Positions 1 to 64,000 of a DNA stretch of 64,000 bases are shown piece after piece. This stretch comes from an uncultured Chloroflexia bacterium (GTDB taxonomy: Bacteria; Chloroflexota; Limnocylindria; Limnocylindrales; CSP1-4): positions 94,078 to 158,077 of the forward strand of contig CAWBGT010000016.1 of NCBI GenBank assembly GCA_963788375.1. Reading direction: 5' to 3'. A program made the translations under genes and the position numbers. Under the pieces are notes generated by a model, which worked only from the letters and a program-made list of their open reading frames with translations, ran no database searches and was not told the DNA's origin. Numbering within the stretch: the stretch's first letter is position 1; the number at the start of each line of letters is the position of its first letter.

Positions 1-438
1 GCGGCGACCGATGACTTCCGGCGCGACCAGGCAAGGACCGTCGAGAACGCCCGCGTCCTCGCCGAGACGGTCGCCGGAGCCGGAGCCCGGCTGGTCAGCG
101 GCGGCACGGACAACCACCTCGCGCTGGTCGAGGTGACGCCGCTGGGGGTCACCGGCCGTGAGGCCGAGGCCCTGCTCGACGAGGTCGGCATCACGGTCAA
201 CAAGAACGCGATCCCGTTCGACAGGAACCCGCCCAACGTGGCCTCCGGCATCCGGATCGGGACACCAGCCACCACCACGCGCGGCATGGGCGTGAACGAG
301 ATGCGGCAGATCGGGGGCTGGGTGGTGGAGGCCCTGCGGGATCGTGACCGGCCCGGCGTCCATGAGCGGATCCGCGCCGGGATCGGCGACCTCGTCAGCC
401 GCTTCCCGGTCCCCGGCCTCCCGCGCGACCGGGACTAG
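1..438 (+). CDS. glyA: Serine hydroxymethyltransferase, C-terminal fragment (5' end lies outside the window)
   Basis: In-frame translation from base 1 (…GGTDNHLALVEVTPLGVTGREAEALLDEVGITVNKNAIPFD…) matches the conserved SHMT C-terminal region. Stop at 436-438. Confidence 0.85.
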   Translation, partial: AATDDFRRDQARTVENARVLAETVAGAGARLVSGGTDNHLALVEVTPLGVTGREAEALLDEVGITVNKNAIPFDRNPPNVASGIRIGTPATTTRGMGVNEMRQIGGWVVEALRDRDRPGVHERIRAGIGDLVSRFPVPGLPRDRD

Positions 439-452
439 GATCGGACACTGCC

Positions 453-1574
453 ATGCGGCTGATCCCGATGTTCGGCGAGATCCTGCCGTTCCTCCTCGCC
501 GCGTTCATCGCCGCCGCCCTCGTCTCGTTCGTCCTCACCCCGCTCGTCCGCCGGGTCGCCGTCCGGCTCGACAACATCGACCGGCCCGATCCCCGCCGGG
601 TCAACAAGGCGCCCATCCCCCGTGGCGGTGGGGTCGCCGTCGCGATCTCGTTCCTCGTGGTCGTGCTGGGCGGCATCGCGATCAACAGCCAGACGGGCGA
701 CGTCCCGCCGCCAAGGGTCCTCAACGAGTACGAGCTGGCGGCGCTGCTCGCCGGCGGGGCGGTGGCCACGGTGCTCGGCGTGCTGGACGACACCTTCCAG
801 CTGCGCGCGAGGTGGCAGCTCCTGGGACAGCTCCTCCTGGCCCTGATCGCCGTCGGCGCGGGCATCCTGGTGACCTACATCAACAACCCGTTCGGACCCG
901 GGGCGATCATCCTCACCGGCCCGTACGCGATCGGCTTCACGGTGCTGTGGATCGTGGGGATGATCAACAGCATCAACTTCATCGACGGTCTCGACGGCCT
1001 CTCGACCGGCATCTCGCTGATCGCCGCCGCCACGCTGGGACTGATCTCGCTGACCACGGCCGTCGCGCAGCCGTTCATCGGGATCCTGTGCTTCGCCCTG
1101 GCCGGCTCGCTGCTCGGATTCCTGCGCTGGAACTTCCACCCGGCCACGATCTTCATCGGCACCAGCGGCGTGATGTTCGTGGGCTTCACCCTCGCAGTGC
1201 TGTCGATCCTGGGCACGGCCAAGGTTGCCGTGGCGCTGCTGGTCCTGGGGGTGCCGATCATCGACACCTTCTGGATCCTGGTCCGCCGCCTTGCCACCGG
1301 GCACTCGCCGTTCACCCCCGACCGCGGCCACATCCACCACCGGCTCCTGGACCTGGGGCTGTCGCACAGCCAGACCGTCCTGGTCATCTACGGGCTGTGC
1401 GTCGCCCTGGCCGTGATGTCGCTGCTCCTGTCCGGTAGCGGGCAGCTCTACGCGTTCCTGGGCCTGGCCGTGGTCTTCGGCCTCGTGCTGTTCCTGGTCA
1501 CCCGCGGCGAGGCGAGCGACGCCCTCGAGGCCGAGACATACGACGAGGACGGATCGACCACGCCGGCGCCCTGA
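453..1574 (+). CDS. wecA: Polyprenol-phosphate GlcNAc-1-phosphate transferase (WecA/Rfe/TagO-like, MraY/GT4 family)
   Basis: 373 aa polytopic membrane protein with MraY/WecA-type motifs (NxxNxxDGxDGL-like segment 'NFIDGLDGLSTG', 'HIHHRL'). The position between glyA and the atp operon mirrors the actinobacterial rfe-atp synteny. Confidence 0.75.
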   Translation: MRLIPMFGEILPFLLAAFIAAALVSFVLTPLVRRVAVRLDNIDRPDPRRVNKAPIPRGGGVAVAISFLVVVLGGIAINSQTGDVPPPRVLNEYELAALLAGGAVATVLGVLDDTFQLRARWQLLGQLLLALIAVGAGILVTYINNPFGPGAIILTGPYAIGFTVLWIVGMINSINFIDGLDGLSTGISLIAAATLGLISLTTAVAQPFIGILCFALAGSLLGFLRWNFHPATIFIGTSGVMFVGFTLAVLSILGTAKVAVALLVLGVPIIDTFWILVRRLATGHSPFTPDRGHIHHRLLDLGLSHSQTVLVIYGLCVALAVMSLLLSGSGQLYAFLGLAVVFGLVLFLVTRGEASDALEAETYDEDGSTTPAP

Positions 1575-1666
1575 CCAGAGGCCGACCGGACAGGCACCGG
1601 GGACGCTGGCCGTCCGGTGCTAGCATCGGGCCCGCCGGCTCGCGTCCGCCGGCGGGTTGAGGGGTC

Positions 1667-2750
1667 ATGTCGCCGATCCAGACCGTCATCGTCATCGTCA
1701 TCGCCGTGCTGCTGGTGGTCGTGATGGCCGCCACGCTGGCCCGCAAGCGCAGGCAGCGCCACAAGGCAGAGGCAGCAGCGGCCGCGGCTGCAGCACTCCC
1801 GATGCTGACCGAGGAGGACATCTCCTACCGGATCGGCCTGGCCGAGCGACCGCCGCGCGAGGTCGCGGCAGACGACGAGTCTACGAAGGCGGCGGCAGCG
1901 TTCGCCGCGGCCGCCGCCGCGACGGCCGCCGCGACCTCAACCGGCCCGACACCGAGGCCGGGGATGATCAGGGATCTGCCGCCCGCTCCACCAGCCGCCC
2001 CACCGCCCGCCCCACCGGCCGCTCCGCCCGCTGCGACGACTCCGGTCGCCGCCGGCCCGGTCAGGGCCGCCTCCACGGCGGCGGTCGTCGCGAACCCGCC
2101 GCCCATCTCAAAGCGGTACCGGCTGTGGCGCGACTCCGCGGCCGTGCTCCTCGTGGCGTGCGTGGTGGTCCTTGCTGCCACCACGTTCCTGCCTGCCTTC
2201 TCGTCCACCCCCGCCCCGACCGAGGGCCCGTCGGTGGTCGCGCTGCTCGGGACGCCATCGCCGCGTCCCACGCCCACCATCTCGGCCACGGCCTCGCCCA
2301 GCCCGTCACCTTCACCCTCGCCCGGCCCGTCGCCCAGCCCGACTCCAACCGCGTCGCCCACCCCGACCCCGTCGCCGACGCCCACGCCCAAGCCGACCCC
2401 GAAGCCCACCAGGAAGCCCACCCCCAGGCCCACGCCCAAGCCCACGCCCGAAGCCGACCCCGAAACCTACGCCCAAGCCCACGCCCAAGCCGACTCCCAA
2501 GCCGGCGGTGGCCAGGATCACGGTCAGCTGCAGCGCCGGCTCGTCCACGGCGACCTGGAGCGGCGCGACCTCCCTGCGCGAGGTCGCGTACCGGTGGGAC
2601 ATCGACGGCACGATCTACAACAAGACGACGCCCACTCTGAAGAAGACCTATGCGCTCGACGGCCAGCACACGGCGATCCTGTGGGTCAGGAACTCGGCGG
2701 GCAAGTGGTCCGACCCCACGTTCAAGAACGTCACGACGCCCTGCAGCTAG
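1667..2750 (+). CDS. Membrane-anchored Pro/Thr-rich repeat protein with a C-terminal beta-sandwich-like domain (apparent frameshift near 2450)
   Basis: N-terminal TM helix, Ala-rich and PT/KPTP linker. The frame from 1667 carries the N-terminus and linker; the frame from 2172 carries further KPTP repeats and a globular C-terminus (…[19 protein letters not shown]…VTTPCS, stop at 2750). A single extra g after 'acgccc' at about 2450 interrupts an otherwise perfect aagcccacgccc repeat. Confidence 0.55.
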
Positions 2751-2831
2751 CGTCGGGACCGATTCCAGATCGCTCCGTTTCGGACCCCCTGTGCCCTCTG
2801 GTATAGTCTCCCGCGCGGTGAAGGGTCGCCC

Positions 2832-3047
2832 ATGAACACCGGTTCCGGAGCGTTTTTCGCGCTGTTCTCCGAGATCGGCGTGCTCCTCCTGGTCACGACC
2901 CTTCTCGGAGTGGCGGCGGGCTACTGGGCAGACCAGCGGCTCGGGACCCTGCCGGTCTTCGTCCTCGTCGGCTTCCTGGCCGGCGCCGGGATCGGGGCAG
3001 TGGGGATCTACCGACTCATCACACGGTTCCTGAAGCGGCTCGACTAG
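2832..3047 (+). CDS. AtpZ/AtpI-like small membrane protein of the F-ATPase operon
   Basis: 71 aa, two TM helices, directly upstream of atpB, RBS-like 'gaaggg' before the ATG. Resembles the AtpZ family (putative F0F1-ATPase subunit). Confidence 0.6.
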   Translation: MNTGSGAFFALFSEIGVLLLVTTLLGVAAGYWADQRLGTLPVFVLVGFLAGAGIGAVGIYRLITRFLKRLD

Positions 3048-3114
3048 ACCGGCCACGGAACGGGCTCGAAGAAACGCGGACCACGGTCCGCGCGACCGAC
3101 TGCTTGGAGGAAAC

Positions 3115-4116
3115 GTGAGCGACACGCCGGCGGAGCGATCCCGGGGCCTGTCCCAGCGCAACTACATCCTGTTGCTGCTCGTGCTCGTCTTCGTGATCGA
3201 TGCGCTTGCGATGATGTTCGCGCCGCCCTACGACCCCCACGGCGAGGCCGGTGGCGAGTGCGCGTTCCCGGTGTGCTACATCAACGGCAACCTCGAGCTG
3301 CCGGCACCCCACGTCGTGTGGCCCGAGGACTACTCCGCGAGCGGGCTGATCGTGTTCGAGCCGAGCATCACCTCCACGATCATCACGATGTGGGGCGTCA
3401 CGGTCCTCACCATCGTCACGCTGCTGCTGATGTCCCGGGGACGGGCGATGGTGCCCGGCAAGGCCCAGAACGCCATGGAGCACGTGTGGGAGCTGCTCGA
3501 GGGCTTCGCGACCTCGCTCGGCGGTCCGCTGGCCAAGCCCTACATCCCCCTGTTCGCAGGGTTCTTCATCTTCATCCTGTTCTGCAACTGGAGCGGCCTG
3601 CTGCCGTTCATCGGCAAGGTCGAGTTCCTGCGGGCGCCAACCAGCGACGTCAACATCACCATCGGCCTGGCCCTGGTCGCGTTCGTGTTCTTCGAGTACC
3701 AGGGCTTCCGGGCGCTGGGCGTCGGCGGCTACCTCTCCAAGTTCTTCCCGTTCGGGGAGTTCAGGAAGGGCGTCGGCGCCGGAATCATCGCCGTCTTCGT
3801 GGGCCTGATCGAGCTCCTGCTGGAGTTCGTCAAGCCCGTCACGCTGTCGATGCGACTCTTCGGCAACATCTACGGCGGCGAGGTCGCCCTCGCCGTGCTC
3901 ACCGCCCTGACCATCGCGATCATCCCCATGGCGATGATCGCGCTCGAGCTCATGCTCAACCTCGTGCAGGCACTCATCTTCGCGACGCTGACCCTCATGT
4001 TCACCCTGGCCGCCATGGAGCACCATGGCGACGAGGAGCACCATGAGAGTGAGCCGCATCCGACAGAGCCCGTGGCCTGGCCGCTTGACCCGGACCAGGT
4101 CGTCCAGGGCATCTGA
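3115..4116 (+). CDS. atpB: ATP synthase F0 subunit a
   Basis: Polytopic protein with the conserved 'MRLFGNIYGGE' arginine motif. GTG start at 3115 preceded by ggagg. Confidence 0.9.
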   Translation: MSDTPAERSRGLSQRNYILLLLVLVFVIDALAMMFAPPYDPHGEAGGECAFPVCYINGNLELPAPHVVWPEDYSASGLIVFEPSITSTIITMWGVTVLTIVTLLLMSRGRAMVPGKAQNAMEHVWELLEGFATSLGGPLAKPYIPLFAGFFIFILFCNWSGLLPFIGKVEFLRAPTSDVNITIGLALVAFVFFEYQGFRALGVGGYLSKFFPFGEFRKGVGAGIIAVFVGLIELLLEFVKPVTLSMRLFGNIYGGEVALAVLTALTIAIIPMAMIALELMLNLVQALIFATLTLMFTLAAMEHHGDEEHHESEPHPTEPVAWPLDPDQVVQGI

Positions 4117-4172
4117 CCAGGCAAGGGACCAAGACCCGGCCGACCACCGGGACAACGGAGGGAACTCGGAAC

Positions 4173-4385
4173 ATGGAGCACCTCGGCGCAGGCCTCGCGG
4201 CCCTCGGCGTGATCGGCCCCGGCATCGGCATCGGCATCCTCGCCGGCATGTCTGCCAGCGCGATCGGCCGCAACCCCGATGCCGCCGGCCAGATCCGCGG
4301 CCTGGCGATCATCCTCGCAGCGTTCGCCGAAGGCCTCGGCGTGCTGGCGGTGGTCGTCGGCCTGCTCGCCATCTTCATCAAGTAG
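4173..4385 (+). CDS. atpE: ATP synthase F0 subunit c
   Basis: 70 aa hairpin proteolipid with a Gly-rich helix 1 ('GIGIGILAGMSASAIGRNP') and the conserved carboxylate (E) in helix 2 ('AAFAEGLGVLAV'). Confidence 0.92.
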   Translation: MEHLGAGLAALGVIGPGIGIGILAGMSASAIGRNPDAAGQIRGLAIILAAFAEGLGVLAVVVGLLAIFIK

Positions 4386-4406
4386 CGACGGCACGAGACG
4401 ACGCCC

Positions 4407-4973
4407 GTGGACATCCTCGCACTCGTCGGTGAGGTCACCCGCCAGGTGGCCCTGCCGGCAGCGGAGGAAGGCGGCACTGGCTTCCAGATCAACCTGTTCT
4501 GGGTGATCGTCAGCGCCGTCAACTTCATCGTCTTCTTCCTGATCGTCAAGTCGCTCGCCTTCAAGGGCCTGACCCAGACCCTCGATACCCGCCGTGCCCG
4601 CATCGAGCAGGGGCTCAAGGACGCAGAACAGGCCCGCAAGGATCGCGAGTCGGCAGAGCAGGAGCGCCTGGCCGCCGTCCAGGAGGCCCGCCGCGAGGCG
4701 AACGAGATCATCAACCGCGCCCAGAAGGTGGCGTCCGAGACGCGCGAGCAGGACATCGCGGCGACCCGCGATGAGCTGACCCGCATGAAGGAGCGTGCCG
4801 CCGCCGAGATCGACGCCGAGAAGCAGCGGGCCATCGCCGAGCTGCGGGGCGAGGTTACCGACCTTGCCCTCGCCGCCGCCGGGCGCGTGGTCGGCGACTC
4901 GATGACGTCCGACCGCCAGCGCAAGCTGGTCGCGGACTTCCTCGCCGAGCCCATCGGCGGTTCGAACAACTGA
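4407..4973 (+). CDS. atpF: ATP synthase F0 subunit b
   Basis: 188 aa with an N-terminal TM helix and a long charged coiled coil. Operon position. Confidence 0.85.
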   Translation: MDILALVGEVTRQVALPAAEEGGTGFQINLFWVIVSAVNFIVFFLIVKSLAFKGLTQTLDTRRARIEQGLKDAEQARKDRESAEQERLAAVQEARREANEIINRAQKVASETREQDIAATRDELTRMKERAAAEIDAEKQRAIAELRGEVTDLALAAAGRVVGDSMTSDRQRKLVADFLAEPIGGSNN

Positions 4974-5524
4974 TGAGCCGACCCGTTGCCGCTGCGCGCC
5001 GCTACGCGGAGGCCGCCTTCCAGGTGGCCCTCGCGGAGGATCGTCTCGATGGCTGGCAGGCCGACCTCGCCACTGCGGTGGCGATGCTCGGGCGTGCCGA
5101 CGTCGAGCCGACGGTGCACAGCCCGGCGATCCCGCTCAAGGAGCGGGTCGAGATCGTGCGCCAGCTGCTGGAGCCCCGGATCGCCCGCGGGCCACTGCGC
5201 CTGGTCACCCTCGTCGTCGAGCGCGGCAAGGTCCACGCCCTGCCACGCATCAGTGAGGAGTACACCCGCCTGCTCAACGCCCACCGGGGCGTCGTCAGCG
5301 CGACGGTCACCAGCGCCGTGCCGCTCACCGAACAGGAGACCGCCGCGATCCGCAGCCGGGTCGAGGCGATGGCCGGATCACGGATCGACCTCCGGACAGA
5401 GGTCGACCCCGACCTCATCGGGGGCCTGACCATCCAGGTCCGCGACCGGCTCCTCGACGCATCCATTCGCGGCCGCCTCGAGCGGTTGCGCGACCAGCTG
5501 TACGCGGGGGGACGCCTCCGCTAG
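4973..5524 (+). CDS. atpH: ATP synthase F1 subunit delta (OSCP)
   Basis: 183 aa. Its start overlaps the atpF stop (ATGA). Position and size match the delta subunit. Confidence 0.8.
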   Translation: MSRPVAAARRYAEAAFQVALAEDRLDGWQADLATAVAMLGRADVEPTVHSPAIPLKERVEIVRQLLEPRIARGPLRLVTLVVERGKVHALPRISEEYTRLLNAHRGVVSATVTSAVPLTEQETAAIRSRVEAMAGSRIDLRTEVDPDLIGGLTIQVRDRLLDASIRGRLERLRDQLYAGGRLR

Positions 5525-5593
5525 TCCCCCGCCCGCGTTGCCGGACCGGTCCGGTGCGAACGGGAGCCTTGCGAACGCCCAGACGGAGACGCC

Positions 5594-7126
<1,533 letters not shown>

Positions 7127-7142
7127 GGCGGGGTAGGACGAC

Positions 7143-8003
7143 GTGCCCAGCCAGCGTGAGATTCGCCGCCGTATCGGGTCGGCGAAGAACATCAAGCAGA
7201 TCACCCGGGCGATGCAGTTCGTCGCGGCATCCAAGCTGCGCCGGGCCCAGGAGTCCACGCTGGCCGCACGTCCCTACCGCGAGAAGCTGGACGAGGTCAT
7301 CGCGGACCTCTCGGCCGTCCTCGACACCGACGACCACCCGCTCCTGGCCGGTCGCGACCTGCACGCCGAGCACAACCGGCTGATCGTCATCATGACCTCG
7401 GACAGGGGCCTCGCGGGGGCGCTCAACACCAACACGGTCCGCTTCGTCGCGCGCGAGATTACCGAGCATCCCGGTGACCTCAAGGTGGTGCCGGTGGGCC
7501 GCAAGGGTCGCGACGCCATGCGCCGTGCCCGGGTGCCGATCGCCGCCTACTTCGAGGGCTTCGGCGAGCGCCCCGCGTTTGCCGACGTCCTGCCGATCGC
7601 ACGGCTCGTCTCCGACGACTTCGTGGCCGGCGTCTACGACCGCGTGGACATCATCTACCCCCGCTTCGTGTCCACCCTCGTGCAGCGGCCGGTGCTCGAG
7701 CAGCTGCTCCCGATCATCCCCACCGAGGACACGTCGGGCATTCCCGGCAACCAGTTCCTGTTCGAGCCCAACCCGGGCGCGTTCCTCGACGCGCTGCTGC
7801 CGCGCTACGTGGCCACGCGCCTGTATGCATCCGTCCTCGAGATGACGGCGAGCTTCTTCTCCAGCCAGATGGTCGCGATGAAGAACGCCACCGAGAATGC
7901 CGAGGAGCTCATCGACGATCTCACCCTGTCCTACAACAAGGTCCGTCAGGCCAACATCACTCGCGAGATGGTCGAAATCGCGAGCGGCGCCCAGGCTCGC
8001 TAG
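7143..8003 (+). CDS. atpG: ATP synthase F1 subunit gamma
   Basis: 286 aa with the N-terminal 'IRRRIGSAKNIKQITRAMQFVAASKLRRAQ' gamma signature. Confidence 0.92.
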   Translation: MPSQREIRRRIGSAKNIKQITRAMQFVAASKLRRAQESTLAARPYREKLDEVIADLSAVLDTDDHPLLAGRDLHAEHNRLIVIMTSDRGLAGALNTNTVRFVAREITEHPGDLKVVPVGRKGRDAMRRARVPIAAYFEGFGERPAFADVLPIARLVSDDFVAGVYDRVDIIYPRFVSTLVQRPVLEQLLPIIPTEDTSGIPGNQFLFEPNPGAFLDALLPRYVATRLYASVLEMTASFFSSQMVAMKNATENAEELIDDLTLSYNKVRQANITREMVEIASGAQAR

Positions 8004-9446
<1,443 letters not shown>

Positions 9447-9737
9447 GCATGAAGCCTGTGCCCGCTCCCGCCGTCCGGCGCTCGCGCGCTTCCAGTCACC
9501 TGCGGGCGACTGAGACCGCGCTCGCTCCGACCGGCTGCGCGGGCGCCGATCATTCTCCTCGTCCCACCGAGAGCCGCGTTCCCCGGCCGCTCGTGCTCGG
9601 GATGAAGTGGGGTGGGGCGTGATCCGTCATGAAGCCGGCCGCGCAGGGGGCGCGATGGAGGGCGGTCTCAGTCCCGCAGGACTGGAATCGCCCCGACAGC
9701 GCGACCCCGAGAGCGGCCGCTACCGGGGAGTGAACCG

Positions 9738-10166
9738 ATGACGCTCCACCTCGAGATCGTCACGCCCGAGCGGCTGGCGTACTCGGACGAGGTCGACATG
9801 GTGCTCGTCCCGGGCATCGGTGGCGAGCTGGGCATCCTGCCCAACCACACGCCGCTGGTCAGCCTCCTTGGGATGGGCGAGCTCAAGATCCGCAAGGGTG
9901 GCGACGAAGAGACCTTCGCCATCGTCGGCGGCTTCCTCCAGGTCCGCCCTGACAAGGTCGTCGTGATGGCCGAGACGGCCGACATGGCCACCGAGATCGA
10001 TCTCGAGAAGGCGCAGGAGGCCCGCCGCGAGGCGGAGCGTGCGCTGGAGTCCGGGTACCACGAGGGCGCCGACCTGGCCACCGCCAGGGCCCAGCTCCAG
10101 CAGGCCCTGCTCCGGGTCCGCGTCGCCGAGCGCCGCAGGCGGGAGGGCCCGCGCTCGCGCGGCTGA
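9738..10166 (+). CDS. atpC: ATP synthase F1 subunit epsilon
   Basis: 142 aa with an N-terminal beta-sandwich and C-terminal helices ('LEIVTPERLAYSDEVDMVLVPGIGGELGILPNHTPL'). RBS ggggag present. Separated from atpD by about 290 bp. Confidence 0.9.
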   Translation: MTLHLEIVTPERLAYSDEVDMVLVPGIGGELGILPNHTPLVSLLGMGELKIRKGGDEETFAIVGGFLQVRPDKVVVMAETADMATEIDLEKAQEARREAERALESGYHEGADLATARAQLQQALLRVRVAERRRREGPRSRG

Positions 10167-10186
10167 CATGGCTGACGCGCAGACCG

Positions 10187-11518
10187 ATGGCTGACGCCAG
10201 GCCCTTCCACTGGGAGTACCACCCGGAGGCGCCGCCCCCGGAGGCCTTCCGGATCGAGGGCGGACATCCACTGCGGGGAACCGTCCACGTCTCGGGGGCC
10301 AAGAACGCCGCCCTCAAGCTGCTCGCTGCCGCCGTCCTGACGGGCGAGCGGTGCCGCCTGGAGAACGTCCCGGAGATCGAGGACGTCCGCGTCATGACGG
10401 AGGTCCTGGTTGACCTGGGCGTGGTGGTGGACCACCCGGCGCCGGGCGTCTACGAGATCGCCGCAGGCGACGTGGACTGGCAGTTCATCCCGCTCGAGGC
10501 CGCCGCCAAGATGCGCGCCTCGTTCATCCTGCTGGGTCCCCTCCTGGCCCGGTTCGGGCGGGTCATCATCAGCAACCCGGGCGGGGACCGGATCGGCCGC
10601 CGGCCCGTCAACCTGCACGTGGACGCCATGCGTGCCCTGGGCGCGGAGATCGACTACCGCAACGGCTACTACTACGCCCAGGCGCCCGGCCGCCTCCGGG
10701 GCGGTGAGGTGACATTCCCCCAGGTGACCGTGATGGGCACGGAGAACGCGATGCTCGCGGCCACGCTCGCTGACGGGCACACGATCATCCGCCCGGCGGC
10801 CCAGGAGCCCGAGGTGGATGACCTGATCGTCTTCCTGGGCCAGATGGGGGCGGACGTCGAGCGGACAGCGCCGGACACCATCGAGGTCCACGGCCGCCGC
10901 CGCCTGCGCGGGGCCACCCACGCGGTGCTCCCGGACCGCATCGAGACGGGAACCTTCATCGTGGCCGCCGCCGTCACCGGCGGCAGGATCACCCTCGAGA
11001 ATGCCGCCTGCAGCCACGTCGGCGGCCTGATCGAGGTCCTGGGCCGGGTGGGCGTGCCGGTTGCCTGCGGCGAGACCTCCATCGCCATCGACGCGACCGG
11101 CGTCCGCCCCGGTGACCTGCGGGCCTGTGACATCGAGACCGCGCCCTATCCGGGCCTGGCCACCGACATCCAGCCGCCGACCTGCGTGCTCCTGACCCAG
11201 GCCAGCGGCACGTCGCGCGTCCACGAGGCGGTCTTCGAGGACCGCATCGAGTGGCTCGCCGAGCTCCGCAAGCTGGGTGCGCGGATCGACATCGAGGACG
11301 CCCACCACGCGTCGATCCATGGTCCGGCCAGGCTGCACGGGGCCGAGGCCTCGATCAGCGACCTGCGTGCCGGCGCGTCGCTGATCCTGGCGGCACTGGC
11401 GGCGGATGGCGCGTCCCTGATCCACGGCGCGCACCACGTCCACCGCGGGTATGAGAACATCGACCGCAAGTTCCAGCAGCTCGGGGCGAGCATCACCCGA
11501 ACGGCCGATCCGGCCTGA
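10187..11518 (+). CDS. murA: UDP-N-acetylglucosamine 1-carboxyvinyltransferase
   Basis: 443 aa, full-length MurA homology. The active-site loop reads 'NPGGDRIGRRPVNLH', with Asp at the position of E. coli Cys115. Confidence 0.9.
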   Translation: MADARPFHWEYHPEAPPPEAFRIEGGHPLRGTVHVSGAKNAALKLLAAAVLTGERCRLENVPEIEDVRVMTEVLVDLGVVVDHPAPGVYEIAAGDVDWQFIPLEAAAKMRASFILLGPLLARFGRVIISNPGGDRIGRRPVNLHVDAMRALGAEIDYRNGYYYAQAPGRLRGGEVTFPQVTVMGTENAMLAATLADGHTIIRPAAQEPEVDDLIVFLGQMGADVERTAPDTIEVHGRRRLRGATHAVLPDRIETGTFIVAAAVTGGRITLENAACSHVGGLIEVLGRVGVPVACGETSIAIDATGVRPGDLRACDIETAPYPGLATDIQPPTCVLLTQASGTSRVHEAVFEDRIEWLAELRKLGARIDIEDAHHASIHGPARLHGAEASISDLRAGASLILAALAADGASLIHGAHHVHRGYENIDRKFQQLGASITRTADPA

Positions 11519-11605
11519 CCTGCCCCATCGCCGACCCTCCAACGACCTTCCGCGCGGTGGCCCCGGGGGCCCGACCGCGCCTCACGGAGTAGCATTCCCG
11601 CCGTC

Positions 11606-12604
11606 ATGAAGATTGGTATCGACCTCGGAACCGCGAACGTCATCGTCTATGTCAAGGGCAAGGGCATCGTCATCACCGAGCCCTCCGTCGTCGCGGTCGG
11701 CGAGGACAACCGCATCGTTGCCGTGGGCGAGGAAGCCCGCGAGATGATCGGCCGCACGCCCGGCAACATCCAGGCCATCCGGCCGATGAAGGACGGCGTC
11801 ATCGCCGACTACGTCATCACGGAGGCCATGCTCCGCTTCTTCATCGGCAAGGCCACCAAGGGGCGCATCGGCTTCTCCCGGCCGGAGGTGATGATCAGCG
11901 TCCCGGCGGGCGTGACGTCGGTTGAGAAGCGCGCCGTGCGGGATGCGGCCCTCAAGGCCGGTGCCAAGGACGCGTTCCTGATCGAGGAGCCGCTGGCGGC
12001 GGCGATCGGCGCCAACGTCCCGATCAGCGGCCCGTCAGGAAACATGATCATCGACATCGGCGGCGGCACGTCCGAGATCGCGGTCATCTCGCTCGGCGGC
12101 ATCGTCGTGTTCAACAGCCTTCGCGTGGGCGGCAACAAGTTCGACGAGGCAATCACCTCCTACATCCGCAAGAAGTACAACCTGATGGTCGGCGAGCGGA
12201 CGGCGGAGGAGGTCAAGATCCAGATCGGCACCGCCCTGCCCCTCGAGCGCGAACTGACGATGGAGGTCCGCGGCCGCGACCTGATCGCGGGCCTGCCACG
12301 CACCATCCCGATCACTTCATCCGAGGTCATGGAGGCCATCGAGATCCCGCTCCAGCAGCTGGTGGCGGCGGTGCGCATGGTCCTCGAGCAGACGCCGCCG
12401 GAGCTGTCCTCGGACATCATCGACAAGGGGATGGTCATGTCGGGCGGCGGCTCGCTGCTGCGCAACATCGACAAGCTGCTGACCCAGGTCACCGGCGTCC
12501 CCTGCCACGTCGCCGAGAACTCGCTCAACTGCGTCGCCCTCGGCACGGGCCTGGCGCTCGAGCACTTCGACTTCTTCAAGAAGTCCCTGGTCTCGCAGAT
12601 CTAG
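11606..12604 (+). CDS. mreB: Rod shape-determining actin homologue MreB/Mbl
   Basis: 332 aa with '[22 protein letters not shown]…' and actin-fold phosphate-binding motifs. Size matches MreB. Confidence 0.9.
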
Positions 12605-12649
12605 GCGGTCGATTGCCTCCCGGCGGGTTGCGATCGTGAGCGCGGCGAC

Positions 12650-13390
12650 GTGAGTGTGGCGACGCGGGCGTTCGCCGACCTGCACTGCCATACCTCGGCC
12701 AGCTTCGACTGCCTGGCCAAGCCCGAGAGCGTGGTCCGGGCGGCCGCCTCGCGGGGGATCACGCACCTCGCGATCACCGACCACGACACCATCGTCGGGG
12801 CGCTCGCCGCGCGCGACGCGGCCCCGGAAGGTCTCACCGTCATCGTGGGCGAGGAGGTCAAGACCTCCGATGGCGACCTCATCGCGCTGTTCCTGGAACG
12901 GGCGGTCGCCCCGGGCCGGCCGGCCGCGGAGACGATCGCGGAGGTCCGCGCGCAGGGTGGCCTGGTCGGGATCCCGCACCCCTTCGACAAGTACCGCGGC
13001 TCGATGCTCAAGGATCCGGGCCTGGAGGCCGTGGGCCAGCTGGTGGACTGGGTCGAGGCGCACAATGCGCGCGTCGTGGGTGGGACCGGGAACGAGCAGG
13101 CAGCGGCATTCGCGCGCGAGCTGGGACTCCCCGGCGTAGCGGTGTCCGACGCCCACAGCGCGCTCGAGGTCGGCGTCGCCTACACCATGCTCGACGGGGA
13201 TCCGTCGACTCCCGAGGGCCTGCTCGCCGCCCTGGCCGTCCTGCCGTCCCTGGAGCTCGTGCGTGGCCGCGCGACCTACTTCGTGCGTCTCTGGACGCCC
13301 GTCGCCAAGGGGATCCAGCGGATCCGCGGCAACGGCCGGCGACGCCCCGGGGCTGGTGGCGCACCAGGCCCCTCCGGGAGCGCCGGATGA
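12650..13390 (+). CDS. PHP-domain metal-dependent phosphoesterase
   Basis: 'DLHCHTSASFDC…HLAITDHDT…' PHP histidine motifs. GTG start. Confidence 0.75.
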   Translation: MSVATRAFADLHCHTSASFDCLAKPESVVRAAASRGITHLAITDHDTIVGALAARDAAPEGLTVIVGEEVKTSDGDLIALFLERAVAPGRPAAETIAEVRAQGGLVGIPHPFDKYRGSMLKDPGLEAVGQLVDWVEAHNARVVGGTGNEQAAAFARELGLPGVAVSDAHSALEVGVAYTMLDGDPSTPEGLLAALAVLPSLELVRGRATYFVRLWTPVAKGIQRIRGNGRRRPGAGGAPGPSGSAG

Positions 13391-14592
13391 CCGGGCACGA
13401 GGGGCAGGACCATCGTCCGATAGAGCCGGGAGGACCCGATCCGGTACGGTCCGATGCGATGGAGATCGGTGCGGAGCTGTCCGCCACCCACCCCCGGCCG
13501 GTCGGAGAGTCCGGCGCGACGCCCGCCTCGGCATCGGCCGAGCCGGACGCCAACGACGACGCCATCGAGCGTGTGTCACTGAGCAGCCGGCTGCGCCAGA
13601 CCAAGACCATCGTCTCGATCCTGGTCCCGCTCGCCATCATCGCCTTCTTCGTCGCCCTCAACGGCGAAACCCTGTCCAAGGTGCCCGGCCTGATCGCCGG
13701 TGCCAACCCGTTCCTGGTGCTGGTCGCCTTCCTGGTGTTCTACGCCGGCTTCCCGATGCGCGGCCTGCGCTGGGCGATGCTGCTCCGGGGGACGGGCTTC
13801 CGCATCATCGTCAGGGACTCCACCGAGATCCTCTACCTGTCGTGGCTTGTCAACTGCCTCATCCCCGCCAAGCTGGGTGACGTGTATCGCGCCTACCTGC
13901 TGCGGATCAACAGCGACGCGTCGCTCAGCCGGACCTTCGGGACGGTGTTCATCGAGCGGGTTCTCGACATCTTCACGATCGCGCTGCTCGGAATGGCGGC
14001 CGGGTTCTGGAGCTTCCGCAACGGCCTGCCGCCGGAGATCCAGGCGGTCTTTGGCATCGCGCTGGTGATCATGGTCCTCCTGGCCGTGGCGCTGTTCACG
14101 CTGCGCAGCTTCGGGCGCCGGATCCTGGTGGCCCTCAGCTTCCTCCCGCACCGGATCGTGGAGTTCTACGACCGCTTCGAGCAGGGGGTGTTCGGTGCGC
14201 TGCACCGCAGGCAGCTGCCACCGCTGCTGGTCCTTGGCATCGCGATCTGGATGACCGAGGCGCTCCGGCTCTTCTTCGTGGTCAAGGCGCTGGGCTTCCC
14301 CGGTGTGGAGCTCGGCATCTCGGGGGCGGTGTTCGTCGCCCTTATCGGCTCCCTGCTGACGGCGGTACCCCTGAGCCCCGCAGGTCTGGGGATCGTGGAG
14401 GCCGGAATCGTCGGCGTCCTCACCCTGGTCTACGGCGTGCCCCTGGCGGAGGCGACCGCGATCGCCCTGCTCGACCGCGTGATCAGCGTGTTCTCGGTGA
14501 TCGTGTTCGGGTCGATCCTGTACGTCATCTCGGGCAAGCCGCGAGGGGAGGGTCTGACCCAGCCCGCAGAGGCCACCGTACCCGCGACCTGA
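13387..14592 (+). CDS. Polytopic membrane protein (lysyl-PG synthase TM-region/UPF0104-like flippase family)
   Basis: 401 aa with 7-8 predicted TM helices after a roughly 70 aa soluble N-terminus. ATGA overlap with the upstream gene. Start could be internal (MEIGAEL…). Confidence 0.55.
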   Translation: MTGHEGQDHRPIEPGGPDPVRSDAMEIGAELSATHPRPVGESGATPASASAEPDANDDAIERVSLSSRLRQTKTIVSILVPLAIIAFFVALNGETLSKVPGLIAGANPFLVLVAFLVFYAGFPMRGLRWAMLLRGTGFRIIVRDSTEILYLSWLVNCLIPAKLGDVYRAYLLRINSDASLSRTFGTVFIERVLDIFTIALLGMAAGFWSFRNGLPPEIQAVFGIALVIMVLLAVALFTLRSFGRRILVALSFLPHRIVEFYDRFEQGVFGALHRRQLPPLLVLGIAIWMTEALRLFFVVKALGFPGVELGISGAVFVALIGSLLTAVPLSPAGLGIVEAGIVGVLTLVYGVPLAEATAIALLDRVISVFSVIVFGSILYVISGKPRGEGLTQPAEATVPAT

Positions 14593-14783
14593 CGCCGCGG
14601 GGACTGGGACCCCCTACCCCGATCGGCCTACGCCCGGACCACACACGACATCACCCCACCGCACGGACGTGGCTGCGTGGGCGCACCGCCGGTGAGTACC
14701 AACGGGGGATTGGGGGGACGCACCTTCCATCCGACACTGCAGTCAATGCCGCGTATGGCACGCGGGCCCTAGCCCAGAGCGAG

Positions 14784-15338
14784 ATGACGACCGACAACGG
14801 CCGCGCCTTCAACGAATGGCTGCGAGCGCAGCTCAAGGCCAAGAAGATGTCGCAGCGCCAGCTGGCGCAGCAGTCGGGTGTGGACCACTCGACGATCTCC
14901 CGCCTGATCCGCGGGGACCGCATGCCGTCGCTCGGCACGGCCACGAAGCTGGCCCGGGGCCTGCGCGAGATCCACGACGACGCCGACACGCCCACCGCGC
15001 TGAGCGTGGTGTCGGTCGGCCCGCAGAACCCCACGGCACGCGTCGAGTACTCGCTGCGTGCTGACGAGGCGCTCACGGAGCCGCAGGTCCGCCAGATCAT
15101 GGAGTACTACCTGGCCGTTCGGGTGCGCCGGTTCGCGAGGACGTACACGAGCATCGGGTCTTCCGACACGGTCGGCAATGGCAACGGCGCCGTGTCCTCG
15201 TCCGGGGCAGTCTATGGACGCACGGCCGGCGTTGCGGGCGGCGTCGCGACGCCCACCGTCATGCGCGCCGCACCACCTCAGCGCTACGGAGCGCCGCGAC
15301 CCGCGGTGCGTCCGGTCCGGCCTCCCGGCCGGTCCTGA
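14784..15338 (+). CDS. HTH XRE-family transcriptional regulator
   Basis: N-terminal HTH_3 segment 'MSQRQLAQQSGVDHSTISRLIRGDR' with a low-complexity C-terminal tail. Confidence 0.7.
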   Translation: MTTDNGRAFNEWLRAQLKAKKMSQRQLAQQSGVDHSTISRLIRGDRMPSLGTATKLARGLREIHDDADTPTALSVVSVGPQNPTARVEYSLRADEALTEPQVRQIMEYYLAVRVRRFARTYTSIGSSDTVGNGNGAVSSSGAVYGRTAGVAGGVATPTVMRAAPPQRYGAPRPAVRPVRPPGRS

Positions 15339-15468
15339 ACCGAATTCCAGGGCACGGCCCGGTCCACCCTCCTGGACTGGGTCTCGGGGACAGCGAACGC
15401 CGGTCTGCAGGGGCCGGCGTTCGCGATTCCTCGGGGTCGGGGCACGCGCTCTCGGCGTCGAGGGTCCG

Positions 15469-17265
15469 TCAGGGCACGCCGGCCGCGTAAACGGAGATCA
15501 CCCGTCTCGCCCCGGCCTCGAATCGGTCCACCAGGCCCAGGTTCGACCGTCTGGCATCGGCACCCAGCCACTCGTCCTCGGCCGGACCGCCGCATGGGGC
15601 GCCCACCACCTCGTCGAACAGCGGGTCGCACACCAGCACCGCGACGCCGGGCATCGCCTGCACGTCGGCCGGCAGCACCGGGGCTCCCCGGCGCTCCAGC
15701 GGGAAGCGCAGGGCATCGGCCGACTTGAACGGTGGGATGCCGTCGAGCAGGAAAGGCTCCTGACCGGTGACCTCGAGCACTCGTGCGGCGGCGGCGTCCG
15801 CGAGAGGCCAGCCGCCATCGGCGGCGACCACCGGCGGCCAGGCCGTGGTCTCGATGAGCACCAGGGCGATCGCGAGCGCCCCGGCGACCAGGCGCCCGCC
15901 GATCCCTCCCCTGGCGACCCCCGCGCCGGTGGCGAGCGGCGTGGCGGCCATGAGCGGCTCGTCGCCAACGAGCGGCTCGTCGCCAACGAGCGGCTCGTCG
16001 CCAACGAGCGGAGTGGCGCCGGGAGGGGCGCTCCACGCCAACCGGCGACCCATCGCCAGGCGTGCCAGACCGACGCCCGCCACGGCCAGCACGATCGGGT
16101 CGAGGAAGGCGTGATAGTGATCGTTGGGGAGCTCGGGAACGATGACCGCGAGGCTGGGGGCGAAGATCGCCAGTGCCACGACGGAGAACCCGAGCGTCCC
16201 GGCCAGCCACCGGGTACCCGACACGTCCACCCGGGCGGGCGGGTCCAGCGGTGGGCCTGCCGGGTCCGCGCCGGCGCCCGAGGCCACGGGCAGACCGCGG
16301 GTGCCGGCTCGTCGCCAGCCGACGATCGCCATGGCGCCCAGCAGGGTGACGATGACCACCGTCGCCAGCGAGACCCAGATGCGATCCGTGATCAGTCCCG
16401 TGAACGGCCAGGTGATCGAGCGCAGGCCAACGATCACGATCTGGTCCAGCACCCCGCCCGCAGCCTCCCGCCCGCCGCCCCCGACGTAGCCCAGGATCGC
16501 CCGGGTCTCGGCAAAGCCGTTCTGCAGCTCATACACGGCCAGCGGCAGGTAGCTGGCCGCGATCACGAGGATGGCACCCAGCCCGCCACGCAGGACGCCG
16601 GCGGTCGATTGCCCGCCGCGGCGTCGGCGGACGAGGTCCGCCACCCACGCCCAGGCGAGCGGGCCCACGATGACCACGCCCAGGACGTGGCACTGCATCG
16701 TGACCATGGCCCCGGCTCCAGCGAGGATCCACCATCGTGCCCGTCCGGTGCGCCGCGCCATGATCGCTCCGGCAAACGCGAGCGCGGCCGCCGCGGGGAT
16801 GAGGTTCGGGTTCCAGATGAAGGTGGACTCGTCGATGCCCGCCGGGGACAGCGCGGCGAACAGGCCTGCCGCGGCCGCCGCCAGCGGTCCGCCGAGGAGT
16901 CGGGCTAGCCACCATGTGGCCGCGACGGCAGCGATGCCGAACAGCGCGATCTCGCCGGTGACCGCCACCGGGTCAGCCGCCGACAGCACCGCCGCCGGGG
17001 CGAGAAGGTAGTAGTAGACGGCCCCGTGGTGGAAGGTCCCGATCGACGTCTTGGGGCCGAGCAGCGGGATCTCGCCGTCCACCACCAGCGATCGCAGGAC
17101 GAGCATGTCGTGACCCTGGTCGGCATCCCAGCGGCCGCGCTCGTCGATCCCCGGCAGGCGCGTGAGCGCGGCCACGGCCAGGATGGCCAGCAGCATCGCC
17201 ACCTCGGGCCACCGGGCGCGAGCGGTCGTCGGGCGCGGGGTCCCGGCGTCTGCCCGGTCCCTCAC
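15469..17265 (-). CDS. GT-C fold membrane glycosyltransferase (PMT/ArnT, GT39/83-like) with an internal PLVGDE x3 repeat
   Basis: 598 aa with many TM helices. The N-terminal region is typical of the dolichyl/undecaprenyl-phosphate-sugar transferase family. GTG start whose GTGA overlaps the nfo stop. Confidence 0.7.
   Translation of the reverse strand: MRDRADAGTPRPTTARARWPEVAMLLAILAVAALTRLPGIDERGRWDADQGHDMLVLRSLVVDGEIPLLGPKTSIGTFHHGAVYYYLLAPAAVLSAADPVAVTGEIALFGIAAVAATWWLARLLGGPLAAAAAGLFAALSPAGIDESTFIWNPNLIPAAAALAFAGAIMARRTGRARWWILAGAGAMVTMQCHVLGVVIVGPLAWAWVADLVRRRRGGQSTAGVLRGGLGAILVIAASYLPLAVYELQNGFAETRAILGYVGGGGREAAGGVLDQIVIVGLRSITWPFTGLITDRIWVSLATVVIVTLLGAMAIVGWRRAGTRGLPVASGAGADPAGPPLDPPARVDVSGTRWLAGTLGFSVVALAIFAPSLAVIVPELPNDHYHAFLDPIVLAVAGVGLARLAMGRRLAWSAPPGATPLVGDEPLVGDEPLVGDEPLMAATPLATGAGVARGGIGGRLVAGALAIALVLIETTAWPPVVAADGGWPLADAAAARVLEVTGQEPFLLDGIPPFKSADALRFPLERRGAPVLPADVQAMPGVAVLVCDPLFDEVVGAPCGGPAEDEWLGADARRSNLGLVDRFEAGARRVISVYAAGVP
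15952..16011. repeat. 18-bp tandem repeat (gagcggctcgtcgccaac) x3.3 inside the GT-C gene
   Basis: Direct inspection of 15952-16011. It encodes PLVGDE-PLVGDE-PLVGDE on the minus strand. Confidence 0.9.
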
Positions 17266-18224
17266 AGAGCGTCGTCCTCAGCCGGGGCGCTGCGGCTCTT
17301 CGAGCTGCGCGTCCGGAAGGCGGCCGGCGGCAGGTCCGGGAGTGGCCGGCCCGCGGCGAGGTCCAGCACGCGGGCGATGTTGATGGCGTCGTACCCATCC
17401 TCCATGCCCGGGGTCTCGAGGATGTAGACGACGTGATCCAGCCGGGGGTGCAGGACCATCCTCGCCAGTCCGGCCCCACCGATCCGGCCGCCGCCCACGT
17501 GCTCGTGCCGATCGGCGTTCGAACCCTGCTCCGCGCGCGAATCGTTCAGGTGGACCATGTGGAGTCGGCGGAGGCCCAGCGTGGCGTCCAGCCCGGCCAG
17601 CGTCGTGTCCACGCCCTCGGCCGTGTCGATGGGGTAGCCCGCGCCCCACAGGTGCGCCGTGTCCAGGCAGAACCCGTAGCGCTCGCGGTCGACCCCGGCT
17701 GCCGCGATGGCCTGGTCGATGTCCCGAAGCTCCTCGAGCGTGGCGCCCAGTCCGAAGCCGCTGCCGGAACCGTTCTCCAGGACCAGGAGCACGTCGGGCG
17801 CCGCCCCGTCCACGGCCTCCAGGACGCTCCGGATCCCCAACGCGAGGCGCTCCGCGCCCGCGGCCGGGCCGTCTCCCCGGTGCGAGCCGATGTGCACGTT
17901 CACGAGCCGGGCGCCGTAGGCGTTGGCCACGCGCAGCTCGGTGGCGAGGACGTCCGCGGATCGTCGTCGCAACTCGGGGTCCGGGCCCGCGAGGTTGACG
18001 AGATACGGCGCGTGGATGGCAAGGGGCGCAACGTCGCGGGCATCCAGCCGCGCCCGGAACGCCGGCAGCTCGGCAGGCAGGGAGGGGCGTCGGCGCCACG
18101 AGGCCGGGTTGTCGGTGAAGACCTGCAACGCGGACGCACCGATCTCGGCCGCCCTGTCCGCGGCCTTGACCATCCCGTGCCCCAGCGGCAGGTGCGCCCC
18201 CAGGCGTCGTCCGTTCGGAAGCAT
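17262..18224 (-). CDS. nfo: Endonuclease IV (AP endonuclease family 2)
   Basis: 'GAHLPLGHGMVKAADRAAEIGASALQVFTDNPASW…' and metal-binding His/Glu/Asp motifs of the Nfo family. Start chosen at MLPNGRRLGAH. Confidence 0.75.
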   Translation of the reverse strand: MLPNGRRLGAHLPLGHGMVKAADRAAEIGASALQVFTDNPASWRRRPSLPAELPAFRARLDARDVAPLAIHAPYLVNLAGPDPELRRRSADVLATELRVANAYGARLVNVHIGSHRGDGPAAGAERLALGIRSVLEAVDGAAPDVLLVLENGSGSGFGLGATLEELRDIDQAIAAAGVDRERYGFCLDTAHLWGAGYPIDTAEGVDTTLAGLDATLGLRRLHMVHLNDSRAEQGSNADRHEHVGGGRIGGAGLARMVLHPRLDHVVYILETPGMEDGYDAINIARVLDLAAGRPLPDLPPAAFRTRSSKSRSAPAEDDAL

Positions 18225-18355
18225 GTCAGGGAAGGGTAGCGGAGGCCTGTTCGCTCGATAGGGCGCCCAGGGCACCAGGCCGAAGGTGGCAGCGGGCCGC
18301 GCCGTCCGCGCAACGGCGGCTGGCCGCCAGGGCAACGGCGTCCTAGACTCGACCG

Positions 18356-18982
18356 ATGGACGCCGATCTCCTCGCGGGCCTGCGCGCCCTCGTCGACCAG
18401 CACCGGTTGCGGATCATCGCGCGGCTGGTCGCGGGACCCGCATCCGCCGAGACGCTCGCCGCCGAGATGCGCCAGCCGCTGCCTGCGGTGGGGCGTCACC
18501 TCGAGATCCTCCTGGCCGCCGGCCTCATCGAGCGACCCGCCGATCGTCCCGAGCTGTTTGCCGCGCGTCCGGACCGCCTGGGGCAGCTCGGCCGTGACCT
18601 GGCGGCCCTCGAGCACGAGACGACCGGCACCGGGCGGAGCCCCGGCGGCGACTGGCCACATGAAGGCGAGTCGCTTGCCGACACGCTCGCCCGTCTCGCT
18701 CCCACGCCCGACGAGGCGAAGACGCTGCGAGCCCACCTCGTTGACGGGCGGCTGGTGACCATCCCCGCCCAACCCGGGAAGCGACAGATCGTGCTCCGCT
18801 TCCTGCTCGAGCGGGTGTTCACGGAGGACCGCGACTACCCGGAGAAGGAGGTCAACCAGCGGATCGCGCTATTCCACCCGGACGTCGCGTCGCTGCGGCG
18901 GTACCTCGTGGATGCGCGGTACGTGGACCGCGACGCGGGCCGCTACCGGCGCACCGCCCCGCGCCCGCAGGCCGGCGCCTGA
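18356..18982 (+). CDS. ArsR-type HTH plus DUF2087-domain transcriptional regulator
   Basis: An N-terminal winged-HTH-like region followed by a C-terminus typical of DUF2087. Confidence 0.55.
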   Translation: MDADLLAGLRALVDQHRLRIIARLVAGPASAETLAAEMRQPLPAVGRHLEILLAAGLIERPADRPELFAARPDRLGQLGRDLAALEHETTGTGRSPGGDWPHEGESLADTLARLAPTPDEAKTLRAHLVDGRLVTIPAQPGKRQIVLRFLLERVFTEDRDYPEKEVNQRIALFHPDVASLRRYLVDARYVDRDAGRYRRTAPRPQAGA

Positions 18983-18985
18983 CCC

Positions 18986-19570
18986 TCAGCGGTTCGAGCG
19001 CCCCTTCGACGTGTACTCGCCGCCCACCACCGGCTCGATCAGCCCGAAGTCCCCGTCCTTGCGCCGGTAGATCACGGCCACCCGCTCCGTCTCCGCGTTC
19101 ACGAACACGTAGAAGTCGTGGCCCAGGTCCTCCATGGCCGCGACCGCGTCCTCCTCAAACATCGGCTCGATGGCGAAGCGCTTGGTCTTGACGATCTTGG
19201 GCTCCGTGGTCGTGTCCGCCGTCCCGTCGGCGATCTTCGCCAGGAGCATCTTCTCCTCGTCGGGCCGGGAACGGACGCGCGGCTTCTCCTTGAAGTCCTT
19301 GGCCTGGCGCTCCACCTTGTCCACGACGACGTCGATCGCCGCCTGGTAGGAGGAGCCTGTCGCCCGGCTCTTGAGCGCCTTGCCATCGATGACGAGCGTG
19401 ACGTCCGCGATATGGGAGTCGGCCGTGCTCCGGTGCGCTTCGTTGGACAGCTCCACGATGGCGTCCGTGCGGTCATCGAGGAGCCGCTCGAGGCGTGCGA
19501 ACTTGCGCTCCGCGTATTCGCGGACCCGGTCCGGAACCTCGAGGTTCTTGCCCCTGACGATCGTCCTCAC
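18986..19570 (-). CDS. hpf: Ribosome hibernation promoting factor (long HPF)
   Basis: 'VRTIVRGKNLEVPDRVREYAERKFARLERLL…' S30AE domain plus a C-terminal dimerisation domain. GTG start preceded by a perfect 'ccaggaggtcaccc' RBS. Confidence 0.85.
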   Translation of the reverse strand: MRTIVRGKNLEVPDRVREYAERKFARLERLLDDRTDAIVELSNEAHRSTADSHIADVTLVIDGKALKSRATGSSYQAAIDVVVDKVERQAKDFKEKPRVRSRPDEEKMLLAKIADGTADTTTEPKIVKTKRFAIEPMFEEDAVAAMEDLGHDFYVFVNAETERVAVIYRRKDGDFGLIEPVVGGEYTSKGRSNR

Positions 19571-19703
19571 GGGTGACCTCCTGGCGCGTTGCGCCTGGCT
19601 GTGGGGCGAGGGGGCCCGCGAGTCGGACCCCACTCGGAGTTCGAGTATAGCCACCGGGAGCCGGGGTGCCGGAAGTGCCGCAGGACCCCGCATCGCCCGC
19701 CGA

Positions 19704-20357
19704 TTATCGTTCACGGGCTACCGTGATCGCGCTCACTGCGGCGGCTCCGGCGTCGAGGAGAGCCTGCGCCGTCGAGCACAACGTGGCGCCCGTGGTCACC
19801 ACGTCGTCCACCAGCACCACCCACCGGCCGACGATCCACGGTCCCGCCGAGGGGGCCACAGCGAACGCATCTGCGACGTTCGAGGCCCGATGGTTCCGGT
19901 CCAGGTGGTACTGGGCTGCCGTCGCCCGGGTGCGGACCACCGCCGCCTGCCAGGGCATCCCAAGCTGCGCTGCCGCGGCCTCCGCGATGAGGGCCGCCTG
20001 GTCGTAGCCCCGCTCCCTGCGCCGGCCGGCATGGACTGGCACGGGGACCAGAAGCTCGCCGCCGGCGCCCGCCCGGCGCCAGCGCTCCGCGACCACCGTC
20101 CCCAGCGGCGTCGCCAGCCGCCGCTCACCCGCGTACTTCAGTGCGTGCAGCGCCCTGCGCGTGGTCCCCGCGAACGGCGAGCACCACTCCAGCTGGAGCA
20201 ACGGATGGGGCGGCCCTTCCGCGAGGCCCAGCGGGGTCCCGGGGGGCAGCTCCAGCCGGGTCCCCACGGCCGGCAGGCAGGCGGCGCAGATCGCGTCGCC
20301 CTCGCGCCCGCAGCCCGCACACACCGGTGGCAGGGCGAGGTCCAGGAGGCGGCTCAT
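19704..20357 (-). CDS. comFC: ComF/ComFC-like phosphoribosyltransferase-domain protein
   Basis: N-terminal Cys4 zinc finger (CAGCG…CAAC) and a PRTase motif 'VVLVDDVVTTGATL'. Adjacent to hpf, as in many Gram-positive genomes. Confidence 0.75.
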   Translation of the reverse strand: MSRLLDLALPPVCAGCGREGDAICAACLPAVGTRLELPPGTPLGLAEGPPHPLLQLEWCSPFAGTTRRALHALKYAGERRLATPLGTVVAERWRRAGAGGELLVPVPVHAGRRRERGYDQAALIAEAAAAQLGMPWQAAVVRTRATAAQYHLDRNHRASNVADAFAVAPSAGPWIVGRWVVLVDDVVTTGATLCSTAQALLDAGAAAVSAITVARER

Positions 20358-20385
20358 TGGCCGCAGGATGCCGGTCACGGCGGGA

Positions 20386-21042
20386 TCAGCGGAGGATGAT
20401 TCCGCTGGCCGCAGGCACGCGCCCGCTGCGCAGATCGCGCGCGATCGCGGCACCGTCCAGGGGAAACTGGACGCGGAGCGCCTCGCGGTGGCTCGCGAGG
20501 ATCCGCCGATTGTGGGCTGTCCGGTTCAGCAGCAGGATGACCACCCCGGCACCTGGATCGTCGCGGACCTTCAGCTCGATCCGCCGGCTGACAGCCTGCA
20601 CATCATCAAGCTTGGACTCGGCCTCCACGGAGCCCGTGCGCTTGCCGTCCGATATCCGCCCATCCCACGCCCGGAGGTCACCCGCGACGGGCAGCGGGAC
20701 CTCCCGCCGGAGCCGCAGCGACGGCGGGAGGAGCGCTTCGAAACGGGCCAGGAGCTTGAGCTGAGGGGCATCCCGGATTGGTGCCTCGTCCGGGTAGAGC
20801 TTCAGCCACGGGCGGAGACCCACGGCTCGCGCGGCACGACAGACCTGGTCCAGCGTCGGGCGCGCGTTGCGGGCGAGCTCGACCCTCGCCAGCTGCGACG
20901 GGGACATGCCCGCTCGCCGGGCGGCAGTCGAGAGGCTCCAGCCAAGGTGGCGTCGTGCGGCACGGATCTCGCTCCCCGCGCTCGCACTCAGGCGCCGGGC
21001 CTCATCCGCGCCCCGGTCGCCCGGACGCTCGCGAGTGGTCAT
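20386..21042 (-). CDS. XRE-type HTH DNA-binding protein with a C-terminal domain of unknown function
   Basis: HTH 'LSTAARRAGMSPSQLARVELAR'. 218 aa. Confidence 0.55.
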   Translation of the reverse strand: MTTRERPGDRGADEARRLSASAGSEIRAARRHLGWSLSTAARRAGMSPSQLARVELARNARPTLDQVCRAARAVGLRPWLKLYPDEAPIRDAPQLKLLARFEALLPPSLRLRREVPLPVAGDLRAWDGRISDGKRTGSVEAESKLDDVQAVSRRIELKVRDDPGAGVVILLLNRTAHNRRILASHREALRVQFPLDGAAIARDLRSGRVPAASGIILR

Positions 21043-21325
21043 GCTCCTGATGGTGATCCACGGCGCTTACCTGCTGCTCAACCGCGCGACGTCACCCACT
21101 CCTGCCTCGCGCCCGGGCGTTGCCGGGTTGGTCGTGCCCCTGAGTAGCCGGGTTGGCCGTCCCTCGCAGGTGCACCCCCGTCGCGCAGCGGGGCAACGGG
21201 CTCAGGGCGGAACAGACTGGCCGCCTGGCATGGCCGATGTTGCATGGAGTGGCATCGGGGTGCATCGGATGCGTCGCCGGGCGGGCAGACCGTCTCAGGA
21301 CGCGCCCGTTGCCCCGCCCGGCGGG

Positions 21326-21440
21326 GCGACCACACACGGGACGGCCGTGCGCACGGCGCGGGACCACACACGGGACGGCCCATGTGCACGGCGCGGGACA
21401 CGGCCCGTGCACGGCGCGGGACACAGGCCCGGCCACGGGC
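21326..21440. repeat. Degenerate GC-rich direct repeats (2x 'gaccacacacgggacggcc', 3x 'gtgc(g)cacggcgcggga') carrying GTGCAC palindromes
   Basis: Seen directly in the intergenic region between the XRE regulator start and the DUF192 stop. Confidence 0.7.
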
Positions 21441-21468
21441 ACGGGACCGGAGCGCGGCCCCGGGGTCG

Positions 21469-21882
21469 CTACCCGGCCTCGCGGATCTCCACCCTGTCGC
21501 CCACGGTCGTCCCCGTGGCGTCGATGGTTCCCACGGGCAGCTCCAGGACGCCGTCCGCACCCCGGACGAGCGGGACCAGCCCTGTCCAGGCCCGTAGCCT
21601 GCGGTGCACGGACGTCACCCGCCGGGTGCCATCCGCCGCGGGCTTGGACACGAAGACCGCGTCGATCGGAAAGCGCATGAACATCATGTGGATCCCGTTG
21701 CTGGCGGGCAGCCACATGCCGTCTCCCGCGGGCAAGGACGACCGGCCCATGAGCCCCATGAACTTGGCCCACAGCGACGCCGCCGTCTCCAGGCGCTCGA
21801 CCAGGACCACGTCCCGGTCGAGGTTGCTGGCGACACCGCACCTCGCGTGCGCGTCGGGGCTCATGGCCGAGCCGGGAGACAA
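21469..21882 (-). CDS. DUF192-domain protein
   Basis: 137 aa matching the COG1430/DUF192 pattern. It is the last gene of the tad operon. Confidence 0.55.
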   Translation of the reverse strand: MSPGSAMSPDAHARCGVASNLDRDVVLVERLETAASLWAKFMGLMGRSSLPAGDGMWLPASNGIHMMFMRFPIDAVFVSKPAADGTRRVTSVHRRLRAWTGLVPLVRGADGVLELPVGTIDATGTTVGDRVEIREAG

Positions 21883-21888
21883 CCCGGC

Positions 21889-22836
21889 CTAGACGCCGCT
21901 GCCCTGAAGGCCGGTGATGATCAGGATGATGGCCGGGCCGAGGATGACGATGAACAGCGACGGGAAGATGCACCCGACCAGCGGGAACAGCATCTTGATC
22001 GGCGCCTTGGCCGCCATCTCCTCGGCGCGCTGGCGGCGCTCGATGCGCAACTGCTCGGACTGGACCTGGAGGACCTTGCTGATCGAGACGCCCAGCTGCT
22101 CGGCCTGGATGATGGCGCCGATGAAGTTGGTGAGTGCCTGGACCTCGGTGCGGGGAACGATGTCCCGCAACGCGTCACGCCGCGGCTTGCCCACCCGGAT
22201 CTCCGCCAGACCCCGCCGGAACTCGTCGGGGAGGGGGCCTTTGAGCTTCTCGACCACCTTGCCCAGGGCACCGTCAAAGCCGAGGCCGGCACGGACGGAG
22301 ATCGTCAGCAGATCGAGCGCATCCGGGATCTGGAGCAGGATGAGCTTCTGGCGCTTCTTGATGCGGCCGCCCAGCCAGAACTCGGGCATGGCGTAGCCCA
22401 GGTACAGGCCTACCGGGATCAGCAGCAGGTTGAGCGGGAAGGAGAGGACGGACACGAGGCCCGGGACGACGAACAGCAGCACGGCCACGGCACCGCCGAT
22501 GATGGCGCCGATGGCCTTGATGCCCATCCAGTCCGCGGTCCGCAGCTCGCCGGGGTTGCCGGCCAGCGCGAGGCGCTTCTCGGTTGACTGAGTGAAGGAG
22601 GTGCTCGCCATGCGCGATGCACGGCCCGAGAGACGGGCCATCATCGGCCGCAGGGTGCGGTCGATTAGGGGCGCCTGGAGCTCGAGCTCCTCCAGGTTCT
22701 TGGCCTGCATGGTGCCAAGCTGGCTGAGCCGGGCCTGTACCGGGTCGACCTGTGGCCCGGAGGCCAGGCCGATGAAGATCAACAGGATCGCGCCGGCTGC
22801 GATCGCCGCCACGACGAGGGGCAGAACGCCGTCCAT
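21889..22836 (-). CDS. tadC: Tad pilus assembly membrane protein TadC (T2SS-F domain)
   Basis: 315 aa with 3-4 TM helices and a T2SSF-domain pattern. Follows tadB. Confidence 0.8.
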   Translation of the reverse strand: MDGVLPLVVAAIAAGAILLIFIGLASGPQVDPVQARLSQLGTMQAKNLEELELQAPLIDRTLRPMMARLSGRASRMASTSFTQSTEKRLALAGNPGELRTADWMGIKAIGAIIGGAVAVLLFVVPGLVSVLSFPLNLLLIPVGLYLGYAMPEFWLGGRIKKRQKLILLQIPDALDLLTISVRAGLGFDGALGKVVEKLKGPLPDEFRRGLAEIRVGKPRRDALRDIVPRTEVQALTNFIGAIIQAEQLGVSISKVLQVQSEQLRIERRQRAEEMAAKAPIKMLFPLVGCIFPSLFIVILGPAIILIITGLQGSGV

Positions 22837-22839
22837 GCG

Positions 22840-23862
22840 CTAGACCTCGATATCCACGATTTTTCGGATGAACATGAAGCCCATGAACATCGAGAAGCCA
22901 CCCAGCATCAGGATGATCACGCCCGCTGGCAACCCGATGACGGTGAGCTTGTCGCTGAACATCGGCTCCATGAAGCCGGGCGCCGCGATGAACAGGAACC
23001 CGGCCAGGCCGATTGGCAGGAAGCCCACCACGTAGCCGGACATGCGCTGCTGGGCCGTCAGCGTCCGGATCTCGCCCTGGATGCGGACTCGCTCGCGGAT
23101 CGTGAACGCGATGGAGTCCAGGATCTCGGCCAGGTTGCCGCCGACGGTGTGCTGGATGGAGATGGCGGTGGCCATCAGCTCCAGGTCGTCGGACTTCACG
23201 CGCCTGACCATGTTCTCGAGGGCGACGTCGAACGAGAGGCCCAGGTTGACCTCGCGGATCACGCGCCCGAACTCGGTCGAGATCGGCGGCCGCGATTCGC
23301 GGACCACGAGCTCGATGGCCTGGAGGAACGAGGAACCGGCCCGCAGCGCGTTCGCGATCAGGGTGATCGTGTCCGGGAGCTGCTTGTTGAACGAGCCAAG
23401 GCGGCCGTTCTTGCGCCGGCCCAGCCAGAAGCGGGGGAGCATGAAGCCGATGAACCCGCCGACGAGCAGCAGGATCGGGTTGGCCAGGCTCGGCAACACG
23501 ACCGAGAGCCCGAGCATGGCCAGCGGGATGCCGACGGTCGTGCCCGCCCAGATCATCAGGTACTCACTCGGCTTGAGCTTGAGGTCCGCCCGGGCGATCT
23601 CCCGGGACAGGTTGGCCCCGAAGTCCCGCTGCTCCACCACCTTGTTGAGCTGCGTCAGTGCCTGGCTGCCCTGGAGGGCGGCGGCGAGGCCGCCTTCCGA
23701 GGAGGCGGTGGCAGCCGGGACGTCCGGCTTGGTCGAGGCATAGCGTTCCAGCCGGGCGTTGATCCCGGAACCTCCGCCGGACATCGCGATCCCCACCGCG
23801 ATCAGCAGGATCGCGAGTGCGGCGATGCCGGCGATGGCGATGGTCATCGTTGTCGAGTCCAC
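22840..23862 (-). CDS. tadB: Tad pilus assembly membrane protein TadB (T2SS-F domain)
   Basis: 340 aa T2SSF-domain membrane protein. Confidence 0.8.
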   Translation of the reverse strand: MDSTTMTIAIAGIAALAILLIAVGIAMSGGGSGINARLERYASTKPDVPAATASSEGGLAAALQGSQALTQLNKVVEQRDFGANLSREIARADLKLKPSEYLMIWAGTTVGIPLAMLGLSVVLPSLANPILLLVGGFIGFMLPRFWLGRRKNGRLGSFNKQLPDTITLIANALRAGSSFLQAIELVVRESRPPISTEFGRVIREVNLGLSFDVALENMVRRVKSDDLELMATAISIQHTVGGNLAEILDSIAFTIRERVRIQGEIRTLTAQQRMSGYVVGFLPIGLAGFLFIAAPGFMEPMFSDKLTVIGLPAGVIILMLGGFSMFMGFMFIRKIVDIEV

Positions 23863-23881
23863 GTGGCGTCTCCCCGGATCG

Positions 23882-25300
23882 CTAGTACGAGAAGCCGAAC
23901 AGGCCCGGCGGCAGGTGAATGCCCTGGACCTCGAACTTCTCGACGAACTTGGGCCGGATGCCGGTCGGCTTGAGGCGGCCCTGGATCTTGCCCTCGATGA
24001 CGCCCGTCTGCTCGAAGACGAACACGTCCTGCATCACGATCACGTCACCCTCCATGCCCTGGACCTCGGTGATGTTGGTGATGCGGCGGGTCCCGTCCTT
24101 GAGGCGTGACTGGTGGACGATGACGTCCACGGCGGACGCGATCTGCTCCCGGATGGCGCGGACCGGCAGGTCCACGCCGGCCATCAGGACCATGGTCTCG
24201 AGGCGGGAGAGCATGTCGCGGGGGCTGTTCGCGTGACCGGTGGACATCGAGCCGTCGTGGCCCGTGTTCATCGCCTGGAGCATGTCCAGCGCCTCGCCGG
24301 AACGACACTCGCCGACGATGATGCGGTCGGGCCGCATCCGCAGCGAGTTCCGGACGAGCTCGCGGATCGGGATCATGCCCTTGCCCTCGATGTTGGGCGG
24401 GCGGGACTCAAGCGTCACCACGTGCTCCTGTCGGAGCTGGAGCTCGGCGGCGTCCTCGATCGTCACGATGCGCTCGTCGTTCGGAATGAACGAGGACAGC
24501 ACGTTGAGCGTCGTGGTCTTGCCGGAGCCGGTGCCGCCGGAGACGAACACGTTCAGGCGCGCCTCTACGGCCGCCCGCAGGAACTCGAACATGTCCGGCG
24601 TCGCGGTCCCGAAGCGGATGAGGTCATCCACCGTGAACGGGCTGGCGGAGAACTTCCGGATGGTGATGACCGGGCCCACCAGGGACAGGGGCGGGATGAT
24701 TGCATTGACGCGGGAGCCATCGGTGAGGCGCGCATCCACCATCGGGGAGGACTCGTCCACGCGCCGGCCGATCGGGGCGATGATGCGATCGATGATGCGC
24801 ATCACGTGGTCGTCGTTCTGGAACACGACGTTCGTGAGCTCCAGGCGGCCGCTGCGCTCGATGTAGACCTGGCGCGGCCCGTTGACCATCACCTCGGAGA
24901 TGCTCTCGTCGCGGAGAAGAGGCTCCAGCGGGCCGAGGCCGATGATCTCATCGGTGATCTGCTCCAGCATCCGCACCCGCTCGGCGCGGGTGAGGGCGAG
25001 CCCCTCCTCGTCGATGACCTTGCCGAAGATCTCCTCGATCTGGCGTCGGACCTCGACCTGGTTGGACAGGTCCAGCTTCGGGTCCAGGTCCTGGATCACG
25101 CGGTTCTGCAGCCGGAACTTCACGTCCCGGAACGATTCGCGGACCGGAGCCTGGGTCATCAGCCTGCCGGTGGGAGCTGCGGCCGGCGGCTGGGCGCCAC
25201 CTCCCGAGCCGCCCGGTGCCGGGACCGGGACGTTGGACGACCCGCCGGGCGCCGCCTCGGCGCCGGGACGGGCGCTCTCGATGCGCTTCAGGAGACTCAT
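23882..25300 (-). CDS. tadA: Tad/Flp pilus secretion ATPase CpaF/TadA
   Basis: Walker A 'GGTGSGKTT', Asp box and His box of the VirB11/TadA secretion ATPase family. Confidence 0.9.
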   Translation of the reverse strand: MSLLKRIESARPGAEAAPGGSSNVPVPAPGGSGGGAQPPAAAPTGRLMTQAPVRESFRDVKFRLQNRVIQDLDPKLDLSNQVEVRRQIEEIFGKVIDEEGLALTRAERVRMLEQITDEIIGLGPLEPLLRDESISEVMVNGPRQVYIERSGRLELTNVVFQNDDHVMRIIDRIIAPIGRRVDESSPMVDARLTDGSRVNAIIPPLSLVGPVITIRKFSASPFTVDDLIRFGTATPDMFEFLRAAVEARLNVFVSGGTGSGKTTTLNVLSSFIPNDERIVTIEDAAELQLRQEHVVTLESRPPNIEGKGMIPIRELVRNSLRMRPDRIIVGECRSGEALDMLQAMNTGHDGSMSTGHANSPRDMLSRLETMVLMAGVDLPVRAIREQIASAVDVIVHQSRLKDGTRRITNITEVQGMEGDVIVMQDVFVFEQTGVIEGKIQGRLKPTGIRPKFVEKFEVQGIHLPPGLFGFSY

Positions 25301-25313
25301 TCGTCACACCTCG

Positions 25314-26582
25314 TCATCGCCATGCGAACAGCGACTTCTTCTGTGCACTCTTCTTGGCCGGGTCGCCGGTCTCGACGACACGGGTTCCCGCGACCGCCGT
25401 CGCCAGCCGCAGGATGTCCTGGGACACCTGGGCTTCGCGATTGGACAGGAAGAATGGCACGCCCCGGTTGAGTGCGTACACCACGCTCCGGCCATCGGAG
25501 ACGATGGTGTGGTCCACTCGCCGGCCGATCGAATGCTCGACGTCCGCGACGCGGATGCCCAGCGAGGAGTCGGCGCGGTTGAGCACGAGCCGGATCTTGT
25601 CCGACGCGTAGCCCAGCTGGTCCGCCACCTCCAGGAAGAGGCGGATGTTCTTGATCGACGTGATCTCGAGCGACAGCATCGTGAGGACGGTGTCGGCGAT
25701 GTCGAGGATGGCGAGCGTGGTGTCGTTGAAGGACGACATGCAGTCCACGATCACCAGGTCATGTTCGGCGCGGAGCGCCTCCAGCATGTGCTTGGCGCCG
25801 AGCGGCGTGATCAGCTCTGCCATCTCGGGAGATGGGGGAGCCAGGAGCACGCGGATCCCCGCGGAATGGCTGATAAGGAAGTTGTGGATGGACTCGGGCT
25901 CACCGGCGTCGAGCTCCGGGATGAGGTCCGCGATGGACTTGTTCTTGGGGTTGAGGTTGAGCAGGACGCCGACGTCGCCGAACTGGAACGAGGCATCCAC
26001 CAGGCAGGTTCGCTGGCCGAGCTCGGTGGCCGCGGCGACGGCGAGGTTGACGGCCAGCGTGGTGCGTCCCACGCCGCCCTTGGGCCCGAACACCGCGATG
26101 ACCCGGCCGGGCTCGACGTCGTCCCGGGAGGCTGCCGGTGGTTTCGCGCCCGCCGCGGTTCCGTTGCCCGGTGCGGGCTGGACCGCGATCCGGGACAGCT
26201 TGTCCTGCTCACGCTTGTAGACCTGGCGGATCGAGGAGGTCAGCTCGTCGCTGGAGAACGGCTTGACCAGGAACTCACGAGCGCCCGCCAGCATGGACCG
26301 GCGGAGATAGTCCGCCTCGCCCTGCACGGACATCATGACGACCGCGGTGCTCGGGACCTCGGCGGCCATGCGTTCGGTGGCGGCGATCCCGTCCATGTCC
26401 GGCATGTTGATGTCCATGAGCGCCACGTCCGGCCGGAGCCGGGCGGCCATCTCGAGGGCTTCGCGTCCGGACGCCGCCGCACCGACGACCTCGAAATCAG
26501 CCTCGAAGCCAAGCAGCTTCGCGAGGTGATCTCGGGTCTCCGGGATGTCGTCGACGATGAGGACGCGGATCTGGTCTGCCAT
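25314..26582 (-). CDS. cpaE: CpaE/TadZ: response-regulator receiver domain fused to a MinD/ParA-like ATPase
   Basis: N-terminal REC ('VLIVDDIPETRDHL…MDINMPDMDG') plus a deviant Walker A 'GPKGGVGRTT'. Confidence 0.85.
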   Translation of the reverse strand: MADQIRVLIVDDIPETRDHLAKLLGFEADFEVVGAAASGREALEMAARLRPDVALMDINMPDMDGIAATERMAAEVPSTAVVMMSVQGEADYLRRSMLAGAREFLVKPFSSDELTSSIRQVYKREQDKLSRIAVQPAPGNGTAAGAKPPAASRDDVEPGRVIAVFGPKGGVGRTTLAVNLAVAAATELGQRTCLVDASFQFGDVGVLLNLNPKNKSIADLIPELDAGEPESIHNFLISHSAGIRVLLAPPSPEMAELITPLGAKHMLEALRAEHDLVIVDCMSSFNDTTLAILDIADTVLTMLSLEITSIKNIRLFLEVADQLGYASDKIRLVLNRADSSLGIRVADVEHSIGRRVDHTIVSDGRSVVYALNRGVPFFLSNREAQVSQDILRLATAVAGTRVVETGDPAKKSAQKKSLFAWR

Positions 26583-26715
26583 GTCCTGGTGGATTGACCT
26601 CAGGAGTCTCTGGGTGGGCGCGGTGGTGGTTCGCTTGCGGCCCGGATGCCGGGGTCGCGGATCGGCCGGCTGGTGACCGGCCGATCACGCGGTTCCGCTC
26701 GGGGGAGCGCCGGTG

Positions 26716-27654
26716 CTAGGGCTTGGGTGTCGCCACCGAACCGGGCAGCGGCGTGGGCTGGATCACCTGGACGACGGTCGGCGGGATGACCCCGCGGTCG
26801 TCGACGAGGCGGCGCAGCGTGATCCCGGTGGTCGCCACGACCGGGCAGTAGGTGATGCCGTCGAGGGGCTTGGTCGTGCAGTCCGCGGCGGAGCGCAGCA
26901 CCAGCGAGATGTCGCCGTCGATCTGGCTGAACTTGATGACTTCGGCGTCCTGCGTGGGCACAGCCAGGATGACGATCTGCTGCTGGCCGTTGAGGGTCGT
27001 CGTGGTCCCGTCCGGTGCCGTGCTCGGTGCGGGTTCGGTGGTCTGCGGCGGCTCAGGCAGCAGTGTCCCGAGGACCTGGAGGCCCTGGGCGAGGACCTTG
27101 ACCGTCGTGTGGTTGTACGTCTCGGCCGGGTACAGCTCGTAGGTGCCCGCGTCCTTGGTCGAGCCCGGGCCCGGGATCACGAGCGGCACCTTCTCGGCGG
27201 TGGTGAAGCCGCTGACGAGGTCCACGAAGTCGCCGGGCTTGATGATCGTGCCCACGCCGGTGACCTGGTCAACCTGGACGCTCATGGCCACGTAGCCGGC
27301 CGGTGTCTCGATGTTCTGGATCGCCCCGCTGGCATTGAGCACGGAGCTGGTGATCAGCTGGCCCTGCGTCACGCTGGACCGGGCGACCTGCCCGATCACC
27401 AGGGACGTGTCGTTGTAGGAGTCGATCGGCTCCTCGCCGACCGTGAAGTCCTTCGTGGACAGGTCGGACTGCTGGATGGTGGCACCCAGGTCGATGCTCT
27501 TGGCGGCGACCACCACCTTGGTGGTGGTCGGCGCAGCCGACGGCCGGTTGTCACCGACACCGCCTCCATTGCCCAGCATCATGACGATGAGAATGAACGC
27601 GACGAGTGCGAGAAAGATCCCGATGAGCAGGACCAGTCGATTCGAGCGCTTCAA
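26716..27654 (-). CDS. cpaB: Flp pilus assembly protein CpaB/RcpC (SAF domain)
   Basis: An N-terminal TM anchor then SAF and RcpC beta-rich domains. Confidence 0.8.
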   Translation of the reverse strand: MKRSNRLVLLIGIFLALVAFILIVMMLGNGGGVGDNRPSAAPTTTKVVVAAKSIDLGATIQQSDLSTKDFTVGEEPIDSYNDTSLVIGQVARSSVTQGQLITSSVLNASGAIQNIETPAGYVAMSVQVDQVTGVGTIIKPGDFVDLVSGFTTAEKVPLVIPGPGSTKDAGTYELYPAETYNHTTVKVLAQGLQVLGTLLPEPPQTTEPAPSTAPDGTTTTLNGQQQIVILAVPTQDAEVIKFSQIDGDISLVLRSAADCTTKPLDGITYCPVVATTGITLRRLVDDRGVIPPTVVQVIQPTPLPGSVATPKP

Positions 27655-27874
27655 AGAATGTCTCCCCGAGTCGTAGTGACAAGTGGCACCACTCTAGCAC
27701 CGCGATTCCAGCCCGCGACTAGCCAAAAGGGCTAGGACCGTTGGGAGGATTTGGGCAGATGCTCCGTTCGCCGCAAGGTGGACTGCAAGGCCGAGTGATT
27801 GCGGCATTGTGACACCCCCCAGCCGCGACGGGAAGCACCAAAGCGGAGTCGAGAACGGTGGAGCCGAGAAGCGG

Positions 27875-27903
27875 ACGACCCGCCGGAGGCGCCGGCGGGT
27901 CGT
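27875..27903 (-). terminator. GC-rich hairpin (12-bp perfect stem, 5-nt loop) immediately 3' of flp1
   Basis: acgacccgccgg-aggcg-ccggcgggtcgt, with no U-tract. Confidence 0.6.
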
Positions 27904-27928
27904 GTCCGAATGAGATCGATGCGATCAG

Positions 27929-28108
27929 CTAGACAGCGTTGCCGATGATTACCATCTTGTCGTTGACCTGGGTGCCCAGGTAGAGCAGGGCCAGGATCGA
28001 GACGACTGCGATAAGCGCGAGGATGAGTGCATATTCGGCGAGCCCCTGGCCGTCCTCATCGTCATGTGACGCGAGCAACGAGGCCAGGACAAGCAGCTTC
28101 GTGAGCAC
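27929..28108 (-). CDS. flp: Flp-family type IVb pilin (copy 1)
   Basis: 59 aa 'VLTKLLVLASLLASHDDEDGQGLAEYALILALIAVVSILALL…' with the Flp G/xxxxEY processing motif. GTG start with RBS ggaggtgg. Confidence 0.85.
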   Translation of the reverse strand: MLTKLLVLASLLASHDDEDGQGLAEYALILALIAVVSILALLYLGTQVNDKMVIIGNAV

Positions 28109-28286
28109 GACTGCCACCACCTCCCTTCGGGGCTGGATGCCCCGTTCCGGATCCTGCGGCCGAGTGCGACCTGCGGCATTCCGCAGGTCGACCAAGGCGT
28201 CTCTCACGGTACCGATCGTCTTCAACGGGTCAACCGGCCGATGGTCACCCCACGGGGTCAACCCTGATCGGCGCCGGAAACAGCGC

Positions 28287-28319
28287 CGCCGGCTGCAAGG
28301 TCGGTGACCGCAGCCGGCG
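28287..28319 (-). terminator. Hairpin (10-bp stem, 13-nt loop) 3' of flp2
   Basis: cgccggctgc…gcagccggcg inverted repeat. Confidence 0.5.
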
Positions 28320-28338
28320 ACGAGATTGTGGGCGGGGA

Positions 28339-28509
28339 CTAGATGGACGTGCCGACCTGGTTCAGGATGGTCGAGACCTGGCCGCCCAGGAAGAGCAGGG
28401 CCACGATGGCCACGATGGCGATGAGCGCGAGGATCAGCGCGTACTCGGCGAGACCCTGGCCCTCCTCGTCGTTCGAAATGCGGGCGATAAGTGCGTTGAT
28501 AACGGACAT
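28339..28509 (-). CDS. flp: Flp-family type IVb pilin (copy 2)
   Basis: 56 aa 'MSVINALIARISNDEEGQGLAEYALILALIAIVAIVALLFLGGQ…'. RBS aaggagg. Confidence 0.85.
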   Translation of the reverse strand: MSVINALIARISNDEEGQGLAEYALILALIAIVAIVALLFLGGQVSTILNQVGTSI

Positions 28510-28648
28510 TGTGAGGGGTACCTCCTTTCCTTCGAGAGTCCGCGGATATCCCGCGGCGGATCTGACGTTATTCGGGAGGCGGGCAAGTGTCAATTGGCCC
28601 TAACTGCACTCTGGTGCCGAGCGGCACCAGGAATGGCGGGTGACGCAG

Positions 28649-28677
28649 CGAGGCCGCCGGACGAGCCGGCGGCCTCG
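28649..28677 (-). terminator. Hairpin (12-bp stem, 5-nt loop) 3' of flp3
   Basis: cgaggccgccgg-acgag-ccggcggcctcg. Confidence 0.6.
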
Positions 28678-28699
28678 GGTGCGCTTGGAACGGTGCGGA

Positions 28700-28870
28700 C
28701 TAGATGGACGTGCCGACCGTGTTCAGGATGGCGGACACCTGGCCGCCCAGGAACAGCAGGGCCACGATGGCCACGATGGCGATGAGCGCGAGGATCAGCG
28801 CGTACTCGGCGAGACCCTGGCCCTCCTCGTCGTTCGAGAGGCGGGCGATGAGTGCGTTGACAAGGGCCAT
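28700..28870 (-). CDS. flp: Flp-family type IVb pilin (copy 3, near-identical to copy 2)
   Basis: 56 aa 'MALVNALIARLSNDEEGQGLAEYALILALIAIVAIVALLFLGGQVSAILNTVGTSI'. RBS ggggaggt. Below the ORF-track size cut-off, but the antisense ORF at 28704..28931 betrays it. Confidence 0.8.
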   Translation of the reverse strand: MALVNALIARLSNDEEGQGLAEYALILALIAIVAIVALLFLGGQVSAILNTVGTSI

Positions 28871-28992
28871 TGAGACCTCCCCAGATGAGAGCGTGATGCC
28901 CAGACAAACCGTGGGCTGCCTCGAACCGTAGTCGGTCGCCGTGTCATCGCCAATGGGACGATCGTCCTGTCGCGGGCCGGATCTCGGCGGCG

Positions 28993-29157
28993 TCAGCGGC
29001 CGCCGTGTGCGGCGTCCACCAGGACGCCGATCAGCTCCGCCAGCGTGCCCCCGAAGAAGACGACGATCACGGCTGCCAGCAGCACGGCGCTGCCCAGGAC
29101 CAGGGACGTCTCCAGGATGCCCGGGCCGGGGTCCGCGGCGCCCCGCCGGTCGATCAC
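28993..29157 (-). CDS. Candidate 54-aa single-pass membrane protein, translationally coupled (GTGA) to the upstream sensor kinase
   Basis: GTG start overlaps the kinase stop. High GC3 codon usage in this frame. Hydrophobic core 'LVLGSAVLLAAVIVVFFGG'. Below the ORF-track threshold. Confidence 0.4.
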   Translation of the reverse strand: MIDRRGAADPGPGILETSLVLGSAVLLAAVIVVFFGGTLAELIGVLVDAAHGGR

Positions 29158-30308
29158 GCCTGCTCCCCGTTCACCTCGGCCGCGACGGGAAGGGGGATAA
29201 CCAGGCGCAGCTCGCCGCCGCCCGCCAGGATCTCCAGGCGGCCGCCGATTGACGCCGCCCGTTCCTCCGCATCCCGCAGGGCGGCCTGGGGCAGGACCAC
29301 GATCGCCGCCTGCTCGGCCGCCTCGAGGGCCGCGTTGCGGTCGTCGTGCCGGTCCTGGATCATCTGCTTGATGGCGTCGGGTACGTCACCCGTCGGCACG
29401 TCCGGCAGGGCATCGCCGGACGAGCCCGCCGCATCTCGGCCGGCCACCAGGCGGGCCTCGAGCTCGTCGGCCCAGTCAAGTCGCAGGAGCACACGCTCCG
29501 CACCCAGCCCGAGATAGACCGCGAGCGCACCGTCGAGCGTCCGGAAGATGGCGCTCTCCACGTCTACCGCGAGCCGCTGGTCGGTTCCCAGCGACTCGAA
29601 CTCCACCTGGACGTGCGCGCGGCGGCCGCGCTCGCGGGCGGCGCGCCGGAGCGTGGGCACCAGGCCCAGGTCATCAAGCACCATCGGCCGCACGTCGAAG
29701 ATGAAGCTCTTGGTGGCCTCGAGCGTCTGCTGGACCATGGATACCAGCTGCCGCATCTCGCCCCTGGACTGCTCCGGGGCCCGTTCCAGGAGGCGCTCCA
29801 CGATCTCGGCCTGGAGCACGATGTTGGTCAGGGACTGCGCCGGTCCATCGTGCATGGCCCGGGCGATCTCCCGGCGCAGGTCCTCCTGGGCGCTGAGGAC
29901 CACGCGGGACAGGGACGGCCGCAGTGCCGCATCCTCGGCCGGGTCCGGCGTCGCTTCCATCGCGGCATCCATCCGCCCGACGAGATCCTCGAGAGCCGTC
30001 CGGTGACGAGCCAGCGCCTTGCGCTTGCCCTCCAGGACGTCCACCTGGGCCTCCATCAGCACCGCGCGCCTGGTCAGGGTCACCAGCGCTGCGTAGGCTG
30101 CCGCAGTCTCCGGGGCATCGGCGGGCTTGGCCTGCTTGTCCAGCCGATCCGCCGCCTGTGCGCGCTTCTGCTCATGGCGCACCGCCTCCGCGCGGGCCTG
30201 GCCGCCGAGCATCTCGATCTCAGCGAGCTCACTCCCCAGCGCCGCGATCTCGTTGCGTACCTCGGCCGCGAGCAGGGCCTGGGGGCTTGTCGGGCTGCCG
30301 CCGGTCAT
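29154..30308 (-). CDS. Cytoplasmic DegS-like sensor histidine kinase (HisKA_3 plus HATPase_c), copy 1
   Basis: H-box 'EIARAMHDGPAQSLTNIVL', N/G boxes present, no TM segment, N-terminal coiled coil. Confidence 0.8.
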   Translation of the reverse strand: MTGGSPTSPQALLAAEVRNEIAALGSELAEIEMLGGQARAEAVRHEQKRAQAADRLDKQAKPADAPETAAAYAALVTLTRRAVLMEAQVDVLEGKRKALARHRTALEDLVGRMDAAMEATPDPAEDAALRPSLSRVVLSAQEDLRREIARAMHDGPAQSLTNIVLQAEIVERLLERAPEQSRGEMRQLVSMVQQTLEATKSFIFDVRPMVLDDLGLVPTLRRAARERGRRAHVQVEFESLGTDQRLAVDVESAIFRTLDGALAVYLGLGAERVLLRLDWADELEARLVAGRDAAGSSGDALPDVPTGDVPDAIKQMIQDRHDDRNAALEAAEQAAIVVLPQAALRDAEERAASIGGRLEILAGGGELRLVIPLPVAAEVNGEQA

Positions 30309-30339
30309 GATGCGCGGATGGTCCCCGGGGGAGGGGACC

Positions 30340-31077
30340 TCAATCGTCCGGCATCCGGATCCAGCCCTGGCGCATTGCGTACACCACGGCCTGGGTCCGG
30401 TCGTTCACCGCAAGCTTGCGGAGGATGGAGCTCATGTGGTTCTTGACCGTCTGCTCGCTGATCGACAGCGCGTAGGCGACCTGTTTGTTGGTCATCCCCT
30501 GGGCGATGTTGTCCAGGATCTCCACCTCGCGCGGTGACAGGGGCGCGAAGACGGGCGCCGCCTCCTGGCCGTAGACGGCCAGCTCGCGGAATTCCTTGAG
30601 CACGCGGGAGGCAACGGCAGGCTTGCTGAACACCTTGTCGTTGATCAGGTACTCGCCGGCCACGACGCGCCGGATGATCATGACCAGGTCCTCGGGCGCG
30701 ATGTCCTTGAGGATGAACGCGGCCGCGCCGGCCTTGATGGCCTCGAACAGCGCGTCCTCGTCCTCGTCGTGGGACAGCACCACGATGGCCGTCGCCGGGA
30801 GCTCGCGCTTGACCCGCTGCGTTGTCTCGATGCCGCCGGGCGCCGGCAGCGAGAGATCCATCAGGATCACGTCCGGGTTGGTGGCGAAGGCGGCATCCAT
30901 CGCGGATCGCGGGTCGTCCGCCTCTGCGACGACCTCCAGGTCCGGTTCCTGCTGAAGAATCCCGCGAATGCCCGCCCGGAACAGGGCGTGATCGTCCACG
31001 ATCACGATCCTGACCCGTTCGAATGACTCGGTTCGCCTGTCGCCCCGGCGACGCTCCGACCCCTGGTACTCCGTCAT
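30340..31077 (-). CDS. NarL/LuxR-family response regulator (REC plus HTH_LuxR)
   Basis: 'IVIVDDHALFRAGI…VILMDLSLP' receiver and 'LSPREVEILDNIAQGMTNKQVAYALSISEQTVKNH' HTH. ATGA overlap with the upstream kinase. Confidence 0.85.
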   Translation of the reverse strand: MTEYQGSERRRGDRRTESFERVRIVIVDDHALFRAGIRGILQQEPDLEVVAEADDPRSAMDAAFATNPDVILMDLSLPAPGGIETTQRVKRELPATAIVVLSHDEDEDALFEAIKAGAAAFILKDIAPEDLVMIIRRVVAGEYLINDKVFSKPAVASRVLKEFRELAVYGQEAAPVFAPLSPREVEILDNIAQGMTNKQVAYALSISEQTVKNHMSSILRKLAVNDRTQAVVYAMRQGWIRMPDD

Positions 31078-32162
31078 TCGATCTCCTTCTGCGTCAACGG
31101 GATCGCGAGCCGCACGACCGTACCCGCCTCCGGCCGCGATCTGACTTCGAATTGTGCACCGACAAGCTCGGCTCGCTCACGCATGAACTGCAGTCCGAAG
31201 TTGCGACGCCCACGGGCCGCCACGGCTCCGGTGTCGAAGCCGCGACCATCGTCACGGACCTCCAGGACCCATTGTCCATCTTCCAGCGTCGTTGTGACCA
31301 CCACCTTCGTGGCACCGGCGTGCTTGCGGACGTTCTGGAGCGCCTCCTGGACCACGCGCAGCACGACCGTCTGGGCGGCGCTGGTGAGATCGTTGCCGGG
31401 GGCGCCGTTCTCGGCGCTGATGCTCAGCCCGGAGATGGCTGCCTGGGTTGCGATCGTGTCGGCAATGGCGCCGTCAAGGCCCAGCTCGTCCAGCACCGGC
31501 GGGCGGAGCTGGGTGAGGAAGCTGCGGACGTCGCCCAGCTCCCGCCGCAGCAGATCCCGGAGGAACCGCAGCTCCGTGCGGGCCATCGGCGGGTCCGAGT
31601 CGAAGACGCGGTCGATGAACTCCACCTGGAAGATGGCGTTGGAGAGGGCCTGGGCCGGCCCGTCGTGGACCTCCTGGGCGAGGCGGGCGCGCTCCGCCTC
31701 CTGTGCCTCCACGATCCGCATCTTGAGCTCGGTGGGCATGGTGGGCAGTGACGGCTCCGTCACCAGGCTTGCATCGCCGCGCTCCAGGAACAGCCACGTG
31801 CTCTCAAGGTTGCGGATGGCCAGCTCGAGGCGGGACAGCTCCGCCTCTCGGCGACCCAGGTCGCCACGCGACTGGTCCACCTCACCCCGGAGCGTGCGGA
31901 GATAGCCGTCGGCAGCGCCGGCCTCGGCAGCGGTGGCAGCGATCCCATCGCCCCCGACCTCATCCCCGGCGGCCGCCTCGCGATCCAGCGAGCCAAGGTC
32001 GTCGCTGAGCCCCTGCCAGCGGGCCAGCTCCTCCAGGTAGGCGCCTCGATACCGGTCCCGTACGGCGCGCAGCGTGTTCGCGGCATAGGCGAGCGCCTCC
32101 GCCGCTTCGGTGTGCAGCTCGTCGAACCGGGCGCGTGCCGTTTCGCTCCGGGAAGCATCCAT
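31074..32162 (-). CDS. Cytoplasmic DegS-like sensor histidine kinase (HisKA_3), copy 2
   Basis: H-box 'LAQEVHDGPAQALSNAIFQ', HATPase_c, no TM. Start chosen at MDASRSE. The ORF extends further upstream in GC-rich sequence. Confidence 0.75.
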   Translation of the reverse strand: MDASRSETARARFDELHTEAAEALAYAANTLRAVRDRYRGAYLEELARWQGLSDDLGSLDREAAAGDEVGGDGIAATAAEAGAADGYLRTLRGEVDQSRGDLGRREAELSRLELAIRNLESTWLFLERGDASLVTEPSLPTMPTELKMRIVEAQEAERARLAQEVHDGPAQALSNAIFQVEFIDRVFDSDPPMARTELRFLRDLLRRELGDVRSFLTQLRPPVLDELGLDGAIADTIATQAAISGLSISAENGAPGNDLTSAAQTVVLRVVQEALQNVRKHAGATKVVVTTTLEDGQWVLEVRDDGRGFDTGAVAARGRRNFGLQFMRERAELVGAQFEVRSRPEAGTVVRLAIPLTQKEIE

Positions 32163-32188
32163 CGCCCGGAGTGTAGCCGTGACGGGCG

Positions 32189-33860
32189 CTATGGCGAGGC
32201 GGGTTCGGCGCAGTCGATCCGGAACACCCGAACGCCCTCCACCGACAGGGCATCGACAGGGTCGCCCGGGACCGGCAGCTGCACCTCCCGGAAGCAGGCT
32301 GCCGCCGGATCGGGCGACGAGTCGAGGATGGCGGGCCAGTCCCCGTGATCCGTGCCCGTCATCACCAGCCACCGGGCACGGAATCGGGCGTCCCGGGCCA
32401 GGTCGAGGACGTCGGCAGGGCCCTCGTCGGGCAGGGCGAGGGCTGGAATCCGGACGGCCTCAGCGAGCCAGATCGGCTGATCGGCGATGACGGGCCCGGC
32501 CTGCAGGAGGGGCGACCCGAGCTCCGCCATCTGGCGAGCAAGCACCGCAAAGGTGCGGGCTTCGTCACGCGACCTGATGGCGGACGGTGGCAGCAGCGCG
32601 ATCGAGAGCATGGCAGAGCTGAGGATGGCGAAGAGCGCTCCCAGCCAGGTGACCGGGCGCGTCCAGCCCATGCGTGCTGCGAGCCACGCAAGCGCGGCCT
32701 CGAGAACCCCCACGGCAGAGACGATGAGGAGCACGTGCACCGGGGCCGCCGCATGGAGGAAGGTGCCCCAGGTCGTTGATACGGGGAAGACCAGGCCCGC
32801 GATCAGGAAGATCAGAACGGTGAGGAGCAGCACCGGCCGCAGCGCCCGGTCCCTGCCCTGCCACGGCAGCGCCAGCAGCCCGATCACCGAGATCGGGAAT
32901 CCGAGCAGGACGAGCACGTCGATCGTGTTGTGCACGATGCCCTCAACGCGCATCCCGGCGAGATTTCCGGGGCCGATCGCGAGGTAGCGCTCCAGGGTCG
33001 GCGGGTCGTTCCAGGCGAAGATGTCGAACCCGGTCAGGGAGAGGGCATTCAATGCCGCCTGGCCGGGCAGCGGTGAGCCGAAGACGACCCAGTCGCGGTA
33101 TGCCCATGGGGCGAACACCAGCAGGCTGACACCCGCGACCACGCCAATCAGCCGGAGCCGGACGCTCCATCGCTGCTCGTGGATGCGCAGGACCAGCCAG
33201 ACCCAGAGCAGGGCCAGCCACACGGCCTCGTTGCGCGTCAGGGCCGCCGCCCCCAGGAGGCCACCGATCGCGAGCAGGCGCGGATCGGTGAGGCGCGCCC
33301 CACGGGGGTCGCGCAGGGCTCGGGCCATGAGCAGGCACGCGCCCAGCGACGAGCACGCCGAACAACGTGGTTGAGTCGGGCTGCACGGAGTGGAGGATCA
33401 AAGGGAGGTACACGGCCGCGGTCAGGCCCGCGCCGATGGCCAGCGTCCGGGCTCGACCGGGGGACAGCCCCCGCTCGGCCGCGAGGTCGGCGGCGAGGCG
33501 CCAGGCGAGGACCGCCAGCAGGGCGCCAAGCACGACCGACACGACCTGGGCAGCGCGGAGGGCGGTCTCAAGCGACACGTCGCTCGCGGCGCCCATGGCC
33601 AGCAGCGGGACCGCAAACAGCAGGCTGGGCAACGGCAGCCAGAGCTCGAAGGCCGCACGAGGCAGATCCAGCGGCGGTGTCGCGTAGCTCCAGATCACGT
33701 CAGTGACCAGCCCGCGGCCCTCGGCGACGTTCCGGGCCACGCCGATGTAGTACGCGGCATCCTGGGCCGGGAACGAGATGGCCGCGGCAGCGACGGCCCT
33801 GACCACGACGGCGACGACGAAGATCGCCAGCGCCGTGAGCCAGGCCTCGCGGCGGCTCAT
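32189..33860 (-). CDS. GT-C fold membrane glycosyltransferase (PMT/ArnT-like), split by an apparent 1-nt frameshift near 33330-33420
   Basis: The N-terminal part (frame of 33968 ORF) and the C-terminal part (frame of 33328 ORF) each match consecutive regions of the same family as its intact neighbours. The N-frame degenerates into Arg-rich nonsense after about 33340. Start at 33860 has an ATGA overlap with the upstream gene. Confidence 0.6.
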
Positions 33861-35497
33861 GAGCGTGCTCCCGGCCGGGCTGCGCCGGCGCATCGGGCGT
33901 CGGTGTCGCCGAGGCAGACCGGGTACACGGCCACGTCCGCGCGCTCGAGAAGGGGCGGCCCGACCCACGCCGGGCGCTCGCCCTGCACGAGGATCTGCGT
34001 GCTGGCCGGCACGTCATCCTTGAGATCGAGGACGAGCCAGCGCACGTCGTAGGCCCGCGCGACGTGCTCCACGGTCTCCAGGGGATCATTGACCAGCACC
34101 ACGCCCGGGCGGCCCGTCCAGTAGCGATAGCCGGACGCGTCCGTGGACATCAGCCGGTCGTCCATCGGAACCCCTGCCGCGGTCAGCGCGGCGGCGACGG
34201 CCTGCATCCGCTCCCGTTTCGCCTCCCAACCACTCCGAACGCCCACGACGCCCGCCACCGAGCAGACGATGCCGAAGACAACGGCGCCGCCGACGACCAG
34301 CCGCGCCGCCCTCGCGACGTCCATCCGGGGACGCCACGTTGCGACCCTGTTGACGATGGCGACCAGCCCCACCAGCGCCAGCACGTACGCATGCGGGAGG
34401 AGTCCAACCGCGGAGTGGATGAACATGCCGCCGGGCACATGGATCGCGAACAGCACGCTGCTCGCCGCGACGAACAGGAAGGCGTAGGCGAACGCGGGCC
34501 CGAAGACCTCGTCGTGTCGCCGTTGCCAGGCACCCACCAGCAGTGGCGGCACCAGGAGGATCGCGCAGGCGAGCACGGAGAAGAGCAACAGCGCGGTCAG
34601 GAACCCTTCCAGGCGCGTCAGCAGGAGGGGACCGATGCCCATCCCCAGGAGGTGGTCCAGCGTCGCGGGCGTGGTGATGCTGTTCCACTCACCGAAGTCC
34701 CGGATGAACATGACCTTGCCCGTGGACGAGGATGGCGAGATCGCTCCGAACACCGCCAGCTGGCGTGCGAGCCACGGCCCCATGACCGCCGCGAACAGGG
34801 CCAGCGAGCCAAAGGCGGCCTTGAGGGGGATGCGCGCGGGACGAGCCGCGCTGCCCCCCGATGGCCAGCGGCTTCGCAATCGATCCCACAGGAACACGGC
34901 CGCGAGCATGGCCACCAGGATCGCCCCGTCCGAGCGCGACAGGGTCGCAAGCCCCGCCAGCAGGCCCGCGACCGCGAACGACCAGGCGCTGCCGCGCAGC
35001 CCCCGGCTTGCGAGGAAGAGCGAGCCCGCGGTGACCATCTCGAACAGCGCGAAGTTGTCAGGCTGGGCCATGAACACAAGGGTCAGGAGCGGGAAGGCCG
35101 CGAGCAACCCGGCACCCACGGCGACGTATCCCGGGGCACGGGCATCCCGTGCGATTGCCCAGGCAAGGGGTGCCGCCAGCGATCCGATCAGCAGGAAGGG
35201 CAGTAGCGACGCCAGCATCGTCGGGCCCAGCAGCCAGATGAACGGGACCTGGACGATTGAGGCCAGCGGCATCCAGTGGGCGTTCGAGGGGACTGGCAGC
35301 ACCGGGCTGGCGGGGATTGCGCCACCGACCTCGGGGAAGATCCAGACGAAGTCCACGTTGAAGCCATGCCCCGCCGCCACCTGCCGGGCGACGTCCACGT
35401 AGTAGGACGAGTCCGGGTAGGCGGGGTCCGGGAACGCGACCGCCGCCGCCACCCTCGCCAGCAAGGCGATCAGGAACAACGTGACGGGAATGCGCAC
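33857..35497 (-). CDS. GT-C fold membrane glycosyltransferase (PMT/ArnT, GT39/83-like)
   Basis: 546 aa with 11-13 TM helices. The N-terminal 'DPAYPDSSYYVDVARQVAAGHGF' loop is typical of the family. Paralogue of 15469..17265. Confidence 0.7.
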   Translation of the reverse strand: MRIPVTLFLIALLARVAAAVAFPDPAYPDSSYYVDVARQVAAGHGFNVDFVWIFPEVGGAIPASPVLPVPSNAHWMPLASIVQVPFIWLLGPTMLASLLPFLLIGSLAAPLAWAIARDARAPGYVAVGAGLLAAFPLLTLVFMAQPDNFALFEMVTAGSLFLASRGLRGSAWSFAVAGLLAGLATLSRSDGAILVAMLAAVFLWDRLRSRWPSGGSAARPARIPLKAAFGSLALFAAVMGPWLARQLAVFGAISPSSSTGKVMFIRDFGEWNSITTPATLDHLLGMGIGPLLLTRLEGFLTALLLFSVLACAILLVPPLLVGAWQRRHDEVFGPAFAYAFLFVAASSVLFAIHVPGGMFIHSAVGLLPHAYVLALVGLVAIVNRVATWRPRMDVARAARLVVGGAVVFGIVCSVAGVVGVRSGWEAKRERMQAVAAALTAAGVPMDDRLMSTDASGYRYWTGRPGVVLVNDPLETVEHVARAYDVRWLVLDLKDDVPASTQILVQGERPAWVGPPLLERADVAVYPVCLGDTDARCAGAARPGARS

Positions 35498-35554
35498 AGC
35501 CGGTGCAGCCTAGCACCGGGTCGCGGGTCCTCCGAGGGGTACGAAGGGGCTAGA

Positions 35555-37838
35555 GTGGCGCGCGTGATCGACGCTGCGACCGGCCGGGATGATGGCAGGG
35601 CGGCGCCCATCGGGGGCGCACGGCTTGCCCTGTGGGCAATCGTGGCCATGGTCGGGATCGACCTCATCTTCTTCACCGGAACGTCGAACTTCCTGCCGTC
35701 GGCGCAGGCTCGAAATCCTCAACCAGCTGCTGCTGCTCGCGTCGGCGATCGCGTTTGGTGTCGCCGCATGGCGAGGAGCGGTCGACTCGCGGTCGCCCCT
35801 GATCCTGCCCGGGCTCGCGTGGCTCCTGGCAACCGCTGCCGCCACCGCATTCAGCCAGCGTCCCGCGACGAGCGTCGAGGCGCTGGCGTGGGTCCTGCTC
35901 GCCGCCCCCGCCTACCTGGCCGTGCGCTCGGTGCTGTGGTCGGACTGGCTGGGCCCCCGCGTGGACCGGCTGCTGGTTGGCGCGACCCTGTTGCTCGTCG
36001 TGGCGTACCTGCTCCAGGCGCTGCTGCAATGGGTCAGCTGGTGGTCGGTGGCCGGCATCTCCGTTCCGCCCATCCGGCCCGGCGACGTTGGCCTGACGAT
36101 CGGGACGGTCAACGCCATCGCCCTCCACCTGGAGCTGCTGGTGCCCGTAGCCGCATGGCTTGCTTGGCGCCGCCTCGCCAGGCCGCGCCTGGCCGGCACC
36201 ATCGCGGGCCTCGGCCTGTTCGCCCTGATGGTCACAGGGTCACGCGGGGCCTGGCTCGGCGCGCTGGCGGCGGTCGGATGCGTGGCCGTGATTGCCTGGG
36301 CCCGCGCGGGTAGGCCGATGCCGTCGACGAGGGGCCGGAACCGCGGACCGGCGGTGGTCCTGGGCCTGGGGGCCGTGGTCGCGCTCGTGGTGCTCGCCCC
36401 GGTCCTGCTGCCGCGGCTGCTGAGCGGTGATGCGGGCCGCTGGGAGCTGTGGTCCGCGGCGTGGGCGATGTTCACGGGACAGCCGCTGACGGGCACTGGG
36501 CCCGGTACGTTCCCGCTCCTGCGCCCGGGCTCCCCGATCACCGAGCCCAACCTGGCAGTTCTCACGACAAGTCACAACAGCGTGCTCCAGGTCCTGGTCG
36601 ATGGCGGGGTGCTCGCGATGGCTGCAGCGGTCTGGATCCTCGTCACCGTGGCGCGCCTGGCCGGGCGAGCAATCCGCACCGGGACGGGGCGGTCGCCTGA
36701 GCTGGCGCTGGTGGTGGTGGGCAGCCTCGTCGCGATGCTGGTCCACTCGGTCGTGGACACGCAGTTCCACGTGCCCGCGGTGGTCCTCCTCGTGTTCCTG
36801 CTCGTCGCACGCATCGATCCGCCGGCGGCGGTCGCACCCGTCCGGCCAGCGGCCTCGCGGATCCTGGCAGGTGCCGTGGTCGTCGCGACCGGTGCGCTGC
36901 TGCTCGTGCCCATCGATGCGGCGATGGTCCGCGCCCAACTCGGCAACGATGCCCTCGATCGCGGTGACGCCCAGGCCGCCCTTGAGGACTTCCGGTGGGC
37001 CGCGGACCTTCACGAGCTGGCTCCATACCGCCTCGGGGAAGGCATCGCGGCGTCCCGGCTCGGGGACGACGCCACCGCGTCGGATGCCTTCACCAGCGCT
37101 CAATCCCTGCATGGCCTCACCTTCATCGGGGCGAACCTTGCGACCGTCGCCGGTGACGCCCAGGTGCCGGGGATCCTGGACCGGATCGAGGCTGCCGGAG
37201 CCTATGACGCGACCGCGGCCGTGAACGCCGCGGTGCTCCGGTTTCCGGACGATCCGGCGAAGGCGACCGCAGACCTGGCGGCCGCGATGACCGGTGCCCC
37301 GACCCTGATCTACTCGGAACGCCCACCTACCCTGTTTGATGCCGACACGTGGCTGCAGGCCCAGCGACAGGCCCTGGACGCGATCGGTGCAACGGATCCG
37401 GTGAGCGCAGCGGCGCTGGCACTCCTGGCGGGCCTGGATGACCAGGCCGCACAATACGGGGCTGCCGTCTCGGATGACGTCCTGACGCGAGCCCTGGACA
37501 TGATCGGGGCCTCGATGGGGCCTGCCCAGCCGGACATCGAGAGCGCAAACGCGCTGCTCCGGGAGGCGCCGGCGTCACCGGTGCTGCTCGGACTTCTGTG
37601 GCAGCTTGGGTTCCAGGCCAGATCGCAGGCCCTGATCGACGATGTCGGCCGGCTCGCTGTGCCGCTGCTCTTCGGGCTTCCTATGCCGCCGCTGGAGCTG
37701 GTCCTGGACGGGCGGTCCGATGCGGACTACTCGCTGCGCATTCCCCGCTATCCCATGGCATCCGACTTCCGCAACGGGCCCAAGCGGCCGTATGCCGCTG
37801 GCATGGTCACCATCGAACCCGTCCACCGCCCGAAGTAG
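35555..37838 (+). CDS. O-antigen ligase/Wzy_C-family membrane protein with a roughly 330 aa C-terminal soluble (TPR-like) domain; apparent frameshift near 35706
   Basis: Wzy_C core 'TGSRGAWLG…TTSHNSVLQVLVDGGVLAM'. Before about 35706 the coding signal (hydrophobic helix 'ALWAIVAMVGIDLIFFTGTSNFLPSA', high GC3) lies in a different frame from the one that carries it afterwards. Confidence 0.6.
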
Positions 37839-39076
37839 CGCCGGGTGGTCAGGCGCGGACGGCTGCCTTCAGCCCATCGATGACGCGGTCCACCTGCACG
37901 TCCGTCATGTCCGGCCAGATGGGCAGGCTGATCTCGCCGGCGTAGGCCGTTTCGGCGCCCGGGAACTGGCCCGGGCGGTATCCCAGGTTGCGATACAGCG
38001 GGTGCAGGTGCAGCGGAATGAAGTGGACGCTCGTGGCGATGCCGCGCGGTGGACAGGTCCGCGATCACGCGGGCACGCCGGGAGGCCATCGCCCTCAATG
38101 ACTCGGGGAGGATGGCCACCCCAGGGAGCTGCGCGTCGGCCACCTCGCGGCGGCGCGCTTCCGGCCCGAGCTGCAGCATGAACAGGTGCCAGGCGTGGCC
38201 AGGATCCTCCACGCCCACCGGCAGCCGGACCAGGCCCTCGCGCTCCGCGTCGGCCAGGCCACCGAGGTAGCGCCGTGCGATGGAGGCTCGTGCGTCCCGG
38301 AGCCGGGCCGCCCGCCCCAGCTGGACCAGGCCGATGGCTGCCGCCAGATCCGTGAGGTTGTCCTTGAAGCCCGCGGCCTCGATCTCGTAGTACCAGGAGC
38401 CACCCGAGGAGTAGCGCTTCCAGCCGTCACGGCCGATGCCGTGAAGCCGCATGGAGCGGGCACGCTCGGCGAGTGCCGCATCCGCCGTGACCAGCATCCC
38501 GCCTTCACCGGTGGTGATCGTCTTGGTGGCATAGAAGCTGTACGCCCCCGCTTTCCCGACGGTGCCGGCGAAGCGACCACCGCAGGTGGCGATGGGCGAG
38601 GGAAAGGCGTGCGCGGCGTCCTCGATGACCGGCAGGTCGCCCGCCACCGCCATCAGGTCTGCCATCAGGGCCGGCAGCCCGGCGATGTGGACGACCTCGA
38701 TGGCCGCGGTCCGCGGCGTGATCGCGGCCCTCACGGCCGCCGGATCCACGTTGGCCGTCAGTGGGTCGACGTCCACCAGAACCGGTCGTGCCCGCACGTA
38801 GATGGCCACCTCTCCCGAGGCGGCGAAGGTGTACGTGGGAACGATCACCTCGTCCCCGTCGGTGACGCCGGTTCCCTCCAGCGCCAGGTGCAGCGCCGCC
38901 GTCGCGCTGTTGACCGCGACGGCATGCGGCGCTCCCGTGGCCGCAGCCACGGCAGACTCGAATGCCGCAGCCCGGGCACCCGTCGTCAGCCACCCGGTGT
39001 CCAGCACCTCGAGCATGGCGTCGCGCTCGGCCGCCCCGATCGACGGCCGATGGAACGGGATGCGCTCGTCGCTCAT
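37748..39076 (-). CDS. DegT/DnrJ/EryC1/StrS-family sugar aminotransferase (PglE/ArnB-like)
   Basis: 'MSDERIPFHRPSIGAAERDAMLEVLDTGWLTTG…' with the PLP lysine region 'SFYATKTITTGEGG'. ATG at 39076. Confidence 0.8.
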   Translation of the reverse strand: MSDERIPFHRPSIGAAERDAMLEVLDTGWLTTGARAAAFESAVAAATGAPHAVAVNSATAALHLALEGTGVTDGDEVIVPTYTFAASGEVAIYVRARPVLVDVDPLTANVDPAAVRAAITPRTAAIEVVHIAGLPALMADLMAVAGDLPVIEDAAHAFPSPIATCGGRFAGTVGKAGAYSFYATKTITTGEGGMLVTADAALAERARSMRLHGIGRDGWKRYSSGGSWYYEIEAAGFKDNLTDLAAAIGLVQLGRAARLRDARASIARRYLGGLADAEREGLVRLPVGVEDPGHAWHLFMLQLGPEARRREVADAQLPGVAILPESLRAMASRRARVIADLSTARHRHERPLHSAAPAPAVSQPGIPPGPVPGRRNGLRRRDQPAHLAGHDGRAGGPRHRWAEGSRPRLTTRRYFGRWTGSMVTMPAAYGRLGPLRKSDAMG

Positions 39077-39122
39077 GCCGGACCTGCGGCGACCGCGGGC
39101 TGCGGGGCCGCCCGCTCGTCGC

Positions 39123-41078
<1,956 letters not shown>

Positions 41079-41262
41079 GGGTTGAGTCTAGGGGCGGGTG
41101 GTGCGCGGGCGCACCCCGTCGATGGTCCTACAAACCGCCGCTGCGACCATCGTCGTGAACGTCGCATTCCTGCCGATGTGGCCCACATTCACAGCGTTCG
41201 GGAACGCATGCGGTCCCCAGGCCAGTACCCTTCGCAACTAATGGAGGCCCGAGCCCCTGGGT

Positions 41263-42507
41263 TCAGGGCTTGTTGGCGACAACGAGGCAGATGGGCGGGA
41301 GGCGATGCCAGAGAACCTGACGCACCGCGAGGATCTGCCCAAGCTCCCGGATTGCCTCGCCGTCGAAGTAGTCGATCGTGCGGTGATCCCAGCCAATTCG
41401 TCGCGCCCTGCGTAGGGTCTCGGCCAACAGGCCGCCGCGACCGTTCTCGATCACCACTAGGGTGCCCCCCGGTGTGAGGACATCACGGACTGCGCGCAGG
41501 TAGGCTCCGCGATCCGGCACGACGACGAGCACGCTCTTGGAGAACACGACGTCGAACCGATCGCCCGCCACGGACGCAAGGCGGCCGTCGTCGAGTCTGA
41601 ACTCAACACGATCGGCAACGCCGTGCGACCAGGCCTCCGCTGTTGCGCCTGCCTCGAACCCGCCCTCGATGTCGATGCCGACGACTGAGGCCCCTCGCAT
41701 CGCGAATAGACTAGCCATCCGACCACTCCGCGAGCCGATCTCCAGCACGCGCTTTCCGTCGAGGTCACCGATCGAAACCAGAGCTTGGCCGACGAGACGC
41801 TCCCACGGCCCACCGCCCCACTCCACGAAGTAGGCGAGGGACTCCGGACTGGCGGGTGGAGCGGCCTCGTTTGCTTGGCCGGGATGGCTGGTGATCACGG
41901 TCTCCCTCAGCAAGGCAAGGTCGCCCCGCGTCGACCTGTGCGTCAGGTACTTCGCCTCGATCTCCAACTTCTGGGGCAGGACTGTCGCGCGGTAGGCGCG
42001 GTCCAGGTCGGCCGCCGTTGTGGCACGACGGCCGTCCGCACGGGCGACCTCGAGTGCCGCATCCGCCAGGATCGACTCCTCGTTCCGGAAGGCAACAGAC
42101 GCCGCGCCCGTGATACCGGGTTTCGCCCCGAAGACCAGGGCGTGGAGCGGATCCGCCGGGTCCACGTACCGCGGATCCTCCGGGCGCGGACCGACGAGGA
42201 GCATGTCGCCACGCACGACGTTCCAGAGTTGGGGCAGCTCGTCCATCTTCGTCCGGCGCAGCAGGCGGCCCAGCGGCGTCACCCGCGGATCCCCGCCGGC
42301 CGTGATCCCGGGTCCTGCCGTAGCGGCACCGGCACGCATCGTTCTCAGCTTGTAGAGCGTGAAGGTCCCGCCCGGCCGCACCCGCACCGCCCGATGGAGC
42401 GCGGGCCCGGGCGACGTCAGCCGGACGGCCAGCCCCAGCGCGAGGATCAGGGGCCCCAGCACCAGGAGCGCCGCGGCAGCTAGGAGCCGCTGGATCACGC
42501 CGGGCAT
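41263..42507 (-). CDS. Fusion protein: PglC-like small phosphoglycosyl transferase (Bac_transf) plus class I SAM-dependent methyltransferase domain
   Basis: N-terminus 'LVLGPLILALGLAVRLTSPGP…KLRTMR…MDELPQLWNVVRGDMLLVGPRPE' is the monotopic PGT core. The C-terminus has the SAM motif 'VLEIGSRSGRMASLFAMRGASVVGIDIE'. ATG at 42507. Confidence 0.7.
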   Translation of the reverse strand: MPGVIQRLLAAAALLVLGPLILALGLAVRLTSPGPALHRAVRVRPGGTFTLYKLRTMRAGAATAGPGITAGGDPRVTPLGRLLRRTKMDELPQLWNVVRGDMLLVGPRPEDPRYVDPADPLHALVFGAKPGITGAASVAFRNEESILADAALEVARADGRRATTAADLDRAYRATVLPQKLEIEAKYLTHRSTRGDLALLRETVITSHPGQANEAAPPASPESLAYFVEWGGGPWERLVGQALVSIGDLDGKRVLEIGSRSGRMASLFAMRGASVVGIDIEGGFEAGATAEAWSHGVADRVEFRLDDGRLASVAGDRFDVVFSKSVLVVVPDRGAYLRAVRDVLTPGGTLVVIENGRGGLLAETLRRARRIGWDHRTIDYFDGEAIRELGQILAVRQVLWHRLPPICLVVANKP

Positions 42508-43190
42508 TGCAGGCGTCCGACGAGGTGGGAGCGAACGGGCGGAATCGCATGCAGGAGGGGGTAGGCCAGGGGCGTCAGCGGCCCCAGGCGGCGCGCCAGC
42601 GGCGGCGCTACGGTCAGTGAACGCACCTCCCGCGACCAACCCGGGAACAGCCGGCTCAGCCGCCGGCCAGGGAGACCGTGCACCGCCTTGTTGCCCGGAT
42701 TGCCATACCGCAGGTCGTACCAGATGAGCCACCCCCCTGGCCGGAGAACCCGGGCGATCTCGCGAGCCACCGCCTCCTCCATCGCCGCCGAGGGGATGGA
42801 GGACAAGAGCGTGACGGCAGAGACCACATCGAACTGCGCGTCGTCGAAGGGTAGGTCGTCCGCGGAGGCCACCAGGAACTCCGCCAGCGGGACTGCCTCC
42901 TGGGCATGCTCGACGCGATCCGGCAGCAGGTCCACGCCGGTCGCGACCACGTCGGGCCAGCGGGAGAGCGTCCACCCAAGGAGGCTCCCGTCGCCGCAGC
43001 CCACGTCCAGCATGGCCGGCACCCGATCCGCCGGGAGTGACCTCGCGAGCAGCTCCAGCAATCGCCGGTCCCGGTCGTCGCTGAGACGTGCGTAGCCGCG
43101 GTTGGAGCGGTCCCAGAGTTGGGCACGCCCGGACGCGTCGTACCCGTGGTAGGCATCACGGATGCGCTGCTCGTCCGTCATCGCCGCCAT
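42495..43190 (-). CDS. Class I SAM-dependent methyltransferase
   Basis: 'LDVGCGDGSLLGWTL' motif I and 'VLRPGGWLI' motif. Overlaps its neighbours by a few codons. Confidence 0.65.
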   Translation of the reverse strand: MAAMTDEQRIRDAYHGYDASGRAQLWDRSNRGYARLSDDRDRRLLELLARSLPADRVPAMLDVGCGDGSLLGWTLSRWPDVVATGVDLLPDRVEHAQEAVPLAEFLVASADDLPFDDAQFDVVSAVTLLSSIPSAAMEEAVAREIARVLRPGGWLIWYDLRYGNPGNKAVHGLPGRRLSRLFPGWSREVRSLTVAPPLARRLGPLTPLAYPLLHAIPPVRSHLVGRLQCPA

Positions 43191-44146
43191 CGTCCGCCCA
43201 GGATCGCCACCCAAGAGCCGATCCCGTAGCCCAGGTGCATCGCCGCCAGCGCCGCCGGCATCAGCAGGCGGATCGGCAGGCTTCGACCACGAGCGAGGAA
43301 CGCCGCCCCGAACAGCCCGGCCGCGTAGCCGCCCGCGGCCAGCGCGAAGGCCGGACGCCAGGCGACCACCGAGGTGATGGCGGCGGCGGCGAGGGAGGCG
43401 ACCAGTGCGGCCGGCGCCAGGTGCCGGGGACGGATCGCCTCGGGCCGCACCGCCGCGAGGGTCACCTTGGAATGCCCGTACCAGTAGTACTGGCGGTACA
43501 GCGAGCCCAGCGTCCTGCGTCCCAGGTAGCTGGACAGGATCGACGGGTCCAGGCGGATCCGGCCGCCGCCGGCACGGATCCGGGCATTCATGTCGTCGTC
43601 CTCGCTCCGCAGGAGGCGCGGATCGTAGGGGCCGACGCGGTCCAGGACGCTGCGCAGGTAGACGCCGAGGTACACGGACTCCGCGTCGCGCGCCTCGCCC
43701 TCAAAGTGGAAGGACGAGTCGCCAACCCCGGCGCGAGACTGGAGGGCCGCGGCGATCGCCCCCGCGACCAGGCCAGTGGAGGCCGGGCGCATCGGGCCGC
43801 CCGCCACGGCTGCACCCGTCTCGTCGAGCACGGCAGCCGCGCGCTCCAGGTAGTCGGGTGCGAGGCGGGACTGGGCGTCCACCATGGCCACCGCGTCGAC
43901 GTCGCCGTCGAGGGCTGCGATGGCCACATTCAGCGCCGAGGCCCGGTCGCCGGCCGGGTTCGCGTGGACCACGATCCGTTCGTTCCGGCTCGCTCGCTCT
44001 GCAGCAACCTGCTGCGTGGCGTCACGGGATGGTGCCACGCAGACGTGGATCCGCCCGGGCGGCAGCGTCTGTGCCTGGATCGTCGCCAAGCAGTCGGGAA
44101 GCAGGGCGGCGCCATCGCGCACGGGGACGATGACGTCGATCCTCAT
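43178..44146 (-). CDS. Family 2 glycosyltransferase with C-terminal TM helices
   Basis: 'IDVIVPVRDGAALLPDCLATIQAQT' GT-A N-terminus and a DxD-like motif. ATGA overlap with the upstream gene. Confidence 0.7.
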   Translation of the reverse strand: MRIDVIVPVRDGAALLPDCLATIQAQTLPPGRIHVCVAPSRDATQQVAAERASRNERIVVHANPAGDRASALNVAIAALDGDVDAVAMVDAQSRLAPDYLERAAAVLDETGAAVAGGPMRPASTGLVAGAIAAALQSRAGVGDSSFHFEGEARDAESVYLGVYLRSVLDRVGPYDPRLLRSEDDDMNARIRAGGGRIRLDPSILSSYLGRRTLGSLYRQYYWYGHSKVTLAAVRPEAIRPRHLAPAALVASLAAAAITSVVAWRPAFALAAGGYAAGLFGAAFLARGRSLPIRLLMPAALAAMHLGYGIGSWVAILGGRWRR

Positions 44147-45114
44147 CGCGACAGCGCCCTCGCCGCGGCGAGACCGGCTCGAAGCGCCGCGAGGCGGCGA
44201 CCAGCGTCGGGTTGCAGCAGGACCGCACCACCAACCGCGCGGAGCCAGAGAATCAACAGGCCGGTCACCATGCCCGCCGGTCCGTGCCACCGCCCCAGGT
44301 AGCGGACCATGCTCGCAGCGTGCCAGGGCCCGAACCGGTAGTCGCCCGGGGCGCTCGCGCCGCCGACATGATCCACGACCGCAGCGGGCAGATAGCGGAT
44401 CGGCCAGCCGGCTCGCGTGGCGCGGCGACACAGGTCTGCGTCCTCGAAGTACATGAAGTAGTGCTCGTCGAAGCGGCCCAGTTGCGAGAACGCCTCCCGG
44501 CCGACCGTGACGCACGCCCCGGAGACCATGGATACGTCGATGACCGTGGTGGCAGTCACCGCCTGATCATATTCGGCCGCCATCCGTGTCGATCCCACGA
44601 CGGCAGCCCCGCCCGGCAGGCGGCCGATCACGTCGGCGAGCCGATGGAGGCCAAGGCCCCGCACCAGCAAGTCGTCCGGTTTCGGCACCAGGCCAGCGGA
44701 TCGCTGGACCACACCATCCACGCCCACGAGGCGGGGCCCGACAAGCGCCCGTCCCCCGGCAGCGTCGACTTCGGAGGCCATCGCGGCCAGCGCGCCGGGG
44801 CGAAGGGTGGCATCGCTGTTGAGGAAGATGAGGGTGTCGCCCGTTGCCAGGGCGGCCCCCTGGTTCGCTCCGCTGCCGAAGCCTCCGTTGCGTGGGCTAG
44901 CCACGACCAGCAGGCGCTCATCCCGAATGGCCCGCAGCCTGTCCACGCTGTCGTCTCCGGACGCGTTGTCCACGACGACAACCTGCGTCGCCGCGTCCTC
45001 GAAGGCGCTGAGGACCGTCTTCTCGGTGAGCTCCGGTGTGCGGTAGTTGACGATAACGACCGAGGTCGAGTTGGGTCGGGTCGGCACGGGATGGCTCCGT
45101 GATCTGGGCACCAC
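44143..45114 (-). CDS. Family 2 glycosyltransferase (rhamnosyltransferase/WbbL-like)
   Basis: 'VVIVNYRTPELT…VVVDNASGDDS…LNSDA' GT2 motifs. Confidence 0.75.
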   Translation of the reverse strand: MVPRSRSHPVPTRPNSTSVVIVNYRTPELTEKTVLSAFEDAATQVVVVDNASGDDSVDRLRAIRDERLLVVASPRNGGFGSGANQGAALATGDTLIFLNSDATLRPGALAAMASEVDAAGGRALVGPRLVGVDGVVQRSAGLVPKPDDLLVRGLGLHRLADVIGRLPGGAAVVGSTRMAAEYDQAVTATTVIDVSMVSGACVTVGREAFSQLGRFDEHYFMYFEDADLCRRATRAGWPIRYLPAAVVDHVGGASAPGDYRFGPWHAASMVRYLGRWHGPAGMVTGLLILWLRAVGGAVLLQPDAGRRLAALRAGLAAARALSR

Positions 45115-45363
45115 TGATCGAGCGCGCGCAGAGTCGGTCCCATCCTATCTGGCGCCATCTGTGGAGCGCTCCGCTTGTCGGTGGTTGACAATGTGAAGGT
45201 GCTGTGCGGTTCGATGGCCTGGAGAGACGTCCTCGATCTTGACGACGGCACCCTCGAGGGGAATGCCGCGGTGTTCGGCGTACTTCTTGAGCAGACCCAG
45301 TGTTCCGCTGGTGGCGAACCGGCTACCCGTGCCTTCTGGGGTCAACTAGCCGCTCACTACGCC

Positions 45364-46824
45364 TGGATGAACCATCCTGGTGTCCACGCAAGCGGCGAAC
45401 TTGAAGCAGCGATCTCGGGTGCGCGGGTGGTCGCGGGCGAGCCCCCTGGCAGGGTCGGCCGCGGGCCCGAGCACGTTGTACACGTCCTGACGCAGGCCCT
45501 TCAGGTGGGTGGACATACCCGTCAGGTCTGGCGGTGGATTGGCGCCGATGCTGGCCGCCGGTCGTCGGTCGTACTAACGGGACAAGGGTGGCACCCGATC
45601 CCGGAAGCCTTGTCGCACGCAGCCACGTCTAGCGGAGGCCGCATCCTCGACCTGGCGTCCCGGCCCGGGCTCCTCCAGGACAGGGCCACACGATTGCGCA
45701 AGGCCCTCGCCACAGCCAATACGGTCGTGATCCACGCTCACCCGTTCGACGTCGTGCCCCTCCTCTCCCTCGAAGGCTGGCAGACACGACCACCTGTCCT
45801 CACCGTCAATCACGCTGATCACAGCTTCTGGATCGGCTTGCGGTCCACGGACGTCGTCGTAAGTTTCCGGGAGCACGGAGCCAAGTTAGCTGCAGATCGT
45901 CGGGGAGTTGCCCCCGAGCGATCAAAGGTCGTTCCCCTGCCCGTGGACCCTCCTCAAGGCCGATCCCCAAGCACCTGGCGAGCCGACAACGGCTTGCCGG
46001 CCGACGCATTCGTGACGCTGAGTATCGCCTCTCAGTACAAATACCGTCCCTGGGGAGATCTGGACTTCATCGACGCGATCGGTTCTTTGGTTGCGCGGAT
46101 GCCGAACCTGCACGTGCTGGTGGTCGGTCCTGAACCGACTGGACGGTGGGCGCAGAGTGAGCTGGCGACGGGCGGGCGCTTTCGAGCCCTTGGGATCAGG
46201 CGCGATGTTGCTGACCTGCTGGGTGCGGCGGATGTGTATCTGGACTCGTTTCCATTGAGTTCGCTGACCTCGATGCTCGAGGCCGGTAATCGTGGGATCC
46301 CGGTGATGAAGTTGAGATCGGGACCTGGCCTCGAGATCCTCAGCGGCGACTCGCCCGGCCTGGATGAGACAGTCATCACGTTCTCGACAACGAACGAGAT
46401 GGAGCAAGTACTGCGGGCATTGGCCGAGGATGCCGCGAGCAGGACCAGCCTCGGCGCTCGTACGGCGGATGCAATCCACCGCGTATCGTCCGGTGCGGGC
46501 TGGATGCATGCCGTGGAGGAGGCATATGCGGCCGCCGCGCACATGCGCGCGACCAACGCACCACCCCTAGTGGCTCTGGCTGAGCCAAACTACGGGTCCC
46601 TCGATCGCCGTCTCGCGGGCCTCCAGCTCCAAGGGGTGGGCCTCCGCGATGCAGTTCGAAGCCACCTTCGCTACCTCCCCGTCCAGGACCGCTCGCGACT
46701 CTTGTTCGCACTGCGACGCGACCACCCCCTGTCCAGCGCCGCCGCGGTCGTGCCAGATTGGGCTCGCAGCAGGCTTCGCGGCTTTGCCGAAACAGGTACC
46801 GCGGAGCGATTGGCGGGGCGCTGA
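45364..46824 (+). CDS. Putative GT-B (GT4-like) glycosyltransferase of atypical composition; start uncertain
   Basis: The C-terminal 'LLGAADVYLDSFPLSSLTSMLEAGNRGIPVM' resembles the GT4 EX7E region. Lower GC and frequent rare codons (tta, cta, aca, agt, aaa) compared with its neighbours. The ORF is open upstream to 45175. Confidence 0.45.
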   Translation, partial: WMNHPGVHASGELEAAISGARVVAGEPPGRVGRGPEHVVHVLTQALQVGGHTRQVWRWIGADAGRRSSVVLTGQGWHPIPEALSHAATSSGGRILDLASRPGLLQDRATRLRKALATANTVVIHAHPFDVVPLLSLEGWQTRPPVLTVNHADHSFWIGLRSTDVVVSFREHGAKLAADRRGVAPERSKVVPLPVDPPQGRSPSTWRADNGLPADAFVTLSIASQYKYRPWGDLDFIDAIGSLVARMPNLHVLVVGPEPTGRWAQSELATGGRFRALGIRRDVADLLGAADVYLDSFPLSSLTSMLEAGNRGIPVMKLRSGPGLEILSGDSPGLDETVITFSTTNEMEQVLRALAEDAASRTSLGARTADAIHRVSSGAGWMHAVEEAYAAAAHMRATNAPPLVALAEPNYGSLDRRLAGLQLQGVGLRDAVRSHLRYLPVQDRSRLLFALRRDHPLSSAAAVVPDWARSRLRGFAETGTAERLAGR

Positions 46825-46843
46825 ACCCTTGGGGCACCTACTC

Positions 46844-48195
46844 TCAGGCCCTACGGCGCTTCTTGAGGCGTGCCGAGTAGAGTTCGGCGTCATCGCCGAC
46901 CAGCACCTTGGTCGGCAGCTTGAACGCCGCGAGTTGGCCAGCGCACGCGGTCCGGATGCGGACCTTCAGATTGGCGGCAGTCTCCGGCTTGTCGGTGACC
47001 ACCCGTGCGACCACCGCGTGGCCCGAGCAGCGCGTGCGGCTCCCCGAACACGGCGACATCGCGGATGTTGTCGAGGTCCAGGATCGCCTGCTCGACTTCA
47101 GCCGGGTAGACCTTCTGGCCTGCCACGTTGATGAGGTCGCTGTCTCGCCCGAGGATCCGCAGCCAGTCCCCATCCACCTCGACCAGGTCCTGAGTGTTGA
47201 ACCATCCATCGTCGTCGAAGCCGCTTGGCGCGTTGAGGTAGCCCACCATCGCATAGTCGGATCTGATCCACGAGATCCCGTCAACGACCTTCGTCTGGAA
47301 GCCATCACCGCCGATCCGCACCCAGAGGGAGCCGTCGTCGCGGGACTTCGACCGCAGCACGCCGAGCTCCGACAGCCCGTACGTCTGCTGGAGCACGACC
47401 CCCGGAAATGCCGCGCGGACGCGATCGAGGGTCTGCTGGGGCATAACCTCCGTGCCGTAGGTGATCTTCCGCAGCGATCCCAGTTCATGCTGCTCAAGCA
47501 CGTCGGAGCGGATGAGCAGGTTCAGGAACGAGGGCGTGGTGGGCAGGACCTCGACGCGGTGCTGCTCGATCGCCCGGCAGATCGTCACGACGGATCGATC
47601 GCCCACGGTGACCACCGTTCCGTGGCCGCCCAGGATCGAGAAGATCGTGTTGATGCCGCCGAAGTGGTCCAGCATGAGGAAGGCGATGGCGACGATCGGC
47701 CGGCCAGGTCGCCGGTACTTCTCCAGGACGACAGCCATGTCGTGGAGAATTGCTTTCGGGTCGCCCGGAGCTGCCGGACGAGAACAGGATCAGGCCGGGC
47801 GAGCCAGCCTCGATCTGGTCGGTGAGCAGCGGGTGTTCAGGGGTGGTCGCCGTGCGAGCGATGGTTCGTTCCGCGCCACGGCAATCGATGATCCAGCCAG
47901 CCTCCGACAGGTCCAGGATCGTGCTCATCTCCACGACGGCCTCGGCGGTCACCGGGACGATGGTGCAACTGTTCCGCAGGAGCGCCAGGAGCAGTGCGAA
48001 GACCTCCGGCGAGTAGTCGCCCAGCACGACCGCGATGTCACCACTCTGCACGCCCGCGGCGTTCAGCCACCGGCCCGCGGCGTCCGTCTCGTGCAGCAGA
48101 TCGCCATAGCTAACTGACCGCCCCCGATCGACGAAGGCAATCGAGCCGGGCGCCGTCGCGAAGCGCTCCAATAGGAGCCCCAGGATCTCGATCAC
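46844..48195 (-). CDS. AMP-dependent synthetase/ligase (ANL superfamily; candidate acyl-ACP/CoA ligase) with two apparent +1 frameshifts in G-runs
   Basis: Three ORF pieces in different frames cover consecutive ANL regions. Removing one g from 'tccgggcgaccc' restores the AMP-binding motif SSGSSGDPKAI. Removing one g from 'ctcgggccacgcgg' joins …FGEPHALLG to HAVVARVVTDKPE…LAAFKLPTKVL. Confidence 0.65.
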
Positions 48196-49107
48196 GTGAC
48201 GACGAACGCCATGACTTCGGGCACCGGCACGCCCGGCCGTCGCGGGATCGCCGCCCAGGCCGATGCGTACTGGTGGATCTCGAACCCCGCCGTGTTCAGG
48301 TGGTCGATGATGTCGGCGGCCGTCCGATACAGGTAGATGTGGTCCGCGTTGGCGGCGTTGAGGGCCGTTGCCAGGAACGCTCGACCGCCTGGACGAAGCA
48401 TGGCCCGGAGGCCGCGGAGGAACCCGACCGGATCCTCAAGGTGCTCCAGGACCTCCACGCACACCAGGTGGTCGACGGGCGCCGGCAGGTGCTCCATAAC
48501 GTCCTGCACCCGGACCACGAAACGGTCCCCAGACCCGAATGACGCGACGTGCCGCTCCGCGAACCGCGCGGACGAGGCGCTGATGTCGAAGGCCGTGCCC
48601 GTCAGGTCCGGCGCCCCAGCTAGCAGGCGGCGCGAGTAGATCCCGGTCCCCACGCCCACGTCGTAGAAGGTCCCGGGTCCCGCGCGTCGCGCCTCCTCCA
48701 CGAAGGCGTGGTCGAAGAAGCGGAGCTGTCGATAGTGGTGCGGCCAGAGGAAGTGAGAGAGAAGCAGGCCGGGCAGGTAGCACGCGGTCATGTACTCGTC
48801 GTTCGCGTAGACCTCGGCGGCCACCTCCGCGTAGGTTCGGTGGCGGTACTCGCGAGTCTGCTCGAACGTCGCCTGGAGCCGGAGTGCCTCGAGGGCGAAC
48901 CTCGAGTAGCCATCAACGGCGCGGGCGATGTCTGCAGGATCCGGCAGGAGGCGGACGAATCGTGTCCTCCGTGTCCGCGGCCCAGCCCTCACCCAGGAGC
49001 GCCCGCGTGCGCGGCACGGCGTCCCGGAAGACGGGCGACGCCGATCTGAACTGCGCCTCAAGGCGGTCCAGCGCGGGCGTTGGGACAGGTTCTCCTGGGT
49101 CAGCCAC
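48192..49107 (-). CDS. Class I SAM-dependent methyltransferase (apparent frameshift around 48960-49060)
   Basis: GTG start overlaps the ACP stop. The N-terminal 60 aa is in one frame, and the remainder ('…YDVGVGTGIYSRRLL…VLEHLEDPVGFLRGLRAMLRPGGRAFL') in another. Confidence 0.55.
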
Positions 49108-49339
49108 CGGCGAGCTGCTCCTCGACGACCGCCAGGATGATCGGGTAGGAGGTCATCACCGCGACGTCGTCGTCCGGCACCGTGATGCCGAAGGCCTGCT
49201 CCAACGCGATCACCAGGTTCATGTGCCGCACGGAGTCCCACGTGTCGACTGTGTCCGTGCTCGTGTCCGGGCCGACGTCGGCGGGGTCAAGCTCGAGCAT
49301 CGCCGCGACGACTTCTCGCAGCTTGTCCTCAGTAGGCAC
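49100..49339 (-). CDS. Acyl carrier protein
   Basis: 79 aa with a 'DTWDSVRHMNLVIALEQAFGI' phosphopantetheine-attachment Ser motif. Confidence 0.8.
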   Translation of the reverse strand: MPTEDKLREVVAAMLELDPADVGPDTSTDTVDTWDSVRHMNLVIALEQAFGITVPDDDVAVMTSYPIILAVVEEQLAGG

Positions 49340-51146
49340 GGATCACCTCGACGAAGGGGGGTGGTGTAGCATCTGGCGATTCCGGGAGATCCAGTTCGTA
49401 GTCGCGTCGGCCGTCCGGATGGGCGCGGACCAGCGTGAACCCCGCGCGCTCCCAGAACTCCCGGACCTGCCCGTTCTTGGCCGTGGGCAGATAGGTGGCC
49501 CCCAGGCGGCGGCATCCGCGCGCGCGCAGGTCATCGAACACCACCGGCCAGCAGGCGTCCTCCACGCCTCGGCCCAGGATCCGGCAGCTGAGCAGAAAGG
49601 AGTCCACCTTCGCAGTTTCGCCCTCGAAGGTCACGATCGCCACTCCGGTCAGGCCGGAATCACCGAACCTGTCTTGGACGTTGACCGAGAGCACGTCCGC
49701 CAAACCGGAGCCCATCAGATCCAGGATCTCGGCCTCGGTCCGCCGGCGCGTTGTGAGGTTGAACTGGTTGGATTTCTGCGTGAGCTCGGCAATCCTGGGC
49801 GCGGACGCGCGGTCGTTGAGCCTGATCGTGACGCGGATCCCAAGGGAGGCAAGGTAGGCCTCCTGGGTAGCGAAGTTGACCCGGTCCGCCAGCGCCAGCT
49901 CCCGGATCCTGTACTGCGCGGTCTTGTCGGTGTCCGCGATAGTCGGACCCCCGGCCTGGAACAGATCCGCGATGTCGTCCAGCATCCGCGGGTAGGTTGA
50001 GAGGTCCGCTGGTACCTGAAACACGCGAACCGCCGGCAGTCGGGTGCGGACGGCGTCGCACTCGATGGCGGCGTCATCCACGAACACGAGCGAATCCAGC
50101 CCGATCCCAAGGGCCTCGGCGATCTCCCGAAGGTTGTCCGCCTTGGCGCCCCAGTTGATCCGCCGGATGGTGATGTCTTCGTCGCGCAGGACCATGTGGG
50201 GGTGCCGGGTGAAGACCTCGGCAACGTCCGCCTCATTGTTCCTGGAGCAGAGGCCCAAGAGCACGCCGTTCCGCCGCAAGGCGAGAAGCCGGTGCTGCGC
50301 CTCCCAGTAGATGCCCGCAGGGTTGCCCTGCGGTGCCAGGGTGATGCCGCCGATCAGGTCCTCGCCGATGGTCCCGCCCCACAGAGTCCCATCGCAGTCC
50401 AGGATCAGCGCTTTGAGGAAGTAGGAGTCGAACCCACGGCTCCGCAGGAAGACCTCCTGGGCAAGCGCGTCGGCGAACGTCGGCGAGAACGGGGCTGCGA
50501 AGCGCCTGTAGGACCGAGGATCGTGGCTGCGTTCCCAACCGATGCGTGCGCAGAGGGCGGAGGTATCGATGAGCTCGACATTGGGGTAGGCCTTGGCGGC
50601 CCCCAGCAGCACCTCGTTGAACGCGGCGATGGCCGCCGCGGAGCTGCCCGCGTCCGGGCCGGTGGCGGGGCTGCCCATCGCATGGAGCGTGCCGACGAGG
50701 ATGCGCGGAACCGATGCTGCGGTTGCGAGCGCGAGGTCAAGCTCGGCGCGGTAGCCGTTCACGCGGTCGAGCAAGAGATCCGGCTCCAGGTGCCCCGAGC
50801 GGGCCTCGAATGCCGGCATGAGTGCGTCGAACCAGTCGAGGATGACGATCGCATCCACTCCGCCCGCGGCAAGCTCCCGGACACCCCCGACGCGGTCCGC
50901 GATGGGTCCGAGCGACACCGTCGCTTGCAGATCACCGAGGACGGCGTGCTTCCGCAGGAAGGGCGCCAGAAGGTCCAGGGTGACGTTGCCGGAGAGCCCG
51001 ATGCGGACGGTGCGCGCATCCAGCACCATGCCCTCCACCCGGGTAACGAGCCGAGTGACGGCCGCCAGGTCATCGCCGGCGCGAGCAAGGGCGTCACGCG
51101 CCTCCTTGGGCCCCGGCTCGCCGGTCACCGGGATCGCGTCCTTCAC
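49329..51146 (-). CDS. FkbH-like protein (HAD-IIIC phosphatase-like acyl/glyceryl-ACP loader with C-terminal GNAT-like domain)
   Basis: 'LILDCDGTLWGG' (DxDGTLW, diagnostic of the FkbH/HAD-IIIC family), then 'VFVDD' and a GNAT-like C-terminus. GTG start whose GTGA overlaps the upstream gene. Confidence 0.7.
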   Translation of the reverse strand: MKDAIPVTGEPGPKEARDALARAGDDLAAVTRLVTRVEGMVLDARTVRIGLSGNVTLDLLAPFLRKHAVLGDLQATVSLGPIADRVGGVRELAAGGVDAIVILDWFDALMPAFEARSGHLEPDLLLDRVNGYRAELDLALATAASVPRILVGTLHAMGSPATGPDAGSSAAAIAAFNEVLLGAAKAYPNVELIDTSALCARIGWERSHDPRSYRRFAAPFSPTFADALAQEVFLRSRGFDSYFLKALILDCDGTLWGGTIGEDLIGGITLAPQGNPAGIYWEAQHRLLALRRNGVLLGLCSRNNEADVAEVFTRHPHMVLRDEDITIRRINWGAKADNLREIAEALGIGLDSLVFVDDAAIECDAVRTRLPAVRVFQVPADLSTYPRMLDDIADLFQAGGPTIADTDKTAQYRIRELALADRVNFATQEAYLASLGIRVTIRLNDRASAPRIAELTQKSNQFNLTTRRRTEAEILDLMGSGLADVLSVNVQDRFGDSGLTGVAIVTFEGETAKVDSFLLSCRILGRGVEDACWPVVFDDLRARGCRRLGATYLPTAKNGQVREFWERAGFTLVRAHPDGRRDYELDLPESPDATPPPFVEVIRAY

Positions 51147-52339
51147 AGCGTAGTCAGCCCGCCGTTGATTCGGATCGTCTCGCCGGTGATGTAATCCGCG
51201 CCCGGTGAGACGAGGAAGGCGACGGCATCCGCCACGTCGGACGGTTCGGCGAGGCGACGAAGCGGCGCCTGGCGCGCCAGGACGAGGCGCGCCTTCTCGG
51301 GAATGTCCGCCACCATCGCCGTCTCGGTCATCGCCGGCGACACGCAGTTGACGTTGATTCCGATCGGGCCGAGCTCCACTGCCAGTGACCGGGCCAGCGT
51401 CGCCAGCGCAGCCTTGCCGATAGCGTACGCAGTCCACTTTGGCGTTGGCGCACCGTCGAGGACGCCGGACGTGACGAATACGATGCGGCCGAACCCCTGG
51501 TCCCGCATCGCAGGCAGCGCCGCCTGCGCCAGGAACAGCCCACCGCGGGCGCCGGTGTCAAGGTGACCCTGGACCTGCGCCCAGCTGAGCTGCCCCAAGG
51601 CGGACGGATCGATGGGCGGCGATGCCGCGTGCACGACCGTGCCCACCGCGCCGAACCGGCGGATCGCGGCCGCAATCAGCTCCTCCACGGACGCCTGGTC
51701 CGCAAGGTCCACGCGAACGGCTTGGGCCTCCGTACCGTCCGCGACGAGCGAGGCGGCGAGCGCTTCCGCGCGGTCCGGACCCGAGTGGTATCCGGCGACG
51801 ATGGCAAACCCGTCACGAGCCAGCGACCGGCAGATGGCCTGGCCGATGCCGCCCGCAGCTCCGGCCACGACCGCCACCTTCGGCCGCTCGGCCAAGGGCT
51901 CCGCCGGCGTCGGTGGTTGGAGGACCCTGACCGTCCCCTTGCCCGTGAGCACGGCCTGGTTCCGCTGGTTGTCGATACGGGTGTTCAGCTCCAGGAGTCG
52001 GTCGCGCTCGTGTTTGGCGGTGACCGAGCAGGTCACCGTCAGCGTGTCGCCCAGGCGCACGGGAAGGAGGAAGTCGAATGCCTGCGAGACCCAGACCGCT
52101 CCGCCCCCCGGCAGCCTTGTGCCGATCAAGGTCGAGAGGAACGACGCCCCGAGCATGCCGTGGACGACGATGTCCTTGAACGGCGTCGTCTCCGCGAAGG
52201 CACGATCAACGTGGAGCGGGTTGTCGTCGCCGGTGAGGTCGACGAAGCGGCGAACGTCGTCGCCCGTGATCACGCGGGTGAGGCTTGCGGTGTCACCGAC
52301 CGCAAGGTCGTCGAACGACCGGAAGCTCACATTACTCAT
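51143..52339 (-). CDS. Bifunctional MaoC-like (hot-dog) dehydratase plus SDR (FabG-like) reductase
   Basis: N-terminal 'DDNPLHVDRAFAE…' hot-dog motif. C-terminal 'VAVVAGAAGGIGQAI' Rossmann and YxxxK-like catalytic region. ATGA overlap with the KAS III gene. Confidence 0.75.
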   Translation of the reverse strand: MSNVSFRSFDDLAVGDTASLTRVITGDDVRRFVDLTGDDNPLHVDRAFAETTPFKDIVVHGMLGASFLSTLIGTRLPGGGAVWVSQAFDFLLPVRLGDTLTVTCSVTAKHERDRLLELNTRIDNQRNQAVLTGKGTVRVLQPPTPAEPLAERPKVAVVAGAAGGIGQAICRSLARDGFAIVAGYHSGPDRAEALAASLVADGTEAQAVRVDLADQASVEELIAAAIRRFGAVGTVVHAASPPIDPSALGQLSWAQVQGHLDTGARGGLFLAQAALPAMRDQGFGRIVFVTSGVLDGAPTPKWTAYAIGKAALATLARSLAVELGPIGINVNCVSPAMTETAMVADIPEKARLVLARQAPLRRLAEPSDVADAVAFLVSPGADYITGETIRINGGLTTL

Positions 52340-53367
52340 TCTTCTCCCGTCCCCCACATCCAGCACGACGCGCCGAACCCGAAGCCAGCGCCTACTCCTG
52401 CGAATACGACGCGATCCCCGTCCGCAAGCCGGCCGGCCGTCACCGCGTCGGCGAGGGCAATCGGGATCGACGCGGCCCCCGTGTTTCCGATTGTTTCCAC
52501 GTTGGTGAACGTCCGCTCGGCGGGTACGTGCATCTTGGCCATGGTGTAGTTGATGATCTGCAGGTTGGCCTGGTGAAAGACAAACAGGTCTACGTCCTCC
52601 ACCGACCAGCCCGCGTCCGCGCAAGCGTCGCGGATCGTCCTTGGCAGGTGCGTGACGGCCTGCTTCCAGGTCGCCAGCCCGTTCATCTCCATCAGGCCCA
52701 AGTTCGGGGTTGCGTCACCCAAGGCGCCACGTCCGCCATCGCGCGTGGCGAATGGGTGTCGTGATCCGCCACCCCGCAGCCGGACTGACTCGAGGTTGGA
52801 CGTGTCCGCATGAAATGCTGCCCCCATGACGCCACGTCCTGCGGGTACGCGACTCAGGACCGCCGCGCCTGCTCCGTCACTGAAGAAGATCGCAGTCTCG
52901 ACATCCGCATAGTCAACGAACGGGCTCAGGATCTCCACACCAACGACGAGCGCGGACTCCAGGCGAGGATCCCGGTGCATCCGGTCCGAGACAGCTGTCA
53001 GGGCACTCACGAACCCGCTGCAATTGGCCTGGAGGTCGTAGAACTGGCCACCTTTGACGCCCAAGTCCCTGTGCAGACGAGCGGCCACCGGCGGGAAGAG
53101 GTAGTCGCCGGAGAATGTGGAGACCACGATCATTCCAAGTTGGCTCGCATCAACCCCAGCCGCCTCCAGAGCCTGACTGGCCGCATCGAGGCTCAGGCTG
53201 GATGCCGTCTGCCCCTCGTCGATGACGAATCGTTGCCGGATGCCGGTCTTCTCCACGATCCACGCCGGAGTTGTTCCCGCGAGCGTCGTCGCACACAGCT
53301 CCTCGTTCGTGTGCCTCCGGGTGCCCAGCGCCCGGCCCGTCCCCACGATCCCGATACCGCCGCTCAT
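52336..53367 (-). CDS. 3-oxoacyl-ACP synthase III (FabH/KAS III-like; may be an acyl- or O/N-acyltransferase)
   Basis: 343 aa thiolase fold with active-site Cys in 'LQANCSGFV' and His/Asn regions conserved. Confidence 0.75.
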   Translation of the reverse strand: MSGGIGIVGTGRALGTRRHTNEELCATTLAGTTPAWIVEKTGIRQRFVIDEGQTASSLSLDAASQALEAAGVDASQLGMIVVSTFSGDYLFPPVAARLHRDLGVKGGQFYDLQANCSGFVSALTAVSDRMHRDPRLESALVVGVEILSPFVDYADVETAIFFSDGAGAAVLSRVPAGRGVMGAAFHADTSNLESVRLRGGGSRHPFATRDGGRGALGDATPNLGLMEMNGLATWKQAVTHLPRTIRDACADAGWSVEDVDLFVFHQANLQIINYTMAKMHVPAERTFTNVETIGNTGAASIPIALADAVTAGRLADGDRVVFAGVGAGFGFGASCWMWGTGEE

Positions 53368-54032
53368 GTCATCGGAGTCGCAGCCACGCCAAGGAGGCGG
53401 CGCAGAGGTTCATTGCCCGACTTGATCTCGCCGAACGTCCCCGCGCGCCCATGCCCGGGGTAGATCATCGCCCCGTCCGGCAGGAGATTCCACACGCGCT
53501 CGATCGATCGGACCAGGCTGGGCTTGTCCTGCTCCGGCAGGCGCACGAGAAACGTGTCATCGCGGTAGATGGTGTCACCTGTGAATACAAGGCCGTCCAC
53601 CAGCAGCAGGCAGCTTCCCGGTGTGTGCCCAGGGACGTGGATCGCCTCAACGCGTCCGCCCTCCCCGTCCCAGACCTTGCCCTCGCCCATGGCTACAAAC
53701 GGCTCGGGCACCGTCATCCGACGGTCCAGCTTGAGGGCCATCATCAGAAGGTTCGAGCCTGCGGCAACCCTCCCGTCTGCCTCATGGAAGAACACCGGTG
53801 CATCGAAGGCACGGCGCAGCGGCTCGGCACTCGCGAGATGATCGAAATGCCCGTGTGTGGCGAAGACGGCGTCCGGCACCGTGGCGCGGCGCTCGAACTC
53901 GGCCACGATGGCCGCGAGGTCCAGCCCCGGGTCGATGACGATGCAGTGTCCGGGCACACTGGACAGGTAGAGGTAGGTGTTCGACGCGAAATCGCCATTG
54001 GCGATCCGGACCACGCGCTCCGCCACTTCCAT
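53364..54032 (-). CDS. MBL-fold metallo-hydrolase (glyoxalase II/thioesterase-like)
   Basis: 'THGHFDH' HxHxDH zinc motif. Confidence 0.7.
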   Translation of the reverse strand: MEVAERVVRIANGDFASNTYLYLSSVPGHCIVIDPGLDLAAIVAEFERRATVPDAVFATHGHFDHLASAEPLRRAFDAPVFFHEADGRVAAGSNLLMMALKLDRRMTVPEPFVAMGEGKVWDGEGGRVEAIHVPGHTPGSCLLLVDGLVFTGDTIYRDDTFLVRLPEQDKPSLVRSIERVWNLLPDGAMIYPGHGRAGTFGEIKSGNEPLRRLLGVAATPMT

Positions 54033-54760
54033 CAGGCGTGTACGCCCCCCAGGAAGATCGTCTGGGCGGTTACGTAGCCGCTGGCAGGGGACGCGAAGAA
54101 GTCGACAACGTTGAGAATGTCGCCCGGAGTGGCCATCCGGGCGAGCGGAAGGTCGGCCACCACCTTCTCAACCTGCTCGCGCGGCAATTGGCGGAGCATG
54201 TCGGTCTCAAGGGCGGAGACGGCCACCGTGTTCACGGTGATGCCATAGCTGGCCAGTTCCTTGGCCAGGACACCGGTCAGAGTCATGGATGCTGCCTTCG
54301 TCGCGGCGTAGACGGAATCGCCGACGGGCTCAAGAGCCGCAGCCATCGAGCCGATGTTCACGATCCGTCCGTATCCGGCCCGCCGCATCAGCTTGGCGGC
54401 CTCACGGGAGGTGAAGAACACGCCCAGAAGGTTGGTGCGAACCATTTCGTCGGCCCGCTCCGAGGGCATCACCATCGCGTGCATCGAAGTCAGGACCGCG
54501 GCGGAGTTCACGAGGATGTCCACGCGGCCTTGCTCCCGGCCGATCGCAACAAACGCGGACCGGACCGCATCGCCATCGCCCACGTCCAGCCTGTGGTGGG
54601 TATACCGCTCGTCCTCGACGGTCCCAGGCCCGCGGCTCATACCCACCACCATCGCGCCGGCGTCCAGGAAGTGCCGCACGAGCAGAGCACCCAACCCCCG
54701 GCTGGCGCCCGTCACCGTCACCACGCGACTCGAGTACAGGGAGGGCGCGACTGTGGTCAC
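54032..54760 (-). CDS. SDR-family oxidoreductase
   Basis: 'VTVTGASRGLGALL' cofactor motif and a Ser-Tyr-Lys triad. Confidence 0.75.
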   Translation of the reverse strand: MTTVAPSLYSSRVVTVTGASRGLGALLVRHFLDAGAMVVGMSRGPGTVEDERYTHHRLDVGDGDAVRSAFVAIGREQGRVDILVNSAAVLTSMHAMVMPSERADEMVRTNLLGVFFTSREAAKLMRRAGYGRIVNIGSMAAALEPVGDSVYAATKAASMTLTGVLAKELASYGITVNTVAVSALETDMLRQLPREQVEKVVADLPLARMATPGDILNVVDFFASPASGYVTAQTIFLGGVHA

Positions 54761-55053
54761 GCGACGACGAGTTCCAGGATGTAGTCGCGGAGGGTCGCGA
54801 CAGTGGTGTAGGGCGACACGGGTCGGGACATCGCCCGGTCGTCGGCGAGCGCGACATCAAGCCCGTACTCGATGTTGAGCGTCGTCTCGACGTCCGTGAT
54901 GACGGAGACGAACTCCAGCGAATCGAGGGCGGCGTCCTTGCCGAACAGGCCCGTGTCCACGGTCGGGGAGATGCGCTGTCCTGGATCACGCTCGGCGTTG
55001 AGGGCCTCGATCGCCGCGAAGATCACGGCCTCCACGGTTTCAGGTCGCAGCAT
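54757..55053 (-). CDS. Acyl carrier protein-like (second ACP)
   Basis: 'GKDAALDSLEFVSVITDVE' DSL phosphopantetheinylation motif. Start at MLRPET chosen to limit overlap with the upstream GNAT gene. Confidence 0.6.
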   Translation of the reverse strand: MLRPETVEAVIFAAIEALNAERDPGQRISPTVDTGLFGKDAALDSLEFVSVITDVETTLNIEYGLDVALADDRAMSRPVSPYTTVATLRDYILELVVA

Positions 55054-55627
55054 TGACATCCTCACGAGGTTCCGCGCCCCGCACAAGGGCGCTCATGCGG
55101 GGCAGGGCCACCGTCTGGTACTCGTCCTCGCTCATGCCGAGGCAGATTGCATCGCAGAACCGGCCGCCGATCAGGTAATGCTCTCGCAGCCGGCCCTCCT
55201 CGCGCATGCCGAGGAACAGTTGCCACTTCACCATCAGCGCGTTGCCGTCCGCGACGGTTCCGTACACGCGGTGCAGACCCAGTTCGTCGAACGCCAGGCG
55301 GTAGAGGAGCAGCATCGCCTCAACCGCCGCAGGGATCCCGCGAACCGCCTCCGGCTCTCCGATCAGGAACCGGGCAGGTTCCGCTCGCCGGTTGACGGTG
55401 TCGATCGCCACGAGCGACAACATCCCCACGGGTCGTCCACTCGCCAGAGCGATGATGAAATTCAATTCCGAGTCCGGTCGTGTGGCGATCCACGCGCGCT
55501 GATCGTCCACGGTGGCGGCGCCGCGGTTCAGCATCGCAGCGCGACCGCTCGATCGCCACCGCAGCGTGATCTCCGCGTCGTGAGGTGCGAGGGGCCGGAG
55601 GACTACGTATCGTCCACGAAGTTCCAT
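55040..55627 (-). CDS. GNAT-family N-acyltransferase (RimL/Acetyltransf_3-like)
   Basis: GNAT fold pattern (the 'LVAIDTVNRRAEPARFLIG…HRVYGTV' core). Start placed at MELRGRYVVLRP. Confidence 0.6.
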   Translation of the reverse strand: MELRGRYVVLRPLAPHDAEITLRWRSSGRAAMLNRGAATVDDQRAWIATRPDSELNFIIALASGRPVGMLSLVAIDTVNRRAEPARFLIGEPEAVRGIPAAVEAMLLLYRLAFDELGLHRVYGTVADGNALMVKWQLFLGMREEGRLREHYLIGGRFCDAICLGMSEDEYQTVALPRMSALVRGAEPREDVNAAT

Positions 55628-55676
55628 CGTGGCCGAATCATAGCCGCGGCGGACCCCGCTTCCCACGGCCACCCCC

Positions 55677-57098
55677 CTAGTCATGGCGTCCCGCCCAGAG
55701 CCACCGAGCCGAGGCCACGCCGGCCAGGATGCCACCGACGCCGAGGATGATCGAGATCAGCATGTCGTCCAGCGAAAGCCGGGCGAGCTGCGCCACCACG
55801 AGCACGGCACAGGTGACCGCAATGGCAAGCTCCTCCCTCCCGAACCGGGGGGGCACTAGCTCGCGGGCCGCTACGGACACGGCGATGTAGTAGATGACGT
55901 ATGCACCCAGGTAGCCGATCCCTGCCCCGGCGATCCCCACAGCCTGAAGCCCCACCACAGAGAGGACGATGAGCGCGAACCCGCCGATCGCTTCAACCGC
56001 GAGGAAGGTACCGCTGGCGCCGCGGGCAAGCAGGACGAACGAGAGCGTCCAGGCCGGCAGTTTGAGCATGTCGCCGGCCAGCTGCCAGCCCAGGACGTCG
56101 ACGGCGGGGGCAAACTCACCCGAGTACAGGACGGTCACCAGGATTGGCGCGGCGGCGCTGGTGAGGAGGATCAGCGGAATGCACACCATCAGCACGAAAC
56201 GGAGCTGGCGGCGGGCCGTGCCCTCGATGGCCGGCGTGCCGCTGATCGCGGACACCCGCGGGTAGTAGTCCTGGGCCATGGCGTTGAGCAGGAACGCCAG
56301 ATAGGCGACGGAGATGGTCGCCGCAGCCCGGTAGTAGCCCACATCGGCAGTCTGCAGCATCGCCAGCACGAGGAACGGAATCGCGAGTTGCGCCCCAGCT
56401 CCCAGCAGCTGGCTGACCGTGAAAGGACCGCCGAACCGCAGCAGGGCGCGGAGATCCGCCCCGCGTCGCTGTCGGTCGATCCTCGCAGCAACCCGCGGTA
56501 CCACCATGAGCGCCACGGCCATTGCGACGATCCACCCGACGAGTGACCCGATCAGGAGACCGGCGGCAACGGCGCCCGTCCCCCCCACGAAGACGGCGGC
56601 AACTAGCGCCAGTGCCATGCCTGCGGCACTCGCGGCGGTCACGGTGGCCACCCACTTGACGCGATGCAGCCCGTTGACGAGTCCCGCCTCGACCCCGGCC
56701 AGGGCCGTGAAGACAACCGCGATCCCGACCAGGACGACGTCAAGTTCGCTGCCGCCGTCGCCGAACAGGAAGGTGGCGATCTGGTCCCGGAGCGCGATCA
56801 ATCCGAGTGCAATTGCCGACGCGGCCGCGAGGACGCCCAGGCGCGCGGCCTGGTGCGCGGAACTGATTGCCAGCGCGTCTCCGCTTGCGGTCGCCAGGGC
56901 AACCTGCCGGATGAGCCCCGTGGCAATCCCGAACCCGCCGACGAGGACGCCGAGGGTGAGCAGGCTCGACAGGAGACCGACCGTGCCGGTCCCGACCGGG
57001 CCCGCCATCACAGCGATCAGCTTCGCGCTCAGGGCTCCGGCAATCAGCGACACGACCGACCCGCCAGCCAGCGTCGCCGTGGCTCGCGCGATCGTCAT
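55677..57098 (-). CDS. Wzx-like polysaccharide/oligosaccharide flippase (MOP superfamily)
   Basis: About 474 aa with 12-14 TM helices in the Polysacc_synt pattern. ATGA overlap with the upstream aminotransferase. Confidence 0.7.
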
Positions 57099-58192
57099 TG
57101 GTGCCGTGCGGCCAGGGAAGTCCCCGCGATCCATGCCGCGGCGCCCGGCCCCATATGTGGCCCGATGGGAAGGCTCAGGACCTCCCTGCCGAGCCGTTCA
57201 GCGAGGGGCAGCGGGCCCCACGGCCCGCAACCGCTCAGGGCGCTCTGGAGATGGGGGGGACGCGGGTAGTGGATCAGCGTGGTCACACCCGCTGTCCCCA
57301 GCTCCGCCTCGAGTGCGTCCCGCTCCATGCTGCGGATCACAAACAGATGCCAGACCGGTGACACCTCGGGGGCGATGTCAGGCAACTGCACCCGAACCGG
57401 GTCGATCTCGCTCAAGTAGGCGGCGGCGATGAGCGTCCTGCGTGCATTCCACTCATCCAGATGGCGCAGCTTCACGCGGAGGACGGCCGCCTGCAGCTCG
57501 TCCAACCGGCTGTTGAAGCCAAGCTCCTCGTGGACGTACTTGGTTGTCGAGCCGTAGTTGCGGAGCCGTCGCACCCGCTCTGCGATGCGTTCGTCGGACG
57601 TCGTGACGGCGCCGGCGTCCCCAAGCGCGCCGAGGTTCTTTGCGGGATAGAAGCTCCACGCGGCTGCGTGTCCCAACGAGCCTGCGCGCCGTCCTCGGTA
57701 GACCGCACCGTGCGCCTGTGCGGCGTCCTCGATCACCCGCAGGCCTCGCCGGTCCGCGATCTCAAGGATCGGATCCATGTCTGCGGGCTGGCCGTACAGG
57801 TGAACGGGAACGATTGCTCGCGTCCGCTCCGTGATCGCCGCGTCGATCAGTTCCGGGTCGATGTTCATAGAGTCGAGGCGCGGTTCCACGGGGACGATCG
57901 TGGCGCCCGTCCGCTGGACCGCCAACCATGTCGCGATGAACGTGTGGGACGGCACGATGACCTCGTCGCCGGGCCCGATCTCACACGCGCGCAGGGCGAG
58001 CTCCAGGGCATCGAGCCCGCTGCCGACACCAACGGCATGCGAGGTCCCGATGTAGGCCGCCCACTCCTGCTCGAACGCCTCGACTTCTGGGCCCAGCACA
58101 TACCGCCCCGCGTCCAGCGCTCGGGCGATCACTTCGTCGAGCTCAGGCCGCAACTCGGCGGTGGCTGCCCGGAGGTCGAGGAATGGGATCAT
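57095..58192 (-). CDS. DegT/DnrJ/EryC1-family sugar aminotransferase (FdtB/QdtB-like)
   Basis: 365 aa; DegT-family N-terminal motif '[21 protein letters not shown]' and PLP-binding Lys in '[17 protein letters not shown]'. Next to an FdtA-like ketoisomerase. Confidence 0.8.
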
Positions 58193-58197
58193 CGGGC

Positions 58198-58614
58198 CTA
58201 GGTCACGGCGGCAAGGAAGTCCGAGTACTCGCGGAAGTAGTCGGCCTCGTCGTAGTGAGCCGAAGCGAGCACCAAGGAGACCGAGCCCGACGAGAAGTTC
58301 TCGAGCTCGCGCCAGATCATCCTGGGGACATAGAGGCCGTAGTACGAGCGGTTCAGGAAGTAGCTGCGTCGGTCCGCGCCATCATCGAGGATGACGTCGA
58401 AGCTGCCCGACACGGCGATGATGAATTGCTGGAGGTCCCGGTGCGCGTGACCCCCGCGACTCTCGCCCCCCGGCACGTCATAGAGATAGTAGACCCGCCG
58501 AATCTCGAACGGCACGTCGACCCCACCCTCGATTGGGGTGAGGTTGCCGCGGGGGTTGGCTATGCGCCGCAGGTCGATGATTTCGGGCGTCTGAGAGGGC
58601 CATCGTGTCGCCAA
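58198..58614 (-). CDS. Sugar 3,4-ketoisomerase (FdtA/WxcM-like cupin)
   Basis: '[47 protein letters not shown]' matches the FdtA family. Only a TTG start is available in frame. Confidence 0.65.
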
Positions 58615-58675
58615 TCTAATGCTGGGAGGTGCCAGGACCGCTGACCCGGACCTCCCACCGCAGCCATGACCATCG

Positions 58676-59930
58676 GTGCATGCTGGCACCAGTCTTGCAC
58701 CGCGTAGACTGCCGCAGATGTCGAGTCCGTCGCTGACAGTGCCCGCAGCCGTGCCCGCAGTCGGGTCCACCGGCGGCATCCGCAGGCGGATCGGCGCCAT
58801 CGCCACGGACCTCCGCCCGGACGCCGGACTCGTCGCGATCTTCATCGCAACCCGTCTCCTGGTCGTGTTCGCCGCGCTGATCGCCGAGTACCTGCTCCCG
58901 CGCAACCCGGCGCTCACCTCGGGCGCATCCGGCCCCGTGTTGACGAGCCTCACGTCGTGGGACGGTTGGTACTACCTCGGCATCTCGGCCGGGGGATATC
59001 AGGCTGACGCCGTGGCGGGCGCCTACACCAATGTCGCCTTCCCCCCGCTGTTCCCGCTGCTGGTCCGGGCGCTCTCGACGCCGTTCCCCGCGTACCAGGG
59101 CCTCGTGGCCGTCCTGGTCGCCAACGTGGCGTTCCTTGGCGCGCTGGGGCTGATGACCCGACTCGGCACGCCCTACCTGGGCCGGCGGCGTGCCTCGCTG
59201 GCAGCGGGCCTCCTCGCGATCTACCCGTTTGCCTCGGCCTTCGCGATGGCCTACACGGAGAGCCTGTTCCTGCTCCTGATCCTGGCTGCGTTCCTGGCAG
59301 CGGAGCGCCGGCACAGGGCGTGGGCGGGCATCTTCCTCGCGCTGGCTACGCTGTGCCGGCTGCAGGGCGCCGTCCTGATGCTGCCGCTGTTCATCCTGAT
59401 GCTTCGCCAGGACGGCTGGCGCCCTCGGCCGTCGATGGCCTGGCTGCTGCTCGGCGGTGTCGCCGCGGCCGGCTTCCTGCTCTACGTCGCCTCGGTCACG
59501 GGCAGTGCCACCGCGTACCTGGATGCGCAGCAGGCCTGGGGTCGCGGGGGTGTCGGCGGGTCTGCGCCGGACAGCACGATCGGTGCCAGGTTCAGCCCGT
59601 ATCAGCTGGCGCTGCTGCTGACGCTGCTGTGGTCCGTCTTCCTGCTGGTCTTCGTGCGCGTGGACCGGATGCGTCCGGAGTACTGGCTCATCCCCGTCCT
59701 GTTCATCGGAGCGGAGCTCTCCGAGCGGGTCGCTGGAGGCTGTGGGTCGAGTGACCATGGCGGCATTCCCCTATGCCTGGCTCCTTGCCAATCGGCGGTC
59801 CACGTTCGCGCGCCGGGCCTGGCCGGCGATCTCGGTCGGGCTGTTCACGCTCGTCGCGGTGCTGTCCTTCGGCGGGTACTGGGTTCCTAGCCCTCCGGTC
59901 CCGGTTACAGAACGCACCACCGGGACCTAG
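58676..59930 (+). CDS. GT-C membrane mannosyltransferase-like protein (PIG-V/GT76- or GT87-like) with an apparent frameshift near 59720-59740
   Basis: Multi-TM protein with 'YTNVAFPPLFPLLVRAL…' loop. The last roughly 60 aa ('…AFPYAWLLANRRSTFARRAWPAISVGLFTLVAVLSFGGYW…') are in the frame of ORF 59742..59930, which has high GC3. Confidence 0.55.
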
Positions 59931-59940
59931 ACTGCGGCGG

Positions 59941-60744
59941 ATGTCGGAGCAGACCCTCACCCTCGTCTTGCCGGCCTACAACGAGGAGGCCCGGCTTGGC
60001 TCTGCCCTGGACGAGCTCTTCGGCTACCTCCATCGCCGAGGCCACCAGGCGCGCGACGGTCGTCCCGGAGCCGAGGATCTGCCCGCGACCGTCCAGGTGC
60101 TGGTGGTTGACGATGGCTCCACCGACGGCACGGCGGACCTGGTGCGCGGCCGAGCGGAACACGCGACCGGGGAGTTGGAACTCCTGACCGTCCCCCATGG
60201 CGGCAAGGGCGCGGCGGTCCGGGCCGGGATGCTCCACGCCCCGGGAGACCTGGTGGTGTTCGCGGATGCCGACATGGCCACGCCGCCGGATGAGCTGGTG
60301 CCGCTGGTGCTCGCGCTCCAGGCGGCAGACGCCGCATATGGCTCCCGGATCCAGCCGGACGGCTCCGACATGCGCAGGTCCCAGCCGCCCTGGCGGCGCG
60401 CCCTTGGCAGGGCCTTTCACCTCCTGGCAAGGATCTGGGTGGTGGGCCAGGTGCCGGACACGCAGTGCGGCTTCAAGGGCTTCCGACGGGACGCCGCCCG
60501 GGACCTGTTTGCCCGTCAGAAGGTCACCAGCATCGTGTTCGATGTCGAGATCATCTACCTCGCCCGACGCCGCGGCTACAGCCACGTCTCCGTGCCCGTC
60601 CGCTGGGCGGACCGCCGCGGATCCCGCATGCATCCGGGCCCCCGGCTGGCGCTCCGGGTGGGCTGGGACCTGTTCCGGATCCCGCTGATCCACCGCGAGG
60701 TCCGGCGCGCCCCGCGAGGGACGAACGACCAGCCGGCTGCCTGA
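59941..60744 (+). CDS. Polyprenol-phosphate glycosyltransferase (GT2, Ppm1/DPM1/GtrB-like)
   Basis: 'LTLVLPAYNEEARLGSALDEL…VLVVDDGSTDGTADL…ADADMATPP' GT2 motifs and the 'DTQCGFKGFRR' signature. Confidence 0.8.
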   Translation: MSEQTLTLVLPAYNEEARLGSALDELFGYLHRRGHQARDGRPGAEDLPATVQVLVVDDGSTDGTADLVRGRAEHATGELELLTVPHGGKGAAVRAGMLHAPGDLVVFADADMATPPDELVPLVLALQAADAAYGSRIQPDGSDMRRSQPPWRRALGRAFHLLARIWVVGQVPDTQCGFKGFRRDAARDLFARQKVTSIVFDVEIIYLARRRGYSHVSVPVRWADRRGSRMHPGPRLALRVGWDLFRIPLIHREVRRAPRGTNDQPAA

Positions 60745-60758
60745 GGCGCGCGGGTTCG

Positions 60759-61826
60759 ATGCAGCTGAGAGAAGCATTCGCCCGCCTGCTGCCGCTGCTT
60801 GCCATCGCCGTCCTGGCGCTGGGCGTCGGCGTCACCGTGGCGGCTGCCGGTGACACGCTCGGGTTCGATTTCCTCGCGTACCACGCGGCTGCGGCTCGGG
60901 TCCTGGACGGCCGGCCCCCTTATGACACGTCCTTCGAGGTCACAGGGGGCTTTGGCCTCTTCTACTACCCGCCGACGTTCGTTCCGCTGGTGCTCGTGTT
61001 CGGGCTGCTGCCGGCCGGACTCGCGACATGGGCGTGGATCGGCGGTCTGCTCGTCGCCTTCGGGACCGGTGTCGCGGTCATGCCGGTGTCCCGGACGACG
61101 AAGTGGCTGATCGTCCTGCTCGCCGGGATCTCCTGGCCGTTCCTGTACGCCCTGAAGCTGGGCCAGGTGGGCCCGATCCTGTTCCTCCTGTTCGCCGCCG
61201 GCTGGCGGTGGATGGACCGGGGGGTGGTGCTCGGCCTGACTGGCGGACTGGGCGCGGCGATCAAGATGCAGCCGGGGCTGGTGCTGGCGTGGGCGGTGCT
61301 CACCCGGCGATGGTCAGCGGTGATCTGGGGCGCGATCACGCTGCTCGTGCTCGCCGGGCTCGCGACCCTGCTGGGCGGCGCACAGGCGTGGACCGATTTC
61401 ATCCTGCTTATCACCCGGGTCAGCGACCCCATCACCACGCCCCACAACTTCACCCCCGGGGCGGTCGCGTTCCAGACAGGAGTCCCGCGCGACACCGCCG
61501 CGCTGATCCAGTGGGTGTCCATCGCGGCGGCGGCGATCGTGGTGGTGGTGGCGGCGCTGCGGCTGGCACCGGTGCCGTCCTACCTGGTCGCCGTCATCGC
61601 CAGCCAGCTCCTGTCCCCGATCCTCTGGGACCACTACGCGCTGCTGCTGCTCCTGCCCGTCGCGTGGCTGCTGGACCAGGGCAAGGGGTGGGCAGCGATC
61701 TTCGTCCTGGCGACCCCGGTGTTCCTGGTTGGCCAGGTGCCGCCCTGGGTCTATCCGCTCGTCTTCTGGGCATGCCTGGGGGCGGTGGTGTGGGTCGCGC
61801 TCCGCTCGAGGCAGCCCACGGCGTAG
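60759..61826 (+). CDS. DUF2029/GT87-family membrane glycosyltransferase (PimE-like)
   Basis: 355 aa with 'FDFLAYHAAAARVLDGRPPYD…FYYPPTF' N-terminal loop, 'LKLGQVGPILFLLFA' and a C-terminal 'ILWDHYALLLL' motif. Confidence 0.7.
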   Translation: MQLREAFARLLPLLAIAVLALGVGVTVAAAGDTLGFDFLAYHAAAARVLDGRPPYDTSFEVTGGFGLFYYPPTFVPLVLVFGLLPAGLATWAWIGGLLVAFGTGVAVMPVSRTTKWLIVLLAGISWPFLYALKLGQVGPILFLLFAAGWRWMDRGVVLGLTGGLGAAIKMQPGLVLAWAVLTRRWSAVIWGAITLLVLAGLATLLGGAQAWTDFILLITRVSDPITTPHNFTPGAVAFQTGVPRDTAALIQWVSIAAAAIVVVVAALRLAPVPSYLVAVIASQLLSPILWDHYALLLLLPVAWLLDQGKGWAAIFVLATPVFLVGQVPPWVYPLVFWACLGAVVWVALRSRQPTA

Positions 61827-61863
61827 GCCACCCTTGGTTCGGTTCCCGGCGATACTCGGCGCG

Positions 61864-63120
61864 ATGCAGAACACGGCTGCGCTCGATCACGCCAGGGGCC
61901 TCCTCCGCCCAACCTCTCCGGCGATGCTTGCCGGCCTGGGTGTGGCGGCGGTCGCCTTCACCCTCTACCTGCTGACCAACCGGGCGTTCGATGCCGGGCG
62001 GGGCGACTTCTTCTACCTGGCCGACGCATTCCTCCACGGCAGGACGTGGATCGTGTCGCCGCTGGGGCCCAACGACGTCATCCGCATCGACGGCCACACC
62101 TACGTTCCGTTCGCCCCGTTCCCGGCCTTCGTGCTTGCGCCGCTGGTAGCGATCGTGGGCCCGGCAACCGCCGACACGTGGGAGCCGGTCGTCAACGCGC
62201 TGCTCGCGGCGACGGCCGTGTTCCTCGCCTGGTGGGTCGCGGGGCGGATCGGCGTGGAGCGGCTCCGGGACCGGCTGGCGCTCGTCGTGCTGCTGGGGTT
62301 CGGGACCCAGATCTGGTGGGTGACCACCCGGGGCGGCGTCTGGCACACCGGACACCTGGTGGCCGTGATCCTGGTGCTGCTGCTGATCGCCGAGATGTTC
62401 GGGAGGCAGCGGGCCGTCCTGATGGGGCTTCTGGTGGGTGCCGCGTTCCTGACGCGGGCGCCGCTTGCGTTTGCGGGGCCCGTGATGGCGCTGTGGGTGG
62501 TCCGTTCCTGGGGGGATGTGCTGGGGTCCGGCCGGACGGTGGGCGAACGCGTGCGGGCACTGCCCTGGGCAGACTGGCTCTGGCTGATCCTGGGTTTTGC
62601 GCCGGCCCTCGTGTTCTTCTTCTGGTACAACCTCGACCGCTTCGGATCGGCGACGGAGTCCGGCTACGCCCTGGCGACGCTGCCGGCCTGGCTTGAGAAG
62701 CAGCGGACGCTGGGCCTGTTCGCGCTCGACCACGTGCAGATGAACCTGGACTACCTGTTCCTCAAGCTGCCGGCGTTCGGTGATGCATTCCCGTTCCTCC
62801 GGCCGGACGGCCTGGGGATGTCCGTGCTGTTCACCAGCCCCGGGCTGCTGCTCGCCGTGCTGGCCCCGTGGCGCGACCGCCGGTCGTGGCTGCTGCTCCT
62901 GGCAGCCGTGCTGGTGCTGATCCCCACGCTGCTCTACTACGGCGGCGGCTGGCTGCAGTTCGGCTACCGCTACTTCCTGGACTCCATCCCGTTCGTCTGG
63001 GCGCTGGCGGCGATGGGAGTCGCGAGGCGCGGCACGATCCCGTGGTGGGGCTGGCTGCTCATCGGGTGGAGCGTGCTGATGGGGGCCGCGAGCGTGTATT
63101 GGGCGTACAACCTGCACTGA
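61864..63120 (+). CDS. Polytopic membrane protein, putative GT-C family glycosyltransferase
   Basis: About 418 aa with 10-12 TM helices and an 'FFYLADAFLHGRTWI' N-terminal loop resembling ArnT/PMT-like enzymes. Confidence 0.5.
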   Translation: MQNTAALDHARGLLRPTSPAMLAGLGVAAVAFTLYLLTNRAFDAGRGDFFYLADAFLHGRTWIVSPLGPNDVIRIDGHTYVPFAPFPAFVLAPLVAIVGPATADTWEPVVNALLAATAVFLAWWVAGRIGVERLRDRLALVVLLGFGTQIWWVTTRGGVWHTGHLVAVILVLLLIAEMFGRQRAVLMGLLVGAAFLTRAPLAFAGPVMALWVVRSWGDVLGSGRTVGERVRALPWADWLWLILGFAPALVFFFWYNLDRFGSATESGYALATLPAWLEKQRTLGLFALDHVQMNLDYLFLKLPAFGDAFPFLRPDGLGMSVLFTSPGLLLAVLAPWRDRRSWLLLLAAVLVLIPTLLYYGGGWLQFGYRYFLDSIPFVWALAAMGVARRGTIPWWGWLLIGWSVLMGAASVYWAYNLH

Positions 63121-63214
63121 GCTCGCGCCAGGTCGGCACGGTCCTTGGGTCGTCCGGTTGCGCGCGCAACGGTTTCGGGTCCCGGTGCTATGCTCGCGAG
63201 CGTGTCCCCCACGA

Positions 63215-64000
63215 CCATGACCGGCGAGCCTCCCTGTCCGCCGGCCACTGGTGACACGTCGCCGGTGGCCAGCTCTGTCGCGTTGCGCGCCGTGCGCCGG
63301 CCGTTCGAGACCATCGAGCCTGCCCGCTGGGACGCGCTCGCGGCGGCGAACCCGTGGGCGACGCCCTTCTCGCACTGGGCATTCCACCGGGCCTGGTGGG
63401 ACGGGTATGGCGGGACCGCCCACGAGGAGACCGTCGCCCTGGTGCCGGCGGAGGGCCCGGACGATGCCGAGCCGGTGGCTATCGCGCCCCTGATGCATCG
63501 CCATGAGGTGGAGCCATCCGACGTGGCCCTCCAGACGACGATCCGCCACGCGGACGGCCCGGAGCTGACCGCCGTCCCCCCGGATGCGAAGGCGGTGTTC
63601 TTCGGCGCTTCCTACCACGCGGACTACGCCACGCTCCTTGCCGCGCCCGCAGACCTGCCGGCGGTGGCGGAGGCGCTCGCCGCGTATTGCGGCACGGTGG
63701 GTGATCGGGAGCACCCCGACCCCTGGGACGTTGTTGACCTGCGCCGGCTGCGCTGTGGGGACCCCGCCGGGGACGCGCTGGCCGCGGCCTTCGGCGCTCG
63801 CGAGATGACGGAGGGCTGGACGCTCAACATGGAGCGCGAGGACGTGTGCCCGGTCGCGGAGCTGCCGGCAGGCGGCTCCATGGACGACTACTTCGCGGGC
63901 CTGGGCAAGAAGGAGCGCCACGAGATCCGGCGCAAGGTCCGCCGCGCCGAGGCCGCCGGCGATGTCCGGCTCGACGACTCCGCCGATGCGCTCGCGGACC
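63215..64000 (+). CDS. GNAT/FemAB-like (CelD/BioF2-type) acyltransferase-domain protein, 5' partial (runs off the window end)
   Basis: 'NPWATPFSHWAFHRAWWDGYGG' motif typical of Acetyltransf_6 (FemAB-like) domains. No stop before base 64000. Confidence 0.5.

Follow-up and report, generated by a model that had tools for sequence, protein, structure and literature searches.

A candidate O-oligosaccharyltransferase with a TPR domain at the edge of a strain-variable glycan island beside a tad/flp pilus locus in an uncultured Limnocylindria bacterium

A glycan island next to a pilus locus

The four genes at positions 35555-42507 of the window (the whole 64,000-nucleotide stretch that was analysed) encode a Wzy_C protein, a DegT aminotransferase, a PglF-like 4,6-dehydratase and a PglC-like transferase. 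A strain-variable surface-glycan island of ~23 kb (window 35.5-58.4 kb) extends well beyond them, and they make up just its left end. As the key enzyme resembles enzymes that attach ready-made glycans to proteins or lipids, it may plausibly glycosylate proteins, perhaps pilins. We tentatively propose that this enzyme, the Wzy_C-TPR protein, acts as a terminal transferase of complete glycans (en bloc transfer), a protein O-oligosaccharyltransferase (O-OTase) being the likeliest kind.

The DNA comes from an uncultured soil MAG of the Limnocylindria (Chloroflexota), a lineage regarded as monoderm (PMC13319060). All the elements that an earlier note had described at 35555-42507 were recovered, and the domain matches of the four genes are far beyond chance (Pfam). 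Conserved blocks rich in GT-C glycosyltransferases border the island on both sides, the left one being operonic with the tad/flp pilus locus. The features are as follows.

27929-28870, minus strand: three Flp pilin genes (ORFs and GQG|LAEY processing motif)
28993-29157, minus strand: minor, fourth Flp-like gene
32189-33860, minus strand: left flank, GT-C_A, GT39/ArnT-like (Pfam PMT_2)
33857-35497, minus strand: left flank, GT-C_B, GT39/ArnT-like (Pfam PMT_2)
35555-37838, plus strand: Wzy_C-family membrane protein (WaaL/PglL fold) with an extra TM helix and a predicted extracytoplasmic TPR domain
37855-39079, minus strand: DegT/PglE-like sugar 4-aminotransferase (Pfam DegT_DnrJ_EryC1, E 4e-89)
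39123-41078, minus strand: membrane-anchored PglF/WbpM-like UDP-HexNAc 4,6-dehydratase (CoA_binding_3 and Polysacc_synt_2, E 3.5e-100)
41263-42507, minus strand: small PglC-like polyprenyl-phosphate phosphoglycosyl transferase (PGT) with a C-terminal SAM methyltransferase (Bac_transf, E 2.6e-40)
42495-43181, minus strand: methyltransferase (Pfam)
43178-44146, minus strand: GT2 glycosyltransferase (Pfam)
44143-45114, minus strand: GT2 glycosyltransferase (Pfam)
45175-46824, plus strand: GT4-like protein, matched only weakly (Glyco_trans_1_4, E 1.6e-4, under the Pfam threshold)
46890-55756, minus strand: acyl/glyceryl modification cassette (Pfam)
55677-57134, minus strand: Wzx-type flippase (Polysacc_synt_3, E 2e-16; NCBIfam WzxE-like)
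57095-58381, minus strand: second DegT aminotransferase (DegT, E 7e-110)
58676-63120, plus strand: conserved right flank with a PIG-V/PMT_2-like GT-C, a GT2, a GT87 and a polytopic GT-C-like protein (Pfam, TM counts)
61729-63120, plus strand: this polytopic GT-C-like protein, last of the right flank

The Wzy_C-TPR protein

The plus-strand gene at 35555/35589-37838 matches Wzy_C with an E-value of 6e-16 (Pfam) and contains the motif TTSHNSVLQ, in agreement with the family and the SHNSVLQ motif noticed earlier. The start proposed at 35555 lies in another frame than the ORF at 35589-37838, and the gene carries a +1 frame break. After repair of this break the protein has ~761 aa and ends in a conserved, lineage-specific 54-aa C-terminal tail. 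Its AlphaFold2 model (pLDDT 85, pTM 0.83) has a repeat made wholly of helices at residues ~420-655, and Pfam TPR models match up to 9 of the 33 family members. The TPR-like C-terminus of roughly 330 aa described before is thus borne out; counting the helices and applying the positive-inside rule predicts that it lies outside the cell.

The closest solved relatives are one ligase and one OTase. WaaL is the best structural match. When the family profile was run against the PDB, it found 9rmk_A, a solved 610-aa 'Oligosaccharyltransferase' (E 3.9e-6, 28.7 bits), which appears to be PglL of Neisseria meningitidis from its fitting residue numbering. WaaL scored slightly lower (25.7 bits), and a lead of 3 bits is not discriminating. 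With the TM-domain profile alone, 9rmk_A was the sole PDB match at E<=1. Three catalytic residues are common to PglL and WaaL, and seven have been called PglL-specific (PMC3643930). In the alignment all three of the former are conserved (window R179, R244 and H289 for PglL R224, R298 and H349), as are 4-5 of the latter: N135, G262/G264 and H346 pair with N180, G316/G318 and H400, and D350 with E404, Q178 and P406 having no counterpart. Among Pfam models, PglL_A (PF15864) matches 0 of the 33 family members and Wzy_C_2 none of them. The top curated NCBIfam match is the uncharacterised IctB family (TIGR00947), spanning profile positions 64-419 of 425; its score of 74 bits falls far short of the cut-off, 366, so the protein is not a member of that family.

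Frame breaks

From 32 to 48 kb, where there are ~10 genes, four frame breaks occur, namely in the Wzy_C gene (+1, at cgaAAtc, ~35707-35713), in DegT (near 38018-38043, with the last ~60 codons in the other frame), in GT-C_A (~33342-33379) and in the AMP-ligase (~47494-47738), as against none seen in the ~25 genes that precede 32 kb. Such clustering would be expected if the breaks were real and the island were decaying, the module being inactive in the present genome. We consider this very unlikely. Contig names and MFD isolates mark the relatives as MAGs derived from nanopore reads, and the same genes are broken differently in them (Wzy_C in L032, DegT in L001 and L002), which points to consensus errors at strain-variable loci. 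Moreover, shifts of one base are the sole departures from an otherwise fully conserved coding sequence, with GC3 remaining high on either side of each break.

Genes for a proposed lipid-linked donor

The Pfam match of DegT (37855-39079) stops at profile position 288/360; in NCBIfam the protein is ArnB/PseC-like, and the dehydratase, with 4-5 N-terminal TM segments, is PseB/FnlA-like, both below cut-offs. The PGT has one hydrophobic helix at its N-terminus. Its methyltransferase part (Methyltransf_11/25 in Pfam) is a genuine fusion, since locus L010 carries the same fusion in one ORF. These genes had been taken for a diNAcBac-type trio; the three enzyme families are confirmed by Pfam, but no PglD-type acetyltransferase is adjacent to them, the closest acetyltransferase being the GNAT at 55040-55756.

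Tightly packed with the PGT, the methyltransferase and two GT2 genes (42495-45114; gene limits set by tblastn with L001 proteins) form one operon towards DegT. The cassette at 46890-55756 comprises in its first part an AMP-ligase, a methyltransferase, an ACP and a 702-aa FkbH/HAD-like protein (49329-51437, probably FkbH-like from our own reading of the sequence), and in its second part MaoC-SDR, KAS III, an MBL-fold protein, an SDR and the GNAT acetyltransferase. The Wzx and second DegT genes (55677-58381) close the variable island on its right.

From these domain families we infer the following pathway. The dehydratase and DegT would convert UDP-HexNAc into a bacillosamine-type 4-amino-4,6-dideoxy-HexNAc, whose amino group may be modified further (methyl or acyl in the window island). 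The PglC-like transferase would load this sugar onto polyprenyl phosphate, GT2 and GT4 enzymes would elongate it, and Wzx would carry the lipid-linked glycan across the membrane. The Wzy_C-TPR protein, with Arg/Arg/His facing outward, would then move the completed glycan en bloc off its lipid pyrophosphate and onto an acceptor on the outer side of the membrane, most likely protein Ser/Thr, the TPR domain holding the acceptor.

Flanking blocks and Flp pilins

Six GT-C-like proteins are encoded across the window, in line with the several noted before; the two conserved blocks together hold five GT-C enzymes and one GT2, the latter a likely maker of polyprenyl-phosphate sugar. Annotation of the left GT-C pair also used the names of homologues (n=1934). 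GT-C_B and GT-C_A head an operon whose further genes are HK-RR-HisKA_3 and the minor Flp-like gene, with 4-bp gene overlaps both in the window and in L001. The three Flp genes, expected about 6 kb from the Wzy_C locus, were found 6.7 kb away with the two-component system between. Mature Flp is a 37-aa peptide with an S/T-rich exposed tail of 13 residues, which may be one acceptor; Flp_Fap matches on orthologues are weak or faint in Pfam. The Flp pilins (27929-29157) are candidate acceptors only, and we regard an actual role as acceptor as doubtful. Flp1 of A. actinomycetemcomitans has been reported to be glycosylated, and 21 of 31 pglL genes adjoin pilin genes (Schulz et al.).

No secretin, LCP, Wzz/PCP or LPS gene was present among the window ORFs scanned, in keeping with the earlier impression that nothing there suggests an outer membrane. 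Nor did the window contain a tyrosine kinase, an LCP attachment enzyme, an identifiable lipid-anchor gene or an S-layer protein gene.

Relatives and alternative functions

The block of tad, flp, two-component system and two GT-C genes is kept in ~20 relatives, and the adjoining island varies. In ~20 loci the Wzy_C-TPR gene is divergent from the GT-C/two-component-system/flp/tad operon, always at the island edge and beside the conserved block. Its identity follows the type of variable glycan cassette and not the conserved flp block (32% in L020 vs 52% in L001, with equal flank identity), so that co-variation speaks against the proposed link to Flp. In favour of this link, L019 has an orphan flp gene whose start is ~0.3 kb downstream of a subfamily-B homologue. 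Against it, L031, a close relative with the tad/flp block, has no island beside it, and the distant homologues in L029 and L030 have no flp nearby. In the proposed pathway the amino group of the sugar would receive methyl or acyl in the window and formyl or acetyl in relatives. The minimal islands (L001, L003) consist of a PGT, sugar-modification genes, one GT2, a flippase and the Wzy_C-TPR enzyme, a set that shares the logic of the Neisseria pgl system.

The large window island looks like a Wzx-dependent polysaccharide locus, and neither it nor L020 has another recognisable polymerase, which counts against an O-OTase acting on Flp. The Wzy_C-TPR protein might instead build a capsule or exopolysaccharide by polymerising the repeat units that Wzx flips, its TPR tail being a built-in scaffold or chain-length device and the pilus-gene neighbourhood merely positional. 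PGT, glycosyltransferases, Wzx and a single Wzy_C protein are indeed the standard Wzx/Wzy layout; identity that tracks the cassette is expected of a repeat-unit-specific enzyme, and L031 keeps its pili without the island. We nevertheless find such a polymerase unlikely, given the lack of Wzz/PCP co-polymerase, tyrosine kinase and LCP enzyme in the window, the single glycosyltransferase besides the PGT in minimal islands, and the ligase and OTase as closest solved relatives. No polymerase with a TPR tail was found in the literature searched. Furthermore, neither a PGT nor Wzx is encoded within 10 kb of the L018 and L019 homologues, a setting uncommon for polymerases and better suited to a ligase.

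Such a ligase could also serve a non-protein acceptor, joining the variable glycan that Wzx has flipped to a conserved glycolipid of the membrane or glycopolymer of the cell wall, made by the flanking GT-Cs. This would follow LPS-like logic (conserved core and variable O-antigen-like chain) in a cell with no outer membrane, and the pneumococcal lipoteichoic-acid ligase TacL would be comparable. The WaaL match is consistent with it, as are the GT-C and GT2 genes of the two blocks, the L031 locus, where homologues of right-flank genes directly abut GT-C_B as expected of conserved 'core' machinery, the GT87 or other GT-C genes beside even the most distant homologues, and the position at the island edge, like that of waaL in core loci. 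A dehydratase, aminotransferase and small PGT also prime pneumococcal teichoic acid (AATGal), which fits the same picture. We still hold a non-protein acceptor to be somewhat unlikely: TPR domains in the precedents cited below go with protein-modifying transferases, the TM-domain profile matches 9rmk_A (read as PglL) and not WaaL, and the window shows no recognisable gene for a lipid anchor or LCP.

Altogether, a ligase or OTase role is favoured because of the PglL/WaaL residues, the outward TPR tail, the tad/flp position, the flp gene in L019 and the stand-alone homologues in L018 and L019. The earlier idea of an O-OTase possibly for Flp goes a step further and is weakened by several results, among them the missing PglL_A match, the identity that tracks the cassette and the L031 locus; the frame breaks of the Wzy_C and DegT genes in this assembly also count against it.

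Comparison with known systems

The cyanobacterial IctB proteins are likewise Wzy_C proteins, uncharacterised; the match to their 425-position model ends before the TPR tail. WaaL of Cupriavidus metallidurans (PDB 7TPG/7TPJ) acts on lipid A-core of LPS, for which the window has no LPS or outer-membrane genes; its solved chain of ~400 residues aligns with the TM domain only, the window protein adding the TM helix and the TPR tail.

The pilin glycosyltransferases of Pseudomonas aeruginosa, TfpW (GT-C) and TfpO/PilO (Wzy_C), are encoded beside the pilin gene, and the window similarly has a Wzy_C-TPR enzyme and two GT-C enzymes near flp genes. TfpW carries its TPR domain C-terminally in the periplasm, but on a GT-C fold rather than the WaaL fold of the window protein. 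Its targets, and those of TfpO, are type IVa pilins of ~150 aa, whereas the Flp peptides are far shorter, and the window Wzy_C gene is separated from flp by 6.7 kb and the two-component system.

PglL (PglO), the general O-oligosaccharyltransferase of N. meningitidis, has the Wzy_C domain, the Arg/Arg/His set (R224, R298, H349) and N180, G316, G318 and H400 in common with the window protein, E404 being replaced by D. The pgl donor pathway makes a bacillosamine-type sugar via a dehydratase, an aminotransferase and a small PGT, and a donor primed in this way is proposed for the window from the domain families. The window protein differs in lacking a PglL_A match, Q178 and P406, in its modest profile similarity (~29 bits), in the extra TM helix and lineage-specific 54-aa tail, in its presumed monoderm host, and in its gene position at the edge of a variable island, pglL lying apart from such an island. 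PglL has a reported C-terminal TPR motif, and the TPR domain in the window is much larger.

Gram-positive bacteria use WsfB (Paenibacillus alvei) and WsaB/WsaA (Geobacillus stearothermophilus) as O-OTases for S-layer protein (PMC2943079). The window has no gene for such a protein, and G. stearothermophilus exports by an ABC transporter where the island uses Wzx. WsfB is a Wzy_C enzyme with a C-terminal TPR motif, a feature also reported for PglL, and in Geobacillus the TPR partner WsaA is separate (PMC2943079). By published description, these systems and the window share Wzy_C with TPR, a variable glycan cluster with an initiating PGT, and a host that is monoderm, or presumed so for the window. 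By analogy, the predicted outward TPR domain on a glycan transferase thus has precedents in WsfB, PglL and TfpW.

The Wzy_C-TPR protein and its family

Since the window has a G+C content of about 70%, genes were called by third-position GC content together with domain searches. The four genes that the earlier note had described were all recovered by Pfam, at the left end of the glycan island, so the earlier observation is confirmed.

Main features of the glycan island and its left flank
32189-33860, - strand, GT-C_A, GT39/ArnT-like glycosyltransferase
33857-35497, - strand, GT-C_B, GT39/ArnT-like glycosyltransferase
35555-37838, + strand, Wzy_C-TPR gene
Following, - strand, DegT aminotransferase (Pfam E 4e-89)
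Following, - strand, dehydratase of PglF/WbpM architecture, 651 aa (N-terminal TM helices, CoA_binding_3 and Polysacc_synt_2, E 3.5e-100)
41263-42507, - strand, PGT-methyltransferase fusion (Bac_transf E 2.6e-40, one N-terminal hydrophobic helix, SAM methyltransferase domain)
46890-55756, acyl/glyceryl-type cassette (AMP-ligase, ACP, 702-aa FkbH/HAD-like protein, MaoC-SDR fusion, KAS III, SDR, MBL-fold protein, GNAT)
55677-57134, Wzx flippase (Pfam/NCBIfam), followed by a second DegT

The Wzy_C protein, noticed earlier for its SHNSVLQ motif (TTSHNSVLQ in the window), is encoded on the + strand and matched the Pfam model Wzy_C (PF04932) with 59 bits, against a gathering cut-off of 31.7 (E 6e-16). 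The same model was matched by all 33 family members. The protein displays a WaaL-like transmembrane fold, and the AlphaFold2 model, built with 33 sequences in the alignment (pLDDT 85, pTM 0.83), adds one TM helix (residues ~382-405) after the three WaaL-like TM helices that follow the loop. Judging from the model and its topology, this extra helix would return the chain to the outside of the cell; the R-rich loops at ~318-329 and ~369-381 would fit a cytoplasmic location.

About 56 database clusters were 40-61% identical to the repaired protein over 97% of its length, indicating that the whole architecture, tail included, is conserved. Homologues of the protein carry the names Candidatus Limnocylindrales or Chloroflexota. 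The last 54 codons of the gene (window 37677-37838) read …DGRxDADYSxRLPRWPxAS..GRNGPKRPY..G..TIEPVxRPK. Within subfamily A they were the best conserved part (68% identity; TM domain 53%, TPR domain 44%), and in subfamily B they are exchanged for another conserved ending. An exhaustive search of 1.84 billion proteins with a tail profile returned 69 representatives only, all of the Wzy_C-TPR architecture or fragments of it, and nothing beyond fragments of this family came out of a word-indexed search that used the tail alone. The tail was never found on another catalytic domain; the idea of a mobile acceptor-binding module common to GT-C enzymes was therefore dropped.

Oligosaccharyltransferase, ligase or polymerase

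Residues R179, R244 and H289 (numbering of the product of window:35709-37835) align to R224/R298/H349 of PglL and to R215/R288/H338 of E. coli WaaL, the three residues that matter for function in both enzymes. Across the 33-sequence family alignment, R179 and R244 never vary and H289 almost never does; all three are invariant in the eight sequences of subfamily A. R224, R298, H349 and H400 are numbered as in N. meningitidis PglL (PMC3643930). Among the residues kept in PglL but not in WaaL (Q178, N180, G316, G318, H400, E404 and P406; Schulz et al. 2013, PMC3643930), N180, G316, G318 and H400 were matched, E404 was replaced by D, and Q178 and P406 were unmatched.

In Pfam, Wzy_C was the only assignment. 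PglL_A (PF15864), a model made to tell PglL from WaaL (PMC3643930), matched none of the 33 family members at E<=1 and had no match in the window protein; Wzy_C_2 likewise matched none of the 33. WaaL, Wzy, TfpO and PglL families were not assigned by NCBIfam, whose only hits were IctB, the best curated family (74 bits, far under cut-off), and TfpM for one homologue (P0020; 29 bits, also far under cut-off). Profiles were required to find PDB sequences, as a single-sequence search with the window protein gave no match. The family profile retrieved 9rmk_A, a 610-aa 'Oligosaccharyltransferase', with 28.7 bits and WaaL (7tpg_B) with 25.7 bits; for the TM-domain profile alone, 9rmk_A was the sole match at E<=1. 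We read 9rmk_A as PglL because the residue numbers in its alignment coincide with the published N. meningitidis numbering. In these profile searches, of the kind proposed in the earlier note, 9rmk_A came out 3 bits ahead of WaaL, and the dedicated PglL_A model found nothing. With this small gap, and with residues compared between WaaL and PglL only, the sequence comparison tilts weakly to the oligosaccharyltransferase (OTase) side.

The best fold match was WaaL, which favors a ligase to a non-protein acceptor (a glycolipid or glycopolymer). WaaL itself acts on lipid A-core and so requires LPS and an outer membrane. WaaL function in the strict sense was rejected, because the scanned ORFs of the 64-kb window included no LPS, secretin or outer-membrane gene, which agrees with the earlier remark that nothing there suggests an outer membrane or LPS. 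The general view is that Chloroflexota have no outer membrane, and BAM and LPS pathways are reported absent (PMC13319060). No LCP gene was detected among the scanned ORFs.

The Wzy_C-TPR protein could also be a polymerase. The Wzx gene, the PGT and glycosyltransferases share one island, this layout holds no other polymerase candidate, and the protein co-varies with the cassette type in relatives. However, neither PGT nor Wzx was found within 10 kb of the homologues in loci L018 and L019, and neither the window nor the examined flanks of relatives contain a Wzz/PCP regulator or a tyrosine-kinase module. We consider a polymerase unlikely. A terminal transferase (ligase or OTase) is favored by the closest solved relatives, by the stand-alone genes in L018 and L019, by minimal islands with one glycosyltransferase beyond the PGT, and by the lack of a co-polymerase.

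Priming genes and sugar identity

The earlier note compared the three genes adjoining Wzy_C-TPR to the trio for diNAcBac-type priming. Pfam bears out a membrane PglF-type 4,6-dehydratase, a PglE-type aminotransferase (DegT, with a broken reading frame here) and a small PglC-type PGT, but no PglD-type N-acetyltransferase adjoins them: the only GNAT lies 12.5 kb further into the island (55040-55756). In relatives, methyl-, formyl- or GNAT-type modifiers take the place of the acetyltransferase. The nearest NCBIfam families were PseB/FnlA for the dehydratase and ArnB/PseC for the aminotransferase, all under equivalog cut-offs, so both are generic members of sugar-modifying families to which no single product can be assigned. 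An exact-sequence look-up of the PglF-like protein gave no match. Lacking a PglD-type enzyme, the pathway product is best termed a bacillosamine-type 4-amino-4,6-dideoxy-HexNAc that is further modified.

The PGT-methyltransferase fusion was found in two independent assemblies, at 41263-42507 in the window and at 16083-17453 in locus L010. A frameshift artefact was ruled out, since L010 has the identical single-ORF arrangement; the fusion is genuine. In L001-L003, its space is held by a gene on the opposite strand for a membrane protein of 276-288 aa.

Beyond these genes, the island encodes a methyltransferase, two GT2 enzymes, a GT4-like protein, the acyl/ACP cassette, Wzx and the second DegT. 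The acyl/glyceryl-type cassette suggests that the amino sugar bears an unusual acyl group, on N or on O, and this cassette is missing from relatives with a smaller island. To the right of the island lie a PIG-V/PMT_2-like GT-C enzyme, a GT2, a GT87 and another polytopic GT-C-like protein.

A variable island between conserved blocks

In the homologous loci L001-L017, one strand carries tadZ, cpaB, three to four flp genes, a minor flp, a HisKA_3 gene, a LuxR-type regulator, a histidine kinase, GT-C_A and GT-C_B, in that order, with Wzy_C-TPR divergent. Convergent on Wzy_C-TPR are DegT, PglF, a small membrane protein or methyltransferase domain, the PGT, a methyltransferase and a GT2. In loci L020 and L022, the flp-two-component-GT-C block is kept with identities equal to those in L001 (79% for the LuxR regulator, 57% for GT-C_B). 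Their cassette is different, with GT4 enzymes, a Wzx-pyruvyl-transferase fusion and a WbaP-type PGT, and their Wzy_C-TPR proteins (subfamily B) are only 30-32% identical to the window protein, and 47-81% identical among themselves. L010 has divergent DegT and PglF genes (48%) and an ORF whose translation reads as formyltransferase-like. L032 has a subfamily-B-like gene with GT87, GT2 and Wzx.

The entire 23-kb island is missing from L031, which is among the closest relatives by GT-C_B (66% identity). There (8988-13353), GT-C_B abuts GT87-GT2-GT87 and a homologue of window 61729-63120, so that the window flanks 33857-35497 and 58676-63120 are joined; the left flank comprises tad, flp, the two-component system and both GT-C genes. 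This variation among relatives marks window 35.5-58.4 kb as a glycan island of variable content, flanked on either side by a conserved block rich in GT-C genes. Wzy_C-TPR invariably occupies the end of the island that faces flp. Synteny with flp as proof of function was rejected, because L031 lacks the island and the protein co-varies with the cassette.

Other loci depart from this layout. In L019, housekeeping genes surround the subfamily-B gene, and a GT87-GT2-epimerase-like-LPG_synthase_TM group lies upstream of it. An orphan flp gene (L019 12400-12549, same strand; mature peptide LAEYALILALIAIAAVLALLFLSGTIQSILSTIGHDL) begins ~0.3 kb downstream of this Wzy_C-TPR gene; it has no further tad genes around it for 10 kb. 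L018 resembles L019 without the flp. L029 and L030 carry distant homologues (22-28% identity) with GT87/GT-C neighbors and no flp nearby; L029 has a full pgl-like set, GNAT included. Near the most distant homologue (P0060), L029 also encodes a 728-aa Peptidase_S8 protein with cadherin-like/Big_9 repeats (2928-5114), which may be a surface glycoprotein of that lineage.

Conserved GT-C 'core-like' machinery on both flanks, and GT-C genes still beside the most distant homologues, add to the WaaL fold match in favor of a non-protein acceptor. A ligase of this kind is rather unlikely. A protein acceptor is favored over a lipid or polymer by the outward-facing TPR domain and its precedents, by the bacillosamine-type priming sugar and by the flp links.

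Pilin genes and the GT-C operon

Flp pilin genes had been pointed out near the Wzy_C gene. Three were found, with a fourth Flp-like gene, next to a tad locus:

Pilus genes of the window
21469-27654, tad locus: CpaB/RcpC, TadZ (N-terminal receiver domain), CpaF, TadB, TadC and a DUF192 protein
27929-28870, three Flp pilin genes
28993-29157, - strand, fourth, minor Flp-like gene

Neither a secretin nor a prepilin peptidase was identified in the window; a tad locus of this composition fits a cell that has no outer membrane. The mature Flp peptides measure 37 aa and end, after the hydrophobic helix, in a Ser/Thr-rich tail of 13 residues, …QVSTILSTVG(S/N/T)S(V/I), with the Ser at position -2 kept in most copies (C-terminal peptide …QVSTILNQVGTSI).

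The flp genes lie 6.7 kb from Wzy_C-TPR, with the two-component system and the two GT-C genes between, an arrangement kept in about 20 loci. Pilin adjacency is immediate only in L019 and is absent in L018, L029, L030 and L031. For comparison, pilin genes adjoin 21 of 31 pglL genes (Schulz et al. 2013, PMC3643930). Glycosylation of Flp1 has been reported in A. actinomycetemcomitans. For Limnocylindria, our literature searches turned up nothing on either glycosylation or pili.

In L001, neighboring genes from GT-C_B to the minor flp overlap by 1-4 bp, and the window has the same overlaps (33857/33860, 31074/31077 and 29154/29157). The two GT-C genes are thus operonic with a two-component system and a pilin-like gene. 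The - strand operon (window 28993-35497; L001 3722-9821) reads GT-C_B, GT-C_A, histidine kinase, LuxR-type regulator, HisKA_3 protein, minor Flp-like gene; the HisKA_3 protein has no ATPase domain. The operon continues into the flp and tad genes. Sharing one overlapping operon with the minor flp gene, GT-C_A and GT-C_B are more tightly coupled to the pilus genes than Wzy_C-TPR is. If the pilins are glycosylated at all, these two conserved enzymes would be equally good candidates, acting like TfpW. GT-C_B is a backbone gene with 1934 homologues, named as GT39/ArnT family; more than 120 clusters are at 60-66% identity.

Elsewhere in the window, an LPG_synthase_TM-family membrane protein (13387-14592) is encoded close to the sixth of the GT-C-like proteins, one with a weak PMT_2 match (15469-17265). 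In L019, a similar LPG_synthase_TM gene stands beside GT2/GT87, upstream of Wzy_C-TPR.

Frame breaks

The N-terminus of Wzy_C-TPR is read from GTG 35555 in one frame and the remainder (35589-37838) in another. The break is one extra A (cgaAAtc, ~35707-35713), and homologues read …SPQSRILNQ… over the junction. DegT is broken near 38018-38043, ~60 codons before its end, GT-C_A is split at ~33342-33379 and the AMP-ligase at ~47494-47738. These four single-base breaks cluster within ~16 kb and ~10 genes of the glycan island region, versus none noticed in the ~25 genes of the first 32 kb. This disparity would suit a module that is inactive in this genome, a reading that overlaps the others. However, the relatives are MAGs of nanopore style (MFD isolates), and in them the same genes are broken differently (DegT in L001 and L002, Wzy_C in L032). 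The breaks are therefore probably consensus errors, and we regard inactivity as quite improbable. Their clustering may come either from assembly error at strain-variable loci or from real decay.

Discussion

Work on en bloc protein O-glycosylation has so far centered on Proteobacteria, Bacteroidota and a small number of Firmicutes. The envelope of Chloroflexota is poorly understood, and the phylum is largely uncultured. The proposal that Wzy_C-TPR is an O-OTase keeps part of its ground: the three conserved residues, the TPR precedents and the flp block speak for it, whereas the empty PglL_A search and loci L029, L030 and L031 speak against it. We retain it as the likeliest of the readings but a tentative one, somewhat short of an even chance. 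That Flp is the acceptor is unlikely overall.

A fuller mechanism can be proposed. The Limnocylindria proteins would form a lineage-specific class of O-oligosaccharyltransferases, the outward-facing TPR domain would capture the S/T-rich tail of the Flp (Tad) pilins, and the variable island would be a 'pilus glycosylation island' giving each strain differently glycosylated Tad pili. Taken jointly, this reading is speculative and has a low probability.

An O-OTase would extend en bloc protein O-glycosylation to Chloroflexota, and would be a compact OTase with a built-in acceptor-binding domain of possible use in glycoengineering. Were the Flp pilins its acceptor, the enzyme behind Tad-pilin glycosylation would be identified; pilus glycosylation would mean strain-specific Tad pili in an abundant, uncultured soil lineage without an outer membrane. 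A ligase to a conserved glycolipid or glycopolymer would mean that a monoderm has an LPS-like design of 'core plus variable chain'. Either way, the conserved-flank, variable-island layout gives metagenomic studies a practical marker with which to type the surface glycans of Limnocylindria strains.

Among known systems, the S-layer O-OTases WsfB/WsaB are similar in that Wzy_C-TPR likewise combines Wzy_C with a C-terminal TPR domain and belongs to a glycan cluster that includes a PGT; the window showed neither an SLH nor an S-layer domain. According to a review, WsfB and PglL have a C-terminal TPR motif and WsaB a separate TPR partner (PMC2943079). The pilin-specific glycosyltransferase TfpW has a periplasmic TPR domain. 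Each component belongs to a known kind: the lipid-linked glycan pathway that depends on Wzx, the priming with a bacillosamine-type sugar, and the transferase of WaaL/PglL fold with TPR. What is new is that an uncultured monoderm phylum has a lineage-restricted Wzy_C-TPR subfamily, marked by an extra TM helix, a large TPR domain and a conserved tail, and that conserved flanks and a variable island are laid out beside Tad pilus genes.

Follow-up and report, generated by a model that had tools for sequence, protein, structure and literature searches.

A thirteen-gene, 11.8-kb operon on the minus strand (positions 46844–58614) of the 64,000-nucleotide stretch of DNA analysed here, referred to as the window, probably supplies a Wzx/Wzy-type surface glycan with N-acylated dTDP-3-amino-3,6-dideoxyhexose, made by way of a lactyl starter, a reading to which we assign a probability of about 0.6. 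The sugar genes are accompanied by an acyl toolkit, the most likely task of which is to assemble a short hydroxy/methoxy acyl chain and join it to the sugar amine. The genes are, in order, FdtA, DegT, Wzx, GNAT, carrier protein 1, a FabG-like SDR, an MBL hydrolase, KAS III, a MaoC-dehydratase/ketoreductase (DH-KR) fusion, FkbH, ACP2, a methyltransferase and an AMP-ligase, with families assigned from Pfam and NCBIfam profile matches; the initial annotation had placed these thirteen genes here, on this strand and in this order, and all were found at their coordinates. The genes are tightly coupled, and the ATGA and GTGA couplings that it described are real: reading of the junctions gives ATGA overlaps at DegT/Wzx, Wzx/GNAT, MBL/KAS and KAS/MaoC, GTGA overlaps at carrier/SDR, MaoC/FkbH and methyltransferase/ligase, and overlaps of 1–14 nt at the remaining junctions. 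GC3 values of 0.77–0.90 in the called frames support their being coding. The family assignments and all active-site residues checked hold in the window and in 10–20 homologues, depending on the protein.

The sugar branch begins with an FdtA/QdtA-type dTDP-4-keto-6-deoxyglucose 3,4-ketoisomerase (58198–58614, minus strand as throughout the operon; PF05523, 178 bits), for which the best PDB matches are 5TPU, FdtA (2PA7) and QdtA, the closest relatives are the FdtA, QdtA and WlaR ketoisomerases, and the His56/His58 motif is found in 13/13 homologues. Its TTG start at 58614 is uncertain, and the reading frame is open up to 58953. The adjacent gene codes for a DegT-family, PLP-dependent sugar C3 aminotransferase (57095–58192; PF01041, 369 bits) that best matches the C3 aminotransferases DesV (2OGA, 1e-137) and QdtB (3FRK, 6e-108) in the PDB and keeps Lys185 in all 13 homologues. 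These nearest relatives bear out the earlier suggestion that the sugar half is a 3-amino-3,6-dideoxyhexose pathway; judging from family membership, FdtA would convert dTDP-4-keto-6-deoxyglucose to the 3-keto sugar, and DegT would aminate this at C3. The rmlA and rmlB genes are absent from the window, which counts against the scheme.

The Wzx-like MOP flippase (55677–57134; Polysacc_synt_3, Polysacc_synt) likely starts at the ATGA overlap at 57098, is a 473-aa call in an independent assembly, and scores 82 bits against the WzxE model, under the model cutoff. The genes around the operon serve glycan assembly: PglC-like and PglF-like genes, a second DegT, GT2s, Wzy_C and GT-C/GT87. The operon ends against a convergent GT1-like gene (45175–46824, plus strand; weak Glyco_trans_1_4 match), a 33% identical homologue of which lies directly after the ligase in a Solirubrobacteraceae locus (L014), and the convergent gene is possibly the cognate glycosyltransferase.

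Gene-neighbourhood comparison covered 18 distinct genome loci and finds the nine-gene core from GNAT to ligase, with its gene order preserved, in 13 of them. The 13 are from Chloroflexota, Myxococcota, Burkholderiales, Acidobacteriota, Methylobacterium, Thermoleophilia-like actinobacteria and Mycobacterium, and span several phyla (at least six). FdtA and DegT adjoin the core in 11 of these 13 complete cassettes, and together with the synteny this ties the toolkit functionally to the 3-amino sugar. Two loci (L011 and L016) have KAS III, DH-KR, FkbH and ACP2 alone, without sugar genes, and one complete cassette (L002) has no FdtA or DegT in its fetched flank, which also counts against the scheme. 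Loci of this sort would fit a toolkit that makes a free small acid, lipid or polyketide unrelated to the sugar and sits in a glycan locus by coincidence. We regard this as extremely improbable: the FdtA/DegT association recurs in unrelated phyla, in the window FdtA, DegT and Wzx share an operon with the toolkit and are linked to it by translational coupling, a thioesterase or export gene such as a free product would call for is missing, and downstream in L002 there are still genes of a sugar type, for an epimerase/dehydratase and a TPP enzyme. A conventional lipid A, fatty-acid or polyketide cluster unrelated to sugars is not what the homology and synteny show.

At the centre of the toolkit is a three-domain, FkbH-like HAD-IIIC phosphatase/acyltransferase (49329–51140; TIGR01686, 240 bits against a cutoff of 147) in which D248/D250/T252 and Cys519 are invariant (20/20 homologues); an AF2 model (pLDDT 89.6) has an N-domain and HAD domain resembling BF1531 (3SLR) and a C-terminus with a GNAT fold. 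ACP2 (49100–49339; PF00550, PP-binding), the carrier dedicated to FkbH, matches ACP models and has Ser36 in 18/18 homologues. Directly upstream of this pair is the fusion of a MaoC-type dehydratase and a FabG-like ketoreductase (51143–52339; PF01575, adh_short_C2), with conserved hydratase motif (GDxNPLH) and Tyr/Lys pair among homologues; the SDR half matches FabG structures, and also the FabL enoyl reductase model at 147 bits, under its cutoff. The separate FabG-like SDR (54032–54760; adh_short, adh_short_C2), a proposed 3-ketoacyl-carrier reductase, scores 163 bits against FabG models, below their cutoffs, with the Tyr151/Lys155 pair in 16/16 homologues, and for both SDRs the best match is to FabG ketoreductases. 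KAS III (52336–53367; NF006829, 291 bits against a cutoff of 249) is a FabH-type condensing enzyme, and a CerJ-type acyltransferase role, which the initial annotation had entertained, is disfavoured because the complete Cys116/His265/Asn295 condensing triad is present in 17/17 homologues and the best PDB matches are FabH enzymes. The class I SAM methyltransferase (48192–49103; Methyltransf_12, _11, _25, _23) is a proposed O-methyltransferase, with weak best PDB matches to the O-methyltransferases UbiG and CalO6; it is present in eight of the 13 complete cassettes, at two alternative positions. Carrier protein 1 (54757–55059) had been called simply an ACP, and this needs softening: Pfam and NCBIfam searches give no match, and the divergent small protein is called a carrier from its size, an invariant Ser47 in LDSL, a sole PDB profile match to an ACP at E = 0.49 and an hhalign comparison with ACP2 at E = 0.018. 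It appears weakly ACP-like, a further point against the scheme.

The inventory is thus one KS, one DH, two FabG-like KRs, one methyltransferase, two carriers and FkbH, with no enoyl reductase among the cassette's enzymes, and the earlier description of an acyl group that is chain-extended, reduced and O-methylated is a fair account of what this set could do. On a lactyl starter it accounts exactly for a 3-hydroxy-4-methoxy C5 acyl group. FkbH would load a C3 unit from 1,3-bisphosphoglycerate to give glyceryl-ACP2, the fused MaoC dehydratase would remove the 3-OH to give pyruvoyl-ACP2, and the fused ketoreductase would convert this to lactyl-ACP2; FkbH-type loading is known to yield lactate-ACP (PMC7901079). 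O-methylation by the methyltransferase would then yield 2-methoxypropionyl, KAS III would condense it with malonyl- or methylmalonyl-carrier protein 1, the FabG-like SDR would reduce the 3-keto group, and the GNAT would place this 3-hydroxy-4-methoxypentanoyl chain, which may also be 2-methylated, on the amine of the sugar.

The same architecture could give other acyl products, of two types. First, glyceryl-ACP2 itself may prime KAS III, with the dehydratase and second SDR acting after condensation to give a 4,5-dihydroxy- or O-methylated pentanoyl or pentenoyl group. Second, the FkbH unit may be oxidised to a hydroxy- or methoxymalonyl-ACP2 extender, leading to a 3-hydroxy-2-methoxyacyl group. 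The best-known FkbH product is glyceryl-ACP, en route to methoxymalonyl-ACP, the NCBI name of the M. rhizamassiliense orthologue is 'enzyme involved in methoxymalonyl-ACP biosynthesis', the fused SDR also matches the FabL enoyl reductase model below its cutoff, and Campylobacter jejuni, with an FkbH-domain gene in a glycan locus, makes a glyceroyl-type rather than a lactyl-type acyl group (PMC7099621, PMC3068675). However, genes resembling FkbK (a 3-hydroxyacyl-CoA dehydrogenase) and FkbI (an acyl-CoA dehydrogenase) are lacking, the two SDRs are closest to FabG ketoreductases, and the DH-KR fusion adjoins FkbH and not carrier protein 1. The first type also requires an enoyl reductase, or else the second KR is idle, and the second leaves the MaoC domain without a role. 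Taken jointly we consider these products unlikely on balance, and prefer the lactyl-starter scheme.

Amide formation is assigned to the GNAT (55040–55627; Acetyltransf_3, PF13302), a proposed amino-sugar N-acyltransferase judging from its context. It is 57–71% identical across all 13 complete cassettes, and its AF2 model (pLDDT 91) has a generic GNAT fold. It does not specifically resemble any known sugar N-acyltransferase: with the PseH model it reaches 27 bits, where the cutoff is 93, and the best 50 fold matches of its AF2 model include none of FdhC, PseH and WecD; this too counts against the scheme. The MBL-fold hydrolase (53364–54032; PF00753, 91 bits) is glyoxalase II/SolJ-like, with SolJ and GloB models matching below their cutoffs, PDB matches to 2ZWR and hydroxyacylglutathione hydrolases, and HxHxDH in 15/15 homologues; a part in hydrolysing 2-hydroxyacyl thioesters, or in editing, is possible. 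It might release a 2-hydroxyacyl or 2-methoxyacyl thioester, leaving the ligase to re-activate the acid so that it can prime KAS III; alternatively, the ligase could load the extender acid onto carrier protein 1. Neither the hydrolase nor the ligase has a necessary role in the scheme, though both are conserved, and this counts against it. A different division of labour would have the hydrolase release the completed acid from its carrier and the ANL-family ligase adenylate it and couple it to the amino sugar, directly or via carrier protein 1, leaving the GNAT with another task such as decarboxylative priming. This would give the hydrolase a role and would suit both the lack of specific resemblance of the GNAT to sugar N-acyltransferases and the ligase, which is the most conserved cassette protein (65–79% identical in its middle part) and is present in every complete cassette; decarboxylation of malonyl units by GNAT loading domains has been recorded in PKSs (PMC7901079). 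We nevertheless think it very unlikely, given that the similarity of the ligase to acyl-CoA and acyl-AMP ligases is generic, and that the GNAT is Acetyltransf_3/SpeG/PseH-like, of the amine N-acyltransferase type and not a CurA-type loading GNAT. FdhC of Acinetobacter nosocomialis, a GNAT that N-acylates dTDP-Fuc3N with 3-hydroxybutanoyl, is a precedent for the role that we favour.

The ligase (46844–48195; about 447 aa if intact) is the one gene of the thirteen that is present but not as the single intact reading frame initially listed. PF00501 matches on two frames, and tblastn with the intact orthologue from locus L001 spreads the gene over three, with +1 insertions near 47765 (a GGG run after SSGSSG) and near 47030 (GGGCC), both sites being read directly. 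This frameshifting in the assembly counts against the scheme, and the cassette could be decaying here, with real frameshifts, a dead ligase, and a sugar that either goes unmade, stays unacylated or receives an N-acetyl group from another enzyme. Two independent +1 frameshifts inside one 1.35-kb gene are suggestive, no further frameshift was noticed among about 55 window genes, and by a rough estimate two random errors over 64 kb would both fall in the ligase about 2% of the time. Against this, both insertions fall in short G/C runs, a typical site of consensus errors, the other twelve genes retain all catalytic residues, and in an independent Logan assembly (ERR15459710) the ligase frame is open for at least 349 aa, past the first frameshift site, with KAS III and FkbH proteins identical to those of the window. 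The frameshifts are probably assembly errors, and decay appears quite unlikely.

The cassette is not a new pathway class, as had been thought possible, because an orthologous cassette is present in the M. avium complex and C. jejuni provides a glycan-locus precedent; it is an uncharacterised but widely spread, poorly studied example of an existing kind. To our knowledge none of the individual cassette enzymes has been characterised, in the mycobacterial system or in that of the window. Glycan loci with FkbH, ACP and FabH genes have been described before in C. jejuni NCTC 11168, where the FkbH-domain gene cj1302 is in the flagellar glycosylation locus and 2,3-di-O-methylglyceroyl pseudaminic acid is known (PMC7099621, PMC3068675). 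Compared by description, both systems have an FkbH-domain gene in a glycan locus, and the known C. jejuni product is likewise an amino sugar with an N-acyl group, there an O-methylated C3 hydroxy acid, but the C. jejuni acceptor is a nonulosonic acid and not a 3-amino-3,6-dideoxyhexose, both glycerate oxygens are kept, and there is no chain extension. Genes for ACPs, a FabH paralogue, a methyltransferase and an acetyltransferase are among the neighbours of cj1302.

Three further systems share parts of the scheme. Among trans-AT PKSs, lactate-starter loading modules such as those for bryostatin (BryA) and FR901464 have the same catalytic set and order (DH-KR-FkbH-ACP), whereas in the cassette the parts are encoded as individual proteins. 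The cassette dehydratase is of the MaoC (hot-dog) type instead of a PKS-type DH, which counts against our scheme, and the cassette product is proposed to pass to KAS III and then to sugar rather than to an assembly line. The Pseudomonas syringae flagellin modified-viosamine pathway (vioA, vioB, vioR, vioS, vioM, vioT) uses KAS III and a FabG-like reductase to give a 3-hydroxyacyl group for N-acylating an amino-dideoxyhexose. Both it and the FdhC system start from plain acetyl and lack FkbH, DH-KR, the MBL hydrolase and the ligase. The acyltransferase VioB has a left-handed beta-helix fold, and the window GNAT has no specific sequence or fold similarity to FdhC. The perosamine tetronate genes rfbK–rfbO of Vibrio cholerae O1, with an ACP and an AMP-ligase-like enzyme in an O-antigen locus, likewise provide an uncommon hydroxy-acyl group with which an amino-dideoxyhexose is N-acylated, but this group is 3-deoxy-L-glycero-tetronate, it goes to a 4-amino sugar, and FkbH and KAS III are both lacking.

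The M. avium complex copy has orthologues, at 37–65% identity, of all twelve shared cassette genes (FdtA, DegT, methyltransferase, GNAT, carrier 1, SDR, MBL, KAS III, MaoC-KR, FkbH, ACP2 and ligase), in the same order except that the methyltransferase has moved to precede the GNAT. The cassette is in the glycopeptidolipid locus of M. marseillense, beside two GT2 genes, a drrCBA-like ABC transporter and mmpL genes, and is assigned to M. intracellulare by an exact-protein cluster. The mycobacterial copy alone has two FdtA paralogues and a sulfotransferase-like gene, and decorates glycopeptidolipid between GT2, drrABC-like and mmpL flanks; the window copy differs in having Wzx inside the operon and in belonging to a Wzx/Wzy-type, PglC/PglF-initiated glycan locus of a different, high-GC organism. 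Fujiwara et al. (2008, J Bacteriol 190:3613) reportedly showed that the serotype-specific gtfB–drrC segment of M. intracellulare serotype 16 gives 3-(2'-methyl-3'-hydroxy-4'-methoxy-pentanoyl)amido-3,6-dideoxyhexose. The product class that we predict matches this reported terminal sugar, and the acyl-sugar predicted for the window would be the same one.

The operon between 46844 and 58614 consists of thirteen minus-strand open reading frames arranged back to back with no gaps, and with codon-position GC as expected (GC3 0.77–0.90). Start and stop codons overlap as ATGA or GTGA at seven junctions, and the overlap is 1–14 nt at the remaining ones; the gene for the acyl carrier protein ACP2 (49100–49339) overlaps the stop codon of the FkbH gene by 11 nt. 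Pfam and NCBIfam searches assign the first seven genes to FdtA, DegT, a MOP/Wzx flippase, a GNAT (Acetyltransf_3), a small protein without a family match (carrier 1; 54757–55059), a FabG-like SDR and an MBL-fold hydrolase, and the last six to KAS III, a MaoC-dehydratase/SDR fusion (MaoC-KR), a 603-aa FkbH-domain protein, an ACP (ACP2), a class I methyltransferase (MT; 48192–49103) and an AMP-binding ligase, in agreement with the initial annotation. The 3′ end of the operon meets a convergent GT1-like gene (45175–46824), and at the 5′ end a divergent GT-C-like gene lies ~60 bp away. A scan of the operon for promoters and terminators gave zero promoter-like sites, and terminator-like sites were below shuffle expectation.

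The ligase gene (46844–48195) belongs to the AMP-dependent family as first described, although it is not a single intact reading frame. Alignment to the intact orthologue at one of the compared loci (L001) shows that it is spread over three frames by two +1 insertions, one near 47765 in a GGG run directly after the SSGSSG P-loop, and one near 47030 at GGGCC. Both are in short G/C runs, and no frameshift was noticed in any other window gene. In an independent Logan assembly (ERR15459710) the KAS III and FkbH proteins are identical to those of the window, and the ligase reading frame stays open for at least 349 aa up to the contig end, spanning the first frameshift site; at least this frameshift is therefore probably an assembly artefact. 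Two insertions in one ligase gene are odd, and a real pseudogene is possible.

The cupin domain and histidine pair of FdtA, together with the relatives of DegT, place the first two gene products in the class of FdtA/QdtA ketoisomerases and C3 aminotransferases. FdtA (PF05523, 178 bits) has His56 and His58 conserved in 13/13 homologues, and its PDB matches are 5TPU, FdtA (2PA7) and QdtA at 1e-30 to 1e-35, and also WlaRB. The closest solved relatives of DegT are DesV (2OGA, 1e-137), QdtB (3FRK, 6e-108), 7N63, WlaRG and WbpE, all of which are C3 aminotransferases. On the basis of these relatives, the operon is predicted to encode the two committed steps to dTDP-3-amino-3,6-dideoxyhexose (gluco or galacto). 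Neither rmlA nor rmlB is in the 64-kb window.

The FkbH protein is a strong match to TIGR01686 (240 bits vs a cutoff of 146.65, covering model positions 3–320 of 323), and the HAD DxDxT residues D248, D250 and T252 are invariant in 20/20 sequences, as is C519. In FkbH-type enzymes the conserved C-terminal cysteine carries the acyl-enzyme intermediate, as in OzmB. The predicted structure (pLDDT 89.6) has three domains, with the N-domain and HAD domain resembling BF1531 (3SLR) and a C-terminal domain of GNAT fold that holds the invariant Cys519; this model is consistent with a phosphatase/acyl-transfer enzyme. KAS III (NF006829, 291 bits vs a cutoff of 249) has the C116, H265 and N295 triad in 17/17 homologues. 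A CerJ-type role, in which a KAS III-like protein transfers an acyl group onto the sugar, had been raised at the outset. The hallmarks of that type are loss of the decarboxylation residues, through replacement of the triad Asn, and closest similarity to the CerJ/ChlB6 group. Since the triad is intact here, with the Asn kept in all 17, such a role is not supported, and the top PDB matches are exclusively FabH housekeeping enzymes rather than CerJ or ChlB6.

The GNAT (PF13302) has a confident AF2 model (pLDDT 91) that matches many GNATs with a Foldseek probability of 1.0. It scores 27 bits against the PseH model (cutoff 93), and FdhC, PseH and WecD are absent from both its phmmer matches and its top 50 fold matches; the nearest matches (TTHA1799, SpeG and PA3270) are generic GNAT folds that do not indicate the substrate. 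Carrier 1 is marginally ACP-like, MT is weakly O-methyltransferase-like, the ligase is a generic ANL enzyme, and the MBL hydrolase is glyoxalase-II-like, a class that hydrolyses 2-hydroxyacyl thioesters. Cassette homologues keep the serines of both carriers, the MaoC hydratase motif, both SDR Tyr/Lys pairs, the MBL HxHxDH motif, and the P-loop, YGLSE and GQK motifs of the ligase.

Besides FkbH and two carriers, the operon supplies two FabG-type ketoreductases and a single copy each of a condensing enzyme, a dehydratase, a methyltransferase, a GNAT, an MBL hydrolase and a ligase; it has no enoyl reductase. This set is read most economically as a seven-step scheme running from FkbH to the GNAT. 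FkbH would load a glyceryl unit onto ACP2, the MaoC domain would dehydrate its 3-hydroxyl to give pyruvoyl-ACP2, and the fused KR would reduce this to lactyl-ACP2. Following O-methylation by MT, KAS III would join the product to a (methyl)malonyl unit on carrier 1, the stand-alone SDR would generate a 3-hydroxy group, and the GNAT, whose role is assigned from context only, would transfer the acyl group to the C3 amine of the sugar. The predicted acyl group is 3-hydroxy-4-methoxypentanoyl, which would also carry a 2-methyl if the extender is methylmalonyl, and cassettes lacking MT would yield the 3,4-dihydroxy form. It is speculation that the MBL hydrolase and ligase release the methoxypropionyl or lactyl unit and then re-activate it as the KAS III primer. 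A methoxymalonyl-ACP pathway is disfavoured because FkbK and FkbI equivalents are absent. A conventional fatty acid synthesis or lipid A cluster, which the initial annotation named as the alternative that would overturn the sugar-modification reading, was likewise rejected, since FabD, FabF, FabZ and Lpx genes are all missing and the operon's genes are coupled to those for the sugar.

Scanning the FkbH protein against one genome per GTDB species gave 18 distinct loci with 30–53% identity, and all window proteins were compared with these by tblastn. A comparison of gene neighbourhoods across genomes had been proposed as a check in the initial annotation, and it bears out the grouping: the nine-gene block GNAT/carrier 1/SDR/MBL/KAS III/MaoC-KR/FkbH/ACP2/ligase is in the same order in 13 loci, 11 of which have FdtA and DegT in the fetched flank. 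These 13 are in Limnocylindrales, Polyangiaceae, Piscinibacter, two other Burkholderiales, Acidobacteriales, two Methylobacterium species, a locus titled Candidatus Intricatilinea gracilis, Solirubrobacteraceae, Gaiellales, Mycobacterium rhizamassiliense and M. marseillense. MT is present in eight, where it follows ACP2, as it does in the window, or precedes the GNAT. The Polyangiaceae locus (L002, 14422–19466) has the cassette without FdtA or DegT nearby, and downstream of it are DmpF/DmpG-like acetaldehyde dehydrogenase and aldolase genes, an NAD-dependent sugar epimerase/dehydratase and a TPP enzyme, a set that recalls branched-chain sugar pathways. Two Cyanobacteria-related MAGs (L011, 7870–12038; L016, 5209–9320) have KAS III/MaoC-KR/FkbH/ACP2 alone, and because the GNAT, carrier 1, SDR, MBL, ligase and sugar genes are missing there, the C5 building block may be put to other use. 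The L016 block is preceded by an alanine-dehydrogenase-like gene and followed by several ORFs without a family match.

FkbH homologues form thousands of 90%-identity clusters in the databases, and there are about a thousand GNAT homologues, all with automatic names only ('FkbH-like', 'HAD-IIIC family phosphatase', 'RimJ/RimL', 'diamine N-acetyltransferase'). Plasmids searched with FkbH yielded only distant paralogues, at 32–40% identity, and none carried an orthologous cassette. G+C content is slightly lower across the cassette region (0.65–0.69) than in its surroundings (0.70–0.73) and, with the patchy spread across phyla, this suggests acquisition by horizontal transfer.

The window is chromosomal and ~70% G+C, with an ATP synthase operon, MurA, MreB, a Tad pilus operon and two-component systems, and there are no rRNA, tRNA or Rfam matches in the 64 kb. 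The Tad/Flp operon (21889–27693, minus strand) contains two TadB/C-like genes, CpaF, a CpaE-like ATPase with an N-terminal receiver domain, and an RcpC/CpaB-like gene. The ~1.4 kb that follows (27700–29150) has a single short ORF (87 codons) called in a GC3-based scan of ORFs of at least 70 codons, and small Flp pilin genes may lie within it. No Pfam match was obtained for four sizeable ORFs of good codon bias (15469–17265 and 32189–33328, minus strand; 61729–63999, plus strand), and the last two of the four are at the edge of the glycan region.

The operon itself lies inside a glycan-assembly region. To one side are a PMT_2-type GT-C (33857–35497), a Wzy_C protein (35589–37838), a second DegT (about 37748–39100, minus strand), a PglF/WbpM-type membrane 4,6-dehydratase (PglF-like; 39123–41078, minus strand), a PglC-like phosphoglycosyl transferase fused to a methyltransferase domain (41263–42975, minus strand), two GT2s (43178–45114) and the GT1-like ORF (plus strand), and to the other are GT-C, GT2 and GT87 genes (58676–61826). 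The region is compatible with a Wzx/Wzy-type lipid-linked oligosaccharide with a bacillosamine-like first sugar, for polysaccharide or protein glycosylation. The second DegT adjoins the PglF/WbpM-type dehydratase (37748–41078, minus strand), which suggests that the initiating sugar of the same glycan is bacillosamine-like or QuiNAc4N-like. The PglC-like fusion is one 570-aa ORF with Bac_transf at residues 161–361 and a C-terminal class I SAM methyltransferase at residues 404–545, and is unusual for an initiating transferase. The GT1-like ORF has an atypically low G+C content (0.61–0.65) and weak codon bias. In the Solirubrobacteraceae locus (L014) the gene next to the ligase is a homologue with 33% identity, a hint that the GT1-like gene may encode the cognate glycosyltransferase. 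With this one exception no window glycosyltransferase recurs across the cassette loci. L014 also has a PglF-like gene 41% identical to that of the window, and these additional genes in common are the one pointer to a possible Thermoleophilia-like affinity of the window.

With the M. rhizamassiliense FkbH as a query, M. mantenii and M. marseillense proteins of 80–87% identity were recovered, and the 90% cluster containing the M. marseillense protein includes one labelled M. intracellulare, on 35 contigs. The M. marseillense locus (L019) has the order two FdtA paralogues, DegT, sulfotransferase-like, MT, GNAT, carrier 1, SDR, MBL, KAS III, MaoC-KR, FkbH, ACP2 and ligase, followed by two GT2 genes, three ABC-2/ABC genes (drrC/B/A-like) and two mmpL genes, which is the layout of a glycopeptidolipid (GPL) locus. 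The tandem FdtA paralogues and the sulfotransferase-like gene (9–853 and 2847–3923 in L019) are not represented in the window. Serotype-specific genes of the Mycobacterium avium complex (MAC) are located between gtfB and drrC. The terminal sugar of serotype 16 is said, in 2008 work by Fujiwara et al., to be 3-(2'-methyl-3'-hydroxy-4'-methoxy-pentanoyl)amido-3,6-dideoxyhexose, and a gtfB-drrC cosmid reportedly confers serotype 16 on M. avium. The acyl group predicted for the window, with its optional 2-methyl, corresponds exactly to the substituent reported for serotype 16.

The dominant epitopes of O-antigens, of S-layer and flagellin glycans, and of mycobacterial GPL serotypes include unusual N-acyl groups on amino-dideoxy sugars, and to our knowledge few of the enzymes making non-acetyl acyl groups for such sugars have been identified. 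The cassette is compact (nine core genes) and strongly conserved, and is a candidate pathway for converting 1,3-bisphosphoglycerate into a hydroxy/methoxy C5 acyl amide. Solving this pathway would give functions to genes named just 'HAD-IIIC phosphatase', 'RimJ/RimL acetyltransferase' or 'MBL-fold hydrolase', explain a MAC serotype determinant, and make the acyl-sugar predictable from genome sequence, with and without MT. The individual enzymes appear to be uncharacterised, and the spread of the cassette across phyla seems to have been overlooked in annotation. With a probability of roughly one in three, it is an unrecognised mobile module of many phyla, a stand-alone type II 'mini-PKS' that N-acylates only surface 3-amino-3,6-dideoxyhexoses. 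This 'mini-PKS' would start from a glycolytic intermediate via FkbH. Two of its steps, the action of a glyoxalase-II-like hydrolase on a 2-hydroxyacyl-carrier thioester and that of a short ANL ligase together with a highly divergent carrier, would be without a described counterpart in sugar tailoring, and the window would provide the first Wzx/Wzy-type glycan example outside the mycobacterial glycolipids.

The lactate-starter loading modules of trans-AT PKSs, such as BryA and FR901464, are one point of comparison. The MaoC-DH plus KR fusion, FkbH and ACP2 are adjacent, translationally coupled and in the same order as in DH-KR-FkbH-ACP loading modules. FkbH-type loading is listed as forming lactate-ACP (PMC7901079). 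However, the window proteins are stand-alone, the dehydratase is of the MaoC/hot-dog type (PF01575) rather than PKS-type, and there are no KS-AT modules of a modular megasynthase in the 64-kb window. Synthesis of an unusual acyl group in an ACP-dependent manner within an amino-sugar locus is already of a known kind, represented by MAC GPL, C. jejuni, P. syringae and V. cholerae. The vioR/vioS genes of P. syringae and the tetronate genes of V. cholerae O1 are two examples, and a further one is the set of genes around the FkbH-domain gene cj1302 in C. jejuni, associated with di-O-methylglyceroyl pseudaminic acid (PMC7099621, PMC3068675). The closest likeness is to the MAC GPL cassette: 12/12 genes are orthologous to L019, with 37–65% identity, and are collinear except for the position of MT. 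The window copy differs in sitting among Wzx, Wzy_C, PglC-like, PglF-like and GT-C/GT87 genes, and in lacking drr, mmpL and NRPS genes anywhere in the 64 kb. By this orthology we count the operon with the known systems, as an orthologous copy of the mycobacterial cassette in another glycan context.

Follow-up and report, generated by a model that had tools for sequence, protein, structure and literature searches.

We identified an FkbH-like protein in the 64-kb window (the whole stretch of DNA that was analysed), and we consider it modestly probable that this protein is the FkbH-type loader of a ten-gene acyl-ACP cassette making the N-acyl group of a dTDP-3-amino-3,6-dideoxyhexose. The cassette is colinear, in the order GNAT acyltransferase, ACP2, FabG-like SDR, MBL-fold hydrolase, FabH, MaoC::SDR fusion, FkbH-like loader, ACP1, methyltransferase, and ANL ligase. 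The loader would serve this self-contained cassette rather than a polyketide synthase. All window genes for which coordinates are given below lie on the minus strand.

The gene for the FkbH-like loader (49329..51146; 605 aa plus stop) shares a GTGA with the MaoC::SDR gene upstream, whose stop overlaps its GTG start. The NCBIfam model TIGR01686 ('FkbH domain') matched residues 244-571 of its product with 239.8 bits (E=3.9e-71; curated cut-off 146.65 bits). The same model gave 285, 261, and 275 for synteny-defined loaders of a canonical FkbK-J-I-H cassette, a ZmaN orthologue, and a tetronate cluster, respectively. The HAD-IIIC model TIGR01681 scored 53.6 bits, and Pfam returned only a sub-threshold HAD match. 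The protein comprises an N-terminal domain (~1-243, BF1531-like), a HAD-IIIC phosphatase domain, and a C-terminal domain of GNAT fold. The GNAT-like C-terminus, part of the original prediction, was recovered with Foldseek from an AF2 model (pLDDT 83.8), with TM-scores of 0.6-0.75 against GNAT targets. Only one relative has a solved structure, BF1531 from Bacteroides fragilis (PDB 3slr; sequence E=6e-32; Foldseek E=1.6e-23). Its crystal includes the N-domain and the HAD domain but not the GNAT-like domain, and the deposition describes a protein of uncharacterised function that contains a phosphatase domain.

Catalytic residues were read from two alignments, A1 and A2, the latter comprising the window protein and the synteny-defined FkbH, ZmaN, and tetronate loader types. 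The HAD-IIIC motifs fall at DxDxT 250-254, S301, K335, and DD 357-358; the motif II position (S301) is Ser or Thr across loader types, while the other HAD residues are invariant. Invariant residues in A2 are K245, D250, D252, T254, W256, K335, D357, D358, N460-Q-x-N-x-T465, and S520-C521-R522, with C521 being the sole invariant Cys across loader types, and the window protein keeps every one of them. The FkbH-like identity originally proposed from the motif LILDCDGTLWGG (residues 247-258) is upheld by both the TIGR01686 score and the loader-invariant residues. Judged from its sequence, the window protein is a bona fide FkbH-domain protein and not a generic HAD phosphatase, and C521 may be the residue acylated in an acyl-S-enzyme intermediate. 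Approximately 5,400 cluster representatives match the protein at E<=1e-30, and the best 150 of these are mostly stand-alone proteins of ~600 aa. Occurrence of FkbH-like proteins away from a PKS, while true here, is not rare.

These residues bear on a quite unlikely alternative, whereby the acyl group stems from a free acid that is activated and attached to the carrier by the ANL ligase, and the HAD-GNAT protein has a different phosphorylated substrate or is just a phosphatase. Alongside the HAD residues, the SCR (Cys) and NQxNxT motifs are invariant in all loader types, and a plain phosphatase would need neither; moreover, many FkbH-ACP loci have no ANL gene at all, including a minimal natural operon (L028) of FdtA-DegT-FkbH-ACP(WDS)-GNAT that also lacks FabH. 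This alternative does accord with the ANL ligase adjoining ACP1 in every cassette, with an identity of only 24-39% to characterised-type loaders, with BF1531 being described at deposition as having a phosphatase domain but no characterised function, and with the NCBI name 'HAD-IIIC family phosphatase'.

Directly downstream of the loader lies the stand-alone ACP that had been predicted there. ACP1 (49100..49339; 79 aa) carries a WDS phosphopantetheine-site motif and matched PP-binding with 29.7 bits (cut-off 20.8) as well as NCBIfam ACP models. Its GTG start overlaps the loader stop by 11 nt, as read from the junction sequence, and the two genes are translationally coupled by this overlap. A WDS-type ACP likewise lies downstream of FkbH-like genes in 41 of 82 loci, the tetronate cluster included.

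A class I SAM methyltransferase gene follows (48192..49107; Methyltransf_12/11/25 in Pfam), and its GTG start at 49107 overlaps the ACP1 stop by 8 nt, as originally described. Read from this GTG, the frame is open for ~66 codons; the Methyltransf_12/11 core (to 48192) is encoded in a different frame, which implies one +1 insertion near 48930. The N-terminal 41 aa match homologues in another frame, and in an independent assembly the gene is uninterrupted and encodes 304 aa. The next gene, for an ANL (AMP-forming) ligase (46844..48195; AMP-binding; intact relatives of ~450 aa), also agrees with the earlier description. Two +1 insertions, near 47760 (within the SSGSxGxPK loop) and near 47035, break it into three frames, as determined by tblastn with intact orthologues and by reading the junctions. 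The three frameshifts are probably sequencing errors; since both genes are frame-shifted here, the cassette could also be partly inactive in the present strain. The range first outlined (49100-51146) spans the FkbH-like gene and the ACP, while the methyltransferase and ANL genes fall outside it.

The remaining cassette genes lie upstream of the loader. The MaoC dehydratase::FabG-like SDR fusion (51143..52339; 398 aa), whose stop overlaps the loader start, matched MaoC_dehydratas (6.4e-20) and adh_short_C2 (3.8e-49), with GDDNPLH and YxxxK motifs in the translation and FabG enzymes as the nearest PDB relatives of its SDR part. The KASIII (FabH; 52336..53367; 343 aa) has the Cys-His-Asn triad, scored 291 bits against NF006829 (cut-off 249), and is nearest in the PDB to genuine FabH proteins (4dfe, 1.4e-53; E. 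coli FabH, 2e-48). An MBL-fold hydrolase (53364..54032; 222 aa; Lactamase_B 1.3e-25; HGHFDH motif) is a candidate thioesterase, and the next gene upstream encodes a stand-alone FabG-like SDR (54032..54760; 242 aa; adh_short 1e-38; TGASRGLG and YAATK). ACP2 (54757..55053; 98 aa) is probably a divergent carrier protein. It had no Pfam match; every cassette locus encodes an orthologue and the LDSL motif is invariant among them, its profile matched almost exclusively ACPs in the PDB but weakly (E=0.015 to 0.7), and a low-confidence single-sequence model (pLDDT 64) has four-helix ACP topology with ACPs as top fold matches (E ~1). The last member, a GNAT (Acetyltransf_3 in Pfam) acyltransferase (55040..55684; 214 aa; PDB relatives SpeG and AAC(6')), is conserved beside ACP2 across cassettes and is a candidate for the amide-forming enzyme.

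The surroundings constitute a Wzx/Wzy-type glycan locus with FdtA, DegT, Wzx, Wzy_C, GT2, GT-C, Bac_transf, and Polysacc_synt_2 genes, and the cassette sits within the operon, bordered by Wzx, FdtA, and DegT and, at its opposite end, by glycosyltransferases. These include a Wzx-type flippase inside the operon (55677..57134; Polysacc_synt_3, Polysacc_synt), a DegT-family sugar 3-aminotransferase of DesV/QdtB-like type (57095..58192; PDB 2oga 1.1e-137, QdtB (3frk) 5.8e-108), and an FdtA/QdtA-type dTDP-4-keto-6-deoxyhexose 3,4-ketoisomerase (58198..58620; PF05523 6.7e-52). PDB matches of the last are FdtA (2pa7; 1.3e-32) and QdtA (1.3e-29); its open frame extends to 58953, with the match confined to the last ~130 residues. 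Ketoisomerase and 3-aminotransferase of the dTDP-3-amino-3,6-dideoxyhexose (Fuc3N/Qui3N) pathway are therefore both present. Queries with RmlA, RmlC, and RmlD found no homologue in the 64-kb window, and the Rml genes may lie elsewhere in the genome. The description of a surface-glycan locus outside a PKS context is confirmed by Wzx, Wzy_C, and the glycosyltransferases and by a longest stop-to-stop frame of 883 codons, which leaves no megasynthase or PKS in the window; neither a PKS nor an FAAL was found in the 64 kb.

Among known loaders, the tetronate type (RkE/RkF, Tmn16/Tmn7a, Mad7/Mad8) is nearest in architecture, sharing the N-domain, the HAD-IIIC domain, and a GNAT-like domain with the SCR Cys, at 32-39% identity to the window protein. 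Comparison by hhalign with a synteny-defined representative from a Streptomyces plasmid (L004:11338-13314) gave a probability of 100 over 537 columns, with all three domains common to both. Tetronate systems also have an overlapping downstream WDS-type ACP and an adjoining KASIII gene, and an FkbH-like protein, an ACP, and a FabH-like enzyme form the core of their 'glycerate-utilisation operon' (PMC7489565). All three components (N-domain FkbH-like protein, ACP, and condensing enzyme) are present in the window, which would suit a polyketide-type block (methoxymalonyl- or hydroxymalonyl-ACP, or a tetronate) made by a small secondary-metabolite cluster whose position beside the glycan genes is incidental. 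We regard this as highly improbable. The window, unlike tetronate systems, contains neither a PKS nor a fatty-acyl supply, and no PKS- or FAS-derived beta-ketoacyl partner for a tetronate was found in it; its KASIII is a genuine FabH rather than a tetronate-forming enzyme, far nearer to primary FabH (E ~1e-53) than to the tetronate-cluster KASIII (29% identity). In addition, the surrounding operon is a Wzx/Wzy glycan operon that also encodes a GNAT and FdtA/FdtB, and FdtA/DegT co-occur with the cassette across phyla.

FkbH, OzmB, and ZmaN (represented by L006:7992-9017 and L005:7989-9068) share with the window protein the TIGR01686 domain, the invariant HAD residues, the Cys motif, and a dedicated ACP; they differ in being ~340-366 aa long, in lacking the N-domain, and in showing only 24-30% identity. 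These systems rely on FkbK and FkbI as dehydrogenases and on an O-methyltransferase of FkbG type; the window lacks all three. Queries with the FkbK-like and FkbI-like proteins of L006 found no homologue in the 64 kb by tblastn at E<=1e-3. The methyltransferase belongs to Methyltransf_12/11, with weak matches to Methyltransf_2 (below cut-off), UbiG, and BioC, and no FkbG-type model stood among its listed Pfam and NCBIfam matches. Methoxymalonyl-ACP was accordingly rejected as the product, there being no FkbI/FkbK homologue, FkbG-type methyltransferase, or PKS in the 64 kb, and the initial view of loader, ACP, and O-methyltransferase as the core of methoxymalonyl-ACP formation fails on the same grounds.

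The cassette is widely conserved. At least 14 species, spread over six phyla (Chloroflexota, Myxococcota, Pseudomonadota, Bdellovibrionota, Actinomycetota, and Acidobacteriota), carry it; it is colinear in all 14 loci with a cassette-type FkbH orthologue and has a variant in Bacteroidota. In a clustering of FkbH domains from which the frame-broken L022 was omitted, the other 13 loci (>=45% FkbH-domain identity) grouped with the window. FdtA and DegT (FdtA/FdtB-type) flank the cassette in 10/14 loci. Cassette carriers include soil and freshwater Burkholderiales, Geodermatophilaceae, Myxococcota, and Acidobacteriota, among others. We found no biochemical study of any cassette member in the accessible literature.

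This conservation also weighs on a simpler scheme, in which FkbH, ACP1, and the methyltransferase make (O-methyl)glyceryl-ACP that is directly transferred, yielding an N-glyceroyl or N-(O-methylglyceroyl) sugar, with FabH, the reductases, and the dehydratase otherwise employed or forming a second substituent. Such a scheme seems unlikely. FabH, MaoC::SDR, SDR, MBL, and ACP2 are colinear with FkbH-ACP1 in 14/14 loci, the cassette genes overlap end to end, suggesting a single pathway, the cassette-type FkbH domains cluster by themselves, and in some cassettes (L014 and L018) no methyltransferase is encoded. In its favour are the minimal L028 operon without FabH and two published precedents. In Campylobacter jejuni 11168, N-(2,3-di-O-methylglyceroyl)-pseudaminic acid occurs together with an FkbH-domain gene, cj1302, in the glycosylation locus, and strains with a cj1302 pseudogene or without cj1301 lack the sugar, a correlative link (PMC7099621; PMC3068675). 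In suomilide biosynthesis, an FkbH domain and an O-methyltransferase yield a 2-O-methylglycerate cap (PMC13122637). The original proposal of an ACP-bound, glycerate-derived N-acyl unit stands insofar as it fits the L028 operon, while plain (O-methyl)glycerate is probably too simple, as the ten-gene cassette had been overlooked: with FabH, two FabG-like reductases, MaoC, MBL, ACP2, and GNAT encoded, the acyl group is probably more elaborate.

The likeness to C. jejuni, drawn from papers rather than sequences, consists of an FkbH-domain gene in a glycosylation locus; the C. jejuni glycan carries its methylated glyceroyl amide on a nonulosonic acid, whereas our proposed acceptor is a 3-amino-3,6-dideoxyhexose. 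A carrier-bound, glycerate-derived unit is also found in suomilide (BslA, FkbH-OMT-ST), vioprolide, corramycin, and the D-lactyl starters of trans-AT PKSs. There the unit is O-methylated or dehydrated and reduced and becomes an N-acyl cap, with FkbH loading modules taken to yield D-lactyl-ACP (PMC7901079). The activities of these NRPS/PKS systems are megasynthase domains, while those of the window are discrete proteins with a nucleotide sugar as the proposed acceptor. Enterobacterial flagellin glycosylation islands encode FAS-like sets (Acp, LuxE, LuxC, CaiC, and FabG) that resemble the window in placing a dedicated ACP, an ANL-type ligase, and reductases in a glycan locus for a non-acetyl acyl group. 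The tetronate genes of Vibrio cholerae O1 are a further case of ACP-dependent N-acyl decoration in a glycan locus. Neither the flagellin-island nor the V. cholerae O1 set is known to include FkbH-like loader, FabH, MaoC, or MBL genes.

For the ten-gene cassette, we infer the following substrate, order of steps, and product. The FkbH-like protein would transfer the 3-phosphoglyceryl group of 1,3-bisphosphoglycerate to Cys521 of its GNAT-fold domain, by homology to known loaders; for OzmB, a phosphoglyceryl-S-enzyme intermediate has been described in reviews (PMC9057759). The HAD domain (Asp250/Asp252) would then strip the phosphate, and the glyceryl group would pass to ACP1. Both the function of Cys521 and the choice of 1,3-bisphosphoglycerate as substrate are extrapolated from enzymes of 24-39% identity. 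Glyceryl-ACP1 may be dehydrated and reduced by MaoC::SDR to lactyl-ACP1, or may stay glyceryl, before FabH condenses the primer with malonyl-ACP2. Subsequently, the stand-alone FabG-like SDR would reduce the 3-keto group, the methyltransferase would add a methyl group, and the GNAT would move the short hydroxy/methoxy acyl from ACP2 to the amine of a sugar supplied by the adjacent FdtA and FdtB-type genes. The MBL hydrolase may edit or release thioesters, and the ANL ligase may load or reload a carrier protein; because the cassette has two carrier proteins and two candidates for loading them (FkbH and ANL), the assignment is ambiguous. The role of FabH is uncertain, given that C. jejuni, the only chemically known glycan precedent, makes a C3 acid without C2 extension. 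We know of no described glycan N-acyl group that matches the predicted C5 product.

More tentatively, we hypothesize a phylum-spanning pathway for a new class of sugar N-acyl group, in which a glycerate or lactate primer on dedicated carrier proteins is extended once by the cassette's own FabH, reduced, methylated, and amide-linked to dTDP-Fuc3N or dTDP-Qui3N, for example as a methylated 3,4-dihydroxypentanoyl-type group, with stand-alone FkbH plus WDS-ACP possibly acting as a general glycan acyl-donor module.

The antigenicity of bacterial surface sugars, their recognition by phages and lectins, and the epitopes used in vaccines are all shaped by acyl groups other than acetyl, and assigning genes for glyceroyl-type substituents has been termed a 'major challenge' for Tannerella (PMC5378307). 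The locus offers a compact hypothesis, namely an FkbH-type loader tapping 1,3-bisphosphoglycerate for glycan decoration, and it flags a conserved ten-gene cassette as an uncharacterised pathway. It further suggests that the annotation 'HAD-IIIC family phosphatase' conceals an acyl-ACP loader in thousands of cases. If the broader hypothesis is true, FkbH plus WDS-ACP modules would serve N-acylation via GNATs and O-acylation via MBOAT/Dlt-like exporters.

The FkbH-like protein (605 aa; 49329-51146, reverse strand), whose GTG start shares GTGA with the stop of the upstream gene, carries the sequence LILDCDGTLWGG at residues 247-258 and is a member of the FkbH family. The NCBIfam model TIGR01686, 'FkbH domain', matches residues 244-571 with 239.8 bits against a cut-off of 146.65 (E=3.9e-71), the NCBIfam model TIGR01681 for HAD-IIIC also matches, and Pfam returns a HAD match alone, under threshold. 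Its only solved relative in the PDB is BF1531 (3slr; E=6e-32), which spans the N-terminal and HAD domains; sequence and structure searches with the protein found no solved true FkbH in the PDB. In an AlphaFold model built with 22 homologues (mean pLDDT 83.8), the first two domains superpose on 3slr and the last on many GNAT acetyltransferases, with target-normalised TM-scores of 0.6-0.75. The motif, family and GNAT-like C-terminus of the original prediction are thus real.

We compared the protein with reference loaders that stood in for characterised FkbH, OzmB and Tmn16 proteins, namely synteny-defined representatives from annotated plasmids. These comprised an FkbK-J-I-H-type loader (341 aa) from a 3-hydroxyacyl-CoA dehydrogenase / ACP / acyl-CoA dehydrogenase / HAD-IIIC cassette, a ZmaN orthologue from a zwittermicin cluster, and a tetronate-type loader (658 aa), whose RK-682-like tetronate cluster also has a KASIII and an ACP gene that overlaps; with TIGR01686 these score 285, 261 and 275 bits, respectively. 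Overall identity to the FkbH-like protein is 30%, 24% and 32% in the same order, rising to 37-39% for the tetronate type when the FkbH domain is taken alone. The catalytic residues are intact: K245, D250, D252, T254, W256, K335, D357 and D358 are invariant across all four proteins, as are NQxNxT (460-465), S520-C521-R522 and then R526-G527, and HAD motif II at position 301 is Ser or Thr across the loaders. A generic HAD phosphatase was rejected on these invariant residues. The situation in which the protein would align with such phosphatases and lack the FkbH N-domain does not occur, as the profile-profile alignment with the tetronate type extends over 537 columns, N-domain included (probability 100). 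For the N-domain, a catalytic role of the SGNH kind was also considered, but the tetronate type does not keep the conserved Ser and Asn. C521 is the sole Cys kept in the FkbH-like protein and all reference loaders. OzmB forms a phosphoglyceryl-S-enzyme that is dephosphorylated before glyceryl is handed to its ACP (review, PMC9057759), and this statement, together with the conservation, suggests that C521 would be the acylated thiol.

The arrangement predicted downstream of the gene was likewise confirmed. ACP1 (79 aa; 49100-49339, reverse strand; PP-binding, 29.7 bits) begins 11 nt ahead of the FkbH-like stop and is translationally coupled to it; the methyltransferase gene opens on the same strand at GTG 49107, overlapping the ACP1 stop by 8 nt, and is followed by an ANL ligase (46844-48195, reverse strand). 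These genes close an operon running from about 58.6 to 46.8 kb, which starts with an FdtA/QdtA-type 3,4-ketoisomerase, a DesV/QdtB-like 3-aminotransferase and a Wzx flippase, and continues with a GNAT (Acetyltransf_3), a 98-aa protein with no Pfam match, a FabG-like SDR, an MBL-fold hydrolase, FabH and a MaoC dehydratase::FabG-like SDR fusion before the FkbH-like gene. The conserved cassette (GNAT to ANL ligase) is tied to dTDP-3-amino-3,6-dideoxyhexose genes. Genes surrounding the operon encode GT2, GT1-like and GT-C glycosyltransferases, Wzy_C, a Bac_transf initiating transferase and a Polysacc_synt_2 dehydratase. Stop-to-stop frames in the window reach 883 codons at most, so a megasynthase is absent, and the predicted surface-glycan locus outside a PKS context is confirmed.

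Several further features of the region were recorded. The open frame of FdtA (58198-58953, reverse strand) extends about 110 codons beyond the FdtA-matching part, relatives being about 136-141 aa, and the extension overlaps a divergent GT-C-like gene (58676-59890, forward strand); the true start is probably near 58620. A 570-aa ORF at 41263-42975 (reverse strand) contains both a Bac_transf phosphoglycosyl transferase domain (residues 161-361) and a class I methyltransferase domain (404-545), which may reflect a true fusion or an artefact of a further indel. Positions 1-27000 hold ordinary-looking housekeeping genes: a GT4 (WecA/MraY-like) gene, after it the ATP synthase genes, and then a MurA-like gene, MreB and a Tad-type pilus ATPase adjoining a receiver-domain ParA/CpaE-like protein.

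In the window, the eight cassette genes further upstream are intact, and three single-base (+1) insertions fall within 2.3 kb (46844-49107, reverse strand), breaking the methyltransferase once and the ANL ligase twice. In the methyltransferase, homologues align with approximately the first 41 residues in one frame, and the Methyltransf_12/11 core is read in a different one (+1 near 48930); the ligase occupies three frames (+1 near 47760, within the SSGSxGxPK loop, and another near 47035). ERR15459710, an independent assembly of short reads from this organism or one nearly identical to it, encodes an identical FkbH-like protein, a single-frame methyltransferase of 304 aa, whose gene is shorter than that of the window by exactly 1 nt, and an ANL frame open for at least 349 codons. 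Since both genes are in frame there, we read the three frameshifts as probable sequencing errors in the deposited assembly; real, strain-specific pseudogenes are a possible alternative.

The 98-aa protein (54757-55053, reverse strand) escapes the carrier-protein models of Pfam and NCBIfam. A profile search of the PDB gave weak matches that were nearly all ACPs (best E=0.015), and a single-sequence model of low confidence has ACP topology. It is found in every cassette, with an invariant LFG...LDSL...V and a C-terminal LTDDRAMS..SPF, and is probably a second carrier protein, ACP2, of a divergent family.

Full-length homologues of the FkbH-like protein (~600 aa, 42-68% identity) are numerous, none of the GTDB species representatives being closer than 53%, and the gene tables of two homologues show the gene content and gene order of the window. 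We scanned one genome per species, took 80 loci and searched them by tblastn with the window proteins, which identified the colinear set [MT]-GNAT-ACP2-SDR-MBL-FabH-MaoC::SDR-FkbH-ACP1-[MT]-ANL in 14 distinct loci. Thirteen of these, with at least 45% identity in the FkbH domain, group with the window when clustered on that domain; the remaining one, L022, from an uncultured proteobacterium MAG, was left out of the clustering, its match coming in pieces. The hosts are a Limnocylindrales MAG, Polyangiaceae, Piscinibacter, Massilia, Duganella and other Burkholderiales, Halobacteriovoraceae, Blastococcus, two Modestobacter and Acidobacteriales, with a variant cassette in one Bacteroidia MAG. Ten of the 14 cassettes are flanked by FdtA and a DegT aminotransferase, and among the other four, two lie on short contigs that end nearby; nine of the 14 include a methyltransferase, at either of two positions. 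In L022 (1400-12400), FdtA, DegT, MBL and FkbH each appear in multiple tblastn pieces and ACP2 has LDLL in place of LDSL; either the copy is decaying or it was poorly assembled. The window has a G+C content of about 70%, and 44000-58000, which holds the glycan genes and acyl cassette, lies at 0.65-0.70, below most other window sequence (about 0.67-0.735). This lower G+C and the patchy six-phylum spread of the cassette are compatible with horizontal acquisition of the glycan/acyl region.

A glycerate-type ACP loader serving a glycan, as originally predicted, is the best reading of these data. The interpretation as a whole is partly supported. The unit is larger than three genes and conserved, and its product is probably more elaborate than methylglycerate. 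The analogy to methoxymalonyl-ACP was wrong, being excluded by the absence of FkbK- and FkbI-like genes anywhere in the window, a different methyltransferase class and the missing PKS. A tetronate product was also rejected as unlikely: the window has no beta-ketoacyl supplier, its FabH belongs to the primary type (nearer primary FabH, E about 1e-53, than any specialised KASIII), and the conserved partners are a GNAT and an amino-sugar pathway.

For the glycan-serving loader, we propose that the FkbH-like protein would load a glyceryl unit derived from 1,3-bisphosphoglycerate onto ACP1, after which the MaoC::FabG-like fusion could dehydrate glyceryl to the enol of pyruvoyl and reduce it to lactyl. 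FkbH loading modules that give D-lactate-ACP carry DH and KR domains. Such a step on glyceryl mirrors the rule for these modules, '1,3-BPG + ACP gives D-lactate-ACP' (PMC7901079). FabH would then add a malonyl unit, carried on ACP2, to this primer, the second reductase would reduce the 3-keto group and the methyltransferase would methylate, and the GNAT encoded beside ACP2 may link the acyl group to the sugar amine as an amide. A thioesterase role is plausible for the MBL hydrolase, and the ANL ligase, for which malonyl-CoA synthetase models are among the weaker matches, may load malonate or reload released acid.

Glyceroyl substituents have precedents in bacterial glycans. Flagellin of Campylobacter jejuni 11168 bears pseudaminic acid N-acylated with 2,3-di-O-methylglyceric acid (PMC3068675); the glycosylation locus contains the FkbH-domain gene cj1302, and the sugar is missing in strains 12664 (cj1302 pseudogene) and 12661 (without cj1301) (PMC7099621). 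By published descriptions, the window locus resembles that of C. jejuni. Tannerella forsythia has N-glyceroyl pseudaminic acid, the genetic basis of which is described as unknown (PMC5378307), and in suomilide, FkbH-like and O-methyltransferase domains are proposed to yield a 2-O-methylglycerate cap (PMC13122637). Our literature search found no paper characterising the cassette or any glycan-locus FkbH-like enzyme.

FkbH-like genes also occur in other contexts. The ACP after the gene has a WDS motif in all 41 loci with a small ORF directly downstream, and the ACP of the tetronate cluster has one too. A Mesoterricola MAG (L028; 15057-19715, reverse strand) carries a minimal operon of FdtA, DegT, an FkbH-like gene (560 aa), an ACP (NWDSLKH), a GNAT (Acetyltransf_3) and a VOC protein (Glyoxalase_4), without FabH, ANL, MBL or reductases. 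This operon appears to be FkbH-dependent N-acylation of a 3-amino sugar in its simplest natural version. A second group in L028 (9386-15021, forward strand), and one in another comparison locus, L031 (5457-12365, forward strand), combine an FkbH-like gene and WDS-ACP with MaoC, SDR, MBOAT and a 367-aa protein lacking a Pfam match; they adjoin RmlA/RmlD in L028 and a Wza-type exporter in L031. These groups resemble the Dlt system in pairing a carrier with an MBOAT, with FkbH replacing the Dlt adenylating enzyme, and could O-acylate an exported polysaccharide with glyceryl or lactyl. MaoC and SDR genes stand alongside FkbH-like genes in about a dozen more loci (tblastn). A comparison locus from Sinorhizobium meliloti pSymB (L003, 12001-13212; about 631-632 kb) and about 40 other Sinorhizobium megaplasmids share an FkbH-like coding region, with 35-37% identity to the window protein, for which most PLSDB tables list no gene.

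Searched against 1.84 billion cluster representatives, the FkbH-like protein matched 13,506 at E<=1e-3 and 5,373 at E<=1e-30; the best 150 of these are nearly all stand-alone proteins of about 570-620 aa, with three megasynthases. It is therefore common for FkbH-like proteins to stand alone, outside PKS clusters, under the database name 'HAD-IIIC family phosphatase'. The cassette represents a widespread, unstudied and directly testable variant of a known enzyme system.
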